Shown: piece by piece, positions 1-45,822 of the stretch
Position numbering within the stretch: the stretch's first letter is position 1
Layout of the letters: each line of letters opens with the position of its first letter
From: Folioceros fuciformis
Taxonomy: Eukaryota
NCBI GenBank assembly: GCA_049999805.1
Contig: JBNGIO010006142.1
Location: 113,493 to 159,314, forward strand
Length of the DNA: 45,822 nucleotides
Reading direction: 5' to 3'
Notes under the pieces: generated by a model
Seen by the model: only the letters and a program-made list of their open reading frames with translations
What the model was told of the DNA's origin: nothing
Database searches by the model: none
Translations under genes and position numbers: made by a program

Positions 1-602
1 GACCATCTTTTCGAAGAGGCAGGCTGTGAGCAACATGACTCCTGGAAGTGCGCTCTTTGAAGTTTTACACCTGCTGCCGGCCTCCACGCTTGGGTGCGTA
101 AGCACTCAGGCCTGTTTCGCTGGCCGATGAAATTCAGTCCTGTAGTGCAGTCTTCGGCGTGCAAACACGTGCGCGTAGCGGTCTACAAACGGCAGTTCTT
201 ATGTGACCCATTTCTTGTCTGGGAGATTTAGTGTGTGCCCGATCGAGATTTGTTAACCGATCTTTGCAGCTTGCAGCCGAGTATGGTGCGTGACGTTGAA
301 TCGTAGTTCTTGAATTCTGCGCAAGGTTTCAAACTGGAGATGCCCTACGTCCACCACATGCGGCTCCACGCACATGAATCACAGATCACGGTCTGATCAT
401 TCTCTAACGACGAACACACATTCAAGGCGCGCAAATTAGCATTCCAATGCTTGTCAGCACTACCCAAAATCGAGTAGCAACTGTTGTAGTTCACACAGAC
501 AACGTGCTGAATGATCCCTCCAGGTGTGTCATCCTGGGCTGCAATAGAAGGCTATCCAGGCCTAACACAGGGCTAATCTCAGCATCCAATTGGGGAATTC
601 AT

Positions 603-1277
603 CTACTTTTGGCTGGCCTCCAGCAGCTGGACTGTCTTCTCATCCACTCCAAGTGTTTGCTCCAGCACATCCGATGGCAGCGGGGAGACAAAGAGAGCCG
701 CAGCTGTCTGCTGCACTCCAGGGTTTTGACTGGTCAAAGCTGCGAAGGCCAACGCTGGATAGCGCCCCACGTTCTTCTGGAAATGAATGAGGCCCCTCGG
801 GAAGACGAAAAGATCGCCCGCCTTGAGCGTCTTCTGGAACAAAGTGTTGCCGTTAGAGGACACGAATCCAACCTTCAGAGTGCCCTCCACGACGAAGAGC
901 AGCTCGGTAGCCCTGGGGTGCGAGTGAGGAGGGTTGAGCCCGCCCACCGCGAAATCGACGCGGGCGGCCGAGATCCCCAATGTGTTGAGGCCTGGGAACT
1001 GGGCAACGGTGGCGGGCGTGACTGCTGCCTTGAATTTGTTGGCGGTGTTGCCCGGGGCGTTCAGTCCGGAGAATTTGAAGTCGGCGGCGGACACCTGAGC
1101 TGCTGGCTTGCAGACGAGGCCGTTGATGGTGGGAGTGGCTACTTGGGCAACGCAGAAATCCTGCAGGGGGTCCTCGTCGGCTGCAAAACTCAAGTGCGGC
1201 GCCCATGTGAGGAGCAGCGCGGCCAGGAATGCAACCGCCGTGAGCTCCCGATTCCACGGTGCAGCGTGACGAGCCAT
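603..1277 (-). CDS. Germin-like protein (cupin), copy A, single exon, secreted
   Basis: 224-aa ORF: hydrophobic signal peptide, DPLQDFCVA motif, second Cys (LVCK), germin box GLNPPHSHPRATE and FPRGLIHFQ (Mn-binding H,H,E,H). Confidence 0.95.
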   Translation of the reverse strand: MARHAAPWNRELTAVAFLAALLLTWAPHLSFAADEDPLQDFCVAQVATPTINGLVCKPAAQVSAADFKFSGLNAPGNTANKFKAAVTPATVAQFPGLNTLGISAARVDFAVGGLNPPHSHPRATELLFVVEGTLKVGFVSSNGNTLFQKTLKAGDLFVFPRGLIHFQKNVGRYPALAFAALTSQNPGVQQTAAALFVSPLPSDVLEQTLGVDEKTVQLLEASQK

Positions 1278-1534
1278 GGATGCCCCGGAACACAGTCTGG
1301 CAATGGCACAGGCGCAGCTTGCAGGATTCCACCACCTGAAGGTAAGATTGCTTGCAATTGCGACGGAATCTCAAAACTTGCTCCCAAGAAACCAGGATTC
1401 TGCACAGGCCTTCAGCTGTGGAGAAGGTATCCCGATCCTGAGACCGAAATGGATGCGGAGGCAGCAGCGCTCGTGGGATGTGGGGAACTCGGGAAGCCTG
1501 CGATGTGATGAGAAAGGGCACAAGACGGGAGCCC

Positions 1535-1540
1535 TTTATA
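1535..1540 (-). promoter_or_regulatory. Putative TATA box of GLP copy A
   Basis: CTATAAAGGG on the minus strand about 260 nt upstream of the ATG; conserved at the equivalent position in copy B. Confidence 0.5.
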
Positions 1541-2539
1541 GATTTGGCCATAGACTCTGTGCAGTCTCGCAGGGGAAGGCGGCCGGCAAGGAATTCGGCC
1601 GGCAGGAATGAAAGTGCGTTTGACTCCGAACCCTCTGAAGCTTCTTTCGTATCACGTTCGTATGGACAACTTTGACACACTACCTTTCACGCTCACAGAA
1701 CGTAACTTGAACGAACCGCGTTGTCGGGTGCCGGTCGCGGGCAACCGGCAGTTGGGAGTGCACAATGCCCGCCATCGTGTGCACGTTACCATTATGTGTA
1801 CCCCACGAAGGCAATCGACATCGATGTGCAGAAGGAAGTTGGAGGATATGCAGCAAAGCAAAGGAAGCTCGATGTCCACGGAGAGCTGTAGATTATGGAG
1901 ATGGTCAAGAAAAGAAAAAGCCGAGACTGATCGCTCGAGGGAGGAATTGAATCTCCAGCCTCAGGAGGATGTGATCTAACAACTCTGCTACACTAGACAA
2001 CTAGTACTGGCCGTCGACGGCAAAATCTACCAGGTTGGGTGGGGTGCCTTGTGCGCGAGTGGAATGTGGTATGTTGTTCTTCTCTTCTTAGCGATTTCGA
2101 AATTGCTAGACCGTTTGCATATATAGATAAAACGCAATGTAGGAGTACTACGTCGTTCTCTTGTTCCAGTACTATTCTTGCATTGCGAATTGGCAACTGT
2201 TAGCCCTATCTCACAAGCTTGTCAACATGTTGCGTCACTACCAGCATTAGTGATTGGTGACGGGGTCCGTCCGGCTGAACGTAACCAAATGCGACCGTCC
2301 AAGACACGTTTTGGAGAGCGAAGGTAGACTAGACTGCGATGATCTACATTGTTTGGAAGATTTTGGTTGTGCCTGGTCCACTTGACGGTCTTTCAGTCCT
2401 TCAGTCCATTGTTTGTCACCGTTAGCAAGTTCAGAAAAGTACATAGTGTTGGATCTCAGATGGCCATTACATGCCTACTGCAACATCGTGAACTGAGAGT
2501 GAAAGAAATGGTGATGAGCCCTCTGACAGAGGGCCCAAT

Positions 2540-3214
2540 CTACTTTTGTTTGGCCTCCAGCAGCTGGACTGTCTTCGCATCCACTCCAAGTGCTTGCTGC
2601 AGCACATCCGATGGCAGCGGGGAGCCAAAGAGAGCCGCAGCTGTCTGCTGCACTCCAGGGTTTTGACTGCTCAAAGCTGCAATGGCCAACGCTGTATCGT
2701 CCCCAATGTTCTTCTGGAAATGAATGAGGCCCCTCGGGAAGACGAAAAGGTCACCCTTGTTGAGAGTCTGCTGGAACAGAGTGTTGCCATTAGAGGACAC
2801 GAATCCGACCTTCAGAGTGCCCTCCACCACGAAGAGCAGCTCGGTTGCCCTGGGGTGCGAGTGAGGAGGGTTGAGCCCGCCCACCGCGAAGTCGACGCGA
2901 GCGGCCGAGATCCCCAGCGTGTTGAGGCCCGGGAACTGGACGACGGTCGCGGCCGTAACTGCTGCCTTGAACTTGTTGGCGGTGTTTCCGGGAGTGTTCA
3001 GTCCGGAGAACTTGAAGTCTTTTGCCGCCACCTGATCTGCTGGTTTACACACGAGTCCGTTGACGGTGGGAGCGCCTGCCTGGGCAACGCAGAAGTCTTG
3101 CAGAGGGTCCTCATCGGCTGCAAAACTCAGGTGCGGCGCCCATGTGAGGAGCAGCGCGGCCAGGAATGCAACCGCCGTCAGCTCCCGATTCCACGCTCCA
3201 GCGTGACGAGCCAT
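2540..3214 (-). CDS. Germin-like protein (cupin), copy B, single exon, secreted
   Basis: Same length (675 nt) and motifs as copy A; start placed at MARHAGAW (3214) by alignment with copy A, not at the longer ORF start 3487. Confidence 0.95.
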   Translation of the reverse strand: MARHAGAWNRELTAVAFLAALLLTWAPHLSFAADEDPLQDFCVAQAGAPTVNGLVCKPADQVAAKDFKFSGLNTPGNTANKFKAAVTAATVVQFPGLNTLGISAARVDFAVGGLNPPHSHPRATELLFVVEGTLKVGFVSSNGNTLFQQTLNKGDLFVFPRGLIHFQKNIGDDTALAIAALSSQNPGVQQTAAALFGSPLPSDVLQQALGVDAKTVQLLEAKQK

Positions 3215-3470
3215 GGATGCCCCGGAACACAGTCTGGCAACGGCACAGGCGCAGCTTGCAGGATTCCACCACCTGAGGGTAAGATTGCTTGCAATTGCGA
3301 CGGAATCCCAAAACTTGCTCCCAAGAAACAAGGATTGTGTACAGCCTTCAGCTGTGTAGCACGTATCCCGATTCTGAGATCGAAATGGATGCGGAGGCAG
3401 CAGCGCTCGTGGGATGTGAGGAACTCGGGAAGCCTGCAATGTGATGAGAAAGGGCACAAGATGGGAGCCC

Positions 3471-3476
3471 TTTATA
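3471..3476 (-). promoter_or_regulatory. Putative TATA box of GLP copy B
   Basis: CTATAAAGGG on the minus strand, homologous to 1535-1540. Confidence 0.5.
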
Positions 3477-3881
3477 GGTTGGGCCATAGACTTTGGTCAG
3501 TCTCGAAGGGGAAGGCGGCAGGCAAGGAATGCGGCCGGCAGGAATGAAAGCGCGTTTGACTCCCTTGACTCCCGACCTTCTGATGCTTTCTACGTATCAC
3601 CTTAGTATGGACAACTTTGACACACCACCTTTCACGCTCACAGGACGTAACTTGAACGAACCGGTTTGTCGAGTGCCGGTCGCTGGCAACCGGCAGTTGG
3701 GAGTGCACCCTGCCCACCACCGTGTGCACGTGAGCATTATATGTACCATGAAGGCGATCAACATCGATGTGCAAAAGGAAGTTGGATACGCAGCAAAGCA
3801 AAGGAAGCTGGATGTCCATGGAGAGTTGTAGGTTATGGCCATGGCCATGATCAAGAAAAGAAGAGGCCAGATGTCCATGGA

Positions 3882-3969
3882 GAGCTGTAGGTTATGGAGA
3901 TGGGAGCTGTAGGTTATGGAGATGGGAGCTGTAGGTTATGGAGAAGGGAGCTGTAGGTTATGGGGATGG
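3882..3969 (+). repeat. 22-bp minisatellite, 4 copies (GAGCTGTAGGTTATGGAGATGG)
   Basis: Units start at 3882, 3904, 3926 and 3948; copy A has a single unit near 1883. Confidence 0.9.
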
Positions 3970-4979
3970 TCAGAAAAGATGACTAATTGCTGAAGGGAGG
4001 AATAGAATCTTCAGCCTCCGTAAGTTGTTCTTGAGAATGGCTTGTAAGTGATGTTTGAAAGGGGTTAATACCTTTTTGGCCTTTCGCCCTACTTACTCAA
4101 TTGTTCCTCTTATCTTTGGAGTAGATGGACTTTTTTTTTTTCAATAATAGAAAATACAACTATGGCCTCAAGCAGGATGTGATCTAACAACTCTACTACA
4201 CTAGACAACTACTACACTAGACAACTACTATCTAACAACTCTACTACACTAGACAACTAGTACTGGCCGTCGAAGGCAAAATCTACTAGGTAAGGTGGTG
4301 TACCTTGTGCACAATTGGAATGTGGTATATTCTTCTTCTCTTCTTAGCAATTTCGATATTGCTAAATTGTTTGCATAAGTAGATCTCAAAGCAATGTAGG
4401 AGTACCACCTCATTCTTTGTTTCAAGTACTCTCCTAGTATTGTGAATTGGCAACTATTAGTCCCATCTCAGGAGCTTGTGAATATGTTGCATCACTTAGT
4501 GGAACATGTTGGAGATACTCCGTGCACTCAAGCACAACATGGATGCCATCACAACCAGAAAAGAAACTCAGATAAGTACGATGAGTAACTTGACCAACTT
4601 ATTGGTAATTAAAGATAAAGTTTGAGTAACATGGTGACCACACGCGTCACCCAGTCACAATGTATCTCACTAAAAACAAACAGGGAAGAAACCGGGCTCA
4701 ACAACTAGCCATAAAAATCAGGTGGCCAGGTGTCCCATGCTTCATGTATGACATCCCATGGCTTGTGCATAGGTATATGGTTTTGCATGGCACCGGCAAC
4801 CGGTGAAATAAAGCGGCACGGCAAGCCGTGAGTTATCGCCGCAAAAAACGGGCTAGCAATGCAGATCAAGAGCGAACTACTGTCCTTGTTCTACAGCGCA
4901 CACTATTACAATACTATACACAATATACGTATACGAAAACGCATATATCTTCAATAAAATATTGACTTGCGCCTGCCTG

Positions 4980-5230
4980 GAACCAAGTCCTGCTTCTTCT
5001 TCTTCCACGGGCAGAACCAAGTCCCGCTTCTTCTTTTACCATGGGCAGAACCAAGTATCGCTTCTCGTCTTCCACGACCATACAAGGCTTTCCATGGATT
5101 TGCCATTGCACTCCGGAGCCCTATGGATTTGAAATTGCAGGAGTCTGAGCCTTATGGATTTATAGGCTGCAGGAATCTAAAGGCCCATAGATTGGAAGGC
5201 TACAGGAGCCTGAGCTCCATGGATATGAAG
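4980..5230 (+). repeat. Degenerate about 33-bp tandem repeats (two short arrays)
   Basis: GAACCAAGT...GCTTCT...TTCCAC-like unit x3 (about 4980-5078), followed by recurring GAGCC(C/T)TATGGATT-like units (about 5115-5230). Confidence 0.6.
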
Positions 5231-5611
5231 GCTGCATGTAAAAAGGTCATGGAGGCGGCAAGGCACTATAGTGAATGGAAACTAAATCCACAAAGGAACA
5301 AAAACATGGAAGCCAAGGTACTCTGTAAACAGAAAACCAAGGTGTGCAACCTTGCCATTGTCCTGGAAAACAAGGCATATAATTATCTACCATTGGCCTC
5401 TATGCATTCTCTTTGCCACCTCCTACATTCCAAGTGATTTTCTTCTTTTTCCCCTTGGGAGGGGAATAGAAAGGTCTTAACCTAGTTGTATTGCTTGGTC
5501 TTTCAACTAATATAAAGGTTGTAACGACCTACATTCCGGCTATCCGCCAGTCTCTTGCATTTGGGCTATGAGCTGCTTTATAGCCAACAAAGTATTCCGC
5601 ACAAGAACATC

Positions 5612-6600
5612 AGCATGCAATAATTAATGAAGATTGGAGAAAGAACTAAACACCCAAAGAGAAAACCTTGCATTGCAACCTCCTAATCACATGTACTCCA
5701 AAACGCACACAAAACACATCATTTTTGTTTGCCTTGCTAAGGCAAACAAAATGGTATATAGCATGCAACAATTAATAAAGACTGGAGAAAGAACTGAACA
5801 CCCAAAGTCAGGATGTGAAGAAACCCTTACCTTGTAGCATCTTGATCAAATGTGCTCCAAAACGCACATACAACACATCATTCTGTTTGCCTTGCTGAGC
5901 CAAACAGAATGGTGTACAACATGCAACAATTAGCGAAGACTGAACACCCAAAGTCAGGATGTGAAGAAAATCTTTTCTTGCAACATCCTGCTCAAATGTG
6001 CTTCAAAACGCACAAACAATACATCATTCTGTTTGCATTGCTGAGGGAAACAAAATGATATTCAAAATGCAAGAATTAGTGAAGACTGGGGAAAGAACTA
6101 AACACCCAAAGTCAAGATGCGAAGAAAACCTTTTCTTACATCATCCTGCTCAAATGTGCTCTAAAACGCACACAAAATACATCATTCTGTTTGTGTTGGT
6201 AGTAAGCAATACGGGGTGCATCATTTGGTAGTAANNNNNNNNNNNNNNNNNNNNNNNNNNNNNNNNNNNNNNNNNNNNNNNNNNNNNNNNNNNNNNNNNN
6301 NNNNNNNNNNNNNNNNNNNNNNNNNNNNNNNNNNAAATGTGCTCCAAAATGCACAAAAAGTACATCATATTATGTTTACATTGTTAAGGAAAAAGAATGA
6401 TATACAGAATGCAACAAATTAGTAAAGACTAGAGAAAGAACCAAAACGCACAAAAAATACATCATTATGTTTACATTGCTTAGGAAAAAGAATGGTATAT
6501 AGAATGCAACAATTAGTGAAGACTAGAGAAAGAATTGAACACCCAAAGTCAAGATGTGAAGAAAACCTTTTCTTGCAGCATCCTGCTCAAATGTGTATTT
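5612..6600 (+). repeat. About 150-bp satellite array, at least 6 diverged units, interrupted by an assembly gap
   Basis: AAGACT(G/A)GAGAAAGAACT(G/A)AACACCCAAAGTCA...CATCCTGCTCAAATGTGCT recurs near 5630, 5778, 5936, 6082, 6425 and 6519. Confidence 0.9.
6235..6334. other. Assembly gap (100 N)
   Basis: Run of N. Confidence 1.
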
Positions 6601-6706
6601 GTATTCTATTTGTATTGTTGAGGTGCTTTAATACTAGCTATTCATTCCCGCCACAAAAATCTTGCACTCTTTCCCAAGGAATGTGGGCCATTCTAGCCTC
6701 CTTTAT

Positions 6707-6835
6707 GCATCCTAGAGTTGAAGAGTGTTTGTACAACAACTTTTGCCGCATGACATGCCTTTCTTAAACTGAGCCAGCATCCTAGAGTTGAAGAATGTTT
6801 GTACAATAACTTTTGCCGCGTGACATGCCTTTCTC
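6707..6835 (+). repeat. About 70-bp direct tandem duplication
   Basis: GCATCCTAGAGTTGAAGA.TGTTTGTACAA.AACTTTTGCCGC.TGACATGCCTTTCT near 6707 and 6777. Confidence 0.85.
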
Positions 6836-7233
6836 GAACTGAGTCAAGATGTGGTACTTCTATGGAGAATGGACAATCCTTTGGCAAGTTAAAATCCATG
6901 ATAGGTATCACCCAATTATTAGGTAGTAAGCAGTACGGGGCGCATCATTTGGTGGTAAGCGAGATCAACTAGGAGCGTGATTTCGTGCACCGCGGTATAA
7001 TTTGAGGGTTTCAGTACCTAAACCATAGTTTTTACAACCTGGTGGCAGACACAACCGGTAGCCGGTCAAGCCTATATTGTATATGGTGTATGTATGATGG
7101 TCACGTGTTTGTTATGTGGCAACCTTTGCAAGCACACTCGTGTAAAAGTAGTGTCAGTGGGCCCAAACTTAGCCACCTGATTTTTTAGGCTAGCCAGGCT
7201 CAACCAGGTCTCATCCCATATTACGATAGGGTG

Positions 7234-7327
7234 TGCATTGATAGCACACCTTGTCATATGGATGGCACACTTGTCACGGGGTTTGCATTGATAGCACACC
7301 TTGTCATATGGATGGCACACTTGTCAC
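7234..7327 (+). repeat. 50-bp tandem duplication
   Basis: TGCATTGATAGCACACCTTGTCATATGGATGGCACACTTGTCAC occurs twice. Confidence 0.9.
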
Positions 7328-7385
7328 ATTGGAGACCAGAATCGAGTATTGGAGACCCGAGTCGAGTTTAGCCCCATGGGAAACC

Positions 7386-7575
7386 ACCCTTAGTGCAGTC
7401 CTTGGCTTCAAGCGTGCGCAAAGATAATTACCTACTGTAAAGAAAGGAGAACGTTATTTTAAATATCTTCCTGCCATCTTCACCCTTAGTGCAGTCCTTG
7501 GCTTCAAGCGTGCGCAAAGATAATTACCTACCGTAAAGAAAGGAGAACGTTATTTTAATATCTTCCTGCCATCTT
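7386..7575 (+). repeat. 95-bp tandem duplication
   Basis: CACCCTTAGTGCAGTCCTTGGCTTCAAGCG...TCTTCCTGCCATCTT at 7386 and 7481, near-identical. Confidence 0.9.
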
Positions 7576-8677
7576 TCACCCCATGGTTTGTTAGCCTTAC
7601 GACGCAGAGTTTTCATGTATGTCAAGGTTTTTCCAGCTTCTAGTCCCATGGGTTGGCCCGAGATCTATAATGAAATGCATTAAGCCTATCGAAACGTGCC
7701 CTAAAACTCAAAGGCTTCGTTGTGAAAGGCGCTTCAGTCTGTTTCCCGGCACACGGGACGGAGAAGGAAAAATTTCAGTATCATGCTTGGAAGGGAACTG
7801 CGCAGGAGTCGAAAAGCTAAAACCTGCGCCGGGAGGAAGGAAATAGCGTTGATTAGGCGGAAGCGAGTAAAAGGGGGAATTGGAGGGGAACCGTAGGCCG
7901 AGCGGCTGGGGCATTCTGTCCAGGGTAAACCTGAGAAATCTGAAGGACTAGAAAAGCCTGTTGCACCTCGAAAACCTGCTGCACCGGGAAAATCTGTTGC
8001 ACTTGGAAAACCTGCCTACTCGGCCCTGACCACCGATTGCCGGAAAGAAACGGTTTGAGGACCAGAGTCCACGGAAGAACGCGGACGGCCGTGATCTCGG
8101 AGGTAAGGCCGGCTCCTCTGTCCCTCCTCCGAGATCACAGTCTGCCCCCTTGCTGAATCTCGGGCTCCAAACCCTTTCTTCTAGTCAATTCTGTGTCCAG
8201 GGTCCGACAGGTTTTCCGGATGGAACAGTCTTTCCAGGTGCATCCGACGGCCAAGTCCCTTTTCATGTCTTCACCTCCCGGGTGTATTCGCCGTAAACAG
8301 GATAGTCGAGCTGCCCCATCTGCTGTTAGTCGCATTGACCCGCTGCTTATTTCCGGAGCCTGTGAAAAGCTGGCAACCCGAGCCGCTTCTCAACACTGCC
8401 ATGCTTACCGCGCTACCCGATGAATCACAATGCATGTACAAACTGCCACCATCGCAGTGTTCCACAACTAGGATTGTCTATCGTACAGCCACCGCCGAAC
8501 TCTTCAACACTCGGGTCTACTCCCCTTGCCGCACCGCATCCGTTTCCACGTAGCTAAAACCACTGAAAAACCCTCCGTCGTGCCCTGGTCACGTAATACA
8601 CATAGTCACTCACCAAGACACGGCCGATGTGAGTATCTGTGTTATCGATGACCTGAGTCGGAGCTCACCGTTTCTCC

Positions 8678-10906
8678 ATGGCTGTCACCCACCAGCTTCA
8701 GCTACAGTCGTGCTCTGGATGCCTTCTTGATGTCCGAGCTCAAAGGGTTTCCAGGATTTCCGTAGCTGAAAATGGACTGTCATGGGGCTTCAACTTGCGG
8801 ATCAGAAAGGAGTGGAACGGCCAGTGTTGGCCACTGTCAGCCGGGTTCAGAGGAGGAAGGAGATTATCAGAGTACCCCGATAGGATAGCGTTTGGTGCAG
8901 GATCGGATTCTGCATCTAGGTATGTTACCTTCTAGAGTTTTCCTCTCATTCCTCTTCTCTTTCCCTGACAGGAACAGGTGGACGAGCATTCTGTGCAACA
9001 AGTGTGATTCGGGTTGCAGTGGGGTGTGGATGTGAGGGCACGCTCCTTAGCAGGCTCTGGCCGGTTCAACTTTCAAGCTCTCAAATAATGCCCTTTGCGC
9101 TTCTCACATGCAGGTGTCAGATTAGCTCTGCAGCGACGAAGAAAGCAACAGGACGTGAGCTCTCCCGCGAAGAATCCACAGCGGTACCTCCCTTCTCCTT
9201 CGGAAGGACGAGACGAGGTGTGTTTCAGGTTTTTCTTTCCCGGGTTTTCTGTCAGTAGTATGCAGGATGGTGTCACCCATTGCTGACACTTCCAATCGTG
9301 ATCATAGCAGGAGGGGTAAAAGCTCTACAAGCGAATGACACACTGTCAGATACAGTCAGGGTGGATTCTCAGCAAGGCACTTCCACACCTACCAAGAAAA
9401 GGAAAGGTTAGATATTCAGGTTTGTGCGTTTTGGGCAGGACTTGTCTGCAATGACGTCCAGGATAGACTTCTTCAGCAGGTACCTCAGGTCGGAAGAAGA
9501 AGATCGATAAGGAACAAATATCAGATGCACCAGACCTGCCACAGGAGATCCGTACAGATGAGTCTGACGATGATGAACCTCAGATTTACGACGGGCCTCC
9601 TTTAGTGTGTTGTTTCGGAGAAGCGCTGAATGAGTTTCTGCCGTCAGTAAGGGTGAGCAAAAGGCAGATGGATCCGGACATCTACTCCACCTGGAAGATG
9701 TTACAGTGGAGTCCCCCGGAATTCGCAAGGGCACCAGGTGGCCCAGCGTCGAACACCGCGATTGCACTCTCTCGACTAGGCGGCAGGGTGGCATTTATGG
9801 GGAAACTAGGACGTGATGGAGCAGGAAAGGCTGTTTTGCTCACTCTGAACACAAACAGAGTACAAACTAGGGGAGTACGCTTTATCGACAGTGCTGCCTC
9901 TGGTGTCTCCCGCTTCTACTTGAAGCACGGTGGAAAAATTTGCATGGAGCTTGCTGTGCCACCTGCCGAAGCCATGTTCACGAAAGCTGATATCAACCTC
10001 GAAGTCTTGAGGGAGGTACGTGAAGGCTGGGGGGCTTCAGGTGTCTGCCCTCTCCAGGACTTGCGATCCAAAATCGGTCCTTTTTTCGGTGCTTGTTATG
10101 AAATGCTGTTTTTGTTTCTGTGCAGACAAAAATGTTCTATTTCACCTCCTTAAGTCTTACGACAGAGCCACTGGCTTCGACTCTTACCGAGACCATCGAT
10201 TTAGCTCAAAAGCAAGGGGCAGACGTGTTTTTTGACCTCAACCTGCCACTTCCTTTATGGCAATCTCAAGAGGCAACCTTGAAGAAGATTGAGGAGGTGT
10301 GGTTCAAGTCCAACTTCGTGGAGCTCACGAGACATGAGCTTGAGTTTCTTCTTGGCGAGGAGTATTATGCGAAGAGGAGAAAAAAGAAGCCAATGTATTA
10401 CGTTCAGTCAAGCAAGGATTCTATGAAGAAGCGGGTGGAGTACCATTATGAACCCAGGGAAATTGAACCCTTGTGGCATGAAGACATGAAGTGCATTTTT
10501 GTCACAGATGGGACATACCGAATCCACTACTATACCCGAACATTTCATGGGTCTGTGGCTGGCACTGAAGATGTGCTAGTCACTCCCTTCACCTGCGATA
10601 GGACTGGATCCGGTGACGCTCTAGTTGCAGGTATGCCGCTAACCTCCCGCTACCATCTCCGCTTCTGCTGCACGACAGAGGATGACCGTGACACTTGGAC
10701 CCATCGTTGTCACAGGCATCATCCGAAAAATTACCGCAAATCCAAGCATACTGAAGGATCAAACAAATCTGGACAAAGCTTTGCGCTTTGCAATTTGTGC
10801 AGGCATCATTGCTCAGTGGACAATTGGTGGTGTGAGGGGCTTGCCTACCGAGAGTGCTGCCCAAAATTTGACCGAGCAAGTGTACCCACCGGCCATGATT
10901 TCGTAG
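8678..10906 (+). CDS. FLN1: Fructokinase-like 1 (pfkB family, plastid PEP-associated protein), multi-exon
   Basis: YDGPPLVCCFG...WKMLQWSPPEFARAPGG, FDLNLPLPLW, TPFTCDRTGSGDA and C-terminal WTIGGVRGLPTESAAQNL match plant FLN1; N-terminal exons resemble a transit peptide; GT-AG introns (e.g. 10016-10125, 10631-10715). 5' exon structure less certain. Confidence 0.9.
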
Positions 10907-11401
10907 ACACCGACACCCACGTGCCTAAGTCGATCCTCGATAGCCTCAACAATTGGAGCTGGTGAAAAGAATTGTTTTCGCGCCCTGCTAAATCCCTCGT
11001 ACAAACATTTTGAGTGCCATCTCCCCACGTATTCGTGAGAAGATCCTGGTCCCGAGCTTTCGTAACATGGCGTTAATCTGAGACTCCAGGGCTGAAAATA
11101 TGACCTAATCTCCCCGTGTTGCAGGTGACGTCTCACCACAATCTTTGCTAAACCCTTAACCCCAGATGTTGATTGCTACCAACGCTGTCGCAACGCCAGG
11201 AACTTGCAACGACCGCTGTGGCTTGTGGCGGTACGAGTACGCCTCCAGCACGGCGCGGGGCAAATGGTGACAGAGAACCATCTGGAGAAGCGAGACAGGG
11301 CCGTGGGCAGCGGCTGAAGATGGGGGCAGACTGCCATTTTCTTCGTCCTTCAGTCTCTAGCGTACAGAGCTTGGCTATTGTTCATAGAGACGAATCCCAC
11401 T

Positions 11402-13573
11402 TTATTGCACCAGTGCCGCGTTGGTCACCTGGCTCAAGTTGCAAAAGACCCGCATGATGTTACTTGTGACGTCCAGTAACTGAAGGTATTCGTCAGCTCC
11501 ATCAATCAGACACTGGCAAGAAGTTTGTGATGAATCAGTGGAGAACAAAAGCTTAGGGGACTGAGAGACGAGAAAGACTTGCCGCCATACCTTATCAGCT
11601 ACAGCAAGCCTCTCGCAGATCCTAGCCTTTTGGAGGTCAGAAATCACGTCGGCGGGCACATTCACTATGGCATCGTACAGCTGCCCGTACAAGGATAACG
11701 TCATTTTGCAATGATGAGACCAGTTTCCAGACAGATGACAGAGAGAGGGCAGGAAGGAAGACCTGAGAAAATATTTTGGATGTCGCATGCCCTTCCGCTA
11801 TGGTGTCTGTTACCACTTTCTGTGCCGCGTCAAACTGGCCACTTCGACAAGCTTTCAGCAGATCTAAGATGACTTGGTTTGGGACGACCTGCACAGGGGA
11901 TCACTCAGGCAACAGTAGAGAGAGAGGATAGTGAAGAAAACAGAACGCACAGGAACGTACCGCAGACACGCTGATGATGTGTTCGCTGGAGATCAAGGAG
12001 CCGTACAAACGGGCCGCACTCTGCACAATATGGACAGGCCGTTTAGAATGGATTTAGTCCCTGTGGTAAGGTACAATTAATCCAAGACTATAATATCATG
12101 CAGACTCTATAGAGCTTACAGGTTTCAGGTCTCCCAAAAACATCTCCTGCAACATGGATGCGTACTGGGCAGCAAAAGGGGAAATGGTCTCCACTAAGCA
12201 AAGGTCCATAAGGCACCGAGTGAAAAAGAGTTTCGAACCTGTAGATAAGTGATAGCTCGTCTGAGGTCACCTTCTGACACACGTTTCAAAGTTTGTAATG
12301 CCTGCAACGAGAGGACAAAGTAACGGTCCTTAATCCATTGTTTCCCCCATACTCAGAAACTGAAGAAAACCAAAAGTAATCGCGGCAACCTCTGAATCCA
12401 GGGTGAGACCCTCTTCCTTGCAGATGTAAGAGAGTCGATTGTTCATGGTATCTTCCATTAGTGGTTTGAAACGAAACTTCGCACATCTTGATGCCAACGG
12501 ATCTATGATCCTGCAAAACAAAACATGATCTTTGATTTCATATAAATGATCGAAATGCTACCTGAATACAGTGAAATGGCTCACCTGCTGACATAGTTGC
12601 AGATGAAAATAAAGCGTGTGACCTTGTAATGCAGCTCCATTGTTCGTCTCAAGGCATTCTGTTACACTCAAGGATAGCCGACGTCACACACAGGCCTCGC
12701 ACCGAAATAACGTATGAATCAAGGTGAACACGGAGAAACATGCCACCTGAGCATCCTCTGTCATTGAATCTGCCTCATCCAGGATGATCACCTTAAAAGG
12801 TGGACAGGGGTAACCACTGCATAGGCACTTATGCACGTTAACCCCCAAGTACAAGGTAGACCAACACACCAAGTTCTGCATTGAATTGCAATACCCTATT
12901 ACAAACTTTAAACACAACTTAAAGCAGGGAGATGCCAGAGCCGAAGACAAAGAGCAGAGACAAACCTGACACTTTTCCCAACAGCAACACCTGCGAAATC
13001 CTTGATTTTCGTGCGTACTACATTGATCCCACGCTCATCACTTGCATTGAGTTCTAAAACTCGGCTCTTATAAAGCTCTGGACTGCGTTGAGGACACACA
13101 GTAATCCGAAATCAGGGCTAGTGAAGACCACGGAGCAGTCACCCCAACACACCGCTACTAACCCGAATAATTGATGGGCGATTGCCAGAGCCGTAGTAGT
13201 TTTTCCCGTGCCAGGAGGCCCATAGAAGAGCATATGCGGCAGCTGCAAACGTCCTTGATGAGAAACTCTAGCTACGGCAACCTCGTGACCTAGACACCAG
13301 CTACAAGTAAACACTCCACAGGCAACACAGTCAGGCTTACGTTGCCAGTCTCAAGAGTATTTTTGAGCACGCGAACAACTTCGTCCTGATGAGCTACGTC
13401 CTCGACTTTCCTTGGCCGGCTGATCCAAGATGCACCACAATCAGAACAATCCAGGAAATCCGCCGGAACAGGATACAACAATCACAAGAAGTATCAAGTC
13501 ATAAGACACTCGCAATTTGGCTAACTTACTACTTCTCCACCCAGTGCTGCGAGTTGCGCACCACGGGAGCCAT
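11402..13573 (-). CDS. RFC4: Replication factor C small subunit (RFC4 / yeast Rfc2 type), multi-exon
   Basis: [17 protein letters not shown], Walker [19 protein letters not shown], Walker [11 protein letters not shown] motif, C-terminal [14 protein letters not shown] introns join all exons in frame. Confidence 0.95.
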
Positions 13574-13802
13574 CTGCACCGAGAACAGGATTCAGGAATT
13601 CTGTAGACAACTCCTTCAAGCTCAACATTGATACATCGAAGTAAAGGAACCATCAAACCTTCCCGCCAACGAACGCCAACAGTTTCAGCCGTACACATGT
13701 ACTTATGTTCACAACCGAAAGTTGAGCTAGGGCACTAGCTTTCGTCTTCACAGCGGACCAGCGAACTTGCTGGTTTGCGAGATCCAGCATTGCAGAAGGA
13801 GC

Positions 13803-14743
13803 ATGTCCTCCCGCAGAGTGCTGGCCGTGGCTCTCTGGAGGCTTTTGTGTAGGAGCGGCGCAGCTGAGCAGGCTGGATCCCTCACCACTTTGAACGCCAG
13901 CAGGACGTGCCCGCATCCTCTTCCAACCGGATCATTCCACTTCTTTGGCCAGGGATCTGCTACTAAGGAAATCAGAGCTGTATCTAGAGTGAGTCGGGTT
14001 GATTCCTTTGCCTGTGCGATTTGTTCCCTCAAGTCTATGATTGCCTTCGGAAGGAATCTGATGTGTTGGAAATGGCCTTTTATGTCAGGTTGGGCAGAAC
14101 GTAGAAGTCTCGGGGCAACTCACTCACCTCCTCAGCGGAGCCAGGTGCGTGATATGTGTGAAACGTATGCTCCCCTCTGCCATCCGGCCTGCAGAGCTAA
14201 TGATAGATTTGTTGCGTATGAAGATTCTTTGGCCCAGCACTTGAGCCGCTGGCCAGGGCAGCTGCAACCGCGTGGTCAGGATCGAGAGGGCTGAGTTACC
14301 AACACTCGGGCCTTATCCCTTTCCTGGGAGTGCAGCATGACGGCATTTCTTCTTTCCGGACCATGGTGACACTGAACCAGCTGGTTCGTCATGGTAGGCA
14401 GAAGAAGAAGCGGAGTCAGCGTACCCGAGCCCTGGGTCAATGTCCTCAGAAACGAGGGGTATGTCTGCGTGTGTCAACCAGGACACCGAAGAAACCCAAT
14501 TCCGCTTTGCGTAAGATAGCTAAAGTACGACTGACCAATCGGAGTGAAGTGATTGCCTACATACCTGGAGAAGGCCATAATCTGCAGGAGCATTCGGTGG
14601 TTCTAATCAGGGGAGGAAGGGTAAAGGATCTGCCGGGAGTGAAGTACCACTGCATTCGGGGAGTGAAAGACTTACAGGGAGTGCAGGCTAGACGCCAAGG
14701 TCGATCTAAGTATGGCACCAAGAAGCCCAAAGCAACAACATGA
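13803..14743 (+). CDS. rps12: Nuclear-encoded mitochondrial ribosomal protein S12 (uS12m) with putative presequence exon; conserved core 14363-14743
   Basis: Core [12 protein letters not shown]...[25 protein letters not shown]...[13 protein letters not shown]...RSKYG is plant mitochondrial-type. Model: exon 1 13803-14144, phase-0 intron 14145-14335 (GT...GTGCAG), exon 2 14336-14743, in frame. Core is secure; the 5' exon is inferred. Confidence 0.9.
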
Positions 14744-15164
14744 TCCCCGTCATCCTAGCTCTCAGACGCATCTCCATGTCATTCCCTCTCCAGCGATAAG
14801 CAATTTGAGAATCCACTGCAGCGGTCCTGCTCTGCAGTCTTTAGCCGAAAGACATTAGAACTGCATCGCTGTGGAGTCTTCGTAATTCTCCGGCTTTCTG
14901 TGGCTTCGTGCCGACCCTGATGTAATTTTCTTCGCTCTACCGCCCCCCGATCTATTCCCTGCTTTCCGTTCATGGTTTCGAATATGTTTCCTGAGTCCTG
15001 ATTGGAGGGACTCGACGTCCTAAACACACACGAGGCAGAGCCACAAACTTCCACCTGGTTACAGAGCATGTTTCCAGTTTGAAGTATGTATCTACTTGGA
15101 ACACAGCGATATCGCTCCACGTAGATACGTAAGCGAGCGATATGTATGTTCATGATTTCACGAG

Positions 15165-17437
15165 ATGCAGAGCTGCCAGTTCCTTGGCTCCCACAGGCCG
15201 GGAGTGGAGCGGTTGGCTCGCTGCACGCGATCGTATCATTTCCCTCCCAATTTGCACGAACAGGTTCGATCCAGGCAATTTTCTGGGAAGAACTGCGCTG
15301 TTCAGAACCGGGCCAATTCTACAGGCCAGGTGCAGCCGGGTAAGAAAGGTGGTTCAGAATCCATGGCCAGCGCCAGGCTTGATGTCCAGCTCGACAACTT
15401 TCTTGCCGCCCTTCAGCTGATTGTTCCCCCTCTGTCGAGTGACCGGCACAAGGGGCAGTCTGGTGAGATTGATTGTGAGTGGTGTCATTGGATTTGAGGG
15501 CGCTTGTTTGCGTGTGGAAGCCACTCGCTCACTTTGGAAATTGCAACAGGCAGAGTTGCGGTGTTCGGAGGGTGTAGGGAGTACACCGGAGCTCCGTATT
15601 TTGCAGCCATTTCAGCTTTGAAGATGGTAATTGAGGCTGATTACCTTTGTCGTGCTCTCCGTCCCGGGAGCGAGCTCAAGTGTTCGATGGGATGTGTATC
15701 AGGGGGCAGATTTGTCACACGTTTTCTGCGCTCAGGGTGCTGCTACAGTGATCAAAAGCTACAGTCCTGAGCTGATTGTGCATCCCGTTCTACCGGAGAG
15801 CTATGGGACTTTGGTGTACGAGACCCTCTGTCTTGCGTTTGGCTACAGCAGGTTGCAGAATTCCAAGGGGTCGTCTGACGGGCTTGACTTGCAGGGAAGA
15901 AGGAACCGCGCTGGGACAGGGCATTGAGGGCATTAAGAAATGGATGTCTAACTTCAATGGCATTGTCGTAGGTCCGGGACTGGGCAGAGAGCTGTCCCTA
16001 GTGAGCCCTATTTCTCTACTCCCCTCGTGCACTTTGCTTGGTTGCTGTTGATCGGCTTTCAAAGTTTGCGCTCTTGATTGACAGATTTCTTATTTTCATG
16101 CAGTCTGTCACGCCAGCAGTTATACAGCAGGCGAAGTCACAGGATATACCGATTGTGATTGATGGGGTTGGCATTTCTATGCTTCTGCTTCAGATTTGAG
16201 ATTCAGATGTGACCAGGCTAAGCTCCGAACAGCTAACAAACGTGCTTGACTTTGCTGCGAAGGATGGATTACATGCTGTTACAAAGGACTTAAGCCTCGT
16301 TCGAGGGTACTCGCAAGTGGTTTTGACTCCCAACTACAATGAGTACAAGCGGCTGGTTGCACAGGTTCTTGGGGGCAATGTGGATGAGGGAGTAGAGAAG
16401 GATCTTCCCGAACAAGTGCGGCTTGTAGCCGATCGGTCAGTACGCTGCAGCATGTGATCATATTGGAAACTACTCGTGTCACCATGTTCTGATGGTAGCA
16501 GGTTGGGTGTCTTCGGTCAGCTTGGGGGTGACGATTCTGAAGAAAGGTCCAACAGATATCATCAGCGATGGTAAAACAGGTTTGTCCTCCTGTGCCCNNN
16601 NNNNNNNNNNNNNNNNNNNNNNNNNNNNNNNNNNNNNNNNNNNNNNNNNNNNNNNNNNNNNNNNNNNNNNNNNNNNNNNNNNNNNNNNNNNNNNNNNAGA
16701 TGAGGTATCCTCTCCCCTCAGAACTTGATCAGGAACTGTCTGCCACTAATCAGCAACGAACGTCATGTCTTTCCTCTGCAGTTGTTGAGTCCAGCTTTTT
16801 TGGGTCACCTCGAAGATGTGGTGGGCAAGGGGATGTGCTGTCAGGCAGGTTTGTGTAGTCGAAACACAGCGACAGTTCAGGCAAAAGTTTCTTCTGGGTT
16901 TCGTCATGTCAGATTGTCTGCCCGTGAACTACTTTCTTACCAGTTCGACTTGACGGTTTAAAACCACTTGTCAGTGTCTGTGTTTTTACGAGCTGGGCGA
17001 AGCAGTACCTGCAGGCAGGAGCAGGTAGTCAGGATGCGAAGAAGTTGGAAGACAGGTACCCTGGACACATCACATGCTGATATCAGTGGTCGAATTACTT
17101 AGTCCCATGTGCACCTCATCTGGTCCACATGCTGGCATCGCATTTTCGTGCAGGGTTTCTGCGAACCCAGCCATAGTCGGTAGTCTCGCAGGCTCCATTT
17201 TAGTTCGGAAAGCAGCGCAAGAAGCATTTTCAAAGCACAGGCGAGGAATGGTAACCACCGATTTGATAGAGTTTCTCGCTCTCAGGTACGACTCGCTACC
17301 ATGGTGCCTTAGTCGTTGGGCATTAGATCAGTTTAAGGGGACTGAGGGGGGCGTTCGTTGTGTTTAAATGCAATCTGTTTACGATGTGGTTTCCTTATTG
17401 GTGTAGTATGGATGAACTGTTCCCTGCGACTTGCTGA
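15165..17437 (+). CDS. ATP-dependent NAD(P)H-hydrate dehydratase (NNRD/CARKD family), multi-exon
   Basis: [80 protein letters not shown]; last exon 17407-17437. Second in-frame Met at 15363. One intron contains the N gap. Confidence 0.93.
16598..16697. other. Assembly gap (100 N) within an intron of the dehydratase gene
   Basis: Run of N; the flanking exons join in frame. Confidence 1.
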
Positions 17438-17559
17438 AGCTGCCGATCCCAGCAGGAGATGTTGTCGAGCACCTCGTTGTAGATCCGTGTTATAACGGCA
17501 TTGTCAAAAATCGTTTTTTTGCCAAAGACCTTTGAAAAGGCTGTCTGTAAGACAAACAT

Positions 17560-20046
17560 TCATGTTCTATCTCCAACAGGTACATACTCGAAACCTGTTC
17601 TCCAGAATCCGCCAAAACCACTTTGTCTAGCTGCTCTATGAAGCCACAGTTGCTCAACTTCTTGGAAAGACAGGCCCTTCGTTTCAGGAACAGCAACAAG
17701 AACAAAGCTAATTCCCAACACTGCCAACAATAGGAAAAAAACGAAAGTGGTGGATGTCCCCAGAAGTTCTACTAACGACAAGAATGTCTGTGCGACCAAA
17801 AGGTTGGCCAGCCAGTTGGCTGTAGCCGCAATACCGCTGCAGACGCCCCGCAGATGTGCGGGATAAATTTCTGAATTCACAGCCCACGGCACTGGCCCCA
17901 TGCCCGGAGAAAAAGCTGCTATGTAGAGAGCAAGCCCAGCCAAAGCCAACCACCCATAGCGGCTGGGGCAACCCTGAGTGAACCAAGACCCAGATGCCAC
18001 TGTCGCACAAACGTCACCAAGTGTGCTGTTCTGAACTACACAACTTCCAAGAGGCTCCTTTATCAAAACAACAGAGGACCAACTCAAATTCAAATTCATT
18101 GCATGGTGGCAGGTGATAGCACACAAAGATATCTCAAAGATGGGTACCTGGCTGGTTGAAGGCAAGCAGAATCCACACCCTGCTTGAAGACAGGTATAGC
18201 ACGTAGAAGCAACATCGTGTGACACTGGGCAGAAGTCGGAAAGTTTGAATACTGAAGTGTCCCAGCTGACTTGGGGTGAGTCCCTTGCTGTTAGGTGGAA
18301 AGACAGAGATAACACGGCTAGAGCTATTATCACCCCTGTCAAACTCATAATTGCAAGCGTCCTCCGTCCTGTCCTGTCTATCAAGATAATGCCTGCGATT
18401 GTCCCAACAGCATTCAAGCCAGCCACAGCTGAAGATAACAGCACAGCGGTTTGATGTGAGGCGATCCCAGCAAGTTCCACAATCGACGGGCTGTAGTACA
18501 TCACCGTATTTATCCCAACCAGCTGCTGAAAGATCTGAAGACACGAATCAAACCAGTGGTGGTTAACGGTGCAAACGTTGTAACTGCACATGACCAATGG
18601 ACCAAATGAATTAATGATGGATCTGTTTTCCCATTTGTCAAATGGTTTGTGAAAGTTTTCTGGAGTTAGATCGGTACCTGCATGCCAATACCAGCTATAA
18701 GCGCCAACCTTAGCTCCTTCTTTTGGAAGAAATCTGTTTTGTCAAAAGGCTTCTGATGAAGATCCTCCTCTGCTTCAGCAAGAATCACCTCAAGCTCATG
18801 TTTTAGCTTGTCTGAGGGGTGGAGCTTCTTGATAGTGATGATTGCCTCATCAAACCGTTTCTGCAAGCAAAGAAATGCGCTGCCAATCTTACTGATAACT
18901 CCAGACCGAAGTAGCATATGGCGGATTGCCAGTTGGACACACCTGAGTGAGTAACCAACGTGGAGATTCTGGAAGAAAAGCAAAAGTAATAGCTTGTACA
19001 ACCGCAGGTAATCCTGCTACTCCCAACATCCAACGCCAGGTGCCTGGAACCTTTACCAATGACATTGGACAAAATCGTTGGTGTGAGTCAAGCATAATGG
19101 CATAGCCATAGGCACAAGAAGCTTCCAAACCTGGGCAGCGGGTATGCATGACATGTAGAAAGAGGTGAGAGAAGCTCCATACATGGGTGAAGCCATAATT
19201 GCCAACGTAGGAAACAAACTGTCCAGTCGTGATCATCAGGACGTTAACAGTCACTAACGCGCCACGCTGATCCGTGGGTGATGCTTCCGCGATATACAGA
19301 GGAGCCGACATTGATGCTGCACCTATTCCTACTCCCACCGTGAACCTGCCTATAAGTAAAATGTAGGAGTTGGAAGAAGCAGCCATAATCAATGCACCGA
19401 GTGCGAAAAGCAAATCCGACATAAGAATGGTTGGCTTGCGCCCGAAATAATCGTTCATACGACCACCGACAAAAGCACCAACTACAGCTCCAGCTATAGC
19501 CATGCTCACAATGGTCTCCTGCATATCACAAACTTTCTTTCATCATGATGCAAACCTGGAGGCTCAAACAACTGGACCTCTCCAGACAACTGGATCACTG
19601 CTTGCCTGAAATCAATGCAGCGCACCTGTAGGAACGTACTCTGCCCGACGTCAGTGAATTCATCTTTGATATACAGAAGTGCACCGGAGATGACTCCTGC
19701 TTTCCCCAGGAACCAGAAAAGGACCCATCAAGGACTAATCTAGACATGACTGCTAACGAACTCCAATCCAACAGCCGGAGGGGGAAGGGGGGATGTGGTT
19801 CGAGCTGTGTGCGATCCCACCTGTGTCGTAGCCAAACAAGAATCCTCCAATTCCAGCTGCAAAAGTAAGCATCAGCACATAGGCCTTGGCACTAAAAGTA
19901 GTTCCGGTCGCATCTGGACTCAGAGCTTCAGCTGCTTCTCTCCATGCGCTCAGTTCCTCTCCCTCTGTGACTCCAGAATTCGAGTTGTCAGCAGCAGGCA
20001 CTGCCTCTTGGGCCCCCGGCAGAAAACTCCTCTCCCCTCTCGTCAT
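17560..20046 (-). CDS. Inositol transporter (MFS sugar porter, INT2/INT4-type with Cys-rich loop), multi-exon
   Basis: [45 protein letters not shown], Cys-rich loop ([12 protein letters not shown]...GCPSRYGW), [16 protein letters not shown]. Alternative start at 20055. Confidence 0.93.
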
Positions 20047-20416
20047 CGCCAGCATCCGTCCTCACGGTCGGGGTCACATTACCCGATCCTTCCTTATATT
20101 CGCAGAGCCAAACGCTGGCTGCCCACGGACAGAGGTGTATTCCAGAGGGAGCCGGGGATTGAGTGTCGGCACGTAAAATAGCTCCGACTGGCAAGCCGTA
20201 CAATTTGCTTGACTACTAGTGGTTTTCGCTGGACTCTTGCGACGCTGCTAGCATGACAGAGATATCAGAGCTGTGGAATAGAACCTGTGCCCGTTACGAT
20301 GGGTTTTTTTGAATCGTTCCGGACAGAAGGTGGAACAGCCGAGAAAGGAGCTCAATTGAGGCGACATCGGCAAGAAATGTAAGTATATTCGGTTGAAGTG
20401 GGGAGGTTAGACGACA

Positions 20417-21586
20417 TCAAGCAGGGGGACTCAGGCTCTGTGCCGTTTGCTCAACTCTGTTGAGGGGAGAACGCAGACGTCCAGTAGCGTCCACTTTGGG
20501 TAAAATCTTCAAAGGGGGGCGGGCAGGCTGAGGAAGCAGCCTGCCTTTCTTCTCGAACCAGGCGGGGTCTAGGAGAGCCTTCAGACCGAGATCATTGTAA
20601 TGCACTCTGGTGACAGTGCCTCCAGCTGCTTCCACTGCAGCCTTAGCTCGCTCAGAAACTCGGCTGACCTGAAAGCTTTCACTTGGTTAGTATGCAAGTC
20701 CACCTTCACCAACGGGGCATCGGCGTGGGGAACTGGCAACCATGAGAGTACCTCAAAATTGATGGGAAGGTTAAACTGCTGTGATCCCTTGCCTAGCAAC
20801 TTCACACCATCCTTGATACTCTTCCCCACAGCACCAGCTTCCTGTGGAATGTGAGGTCAGTAGATGTGAAGCTAAGACAGGAGCAAAGCTTGCATTTCAA
20901 GGACGGATATCTTTCAGCACCTTCAACGTTTTCATGGTCACCAGCTCAGAAGGATTGAGGCGGCCTTTCTTCACAAGATCTGTAATGGTCTCCAAGTTCA
21001 CTGGCTGTGCTGCACCATACCACCATGACCACACTTGTTCTCAGACCCATTTCCAAACAGTGGCTGCGCCGACCAAGAAACAGCACGATCAAGATGCCCA
21101 TGCCAAGCCAGATGGAGAGCCATGCCATCCAATCTCGTTTCAATCCATGCAAGCTTTCTTCCACCCTAACCCTATCCGGAGAACTGTGCATGCCTTGAAG
21201 GACTGCCCGAACCGGTTGTTGAATCCACGCTTGGGAATGCGAAGACGGAGAGGCGTCTGGCCACCCTCGAACCCTATCCTGGGGTTCCGCCCGCTACGTG
21301 CTTTTTGCCCCTTATGCCCCCTCCCCGCAGTCTTCCCTTTCCCAGACCCAATACCACGCCCCAGCCGCGTCTTGGGCTGCCTGGCACCGTCATTGTCCCG
21401 CAGCGAATTAAGCGGCAGCAAGCCCTCTGCAGGAATGGTTTGCCCCTCCTTTAGCTTCACCAGCCTGTAAGACCGACAGCCTGCCCAGCTCCCTCCACGA
21501 AACGCCGTTGCAACGTCTCCCACCACCGGATTATTCCGGGCAATCAAGCCCTGCATAAGCAGTCTCCCGATCCCCCGCCTCCTCAT
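20417..21586 (-). CDS. Mitochondrial ribosomal protein uL15, 4 exons
   Basis: Arg-rich presequence, [38 protein letters not shown], and C-terminal [14 protein letters not shown] typical of plant mitochondrial L15; intron 1 (21005-21193) probably GC-AG. Confidence 0.92.
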
Positions 21587-22326
21587 GCTTCCTGAAATTT
21601 CAAGCTCAGGCCTGCAGCAACCTCATCCTCCTCGAACTCCACACGCAGATCACGCATCCATCCCCAGACTGCTCGCCTGGAAGCACGGCACCTTTCCCGT
21701 CGATGCACTAAAAAGAAACACTATCCCGCTCAAAAAATGCCCGTTTCACACAAGCACCACACAGTCATAGGAAAGTAGCGCATGTGCATATACTTATGTA
21801 TGTGTGCACACAGAGATGGGGAGGTCCCCTGGGATGTGTAGCGTATGTATGGATGTCGGTCAATCTTGAATGTATGGATGTCTGGTGTCTACCTATGAAG
21901 TGCTGTTGGTTGGAAGCCCATCTGTTTCGTGTCTAGCAATTTAACGACGAACGACGAACGTTGACCGAACCTCAAGGGGCCTGGGGACGCGGAGCGTGCC
22001 GGGAAGGGCAGAGCGATTCCGCGTATCGTCATTCGGGCTCTATCGGGGCAGTCCGGGCGAGACGACTGAAGGAATCAGAATGTGAGACTGCGGGTTTCCG
22101 GAACTGAAGCGAGTCGCCGCTAGGCTGGCTCGGGGAAATCTCGAGCTAGCATTGCAGGATTACTGAGGCCAGAGATCTGAGGCGGGAGCGGCTGCTGACG
22201 GCAGTTTCAAGGCGATTTTGTGCGTTATCGGATTCCACAGCTGCGGTTGGTTGTAGCAGGCCTGATCTGCGCTGCCGTGGTTTTGTTTTGTGGAATTCTG
22301 GTGTAGGAGCTTGGGAAGGAGGCAGG

Positions 22327-23232
22327 ATGAGGACGAGGAACCGGAGGCACGGCGGGTGGGGGGCACGTTCTCCGTGGACGCTGGTGCTGGTTTTGTTGAT
22401 GATTTTGTCCTCGTTTCTGCTCGTGTTGCTAGTGCTGGGGATCGTAGGAGTTCCGCCAGGGTTGGATGGGACCGGGGAAGGTGCTAAGGGGGCAGAGGTG
22501 GCTCTGCATCTGCCTGGCGTGGTGAACGCGGTGGCGCATGCGCAGAAGGGTGTGCAGCATGAGCATGAGGAGGGCGGGCCGAGGAAGAGGTGGACCGAGG
22601 TTTTGTCCTGGGAGCCCAGGGCTTTCCTGTACCACAATTTTCTGACGAAGGAGGAATGCGAGCATCTGATCGGCTTGGCTTCGCCAACCATGGTGAAGTC
22701 CACAGTGGTGGATAGTTCCACGGGTCGGAGCAAGGATAGCAGGGTTAGGACGAGCTCGGGGACGTTTTTGGATAGGGGTCAGGATGCTGTGGTTTCAGAG
22801 ATTGAGCGGAGAATTGCAGAGTTCACTTTTGTGCCGGTTGAGCACGGAGAAGGGTTGCAGGTGCTGCACTATGAAGTGGGGCAGAAGTATGAGGCTCATT
22901 TCGACTACTTTCATGACACCGTCAACACCAAGAATGGTGGCCAGAGGATTGCCACTCTGCTCATGTATTTGAGTGATGTGGAGGCTGGAGGGGAAACGGT
23001 CTTCCCTGCAGCCAAGACGAATAATACTCTAGAAGGGTACGAGATGTCGGAGTGTGGACATTCGGGGCTCGCTGTGCGGCCTGTCATGGGTGATGCTTTA
23101 CTCTTTTGGAGTATGACGCCAGAAGCTCAGCTGGATCCTACCAGCTTGCATGGGGGATGTCCAGTTATCAAGGGCAACAAATGGTCGGCGACTAAGTGGA
23201 TGCATCTTCAACAGTATGCTATGCGTAATTAA
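22327..23232 (+). CDS. Prolyl 4-hydroxylase (2OG-Fe(II) dioxygenase, type II membrane anchor), single exon
   Basis: N-terminal TM segment, LSWEPRAFLYHNFL, RTSSGTFL, HFDYFHD, GGQRIATLLMYLSDV, HGGCPV, KWSATKW; first ATG at 22327. Confidence 0.95.
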   Translation: MRTRNRRHGGWGARSPWTLVLVLLMILSSFLLVLLVLGIVGVPPGLDGTGEGAKGAEVALHLPGVVNAVAHAQKGVQHEHEEGGPRKRWTEVLSWEPRAFLYHNFLTKEECEHLIGLASPTMVKSTVVDSSTGRSKDSRVRTSSGTFLDRGQDAVVSEIERRIAEFTFVPVEHGEGLQVLHYEVGQKYEAHFDYFHDTVNTKNGGQRIATLLMYLSDVEAGGETVFPAAKTNNTLEGYEMSECGHSGLAVRPVMGDALLFWSMTPEAQLDPTSLHGGCPVIKGNKWSATKWMHLQQYAMRN

Positions 23233-23558
23233 GCTTGCCATTGTCTTGGCCACGGCATTCATAACGGAGCACAGCAATATTTGTCTGTGGGAGATCCAGG
23301 CAGTATTCAACTTCTTTTTGCTCCTGAAGATACTTACAAGGAGGTTGGAGAGGAGGCGTTGGAGGATACTAGCATGAGATATGCGGGGGAGTAAGGAGCT
23401 AGTGAGGACTCTCTCTAGATGTCAGCTCTGTGCGATATGATTTAAGACATTGGAAACGCACCCTTCCAAGCAGTCCCTCGTCACACCCGTTCCCAATCCC
23501 TTGAGCTCGGAATTCGTATTGCTTGGATGTGGTGTGATAAGCTTTGAACACCTACTAG

Positions 23559-26500
23559 CTACAAAAACTGCTGTAACCAGCCATTATCCTTGGCATCCTC
23601 ATCCAAAGCTGCTTTCAGTTTTGCTACCTCTTGTACTGCCTTCTCGGGATCCATTTTGTCGAGCGGTAAAGCGGCGAAATCTTGTAAGAATTTTTTAGCC
23701 CGTTGGGAGCTTAGTGTAATTTCATCACGACTGCAGACACGCTTTCGCTTCGAGCCAGCCTGTGAACAGCGTCAACAGACGTGATTCGTTAATACATTGA
23801 ATTTCTGACGACCTTTCATGAAAGCCAGATGTCGTCTTACCCCAAATACCATCTCATCATCCTTAGCTTGTGCAGTGTGATCGCGGGAAAAATTTTCAAG
23901 CTCGGCAGCTTTTGCTCTGGCAACAGCCAGCACTGCCTCTGGAAAATGAGCGTACTCAGCAACATGTATACCAAAACTTCGGTCGCAAGCCCCTTCCTCC
24001 ACCTGCCCACGAGAAACAACCGACATGAAACTACCAGATGTCCTTGCACATGTTTGAATCGTCTGTCAAAATTGGAATCAAATAGTACCTTATACAGCAT
24101 GACTAACTTCCCGGATTTTTCGTCTATCTCAGCTGTGACATGGTAGTTAGCCACACCTGAAGGTTGACTTAGAAATTGTTCTTCTGGATTGGCCATAGCA
24201 GTCAGTTCGTGAAAATGAGTTGCGAATAACGTGGGTGCTCGAGTCACCTCCACTATGTATTCACAAATAGCCCTCGCTAACCCTGTAGGTACACGCATCC
24301 ATTAAACTAGTGGAGCAGGAAACTTGTGCCGGAAAATATTTCGCTGAACGCATTCAAATAAAATAAGTCAACCTGATCAAGGACTTACCATATCCATCGT
24401 ACGTGGAAGTACCCCGACCGAGCTCATCGATAATGATCAAGGATCTGTCAGTAGCTGTTTTCAGAATTGCAGCTGTTTCCAGCATTTCTGCCATGAAGGT
24501 TGAAACTCCCCTCAGCTGCATCATCGGCACTACATAAGGAACTCCTGCACTTCTGCAGATGCGACTGCATCACGAAAAACAAGATTTTGCTGCACTCCTT
24601 TATCATGGACAAGCATTCGAATCTAGGATCATGGGTGCACCTGACAGTCCCCTGCTCCAACTCGAGCAAAGACACAATCACGGATGCTAATATCTGCACT
24701 TTCACAGGGCACAAAGCAGCCAACCTGAGCCAGTAAGACATTTACTCCAACCTGAAACACAAGACCAACAGTGGGGTCAGAAAATTGACTGCTTTACACA
24801 TCGTGACATTGCTGTTAAATCAGAACCCAGTAGGCTAACCTGACGAATGAATGTGGATTTACCGCCCATATTTGGACCTGTAACAATCTGAAACCAGCTC
24901 TTGCCCCTGACCTGTAGAAAGGGTACTAACAAACTTTATTTCCAGCACAAATGACGAAGCTGAAACTGATTACCATACAGGAATTGGAGAGGAAAAAAAT
25001 GTACCAAACAACAGTCATTGGGAATGAAGTTAACAGTTTCCTGTGCCTCAACACAGGGATGGCGACTACCTCTCAAAACAATGTCTCCTTCACTCTGCAA
25101 AATCCCAGAAAGGGTTAGCAGATAGTTCGCAGATAATGGGCAAAAGCAAATTTCACATCGCACAGTTTCACGTACCCCCAAAGTCATGGATGGCCGAGTA
25201 TATGGCGTCGGACTAGAAACGGCAAGGTCAGAAAAACTCAAGAGCACATCCATGTCGGCTAAAAGCGATGCAACGCCCTCAAATACCTGTACGCTTGAGT
25301 GTGTTAATCGAAGTGACTATATGCAAAAAAAAAAAGTTACGTCACCCAATCTGGCCAGAGCTCTCGGCCGAAGTGAGCGAGGAAAAACAGAAACTTGTAT
25401 GGACATATTATCAAAAGTCCTACAGGATATTACAACCTAACCAAACGGACCACAACAATGAGGCATTTGAAACAGCCAGCACGCTTGCCTTGCCATACAT
25501 CACAGTAGGAGTAGAATTAATGCACTCACTTCCACAAAAGTAGCTGCCACTTCGACCACCTTGTTTACAAGCTCTCGCTGGCGACTTGCATACTCCTCAG
25601 TCATTTGAGTGAACTGCTCACTTAGCCGTCTCAACTTTGAGCTTGTGAACTTTATACCATCCTTTCGCGTCTCCAGGGTAATATACTGAGAGCTAAGTTT
25701 TTTACGCACTTTCACCTCCTCCTTCTTGGTTATTCTCAAGACATAACCCCACTGAGAAGTTTTGTCCAACTTCAGCGTCTTTTCCGCTGAAAGATCCAGA
25801 TCATCGGCTGCTTGTTTGTGCACTGCCTGGATCTGACTTTCCACCTTATCTCTGGCTGCCTTCAGGTCCTGCAAACTGCTGTCATATCCTGGAGCTATCA
25901 TGTATTCACCCATTTCAAGTTGCTCTAAGTCAACAGCTGCCTCAACAAGGCCATCATACTTCCCAAGATGGTCAGGAGCAGTCCACACTTCCAGAGCTTC
26001 TGTGTAGCGCTTTTGCAAGTGTGACTGAAATTCACCTTCATAGTGGCTGAGCACATCCTTGATGAATGGCAACCTTATGCTTGCCTGTCCAAATGAAAGA
26101 CAGTGATAAGCCTTCAAGGAGACGAGATCAAACACCAATCCCTTTGGAACAAAGCTGGCACAAAACGCTGCAAAACACAAGCATCGCAATCCGACAGCAA
26201 AGGCACAACCAGGTAGCAGATTCACCTGGTAGAGCTTTACAACATCTTGCAGGCTAGCTTTCCGTCTCTCAATTTTCCGTATTAGCCGTTCAATGTCAGG
26301 AATCCGTTTTAGGTGTTGTCGCAGGTCCTGTCTCAGATCATTAGCCTCCACAAAGGCCTGCACTGTATCCAATCTCGAGAGAATGTCTTCAAGGTTCACT
26401 AGGGGTTGCTTTAACCAGTTCCTCAAGAGACGCTTCCCCATTCCTAAAGTGCACGTTCGGTTCATCAAACCGAATAAGCTGAAATACTTATTCACATCTG

Positions 26501-27880
26501 TCTTGCTCTCAAACACATTCAGCGCTCGCAAAGCAGCAGCATCCAGACGCATGTAAGTGTTGAGGCTGTATTGCTGGAAGACATACTTTCCATGATTGCT
26601 GTCATCAGAAAGTAGTTCCATGTATGCAATCAGAGCGGCAAGAGCTGTGCGTGCAACCACAGAACTATCCGCTATGTCTTTTCGCTGCTCCACAGGACCT
26701 TTCACTAGGCGGGTAAGATCCTGCTCCAAATCTTTGGCTTTGAACTGATTTCGCTTCCTTTCTGTCAGCAGTACGTTGCAACGTACTACAAGATCCTCCA
26801 GCTTCTTGCCTGCTAAATAGTTATTGTTGTCCTGGAGGGCAACACATTCTCTGCAGCCTAGTCCCACCATGGCTGACTCTAGGTTTGTGAATTGATCATC
26901 GTCAATAAACTCAGTCATGCCTAGAGTCCTTTTCGTGGTGTCAACATATGCTATACCAATGGAACGCTCATTGTCCTGGATGGTTGCACAGACAGCCATG
27001 ACAACAGGCGAATCTTGCATTTCATTGTTTGCAAAGAGAATATCCTCAAAGCTTCCCAGCTTTCCTGGGGTTCCTGATTTGACTAGTTTCCAATTTGATC
27101 CGCTTCCTTCATAGAGCTCTACAGTGTGGTCAATCCTCTCCAGCAGCAAATCACGGACAATAGTCTCAAGCATGGTTCTGCTGATGCTGATGCATTGTAG
27201 ACTGTCCGAGCCACTTCCAAGCCGACGAAGGGCTGACGTAGTCTTATAGTATTCATTCGCAATGAAAACAGCTTCGTCCCCATGAGCTGTATAGTAATCC
27301 TAGAAAACGTCCAACAGGCGAGTAAAATGATGAGGAATGAGGTGGCTGGTGTAGTACCAGCAGCACATGCAAAGGCAAAGGAAAGCCAACAGACAAACTG
27401 AACAATGCTAAGGGAAAGGACAGCTAATGCTGCCCGAGCATTTGCCAATTTAAGAGCCAATTACATATGCTGTAGTACCATACCTTGCGATCAAAGAATC
27501 GAATGACTTGACAATCCTGAAACAACGATTGCAATAAACAGTAAGGCGGCAGACAGAACTACATTGCAATGGAACGAAATTTTCCGGAGCCAGAAATTCA
27601 AGGCTTGCCTCCGGAAGCTTTCGAAAAAACCCTATGAATCCTTGAGCTTGCTTGGAATCTGAGCACACGTCAAAGGTCGCTATTAGGAAAAAAAAAAATC
27701 CAACCAGACTGCAGCCACCTATTCCTAACAAGACCAGATATTGCAGCCAGCGTGAATCTCTCTCCGCTGCAAACAGGGCCCGAATCTAGCTCACAATTTC
27801 AATACTCAAGCATGCCCATACACAATGTAGTTCTCACCTAATTTCAGTTCAGGCAACTTCGCTGCCTCATCGGATTCCAT
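23559..27880 (-). CDS. MSH2: DNA mismatch repair protein MSH2, multi-exon
   Basis: LPELKLD.KQAQGF, RFFDRK-DYYTAHG, Walker [45 protein letters not shown]; ends WLQQFL*. Intron 2 (27517-27608) is GC-AG. Confidence 0.97.
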
Positions 27881-28132
27881 CGTCTCAAAGCTTCTGCCGA
27901 ACAAAATTGCGTTCGTGTAGGGGCCCGATTCGACTACTTAACCGTTGTTTGCAAACAGTCCAGTTTCTTAGCAGAGGATCTTCTCCACAACGCTGGCGGA
28001 TTCGCACTGGAAGTCTTCACTGGAGACTAGTGTTGTAACATTGCAGCTTCCTCCAAGGGATTTGCACTTCCTAAAGTTCACTTCCCAGCTCGCGCCATCC
28101 GACGTGCGTCTACCACAGAAGAGTGATGGAGC

Positions 28133-28144
28133 TTTGGCGCCAAA
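28133..28144. promoter_or_regulatory. Palindromic E2F-binding site TTTGGCGCCAAA
   Basis: Matches the plant E2F consensus WTTSSCSS on both strands; lies between the divergent MSH2 and ALG8 starts. Confidence 0.65.
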
Positions 28145-28368
28145 CAATGGCCGGTTCCTTTCTGCTCCCATCAAATCCATGACCCGGCCCGGTTTCAACT
28201 AACCGTGATGCACATATGTACGTACATACACATACATCAGTTCTCAACTTCTCCGTCGCCGTCTTCTCTCCTGCCACGACTGGAATGCCGTTCCGTGGTT
28301 TCATTCGTAGGTCTGTACGAGCACACATATACTCCGTATTACTCACACGTATGAGACGAGCCTAGGAA

Positions 28369-30302
28369 ATGGCGACGTCGACGACCATGGACAAGGTGGT
28401 GGGCAGAAGCTGGCATGATCTGCTACGCGTTGCAGCCTTTGCAACTTGCATCAAGCTGCTGCTGGTGCCCAGCTACCGCAGCACTGACTTTGAGGTGCAC
28501 CGGCACTGGCTTGCCATCACCCACTCTCTCCCTTTCAGACAGTGGTACAGCGATGAAAGCAGCGAGTGGACGCTGGATTACCCTCCCTTCTTTGCCTGGT
28601 TCGAGAAATTCCTGTCTGTGTTGGGGCGGCTGGTGGACCCCAAGATGGTCGACCTCTCACAGGGCTCAAATTATGCCACCGATGAGGTGATTCTTTTTCA
28701 GAGGATCACAGTGATGGCAGCTGACGTGGTTTTGTACTACGGTGTTTGGAAATGTACTCGGGTTCTGTCCGATCCGCAGAGAGCTCTCGTCTATGTGGCA
28801 GTGGTGCTGTCCCCAGGGCTCCTCATGGTGGATCATATCCACTTTCAGTATAATGGGTTCCTTTTAGGAATCCTGCTCACCTCGGTAGGGTTCTTGACGG
28901 AGGGAAATGATGTGGCCGGGGCCGTCTCATTTGCTGTACTGGTGTGCTTCAAGCATCTATTTGCAGTCGCTGGACCAGTGTATTTTGTCTACCTTCTCAG
29001 GCACTACTGCAGGGGAAGAAATAAGGTGTCAAGGTTCTTCACTCTGGGAGCAGCGGTATTGTCTGTTCTAGGAGCTGCTTTTGGGCCTTTTGCCTATCAC
29101 GGACAGGTACAGGATCCTGGCTTTCTGTCCCTTGTCTCTGACTCGAAAATCAGTTGTTTGCGGCAGGTTTGTATATTTTAGACCTGTCTTGAGCAGATTA
29201 TGTGCTGAATCTGAGGCTGTAGGATTTTCCCTGTGTTTTGTGTATTCATTGACCTGGACCCGACAGATTGCTCAAGTACTCAAAAGGCTCTTCCCTTTTG
29301 GCAGAGGACTATGTCATGCTTACTGGGCTCCTAACTTTTGGGCTCTCTACAACATGACGGACAAAGTGCTGGGTATTGCATTTCGTAAACTGGGGTTTCA
29401 TGTGCACAGTGCAACGGCAGGCTTGACAGGAGGGCTGGTTGGCGACTTCTCGCCTTATGCTGTACTGCCACAGGTTCTCATCGTCCGTTGTCATACGTGT
29501 TGATTCTTCGTGTCTGTAGCAACCTGCTTCAGACTATGCAGCTCAGGTAACAACTTTTTGTGCAGGTCACTCCAGCCATGACCATGATCCTGGTTCTTTT
29601 GGCAATGCTGCCTTGTCTGATCAGGATTTGGAGGCATCCTATCGAAACAGAAGTTGTTAGGTGGATAACCTATGCGTACAGCTGTGGTTTCATATTCGGC
29701 TGGCATGTGCATGAAAAGGCATCCCTTCACATAGTTATACCTTTCAGCCTGATGGCTGTGAGGTCCGCCGGAGCTGCAGAGTCTTTCATCTTTCTATCCA
29801 CAGGTACGCCAACGCCCTTTCCCTTTCACTGGGAATACTGCCACTCTTCTTGCGGATAAACGTTTTTTGGTGTCGTTTTTGTGCTGCAGTATCGTACTAC
29901 TCCCTTTTCCCACTCCTCTTTGAAGCAAAAGAGTATCCTATCAAATTACTGCTTTTGGTTTTGCACACCTGGATCATCTGGCTTGCCTTCTCCAACTACT
30001 TCTCAACAAATTCAAGCCCCCATGGTGCCGATGCAAAAGATCGTGAAGCAGACGCTTCCAAAGAACCACAGCGGAACCTGGTTGACCCACAAGCCGGCAA
30101 GCTTGTGGGAACTTGTCAGCGTGCTTACCTTCTTGGCTTAATTGCGATTGAATGTTACAGCCAAGTGCTGCATCAGTTGTTGTTCAGGGAAAGATTGCCC
30201 TTCCTCCCTCTGATGCTCATTTCTGTGTACTGTAGCTTTGGCTTACTTTATTCTTGGGCAGAGCAGCTCTACGGTGTAGTCCGGTATCCGAAAGGCTATT
30301 AA
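28369..30302 (+). CDS. ALG8: Dol-P-Glc:Glc1Man9GlcNAc2-PP-Dol alpha-1,3-glucosyltransferase, 4 exons
   Basis: YRSTDFEVHRHWLAIT, WTLDYPPFFAWFE, VDHIHFQYNG, RLFPFGRGLCHAYWAPNFW, FGWHVHEKA, YYSLFPLLF; three GT-AG introns. Confidence 0.95.
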
Positions 30303-30692
30303 GTACTACTGCCTAATGCAGTAATCCTTTTTGGGGTAAACCATTGGGCAGAGACAAACCATGTCGCGGGGGCCTTTCTTTTAAGGTGCATCGCAGAGTC
30401 CGATCATTCGGATTCTGAGTTGCGGCGTTAGCTTCAAAGAATTCTCATTTTGCTTGCCGCAGGTCCAAGCGACAACGGAAGTGTCCTGGTTCAGTGTAGT
30501 GGAAACTGAACTTTGCGTTAAGTGTATGCATACCTGGTGGAACTTGTCGGTCGAATGATCAAACGTGTATAGTCAGGGTGAGTTTCTCCGGACTAGGCCA
30601 TGGCGTTGCTCGTTCGCGCATCGAACCTGCTGCAAGCTACATTGTTCGTATGTGAAAGCTCCCATTAAAAAGGAGACAGATTTGAAGCATTC

Positions 30693-32264
30693 ATGGCGGC
30701 CTTGTTCCGAGGTTGCTCCGCGCTGCTACTCCGCTTTCCTTCTGTTCCGTCATCTACAGCCTGGGATGTTTGCTCTCCCACCGCTGGTCGGGCGCCCCAC
30801 CGAAGTTGTGGTCGACTCGTGACGCCGTTAGTTTGGGAGTGGGGGGAATTGAGCAGGAGGTGGCAGGGCCATGCATTGCCTTGGAGCAGAATAGTGCAGG
30901 CGCGAAATAGACCTAGGGGCAGGCTGATTGCCACAGCTGTGGCTGCGGAGGAAAGGAGGCGCTACCCTCAGAATGAAGACTTCGCGCCGGTGCTTCCCAA
31001 GAGGAAGAAGAAGCCGTATCTGAATGGTGATAAGCCGCAGAGGCGCAAGCAGAAAGGCAGGATGATGGCGATACTGAAGAAAATGGCTCCGAACAACGGC
31101 CTTCTTGTGAAAAATCTCATCCCCGTTGCACACGATGTGATGATGGCTAGAGCTACCGTCGTGGAAGGTGTCACCAGGCTTCTGACGGTTCATTCTGTCA
31201 AGGCTTGCAGGTACTTAGAATGGAAAGTGGAGCACTTATGTTGTGAAGGATTCCTCTTTGGAAGTGGCTTGGAAAGCGTCTAACCCGGTCTCTTCAGGTT
31301 CTGTCCAGAGGTTCATGTTGGACCAATCGGACATCTGATCAAAGACTGTCAAGGCATCAAAGCCAGCCGCAGGAGCGGGCAGCATGAGTGGTGCGCAGGG
31401 GAGATTTCGGATGTCATTGCTCCCGTGGAGTCATATCACATGTTGGACAGGTTAGGTCGGCCGGTGTCGCATGACGAGAGGTTCGATGTGGAAAGAATTC
31501 CTGCAGTTGTGGAACTTTGCATCCAAGCTGGAGTTGAGTTGCCAGGGTATCCTACTGTTAGGAGGACGCAACCTGTCCGCAGCACCGAGAGGTACCGGAT
31601 GTTCGCACCTCCTCCACCCGAGTGGACTGACGAGGCTATCGGACAGTCACCTTTACGGGTGTTGGAAAGGTCTCCACCTTCGGGGGATGAGGATGCGCAT
31701 TGGGAGGAGGATGATTCTGGAAGCGACAATTCAGACGAAGAGGATCCCGAAGCTATGCTAAGTCAAGTGTCACAAGACTCTGCTGAAGACGACTCCCATT
31801 CCATATTTCTCTCTTGGACTGAAGCAGACAACATTGAGGACGAGGACGACGTTCGCACCATAGCAACCAAGACTCTCAGAGCTTGGGAGAAGATGAGGAG
31901 AGGATGCCAGAGACTCATGTCCAGGTACCGTGTGCGAGCATGTGGATACTGCCCCGAAGTCCAGGTCGGACCACGGGGCCACAAAGCAAGAAACTGCGGT
32001 GCATTCAAGCATCAGTGGAGAAACGGGCAACATGGATGGCAAGCAGCTAGCCTGGACGAGCTCATCCCGCCTAAGTATGTGTGGCATGTAGTTGACATGA
32101 AAAATCCACTCCTCACCAATCACTACCGCAAGTTCTATGGACAGACTCCTGCTGTGGTGGAACTCTGCGCACAAGCTGGAGCAGACATTCCCGACGAGTA
32201 CAAGCCCAAGCTCCGGCTTGATGTCGTAATTCCTGACTTGGAGGAGATGGACTTAGTGGTTTGA
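30693..32264 (+). CDS. APO-domain RNA-binding protein (APO1/APO2-like, organellar intron splicing), 2 exons
   Basis: Transit-like N-terminus, QNEDFAPVLPKRKKKPY, two APO motifs (ACR-FCPEVHVGPIGH...PAVVELCIQAG; ACGYCPEVQVGPRGH...PAVVELCAQAG); intron 31211-31298. Confidence 0.92.
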
Positions 32265-32929
32265 AGGGGCGTGGCGTGTAGTTTTTTTTCGTTTCGAGTA
32301 AAAGAACTCGACAACCATAGTATCAGACGTGAAGTATTGCTGGTCGCATGCCGGAACCTGGTGAAGGCATGTGGGTACCACTTGAAGTTGAAGCGCAGAT
32401 TGGAGGCCTGATATTGTTAATGAGAAAAGATAGTAGCGGGCTACTGTCGGTTGCCGGTTGGATTGCATGTCAATCGTCACCTACACCAAGAATGTGGTCG
32501 TCAAAAGAGAACTGGTGATAGCAGGTGGTTTGTATTCGTCCTGGCTCGAGCGGCGGGCCCATGGACCCACGGAAGCCACGAAGCTAGCAACCTTACTTCG
32601 CTCTTTCGCTTTGCGAGTTGTAACTTGTAATGAGTTTCGTTGCTTCCCCGTCTCTTTCCCCCCTGTAGCTCTGCAGCCTGCCTGTTGGGGAAGGCGGGAA
32701 GAACGAACACGCGGAAGCGTTGCGATCGCCGGCGGCAAATACAGAGGTGCGTGGGCACGGACATTGCGTGCATGAGAGGGAGAAGGTCGAGGCAGTGCGA
32801 GCAGTGGATTGGAGCTTGCTGTTTTAGTAGGGACTTCGAATCGAGGCGGGAGCATTTTGAGATCTGCGTCGCAGCTGGATCCAGGTCGGGAGGGCTTGTC
32901 TCTGCTTGATCTGGTGCTGGGGGGCAGCC

Positions 32930-35304
32930 ATGGGGAGTCGATACGACAGCAATCCCTTCGACGAAGACGAAGTGAACCCGTTTTCTGTGAGTGATGAGCT
33001 TAGGGCATTTCGTTTGAGACACGGGAGGCCGTGGAGTATGTCGAGTGACTCCGAGGTCATGTTCGTTGGCAGGATCCGGTTGTACGAGCACAGGCTGCGG
33101 GGAAGAGCAACCCGCCAGCGTATGGCGGACCTTTCTTCGAGGTTCGCTGGTGGCACCCGATCGTGATGGAGTAGGAGAGTTTTATTTTTTTTGGTAAGCT
33201 GTGAGTTATGGGACTCCCTGTGACAGGCGATTCTTTTTGTGACAGCAATCCAGGCTTGCTCCTCTGCCGCCGGAACCGGCATCTGTGAAAGATGTCAACA
33301 TCGATATACCTCTGGGAGGGAAAGTAAGTCCTTTCGACGACGTGTGGTTTTCTTGTGGGCTCGGTAGAAGTCGGCTACAAATGTCGGTTTTTCTTTTTGT
33401 TTTGAAGGGACAGGACATTAGACAAAAAGAACGCGAGTTGAAGGCCTGGGAGGACCAATTGAAGAAAAGGGAACAGGTTGGTTGGTTTGGTTGGTGACTG
33501 CTCTGAATCAGTAGGCTGGCAGAAGCAGCTTGCTGTAAATGTGCTTCAGGTTCATCAGGTCGTTGTTTTAGCCATACTCCTGCTTTCATGCCTTGGCTTT
33601 CGTTTAGGGGAGTAGGCTGAAGGCGAGGAAATTGGTGGACCAGTTTCTGAAGAGCTAACTAACCGCGGCGAGTCAAGTGACATATGAGTGGCATCTCCAT
33701 GCATATTCTAGCTGTGCATTAGCTTTGTCCAGGTGTGTGGTATTTGAGATTGATTCGATTCTGCTTGTTTTGTGATGCAGGACATCAAGCGCAGAGAAGA
33801 TGCGGCTGCTAAAGGTGATTTGCAGCCGCTTGGTTGTGGTTTCTTCTGTTCATGTCGTTCTGGTTCCCGTTCTGGTCGATAATGACTTTCCTGTTGTGCA
33901 GCTGGTATACTTCTCGAGTCGAAGAACTGGCCTCCATTTGTGTCAGTCATCCATCATGACATTGCTGCGGATATACCTGTTCACCTGCAAGGCGTAATGA
34001 AGGTGGCGTTTGCCAGCTGGCTTGGTGAGTGTTGCTTTTCAGCCCCATGTAAGGTTGGGCTAACTGATTGACAAGTTGACTGCCTTGCCTGCAGTTCCTT
34101 GGTAGGTCCTTTGTTGTGGGCTTGCTTCGGTAACCGGAGCATAGATTTCTCAACGGATGCTGATTGGTTGGTGTTATCTTTCTTTCTCAGGAATTATGTT
34201 GGCGCTTTTCTGGAATTTTATATCCCTGTCGGCAGCATGGATTGACAAAGGAGTCTGTAAGCATGGCCCAACTTATTCCAGTTGTTTTCTGAATGTTTTC
34301 TGACGTATGGTCGAATGTTTTGGATGCTGACTTGCCCAGTGGTTGGCAGCTGTGGGACCCTGGTTTCTGGCACTGATCTACCTTTTGGCGGGCCTTCCCG
34401 GCTCTTACATTTTGTGGTACCGGCCTCTATACCGCGCTATGAGGTTAGTGATTTTTTATGTCTGAGTGACTCAATTAGAAGAATCCCACTGGGCGGGAAT
34501 CTGTGGATAGCATCTGACTGCGGTACTTCCGTCGACAGAACCGAGAGTGCTCTGAGGTTTGGTTGGTTCTTCTTGTTCTACCTGGTGAGTGGGTCAATCA
34601 TCCTCTGGAATTGGACTTTCCTCCCTTTTCGTTGGTATTCCTAGATTGCCTGCTGGTTATCCGTGGAGGAGCTGTAAATGCCGATGACATTCCTTTCTAC
34701 TTCAGATCCATATCTCGTTCTGCATTTATGCCGCAGTTGCTCCTCCACTGATATTCAAAGGAAGGTCGCTAACGTAAGTGCACATCTTTTAAGTTTTGCC
34801 TGTTGCTAGAGCTTGTGTGATTTCGTCGTCGCTTCTGGAGATGTGTCAAGTTTAAGCGAAAGGGGAACTTTCTTGCAGGGGTGTGTTCCCAGCTATTGAC
34901 CTCCTGAATAAAAAACATCACACAGTTGTTGGGGTAAGTTTTATGTATACTCTCTGTAGATTGCAGTAGGAAGGACGTCAAGGGTGAGGCGCAGGGGTGA
35001 AATGGTGACCCCACTTGCTCAAGGCTTCCTGTCGTGGTTGTCTGCGCTTGTCCAGATATTCTACGCCGTAGGAATCATTCTGTTCAGTCTCGAGTCCGTC
35101 GTGAGCGTTTATGTGCTCAAGGTAAGTTTCTCAAACTCGGCTCCGTTCTGTCCTGTCCGTGACCGCGAGAAAACTGAGACGTTGGGTGCTCTTCAATCCT
35201 TCCAGCAAGTCTACGACTACTTCAGGGGCTCAGGAAAGGCAGCGGATCTGAAGCGACAGGCTGCACAGAGTGCTGCGCAGAATGCCATCAGGGCAGCTAT
35301 CTGA
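32930..35304 (+). CDS. SCAMP: Secretory carrier-associated membrane protein (SCAMP), multi-exon
   Basis: Two N-terminal NPF motifs ([16 protein letters not shown]), coiled coil [50 protein letters not shown]. Confidence 0.95.
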
Positions 35305-36876
35305 TGTACTTTCTCCCCCTCTTTCCGTCCATTTTCTTGGTGGGTAGTTCGCACGTCACAGGAAGCGAGGGCTGTTTTGATCGGAATTTTCCGCCTTGTA
35401 GAATGTTTGGTGATTTTTACGTTGTATCTACGTCCCTAGGTATAACTAAAGGAGGTGACCGCCTGCTGCCGGTTGCATTACACTGTTGTTACAAGTCCAT
35501 GTTTGTATGACAATGAGTGATTGCTCGTCTGGGTTTGAACCCTAGACCAGCTTGAGGGCACGGCTTCTCTGACGGCAATGTTAAATTTTACTAGTGTCCC
35601 TTGCCGGAAACTGTGTGGTCACGTACATATGTACATAAAGGGGAATTCCGATTAAGATGAGGATAAGCGCGAGGCGTTTGACGTGGAGGCCGCAACCTTT
35701 GGAAGTAGCCCATATCCGAGGTGGCGATGTCGCCGGCCAACTGGCCAGCACGAGACAAAAACGAGGAGACTGAAGAGAATCCCAGACAGAGCAAATACTG
35801 TACAGTAGAGTGCAAGTGAGAGAGTGTGTGTGGTGAGGTTATAGCGTTGTTGTCGTCCGAGAAGAGGGGGAGGCGAAGTCTGGCCTGCATGCAATTTGCT
35901 ACACGATCTGCCAGCCTCGAACTCCGGTAGCTTCGCCGCAAGCCAATGCAACTCGATTCCCACCCTGGGCTCATGGCTGGAGCCTTCTCCTGAGGCGGCG
36001 ACATGAGAAGCCCGGGTGTGGGAGGCAGGAAGCGCGGAGTGCTCATCTGGTGGGGATCCTGGTCTGGTTCCGGTGCCGGGTCGGGGTCCGGGTCCGCTCC
36101 CGTCGCCTGGTCTGCTCGCTCCTTTGCTTGCACTGTCCAGTCTGCGCCCGCGGTGACGGTGTGGCCGATTCCTTCCAGACAGGAGGCGTTGCCTCCCGCT
36201 GCGTCTGCGTCGACTTCGGCGTCGGCGTCGGAGGTACTGGAGCTGCCTGCTTGGCCTGCATTGGGACCTTCGATTCTGGCCAGGGAAGATGGAATTTGAT
36301 GGATTGCGCGCGTGGTGTGGCAGGCTAGTACGCCTCAGCGCAGCAGGAAATTACGCACAAGGCGCACACCTCGGGTGGGCACTGGTCCGAAGGTGCCGTG
36401 TCGGTTCCTCTTCCTACTTGGTGTGGCGTGTGACAGACAGTAGCGGGTCGGATTTGACATGAATCTGATATTGTGGCAGGTTCTCGACTCAATTAGCTCC
36501 TCATCTGCCGGCTTGTCGGTGGAATCCCGCATAGCCCAATCTGTTGGGCCGACCGGGAGCTGCCCGGAGCGAGCGACTGGGTCGAGGGGGAAGAAGCCGA
36601 TTTTCGTTGTCTACAGACTGCCGAACGGGCGCACGCGCGAGCTCGTCCCCAATTCTGCACAGTCTCAGCAGCATCTTCCTTCATACGCACAAGTGATAGC
36701 CTCTTCGCCCACTGGTTTCGTGAGGAAGAGATTGTCTCGCCTGCTTTGCAAATTAAGGTGTGTTACTCGGTTTTTCGAACGGATGTGACATTGGCATTGC
36801 ACAGTTTTCTTCGTCCAGGAGGAGCTTGTATCTCACTTGTCGCCTGCGTGGATCAGGCCCTTGATTCGCCAGCACC

Positions 36877-39800
36877 ATGAGACTCTCACCTAGAGAGCTG
36901 GACAAGCTCTCGTTGCACCAGGCTGGCTTCCTCGCGCAGAAAAGGCTGGCCCGTGGCTTACAGCTGAACCACCCAGAAGCTGTTGCCCTCATTGCTACCC
37001 AGGTTAGCGCACTAGGTGCAGGTATCCAGGTAGAAGGGCAAGTTGCCGATTGGAATGGACTCTTTCTTTTCACGTTGACTGGCGGATTGGTGATATCGAT
37101 GTGCCTCATGGTCGTAGATCCTGGAGTTTATTCGGGATGGCAAGTCCGTCGCAGAGCTGATGGACACAGGACGACAATTATTGGGAAGGTATGCGCTCGC
37201 CCTATCTCAATTGGGAAGTGCTCCTTAGTGCTGCTGTCTACTCTGAACTTGACGTTATTCTGAATTTCAGGAGGCAAGTTTTGCCGGGGGTCAGGCATCT
37301 TCTAGAAACGGTGCAGGTATGCACAGCTTGGATTTGCGACGTCTTGTTAGAGCGTGCCTGTGCCATGGTCATGGTTTTTAAAATGACTCCCGTTTCAGGT
37401 GGAGGGAACATTTCCAGATGGGACCAAGCTGGTTACCATCCACAATCCTATTGCAAGGGAGGGTGGGGATCTCGAGCTTGCTTTGTATGGATCCTTTCTA
37501 CCAGGTCATGGCTGGATCCTTTTTCCTGTTGGACCTAATTCCACTTAAAGTTCGTCTACTGAACTCTTTTGTCCTTATTTTGGTTTCAGTTCCATCTCAG
37601 GACATTTTTCCTGTGTCAGAGGATACGCTGGAACCTGGTCGGGTAGTTCCAAAGCCTGGTCGTATTCTGATAAATGAACATAGAGAATGCGTAATTATTA
37701 AGGTTATCAATACAGCTGACCGCCCAATACAGGTCATTTCTCTTTTCTTCATACTGTGGAATCTCCTTGGACGATCATGTGCACCATTTTCCCAGAAGCT
37801 TTGACTTTTTGTTTCTTTCCTTTCAGGTGGGCAGTCATTACCATTTCATTGAGAGCAATCCTTATCTTATTTTCGATCGGGAAAGGGCTTATGGAAAGCG
37901 TTTAAACGTTCTGGCTGGTACTGCTGTCCGGTTTGAGGTATATTCCTTTTTCCTGTTTTATGGTCTCCCAGGGAGGAAGCAGTTGTTTGTAGGACGACGT
38001 TTCTGTGTTGAATGACCTAGCAATAGGCCTGAACGTAAGAGATTGGGGTCTGTTGAATTGATGCAGCCAGGTGACGAGAAATCAGTAGTTCTTGTCAGCA
38101 TTGGTGGCAAGAAAGTAATCCAGGGTGGTAATGGGTTAGCAAAAGGCCGTGTGGACAAATCTCATCTTCCTTCAATAATGCAGAGGGTTACCTCCAGAAA
38201 CTTTGGCCACAAGAAGCAAGCCGATGCCTGGTATGTGTAAAACCTGTGGCTGTCTGGTGTCGTGCACTGTCTCAAAACGTAGCCTGTCCTCCATTTTTGC
38301 TCTTACTCTATATGTTTAAATCGGAAAATGTTGATACTATTGTGTCTGCAGGATTGGTATTTCTGGGAAAGACGAAAAAGCAACTTGCTGGGTGTCTCGG
38401 GAACAGTATTCCCATCTGTTTGGTCCAACAACTGGTGACAAAGTGAGGCTGGGGGACACTGACCTTTACGCAGAGGTGGAGAAGGACTTTGCCATCTACG
38501 GGGATGAATGTAAATTTGGCGGAGGTAAGGTCCTTAGGGATGGCATGGGACAGGCTTGTGGATACACTGCAGCTATGACACTAGATGTTGCAATTATCAA
38601 TGCTCTCGTTATAGACTTCACGGGAATATACAAGGCAGACATTGGTATTAAAAGAGGGAATATAGTAGGAATAGGGAAAGCAGGTAATCCGGATGTGATG
38701 GATGGCGTTTCTGAGAACATGATTGTTGGTGTAAGTTGTGATCTTCAACGTCTTCTTTTTTCCCGTTTTTATGGTGAGTGGTCACTGAATATGGTGGCTA
38801 CGTTTTGACATTGAACGTTTGCCTCATGAAGGTCAACACTGAAGTGATAGCAGCAGAAGGATCAATTCTTACTGCTGGAGGTATCGATACTCACGTGCAC
38901 TTCATATGCCCACAGCTTGTGGAAGCAGCAATCTCCGCAGGTGAGATTAGAAGAAACTCAGATATGTTTTCGAGTCTGTGGCTCTCCTCACACTCACTCC
39001 CTGCACTGGAGTATATGGCTCCTGGAGACCGCTGAATACGGTGGATTTGGATTCATTTCTTCACCCTCCAACAATATCGTAGCCCTTCAACGGTTTAATT
39101 CTAGATTTGTGCAGGCTTAACAACATTGCTCGGTGGAGGAACAGGGCCAGCACATGGGACAGCTGCAACGACTTGTACACCTGCTCCAGAACAAATGCGT
39201 TTAATGCTTCGTGCAACAGATGACATTCCTCTGAACTTTGGGTTTACAGGAAAGGTGAATGAATAGCCTGGAAGTATAGTCGTGTTTTTGGTGTGTAGAC
39301 TCGTTTCAAAGAAACACTGACAGCAATAACGTTTCAGGGTAACTCTGCAAAACCGGAAGGGCTTGCTGATATTATCAGAGCTGGTGCCGTTGGTCTCAAG
39401 CTGCATGAAGACTGGGGCACAACACCGTCTGCTATCGAAAACTGTTTGTCAGTTGCCGATGAATTTGACGTGCAGGTCGGTCATGACTGAGTGGGGGCAC
39501 GATGTTTTGATTCGTGATCCTTGCGAGCTACTCTTGTTGACTTCCGTATGATCTGTGTACTGAAACTTGAAGGTAACGATCCACACCGACACTCTTAATG
39601 AGTCGGGATGCGTGGAGCAGTCAGTTGCAGCTTTTGGAGGTCGAACCATTCACACGTACCACAGGTGAGTCTTCCGTCGATTTTGTGTATGAAAGCCTTC
39701 CGTCGATTTCGTGTGAAACATGTTGCAGCTTGAACTGCCACACATATGCTTCTGAGTCGGGCGAGCGCGTTTGCTTTGAAAAGCTGATGTGATTGTGCCC

Positions 39801-41176
39801 TCAACAGTGAGGGAGCGGGTGGAGGACATGCACCAGACATCATGATGGTTTGCGGTTTACCGAATGTCCTTCCATCATCAACCAACCCAACCAGGCCCTA
39901 TACAGTCAATACGATTGATGAACATATCGACATGCTTGTAAGTATGTTTGATGTGCTTAGTACGTCTCTCCGGCCTGTTCGTGTGATTCAAGGTTCTTGG
40001 CTTTGTAGAAATTCATTCCGGCTCATGGACGTTTGTGGTTTTTTTATGTTCAGATGGTTTGTCATCACCTCAACAAGAGCATAGCAGAAGACGTCGCATT
40101 CGCAGAGTCGAGGATCCGTGGTGAGACGATAGCTGCAGAGGACATCCTTCACGACATGGGCGCCATCAGCATGATGTCATCTGATTCACAAGCCATGGGT
40201 CGCATAGGAGAGGTTGCATAGGAGCCCTAAATTGTCTGTGCAGCCAGCTCGAGGAAAACTCGTTATGTCGAGGTCTGCTCATCAGTTTGACATTGTTTCA
40301 GGTTATAACGCGCACGTGGCAGACGGCACATAAAATGAAGCAACAACGGGGACAGCTGCACGAAGCATCAGCTGATGACAATGATAATATGAGGATCAAG
40401 CGTTACATAGCGAAATATACTATTAATCCTGCTATTGCACATGGCTTTTCCGAGCTTGTTGGATCTGTTGAGGTGCGTACACCACTTGTTGAGCTTGATT
40501 TAGTGTGTGTCTCCACTTGCCTTATAAATAGGAATGAACATACGTTTTGTGAGTGCAGGTCGGGAAGCTTGCCGATTTAGTCTTGTGGAAACCCGCTTTC
40601 TTCGGGACTAAACCGGAAATGGTCATAAAGGGAGGAGTTATTGCCTGGGCTCAAATGGGTGATGCCAATGCAAGCATTCCAACTCCGGAACCTGTATGTG
40701 TCATTGTGCTTCGGCCTATTCGAAATGACGTCTTGATTCTCGTGGTCTCTATACTGCAGACGCTAATCTCTTGTTGATGAGACACATTGCAACAGATTTT
40801 GATGAGGCCAATGTTTGGAGCTTTGGGCAAGGCTGGGAACTCACATTCAATCGCATTTGTTAGCAAGGTATGGCTTATGTCTTGAACATTTGGGTCTGGT
40901 TGCAGTCAGGTATTTGGCGTAGGAATGCTGAACAGAAACTTGGTCATTCTGCAGGCCGCCAAGTTGTCCAATGTGAAAGCGGAATACGGACTTCAGAAGC
41001 GTGTGGAGGAAATACAGAATGTTAGAAATTTAACGAAAAAGGACATGAAGCTGAATGACTTAACGCCCGAAATTGTTATCGACCACGAACATTACACTGT
41101 ATCCGCAGATGGAGTGATGCTTACTTGCCACCCTGCTGCCACCCTGCCACTGACACAGAATTATTTTCTTTTCTAG
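36877..41176 (+). CDS. URE: Urease (single-chain plant type), 18 exons
   Basis: [48 protein letters not shown] (carbamylated Lys), [38 protein letters not shown], ends NYFLF*; 17 GT-AG introns traced in frame. Confidence 0.98.
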
Positions 41177-41194
41177 TGTAAGGATTCTGTTGCG

Positions 41195-42007
41195 ATGAGA
41201 ACTGATGCGGAGGATCGTACTGTTCTGGACGAAACTTCTCCTCCGGAGGGCCAAGGACCAGTTACTGAGGTACCTCATCCTGTAATGGGTACCTCGGCTA
41301 TAGCAAGGGGTGACAGTGACTTCAAACATCTTCCATTGGATTGGAGCGTATGGCAGCTGCTTGATTCCCTGCTACCAACAGGTGGATTTGCCCATTCCTA
41401 TGGCCTGGAGGTTGCTGTACAAACTCATCTGGTGGCGGATTCTAACTCACTGGAAGATTTCGTCACATCATCTTTGGAAGGAGTAGGTGCCCTGATGCTG
41501 CCTTTTATTTATTGTGCTCACAAGCAGCCAAAGACGGAGTCGTGGATTCAGTTAGACCAACTGTTTCATGCAACACTGACAAACCAGGTTGCAAGAAAGG
41601 CATCGTTGGCTCAAGGCGCTGCCCTTCTGCGAGTGGCTGGCACGGTGTTTGTAAATATTGCAGAGTTGCTGAACATACGTGCAACTGCTAGGGAGCCCGG
41701 GATAGTGCATGTCCATTACGCACCCATGTATGGAGTTTTATGTGGTCTTTTAGGATGGGATTCCATGACTTCCCAACGATCTTTCTTGTTTTTAACACTC
41801 AGGGATATTCTGTCAGCTGGGACGCGGTTGAATGTGGTAGGTCCTTTGGAATCAGCGTTCCTGCAGCACCGACTCTCTTCAGTTGCAGAAGCCGTCCTGA
41901 AGAAGTATGCAAATCGGCCAGTTGAAGACGCACATCAAACGTCACCTCTACTGGATACAGTGCAGGGCTGCCATTCTTATCTATTTTCAAGGCTCTTTGG
42001 CTCTTAG
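41195..42007 (+). CDS. UREF: Urease accessory protein UreF, single coding exon
   Basis: WQLLDSLLPTGGFAHSYGLE, ARKASLAQG, RDILSAGTRLNVVGPL, C-terminal HSYLFSRLFGS; alternative start at 41285. Confidence 0.95.
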   Translation: MRTDAEDRTVLDETSPPEGQGPVTEVPHPVMGTSAIARGDSDFKHLPLDWSVWQLLDSLLPTGGFAHSYGLEVAVQTHLVADSNSLEDFVTSSLEGVGALMLPFIYCAHKQPKTESWIQLDQLFHATLTNQVARKASLAQGAALLRVAGTVFVNIAELLNIRATAREPGIVHVHYAPMYGVLCGLLGWDSMTSQRSFLFLTLRDILSAGTRLNVVGPLESAFLQHRLSSVAEAVLKKYANRPVEDAHQTSPLLDTVQGCHSYLFSRLFGS

Positions 42008-43954
42008 CTGACGATCCTCGTGTTTCTTGGGAAGAGGTTGTGCGAACTGGGTGGTTTGTACCTTTTAGTTCTTGTGGGTCAACTTCTGCCAGGACTGTTA
42101 CAGGAATTTGCGGCTTTGCCTGCGTGCGCGAGATATTCAGGTGCTGCAGTTAGAGACGGCGGGTGTATATAACTGATACGTATGTACTTTGCGGTTGTTG
42201 GGTTTCAACTGATTCTCTCTGTCTTGACGCTTGCATGCTGAATCCGTTTGTATTTTTCATGTTGTCCATAATGCCATCGTGTCCGGTTATGGGTTGACGT
42301 GAAAGTTCGTGAACATTCCGGGATGCTAACGAATTCTTGTGTCAAAACTTCATATTGTTTGGAAGAGATCTTGATTGCTGTAGTTTGGTTCCTGGAACAG
42401 GACAAACACATTCAACACTAGTCCACGAATCTGCTTAGGCACTGCTCGGAAATATGCCAACCCCATGCCACACAAAGCTGAGGTTCTTGAGTTGTCTCTT
42501 TCTCCAATCGTTTGGGATCTGACTGCGTCCTTGTGTAGATACTGGTTGACTCTCTCCACCCGCGCCCCTCCTATCCTTAAACAGATCCTTGATCAAACAA
42601 TAAAAGTAAACAACATGATACTCTAGCATGCCATACCCGCCATTTTGGAGTTTGGCCAATGCAGGCAGGAGAAACGGGCATGCCAATGTGAAATGTTCCA
42701 AATATGAAATAGGTCTAAACGTGAAGTAATTGGCATGCATGAAATCAAGACCAAGCTGCAGCGGGGTTTGGTTGCGTAGGATTTCAAGGGGCATCTTTCA
42801 ATTATGAAGGAAGCTATCTTTAGTCTAAGCTAGAACGATGAGAAAAGCTCCCAGTTTTGTATAAGCCTTACCCTTCATACAAGCACGATGTTTTTGAACT
42901 TTGTGTTGGTGTTTATGTGTACCTTGGTCTTTGCATCTCCTATGCACTCTGGAGGTGGTGTGGCTCTAGAGTATTTTTCCTTCTTAAGGCCCGATCTCAC
43001 TCTAAGCATGAGGAGACTTAAACAGCCCATTAATCAAGTTCTTCCTTCAATTGCTTAATCCCATGACTTACACAAGTGCCTAAGTCTCTCAATGCAAAAT
43101 AATTTTCTAGATTCCTTGATATTAATGTAAGTAGCAAAGACCCACGATCGAAGATTAACTTAGAGTAATCCAATAGGTTAGGTCAAAAAGATTTAGATAA
43201 GCTGATTGGAGAAAAATAAGGGTATCGAACCCTAAACCCTAAACATATCCCATATGTTTATTAATCCTTTCCAAGTATTCTTGATTGTGCAACCCAAATC
43301 CATGTATCACTTGTCATGCTACAAGAGATCTTGCCTCTAAACGTCTAAGCCTCTCATCCTAAGACTATTCAACCCTGGTATACATTATACATATATACAT
43401 ACACACAGCATGAATTCATGTAAACATGAGGTGGCAAACCTCTACGTATATTCTTGCAATAGTGCACAAATGCTTTGCTTTCTTTCACAAATGCTTTCCC
43501 TTGGGTGCTTTCTCCCCGATGTGCACACCAAGGTTGCTAGTCATCTTTCCACTCTTTTGTGGCTCACTTCACATGAGATTGATGAAAGAAGCAGCTTCTC
43601 TACCCCTTTTCCTTCAATGTGAGAGAGTACTCACAATAAAATTACACACATTGTATTCACAAATGAAGTAATAAATTTGGAAACAATAGCCCTTTCAACA
43701 TGGACCCATGGGGCATTTGCATGTAATTTACGATTACAATCTTAAAGCAAAAGCTTCCAAACTCCTTCAATTTTGAGGAGATTTTGTTCTAATAAGCGAG
43801 ATTGCACAAACTTACAAGTTTTTCATCTCCACTATTTCAAAGACTAAATATAAAACTAATGCTTAGAAGTAGGTCTCCAAGCATAACATTTAGCAAACTT
43901 GTACATAATTCAAATTTGTACAAGGCTTACTTTCAGCTCTTGCAAATTGAGCCA

Positions 43955-45571
43955 TTACCCTTCCAATCTTTTCAACAATAGCAAAATGGCCGAATGCTGG
44001 GCTAATAACATTTTGGGCTGTGGGTCACCAACACACTCCATCTCACCAGTGTCAGGCACGTCAACACTCACCACAAAAGTAAACCTGCATTATTATATAT
44101 AAAAAAAACTATTTAGTAAAAACGAAAGATAAATATATTGGAATCCAAATTTCAAATCACTTGAAATTTTACTTCTTGCAATTTGGAGGGCCTTCTTCTT
44201 TAAAAAGTCTGATTTGGGGTTTTCCATAATTCATCCTAGAACAAAGTTTGTTCAATTTTTCCAAATCAGGTTGAATTGTCTGAAACAGTTGTCGTCGTTG
44301 CACATCACCTATAAGGAGTTCAATTAGATGACCTAGAACATAGAACATCTGTATGTGCAAAATAAAGTGTTAAAGTGAAGAAAAAGAGAGAGAAAAGAGT
44401 GAACATTACGACTTAATCTTGTCTTCCCCTTACAACTTGCTAAGTTCTAACACATTAGAAAACAAGGCATTAGTATTCTATGTTTAACTTTACAAACGTT
44501 TTTGAAGTGTTAAAGAGATTGACTAGAAGGTACCTGTAACTGTGGCAGTATCTTTTCTGCTAAGTTTGTACGTGCCATCTTTTGACTTGACAGGGGAAGT
44601 GATTTCTCCGTCAGTAAAGGATCATTTGGCCTGTTTGGATCAATTATATCTCCCACGGCTATCTTCAAGTTAGTTTTAGCCAAGTGCTCAATCGTTGTAT
44701 GAAAGATGATACCTTTCTCTTGACATGCCTCTTGGACAAGCCGAATTGGATTTATGGGGATATCTTCCACTTTAGAACTTGTGATACTTTGGACAAGAGG
44801 ATCTAAAATCACATGTATTTTCTCCTCGTCCAACAATACATCCAAAAATATTGCACCAATGACACTTTCAAAGTAGTCTGCGAAAACCTGAATCGAAGAA
44901 ACATCTATATCACTTCAATGTCATCTAACACAACAACAACATAAATTATCAAAGCTTTGAATCAAAATTGACCTGATGCCTTCTGGGACTCCCCCAAGTG
45001 ACGCTTGTTGTTCTTCTTGCATCAAGATCTTCGACAATCTCATGGAATTGGTCTATCCTGTGACTAAAACATTGTGCTATGCCCTTTTCCATAAATACAT
45101 TTGCCAAGTGTCCATTGTTTACTGCAGTCGCTCTCAAATCAGTTAATTTCCCAGAATCCTCATCTGGATGTGCTAGAATTAGATGCTTGGATACAAGGAA
45201 ACTAAGTATAGTGTCACCCAAAAACTCTAAGCGCTCCATGTACTAGAACCATGAAGATAAGTCTTGTTAATAATTTATGAATTATACTATAATAACAAAC
45301 CTAACGTATGAGTTTATGTAGTCAATTTGCCTCACAAACTATAACTTAAATAAAAGATAAACTATGCTTGTAAGGGAAATGCTAGAACATTAAAATTCAA
45401 ATAAATAAAATTAATAACCTGAATTTGTTGGTCATTTGATATTCCATAAATATCTTGTACAACGGCTCGGTGATGAAATTGATAATTCAATATACGCTCC
45501 AATTGCTGGACATCCCTTTCCACCTGCATAGATAGTTGACCATCTTCAATATGTTTTGCATCGTTTTCCAC
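43955..45571 (-). CDS. Diverged Dicer-like / RNase THREE-LIKE gene: RNase III domain plus two dsRBDs; 5' end unresolved
   Basis: Exons: LERILNYQF (to 45419); YMERLEFLGD...LTDLRATAVNN (45242-44973); VFADYFESVIGAIFLD...PIRLVQEACQ (44887-44534); LNKLCSRMNYGKP...EEGPPNCKK; FTFVVSV...ECVGDPQP...SA, stop at 43955. Splice junctions are in frame. Confidence 0.8.
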
Positions 45572-45822
45572 TTGTATAGATTGTGTAGAGACTTCAATGC
45601 GTCTTTCATTTTTAGCTGTTGCACGAAGAAATATTGTGCATACAATATGTCAACAAGGCTGTAAAAGAAATTTTTTCTTTCTAAATTTTAAAGTGAGTAC
45701 AACTTGAGAAAAAAGATGGGTTAGAAAAATCACATGGTACGTTGGGGTGTCTTCTTCTAGTATCCGGTAAACTCTACACCATAACACTTGTTTATAATAA
45801 TTAGCACATACTAATAAGGTAT

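Follow-up and report, generated by a model that had tools for sequence, protein, structure and literature searches.

The window analysed here, a stretch of 45,822 nucleotides of the Folioceros fuciformis contig C6142, contains an rps12 gene of plant mitochondrial type between spliced nuclear genes, an RFC-like AAA+ gene and an NAD(P)HX dehydratase gene. The question raised by this locus is whether the gene is a working transfer from the mitochondrion to the nucleus, as the initial annotation proposed, or an inert NUMT. In our study, the rps12 gene was found to be very probably a working and old transfer, because its transcript is spliced, its frame is intact, its GC3 is nuclear-like, and the tree and the hornwort context agree with this reading.

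Transcript and gene model

The transcript of rps12 was found as one RNA contig of 1038 nucleotides in the run X1, with 0 mismatches to the window. Its exons were present at 13756–13988, 14089–14144, and 14224–14972, and their lengths total exactly 1038 nucleotides. Of the words sampled from the region, 72% were present in the public run X1. Its comparison over 12900–16500 gave one contig per gene for three adjacent genes. All 10 joints listed for X1 in this interval had GT-AG or CT-AC ends; the joints are spliceosomal and the run therefore represents RNA. The expression evidence for rps12 consists of one assembled contig from one of the three runs compared, in one study. The runs X2 and X3 came from other organisms; X2 matched nowhere and X3 matched the two neighbour genes only, which is neutral for rps12. 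The features of the locus are as follows.

13576–13755, no strand: intergenic region of about 180 nucleotides between the rps12 transcript and the divergent RFC-like transcript; it likely contains the promoter or promoters, its function being inferred.
13756–13802, plus strand: 5′ UTR from the start of the RNA contig, although transcription may begin before this point; free of ATG codons.
13803–13988, plus strand: coding part of exon 1, extension residues 1–62, from the RNA contig; Arg/Leu/Ala/Ser-rich start; targeting signal predicted from composition only.
13989–14088, plus strand: intron 1, 100 nucleotides, GT-AG, phase 0; joint 13988/14089 of run X1.
14089–14144, plus strand: exon 2, 56 nucleotides, within the extension, from the RNA contig.
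14145–14223, plus strand: intron 2, 79 nucleotides, GT-AG, AAG acceptor, phase 2; joint of run X1 recorded as 14142/14222 'cut +2'.
14224–14362, plus strand: start of exon 3, the last 46 codons of the extension, continuous with the S12 core; contains the unused acceptor-like site 14335.
14363–14743, plus strand: uS12m core, 126 amino acids and stop, intronless, ancestral Met retained; from profiles, PDB matches, and trees.
14744–14972, plus strand: 3′ UTR to the end of the RNA contig.

The first ATG of the transcript, at 13803, opened a frame of 253 amino acids, which consisted of a 127-residue N-terminal extension followed by the 126-residue core. The open frame at 14222–14743 contained the complete S12. 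The two introns (100 and 79 nucleotides) agree in length with the eight neighbouring introns, which ranged from 76 to 110 nucleotides.

The initial annotation had placed an upstream exon from 13803 and joined it to the core exon by a phase-0 intron with a 14144/14336 junction. The start of this exon was retained, together with its donor at 14145 and its beginning, in which four Arg but not a single acidic residue precede position 22, but nucleotides 13989–14088 were spliced out of it, from a strong donor at 13989 that the two-exon model had overlooked. The residues HDGISSFRT were present in frame before the core as annotated. The junction itself had to be replaced: the RNA contig joined 14144 to 14224, and the second intron was of phase 2 and ended 139 nucleotides upstream of the ancestral ATG. 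The two-exon form (13803–14144 joined to 14336, 249 amino acids) is almost certainly not the main transcript, since its open frame, its strong-looking 14335 acceptor and the loss of rare isoforms from contigs are set against a sole RNA contig that has other joints and reads straight across 14335, and since it needs intron 1 to be retained beside an intron of 191 nucleotides, against the 10 observed introns of 76–110 nucleotides. A minor isoform through the 14336 acceptor may exist; with intron 1 spliced out, this acceptor leads out of frame and gives a truncated product of 91 amino acids that lacks the S12 core. The corrected three-exon model of rps12 is supported by RNA.

Identity and phylogeny of the S12 core

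The intact plant-mitochondrial-type rps12 that had been annotated was confirmed as 126 codons at 14363–14743. The core matched PF00164 with an E-value of 1e-39 and 135 bits against a cut-off of 22.3, and TIGR00981 with 211 bits against a cut-off of 113, over the model positions 1–124. The best PDB matches were plant uS12m chains (223 and 220 bits), whereas the top-scoring bacterial chain reached 180 bits and a chloroplast chain 170 bits. The ESM Atlas gave uS12 clusters only. The GC content of the core was 0.52 and its GC3 was 0.50–0.51, within the 0.42–0.73 of the seven in-frame nuclear coding stretches of the window (the prolyl hydroxylase stretch, cut out of frame, was excluded), in agreement with the earlier observation of about 50% GC like that of the neighbours.

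A tree of 53 rows was composed of the window gene, 32 selected proteins, and 20 bacterial loci out of a set of 80. In this tree, the rps12 core was found inside the streptophyte mitochondrial S12 clade with a support of 100/99, and its nearest neighbour was the Logan protein P0003 (89/90, not starred). A tree of 26 rows, whose bootstrap was not fully settled, included the cyanobacterial-like locus L130 as a stand-in for plastid sequence; it gave the streptophyte mitochondrial grouping again with 100/99 and left the pairing with P0003 unresolved. Constraining rps12 together with L130 was rejected (p-AU 5.5e-5). The outgroup scans covered 1/64 parts each of the genome and the metagenome contigs. 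The genome loci carried bacterial titles, identity among the metagenome loci reached 78% at most, and no locus was recognised as plant mitochondrial. By its sequence, the core is of the plant mitochondrial S12 type and not of the plastid/cyanobacterial or other bacterial type.

The protein identity of the core to any compared sequence reached a maximum of 86%, in P0003. Both proteins contained RT before MVTL and three residues missing from 12 of the 12 aligned mitochondrial-type rows, which makes P0003 a probable orthologue of rps12. The core was devoid of stops and kept the conserved residue at positions that differ by editing-type changes when the genomic mitochondrial sequences of other plants are translated. 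The same conserved residues were present in the mtDNA copies of Marchantia and Andreaea, and hence do not discriminate a cDNA origin. In the 87-Mb assembly, rps12 was the sole bacterial-type S12 found with a protein query (1/1 candidates), and the PF00164 search added only a cytosolic S23 gene (3/3 candidates).

N-terminal extension

The extension was spread over three exons and its border with the S12 core was free of introns. It contained 11 Arg in all, and its first 30 residues included 4 K+R, 1 D+E, and 6 S+T. In eight named N-extended S12 proteins, the extensions ranged from 70 to 244 amino acids, with 4–7 K+R and 0–2 D+E in the first 30 residues, similar to the rps12 leader. The N-terminal amphipathic moment was not above that of shuffled sequences, of which 615 of 2000 reached it. 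From its composition, the 127-residue leader is predicted to direct mitochondrial import.

The Arg two residues before the ancestral Met had been read as an R-2 cleavage site. The Arg is one of the 11, two R-3-like motifs were also present in the extension, and none of the eight named N-extended proteins contained Arg at -2 with the same cut, although this cut could be shifted by one residue in proteins that have lost the ancestral Met. Only P0003 likewise contained RT before MVTL. The R-2 site is a weak candidate. One of the R-3-like motifs was located at extension residue 102.

A single acquired targeting exon, as first proposed, was not found: beside the three exons and the intronless border, no donor gene was detected. 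DNA and protein searches of the own genome for a presequence donor gave self-matches only, the word search with the exon-3 part found no donor among 71 candidates, and the BLAST comparison with 279 proteins gave nothing better than an E-value of 0.7. The extension was also unlike the rps7 locus, the nad7 locus, and the rest of the window. Four HMMER matches to exon 1 among 1.84 billion representatives were tandem-repeat proteins whose scores were summed over repeats, and were rejected. A Pfam CEBP_ZZ match to the two-exon model (E 0.13, residues 68–101) was mostly translated intron 1 and was likewise rejected. A borrowed presequence is marked by a homologous donor N-terminus or by a border intron, and neither was seen in these searches, although an old donor could be too diverged. 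Exon shuffling was thus not supported. The extension may derive from non-coding DNA beside the gene, or its source may be a donor diverged past detection.

Genomic setting

The rps12 gene was arranged head-to-head with the RFC-like gene (ATG at 13573, minus strand), with the two ATGs 229 nucleotides apart, and the NAD(P)HX dehydratase gene was located downstream. The name RFC is our reading of the translated exons; Pfam assigned AAA. No RNA depth was found in the bin separating the two divergent genes in the run X1. About 180 nucleotides of untranscribed DNA within 13574–13802 possibly serve both genes as a common promoter; in so compact a genome, the arrangement may be due to chance. The promoter motifs site II, telo-box, and TATA were absent from 13574–13802. 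No flanking mitochondrial genes were seen beside rps12.

Comparison with known nuclear rps12 genes

The transfer of rps12 is not surprising; it has been published since 1992 and is recurrent in several plant groups. The nuclear rps12 of Oenothera (Grohmann, Brennicke and Schuster 1992, as cited in an excerpt of PMC1543663) represents the same gene and the same move from the mitochondrion to the nucleus, in an angiosperm and presumably as an independent event. In Zostera marina, the mitochondrial rps12 is lost and the nuclear gene contains two exons of 133 and 377 bp, according to an excerpt of PMC5435185. The Zostera gene is similar to the rps12 described here in its extended coding sequence and in that an intron precedes an uninterrupted S12 exon. 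However, exon 2 of Zostera matches the mitochondrial gene, whereas the rps12 of Folioceros was divided into three exons and its extension continued into the core without an intervening intron.

The S12 proteins of Rosa/Fragaria, Punica, Papaver, Geraniaceae, Silene, and Rhododendron likewise contained a long extension (70–244 amino acids) before the core. The N-extended database proteins were taken as nuclear from their extensions and, mostly, from their long contigs. In Rosaceae (CPN60-like) and Punica (processing peptidase beta, PF00675), the names and Pfam point to a borrowed presequence, whereas no donor was detectable here. The database names of the Punica and Rosaceae S12 proteins (P0165, P0174) apparently follow these borrowed N-terminal parts. 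PMC3325193 and PMC6971862, seen as excerpts, served as background only. Among the listings, abstract openings and excerpts searched, a description of the nuclear rps12 of hornworts was not found. The gene is very likely present in hornwort genome annotations.

Among seed-free plants, Selaginella moellendorffii contained an S12 protein (LOC9649666 / XP_002985288.2, P0171) with an extension of about 113 amino acids and a core 81% identical. An excerpt of PMC5654404 reports no ribosomal protein genes in the Selaginella mtDNA. The Selaginella extension was dissimilar to that of Folioceros, and the ancestral Met was lost in Selaginella. Although the tree did not reject the constraint of rps12 with the Selaginella copy (p-AU 0.51), the unlike extensions and the loss of the Met suggest, at the level of sequence comparison, that the two nuclear genes arose by separate transfers. 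Unrelated extensions are treated as evidence for separate transfers in PMC1543663 (excerpt), where mitochondrial pseudogenes are also described to persist long after transfer. It is very unlikely that both nuclear genes derive from one very early transfer, after which both copies coexisted during early land-plant evolution and most lineages later dropped the nuclear one. The p-AU value allows such an origin, as does Val63, which was common to rps12, P0003, and Selaginella against 12 of the 12 aligned mitochondrial-type rows, but the two extensions, being unrelated, speak against it. Much likelier than a transfer shared with Selaginella would be one event in the ancestor of hornworts, in which non-coding DNA next to a divergent housekeeping promoter supplied the leader.

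Probable transfer of mitochondrial genes in hornworts

In the published hornwort mitogenomes, rps12, rps7, and nad7 are pseudogenes in four of the four entries of Table 2 of PMC6082510 (excerpt), including Leiosporoceros, which is called there the sister to all other hornworts. The reduced hornwort mitogenome has already been ascribed to endosymbiotic gene transfer (PMC7049729, excerpt). A nuclear rps12 is predicted by these mitochondrial pseudogenes, and this predicted counterpart is now provided with an RNA-supported gene model. The gene was located in the nucleus, its frame was intact, transcribed, and spliced, and it contained an N-terminal extension. With at most 86% protein identity and GC3 in the nuclear range, it is not a fresh copy.

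The copy of rps12 would have left the mitochondrion early, probably before the living hornworts diverged. It would have come to lie head-to-head with the RFC-like gene, about 180 nucleotides off, and gained a promoter, 5′ coding sequence, and two spliceosomal introns. Cytosolic synthesis, import by an N-terminal signal, cleavage, and assembly of the mitoribosome are established plant biology. The precursor would accordingly be made in the cytosol, imported via TOM/TIM, and cut by the processing peptidase, probably near the ancestral Met. The mature S12 would then enter the small mitoribosomal subunit, while the mitochondrial gene would decay to a pseudogene. The nuclear rps12 has likely replaced a dead mitochondrial copy.

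A transition state, in which the mitochondrial rps12 is still working and the expressed nuclear copy is redundant or secondary, appears very improbable. No match of cob/petB was found in the assembly, and cox1 was found only as a degraded fragment in a nuclear contig, so the organelle contigs are seemingly missing and the loss is predicted from the published hornwort mitogenomes, which vary in the retention of rpl2, rps13, rps14, and rps19 (PMC6082510, excerpt). Against this state, the pseudogene is present in all four of those mitogenomes, and the nuclear copy looks old, with its two introns, its nuclear GC3, and its distance from P0003. Use of the product in plastids, in addition to or instead of mitochondria, is highly unlikely. 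The long Ser/Ala-rich extension and its unremarkable amphipathic moment would fit plastid targeting, but the core is of mitochondrial type, and plastid rps12 is present in three of the three hornwort plastomes (Table 1 of PMC6082510, excerpt), which leaves no gap to fill.

The reading as an inert NUMT or a transcribed pseudogene, with an upstream frame by chance, is largely refuted and exceedingly improbable. The degraded cox1 fragment shows that NUMTs are present in this genome, and no homologue of the extension was detected; however, two introns were removed from the rps12 transcript and its first ATG was in frame through 253 codons. Moreover, the core without stops, its conserved residues at editing-type positions, the absence of flanking mitochondrial genes, and the limited identity to the compared mitochondrial copies (at the protein level, with no hornwort mtDNA among them) all argue against a NUMT. 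The working transfer of the initial annotation was in this respect upheld. The cox1 fragment (L005:1380-1870, contig C1915), located among nuclear genes, is an ordinary NUMT, in contrast to rps12.

Two further mitochondrial-type genes were found in the nuclear assembly. The core of the rps7 gene (L010:1059-1926, contig C6317) was intronless. Upstream of it, an exon of 40 codons was predicted, the first 30 of which include 4 K+R and 1 D+E; joined across an intron of 121 nucleotides, it would give a frame of 249 amino acids. The rps7 leader was unrelated to that of rps12. The nad7 gene (L173:1022-2316, contig C6283) contained 367 intronless codons after an assembly gap, with a GC3 of 0.78. An Ala/Leu/Arg-rich frame was present upstream of this gap. 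The hornwort mitochondrial nad7 pseudogene presumably contains introns; if so, the nuclear nad7 would be better evidence of RNA-mediated transfer than rps12. Together with rps12, these genes offer specific material with which the wave of mitochondrial gene loss in hornworts can be dated and dissected, and with which a borrowed origin of leaders can be weighed against one from scratch. The assembly also contained an intron-split LCIB gene (L008/L009, contig C1919), a gene reported in hornworts and in no other plant genome according to an excerpt of PMC8075897. As marker genes, LCIB and the nuclear nad7 and rps7 indicate that the genome is likely that of a hornwort.

Other genes in the window

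The other genes of the window were named from their translations. Two near-identical tandem germin-like (cupin) genes were found at 603–1370 and 2540–3496 on the minus strand. A frame similar to prolyl 4-hydroxylase, of about 360 codons, was found at 22150–23232 on the minus strand; it had no evident intron in this intron-rich genome and is possibly a retrocopy. At 36865–42007 on the plus strand, a urease gene was directly followed by a single-exon UreF-like accessory gene, which may form a small functional cluster.

Follow-up and report, generated by a model that had tools for sequence, protein, structure and literature searches.

An operon-like urease-ureF gene pair in the hornwort Folioceros fuciformis and the possible sources of its UreF protein

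Land-plant nuclear genes are taken as monocistronic, and an operon-like layout is rare among them. In Folioceros fuciformis we found the open reading frame (ORF) of UreF, the nickel-loading helper for urease, immediately behind the urease gene itself, within a window of 45,822 nt (the whole stretch of DNA analyzed here). How could a land plant express the second protein of such a pair? The adjacency was confirmed both in the genomic sequence and in RNA contigs, which leaves the question of the RNA from which UreF is made.

The junction and the RNA that spans it

The urease gene ends on the forward strand with a TAG at 41174-41176, followed by an 18-nt spacer (41177-41194, forward strand) that holds neither an ATG nor an in-frame stop, and by the ureF ATG at 41195, the junction reading TTC TAG TGT AAG GAT TCT GTT GCG ATG. 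The stop-to-stop frame at 40886-41176 directly abuts that at 41177-42007, so both ORFs share strand and frame, and the stop and start positions given in an earlier note on this DNA were verified. The first ATG after the urease stop is that of ureF, with a purine at -3. A single terminal exon (40955-42631, forward strand, 1,677 nt) takes in the final 73 codons of urease with their stop, then the spacer, the entire ureF ORF, and the 3' untranslated region (UTR). Sharing a frame is a 1-in-3 event and carries no meaning alone. That the next same-strand downstream gene should be one of the three accessory genes of urease would have a chance of the order of 1e-4, on the assumption of about 25,000 genes in the genome.

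Run X1 yielded a spliced RNA contig of 4,770 nt that shows no difference from the window in any listed piece, matches the length of the exon model to the base, and lacks all 20 introns, with GT..AG joints. Its piece at 40953-42631 runs continuously through the last urease exon, the spacer, ureF, and the 3' UTR with 0 differences and 0 gaps. The assembly misjoin that the earlier note had named as a possible refutation is rejected by this piece and by the recurrence of the same layout in a relative (organism B, run X2). There, a 4,048-nt spliced contig shows the same joints, and its piece at 40953-42167 is unbroken, with 156 differences and a single 1-nt gap at 42063, beyond the ureF stop. The urease-ureF pairing is thus conserved in a relative that, as estimated from the piece counts, has diverged by ~8% in the urease exons and ~13% in ureF. 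The 831 nt of spacer and ureF contain 0 indels between the two, compared with 3 listed indel events in the two untranslated stretches covered by X2 (438 nt); the probability of finding none across the 831 nt is estimated at ~0.003.

The earlier note had argued that the urease mRNA must run into ureF, and the spliced contigs of two species do span both ORFs, as assembled contigs that do not by themselves prove single molecules. Each species supplies a single contig for the locus, and rare variants tend to be lost from contigs. The overlap appears obligate, because 18 nt is too short for a poly(A) site and a promoter of their own. Both ORFs share a 624-nt 3' UTR (42008-42631, forward strand) with an AATAAA at 42599-42604, and the X1 contig ends at 42631, 32 nt after the start of this signal. 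At transcript position 4738 of 4770, it is the only match among five poly(A)-type hexamers searched from position 3300 onward.

The two genes and their origin

The urease coding region (36877-41176, forward strand) has 18 coding exons and 17 introns of 82-174 nt, all GT..AG, in a model built from the RNA contig joints with the ATG at 36877. The ORF of 2,514 nt, with 25 in-frame Met codons, encodes 837 amino acids that are collinear over residues 1-837 with four plant ureases (blastp, 0-5 gaps), with end-to-end identities of 82.5, 76.1, 74.4, and 70.4% (P0123, P0126, P0133, and P0140, respectively); the closest, at 82.5%, is that of the hornwort Nothoceros aenigmaticus. Its last residue pairs with the last (840 of 840) of the pigeon pea and jack bean ureases (4g7e, 3la4), and the exon at 38.3-38.7 kb gives a match to the Pfam domain Urease_alpha. 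The predicted product is a single-chain plant urease with a canonical C-terminus, and the 17 introns and single-chain architecture described earlier are borne out by these joints and alignments.

Three leader exons precede the coding region on the forward strand. The first (35800-36233) is GC-rich and contains 4 upstream ATGs; the X1 piece at 36000-36231 matches it directly, and its start was set at ~35800, the position that brings the model to exactly 4,770 nt, the length of the X1 contig. The second, of 69 nt, is placed at 36324-36392 from 69 letters of the X1 contig otherwise unplaced between records 4269 and 4339, a partly covered bin (36241-36481), and GT..AG candidates, with 36329-36397 fitting equally well. 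The third (36480-36757) is found in X1 with 0 differences and in X2 with 44 differences and 3 gap letters.

The ureF ORF (41195-42007, forward strand) is intronless, with 813 nt coding for 270 amino acids plus the stop, and has a second in-frame ATG at codon 31. Its product matches the Pfam family UreF (PF01730) over profile positions 1-150 of 151, with an E value of 7.6e-24 and 85.2 bits (cut-off, 23.3). When aligned with 11 plant UreFs (48-57% identity), it keeps all 70 invariant columns, including those of a C-terminal motif. The best database identity was 62%, to Taxus, and nothing above this value turned up among the UreFs of the protein collections searched (best 150 of 1,919 UreF relatives among these); H. 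pylori UreF structures gave a weak match only. By its sequence the protein is a native plant UreF and, because the ORF is conserved, presumably a functional one that must be translated.

The arrangement recalls bacterial ure operons, in which the structural urease gene is followed by ureF on the same strand, coupling enzyme and activator. Here, too, ureF comes directly after urease on the same strand; unlike those operons, however, this locus has introns, a fused chain, and plant-type proteins, and no UreD or UreG was found in the 10 large ORFs tested (the window holds 74 ORFs of at least 110 amino acids). The neighbors are ordinary plant genes (MutS, ALG6/8, APO, a sugar transporter, PfkB, and a 2OG oxygenase). 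A bacterial import was rejected, considering the 17 spliceosomal-type coding introns, the fused single chain, and the plant character of both proteins (closest to Nothoceros aenigmaticus and Taxus), in agreement with what the earlier note had concluded from introns and architecture against a recent one.

Comparison with known two-protein transcripts

The bicistronic nuclear loci of green algae, as described in parts of two papers (PMC7896298, PMC11892635), have a short first ORF (median of 291 nt in A. protothecoides) and a depletion of AUGs before the second, so that leaky scanning works. Our locus shares with them the short inter-ORF spacer, but it belongs to a land plant, its first ORF measures 2,514 nt, and 58 ATGs lie between the urease and ureF starts, against 45.7 expected (shuffle mean; sd 6.3). 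Leaky scanning, which had been considered implausible across the urease coding sequence before these ATGs were counted, was rejected on their number. The same passages on algae describe exclusive polycistronic expression, whereas the evidence here is that of contigs.

Among land plants, CDC26-TTM3 is described in parts of the literature as a bicistronic transcript (PMC11892635, PMC9768141). It resembles the present case as a conserved two-protein nuclear transcript of the plant lineage. Its upstream ORF is one that we take to be small, whereas here the upstream ORF encodes a large enzyme and the downstream ORF its maturation factor. In Arabidopsis, the 271 readthrough loci described in sections of PMC9768141 are ordinary neighbors with their own poly(A) sites and promoters, the long form being a by-product; the second ORF was rarely translated in 7 of 8 cases tested, and the bicistronic RNAs are targets of nonsense-mediated decay (NMD). 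Like these RNAs, the long hornwort RNA carries a second complete gene past the first stop, but the overlap is obligate (18 nt) and conserved.

Plant UreF ORFs are always intronless according to the passages of PMC3130180 that bear on the subject (citing Cao 2010), and upstream AUGs are in most cases spliced out with an intron in the 5' leader; the gene stands alone in the 11 species covered there, 9 of which have the leader intron. The hornwort ureF has in common with them the intronless ORF, the conserved protein, and an AUG-free leader just before the start codon; in contrast, it has no leader exon or intron of its own, the upstream sequence being the terminal exon of urease. The urease RNA contigs of other plants are too short to include UreF (the longest at most 3,090 nt in all 13 of 13 Logan-only clusters, of 835-838 amino acids). 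UreD-UreF fusions (P0284, P0379) are likewise a eukaryote-style coupling of urease maturation genes, but they join two accessory proteins in one ORF, whereas here there are two ORFs and the partner is the enzyme.

Possible sources of UreF

In viral termination-reinitiation of the TURBS type, the stop and restart codons are close together, and an upstream UGGGA and local structure tether the 40S subunit. The proximity is present here, at 18 nt, while the motif and a tethering structure are lacking: no UGGGA (TGGGA) was found in 40955-41197, and no significant RNA structure at the junction (fold z of -0.23, 0.04, and +1.85 against shuffles, the last for the opening 146 nt of the last exon, which fold less well than shuffles). 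No TATA-like hexamer was found in 40955-41197 either. The last exon contains 6 ATGs upstream of 41117 and none in the final 78 nt before the ureF ATG. A pyrimidine-rich, acceptor-like run (41160-41176, forward strand; 13 of 17 pyrimidines) ends in the TAG of the urease stop, with a CTGAC ~25 nt upstream. It scores -0.2, rank 111 of 261 exonic AGs, with a matrix from the 20 real acceptors of the gene. This run is encoded by the conserved urease C-terminus (YFLF and stop).

We propose that urease and UreF would form one conserved, obligately overlapping transcription unit, in which ribosomes finishing the 2.5-kb urease ORF would yield no useful amounts of UreF, and the main source of UreF would be a shorter RNA nested in the locus. 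We give such an RNA an even chance of being that source. The earlier note had offered bicistronic reinitiation or a promoter inside the urease gene, both compatible with the contigs; splicing from the leader to the urease stop and a readthrough fusion, considered below, are additional to these two options. Translation of ureF from the long RNA seems unlikely because of the 58 ATGs, the lack of junction structure and of UGGGA, and the Arabidopsis precedent; on that RNA, ureF would act as the 3' UTR of urease, whose mRNA would be spared junction-dependent decay because the intronless ureF leaves no exon junction behind the urease stop. The nested RNA might, as we tentatively suggest, start within the 3' portion of urease, e.g., in or near the last exon; a clean ureF leader would then require transcription to begin in the final 78 nt, because of the 6 ATGs upstream of 41117. 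This need fits the 5'-leader introns that remove upstream AUGs in plant UreF genes, as presented in part of PMC3130180. An isoform joining a 5' leader exon to the acceptor-like site at the urease stop, which would mimic those leader introns, is unlikely, an internal transcript start being the more likely of the two; this acceptor is a weak candidate, and no leader-to-41177 joint appears among the 15 listed of 26 RNA joints. The nested RNA itself was not seen among the RNA contigs (one per species), and neither shows a break at 36757 or 41177 of the sort that an abundant alternative junction tends to leave, a weak argument given the loss of rare variants from contigs. An internal promoter alone leaves the 18-nt spacing of the linked pair unexplained, and a shared promoter explains this conserved pairing better.

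The most serious alternative to a nested RNA, though in our view a doubtful one, is a true bicistronic mRNA, with the 4.77-kb RNA as sole carrier of ureF and reinitiation after the TAG at 41174, or internal ribosome entry, supplying UreF. Ribosomes would restart at the ATG that follows after 18 nt, or at another in frame 90 nt beyond it, making the yield of UreF a low, fixed fraction of urease translation, in keeping with an activation chaperone being needed in smaller amounts than its enzyme. The ATG-free spacer of 18 nt, the ureF ATG as first after the stop with its purine at -3, an unbroken contig over both ORFs in each species with one common poly(A) region, and the poorly folding, openly accessible start of the last exon (146 nt, z +1.85) all agree with this, and the tight spacing kept in the relative is what selection for coupled expression would produce. 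However, we know of no reinitiation after a 2.5-kb ORF in plant cellular mRNAs, there is neither structure nor a UGGGA tethering motif at the junction, and the 1.46-kb stretch past the urease stop should draw long-3'-UTR decay. The algal mechanism, as set out in parts of PMC11892635, needs a short, AUG-poor first ORF, unlike the 2,514 nt and 58 ATGs here, and the second ORFs of Arabidopsis bicistronic RNAs are rarely translated in the cases given in PMC9768141.

The contigs might also be two separate overlapping RNAs merged by the assembler, with the urease poly(A) site inside ureF and the ureF start inside urease. A contig across two genes proves no single transcript, but none of the five poly(A)-type hexamers occurs between the last urease exon and model position 4738, and an identical merge would be needed in two species, which makes this very unlikely. 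It is highly improbable that the ureF ORF is an unexpressed urease 3' UTR while an independent UreF gene does the work: a further UreF may exist elsewhere in the genome, of which the window is a part, and the two species differ more in ureF (~13%) than in the urease exons (~8%), but plant UreF generally changes faster than urease (50-62% versus 70-82% identity), and the ORF keeps its 270 codons intact, all 70 invariant columns, and no indel against the relative. Finally, the common frame and the six spacer codons free of stops would allow a urease-UreF fusion of ~1,114 amino acids by TAG readthrough or U-to-C editing. Readthrough is a weak proposal, and the fusion as a whole is hardly credible: the shared frame has a 1-in-3 chance, TAG TGT AAG is not among the plant readthrough contexts known to us, the T at 41174 is unedited in the RNA contig (0 differences in 40953-42631), and urease ends exactly where the solved ureases end. 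No such fusion was found among proteins of 474-2000 amino acids (one match, a KH-UreF merge) or in the best 150 of 1,919 UreF relatives, where the longest (552 and 632 amino acids) are UreD-UreF.

The urease-ureF locus is a novel form of the known nuclear bicistronic loci, and no paper on this arrangement was found in search listings over the Creative Commons papers of PMC and bioRxiv. It offers a compact natural test case for the expression of a second long ORF in plants. Gene predictors limited to one ORF per transcript will overlook this UreF and, with none found above 62% identity, urease maturation in hornworts could wrongly be scored as lost. Hornworts may, with a probability that we hold to be rather low, make urease and UreF from one obligately bicistronic nuclear mRNA by termination-coupled reinitiation after a 2.5-kb cistron, of a kind that to our knowledge has not been described for a cellular plant mRNA. 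If so, the enzyme-to-chaperone ratio would be fixed at the level of translation, and any translation of UreF from the long RNA would represent a new plant translational mechanism and a two-protein expression tool. If UreF comes instead from a nested RNA, ureF would be a gene living wholly inside the terminal exon of another, hence bound to stay intronless.

The urease gene and the ureF frame behind it

The earlier note had described an operon-like urease-ureF pair at 36877-42007, and the junction reads as it claimed: the urease stop codon (TAG, 41174-41176) is followed by an 18-nt spacer (41177-41194) and the ureF ATG at 41195, on the same strand and in the same frame, the stop-to-stop frame 40886-41176 directly adjoining the frame 41177-42007. 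The ORF 41195-42007 encodes 270 aa and matches the Pfam UreF family (E 7.6e-24), and the urease alpha N-terminal domain is recognized in an exon at 38.3-38.7 kb (E 3.5e-53). The 17 introns attributed to the urease were recovered as well, since the joints of the RNA contigs refine to exact GT..AG boundaries that delimit 17 coding introns of 82-174 nt. The resulting model starts at the ATG at 36877 and codes for 837 aa; with three further introns in the 801-nt leader, its exons sum to exactly 4,770 nt, the length of the contig from X1, the sequencing run that matches the species of the window.

Over all of its 837 aa, the urease can be aligned with four plant ureases, at identities of 82.5% to P0123 (the EukProt record of the hornwort Nothoceros aenigmaticus), 76.1% to Sphagnum fallax, 74.4% to Selaginella, and 70.4% to Calypogeia, the first of which supports the earlier placement of the sequence among hornworts. 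Its C-terminus (NYFLF) aligns to the last residues (840/840) of the ureases of known structure from pigeon pea and jack bean; hence, the stop codon lies at the usual urease end.

The leader (35800-36876) is GC-rich (0.61) and contains four ATGs ahead of the urease start. From one of them, a 204-codon ORF reads across that start in another frame; this ORF is of low complexity and shows no sign of coding. The exon 36480-36757 of this leader also occurs in the diverged relative (organism B, run X2). These features suggest translational control of the urease itself. The only Rfam match was 5_ureB_sRNA, a Helicobacter antisense RNA (38540-38928, minus strand, 52.4 bits, E 9.8e-12), which runs across a plant intron and is almost certainly an artifact of the conserved urease coding sequence.

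Spliced RNA contigs across both genes in two species

An obligate overlap, with ureF inside the urease terminal exon, conserved in a second species and served by one poly(A) region, can be regarded as essentially shown. X1 contains a fraction of 0.81 of the words sampled from 40300-42400 and, aligned on 36000-43200, provides a single 4,770-nt contig, all listed pieces of which are identical to the window. All introns are missing from this contig, with joints at GT..AG boundaries, and it therefore derives from spliced RNA; indeed, the cDNA nature of both X1 and X2 rests on their intronless contigs. The final piece (40953-42631) is continuous, with 0 differences and 0 gaps, and takes in the last urease exon, the spacer, the whole of ureF, and 624 nt beyond.

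Organism B, diverged by 6-16% depending on the piece, yielded a spliced contig of 4,048 nt whose joints agree with those of X1. Its continuous piece 40953-42167 carries 156 differences and one 1-nt gap at 42063, 3' of the ureF stop; its stop- and start-codon bases are not shown by the 40 of 290 difference rows listed. The identity of the X1 piece through the junction and the same layout in X2 exclude the misjoin that the earlier note had named as a way to dismiss the pair. Together, the two contigs indicate that layout, spacer length, and frame are conserved in organism B. Two further runs (X17 and X18) provided only 36-82-nt fragments at <90% identity, uninformative on linkage, and the bins 42748-43200 had no cover in the sequencing runs.

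Five poly(A)-type hexamers were sought in the sequence beginning with the last urease exon, and the single match, an AATAAA (42599-42604), starts 32 nt before the end of the X1 contig, which fits one shared poly(A) site. On the minus strand, two ORFs (120 aa at 42438-42797; 134 aa at 44513-44914, the latter with no Pfam match at E ≤ 0.001) adjoin or overlap the end of the urease-ureF RNA, and the shared 3' UTR may border on a convergent gene.

A native ureF and its setting among plant genes

The best matches of the protein are plant UreFs, reaching 62% with Taxus (345 proteins at E ≤ 0.001, best 120 listed). Aligned with 11 plant UreFs, it shares every one of the 70 invariant columns as well as the conserved C-terminal motif, and is variable only in the first ~45 residues, as are those UreFs; the match to the Helicobacter pylori UreF structures was weak. 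Urease and ureF resemble each other in GC3 (0.452 and 0.428). Comparison of the two species shows no indel across spacer and ureF (831 nt), against three listed indel events in the 438 nt of untranslated sequence compared. Considering that the chance of zero indels is, by our own estimate, roughly 0.003, a decaying pseudogene is unlikely, and we take UreF to be a real, native gene.

No UreF closer than 62% appeared among the matches listed (best 120 of 345; best 150 of 1,919), and neither the urease nor the UreF of this species was found at ~100% identity in the protein collections. Since these collections hold no protein of this species, the absence of a hornwort UreF there is no evidence on its transcripts. 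The hornwort urease P0123 is present in them. The lack of a listed UreF above 62% would fit a one-ORF-per-transcript prediction that hides UreF. Metagenome contigs searched with UreF gave 56 pattern matches, of which 0 were confirmed.

In soybean and ten other plants UreF stands alone, whereas here ureF sits inside the urease terminal exon. PMC3130180 (citing Cao et al. 2010) describes the UreF ORF of these plants as intronless throughout, and nine of the 11 species have a 5'-leader intron, the removal of which takes out upstream AUGs. Among the matches listed, the 13 urease clusters known only from Logan (835-838 aa) all have a longest contig of ≤3,090 nt, too short for urease plus UreF, which need at least ~3,250 nt, and several UreF contigs of other plants span only 0.9-1.4 kb; both lengths agree with a separate UreF in other plants. 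In Marchantia and Klebsormidium, UreF proteins are annotated separately. Our literature search, over listings of PMC Creative Commons papers and bioRxiv, found no paper on the urease-ureF arrangement; the supplement of a genome paper may mention it.

The longer proteins searched included no urease-UreF fusion; the one match was P0122 (Apostasia, 1,073 aa), in which KH/RRM domains are joined to UreF, probably through an annotation merge. There was likewise none among the best 150 of 1,919 UreF relatives, with nothing >632 aa. Eight longer UreF representatives compared with Pfam comprised two UreD-UreF fusions, one protein with a C-JID domain, and none with a urease domain; the two fusions, P0284 and P0379 (552 and 632 aa), are distant relatives of UreF and the longest of these 150.

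Of the 74 ORFs that reach 110 aa or more, 10 were examined, and the neighbors that they identify are typical nuclear genes of plants (PfkB kinase, sugar transporter, 2OG oxygenase, MutS homolog, ALG6/8, and APO RNA-binding protein). No UreD or UreG was found among these 10, which makes the arrangement a pair and not a cluster. The MutS-family mismatch-repair gene (23840-27299, minus strand) has a 599-aa exon ORF with MutS domains I-IV and a further exon with domain V, while an ALG6/ALG8 glycosyltransferase exon (28366-29178) and an APO RNA-binding domain protein (31284-32261) lie upstream of urease on the plus strand. Genes are tightly spaced, at a few kb each, and two runs of exactly 100 N (6235-6334 and 16598-16697) mark assembly gaps.

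Possible routes to UreF translation

Leaky scanning, held to be implausible in the earlier note, can be excluded: the first ORF measures 2,514 nt, and a ribosome scanning from the urease start to that of ureF would meet 58 ATGs (45.7 expected from shuffles). Green-algal bicistrons, according to PMC7896298 and PMC11892635, use leaky scanning past short, AUG-poor first ORFs, and differ in both respects from the present pair. Reinitiation on a bicistronic RNA is geometrically possible, the ureF ATG being the first ATG after the urease stop. However, folds of three windows around the junction did not exceed shuffles in stability (z −0.23, 0.04, and +1.85) and revealed no RNA structure or IRES-like element, and the UGGGA motif, known from viral reinitiation sites, is absent from the last exon. 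Also against it, the second ORF is rarely translated in seven of eight Arabidopsis bicistronic readthrough RNAs, and RNAs of this kind are NMD targets (PMC9768141). We consider translation of UreF from a bicistronic RNA possible but rather unlikely. Readthrough of the TAG into a urease-UreF fusion would be allowed by the shared frame, but frame sharing is a 1-in-3 coincidence, the X1 contig keeps the T of the TAG, and the proteins searched include no fused relative. A contig across two genes is no proof of one single molecule, and fusion, merged separate RNAs, and a silent ureF copy jointly take up only the small remainder of probability.

For a nested shorter RNA as the source of UreF, we see an even chance. 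Such an RNA could start internally; this is the usual eukaryotic answer to such a layout, and we hold it to be plausible though short of even. No ATG occurs in the 78 nt 5' of the ureF start, but six occur in the remainder of the last exon; no TATA-type words were found in that exon. Alternatively, the TAG of the urease stop ends a run of pyrimidines that looks like a splice acceptor, has CTGAC ~25 nt upstream, and would permit a leader-to-ureF isoform resembling the ordinary UreF leader intron. Scored with a matrix built from the gene's 20 acceptors, this site (41176|41177) reaches −0.2, which places it 111th among 261 exonic AGs, and neither species' contig breaks there. Because the conserved codons for YFLF and the stop already impose the pyrimidine run, it probably resembles an acceptor by coincidence, and leader splicing is kept as a minor, rather improbable option.

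An intron behind a stop codon exposes an mRNA to junction-dependent decay, and one located 3' of the urease stop would do so for the urease mRNA. Under these established rules, the intronless state of ureF would fit its place inside the urease mRNA, in the terminal exon.
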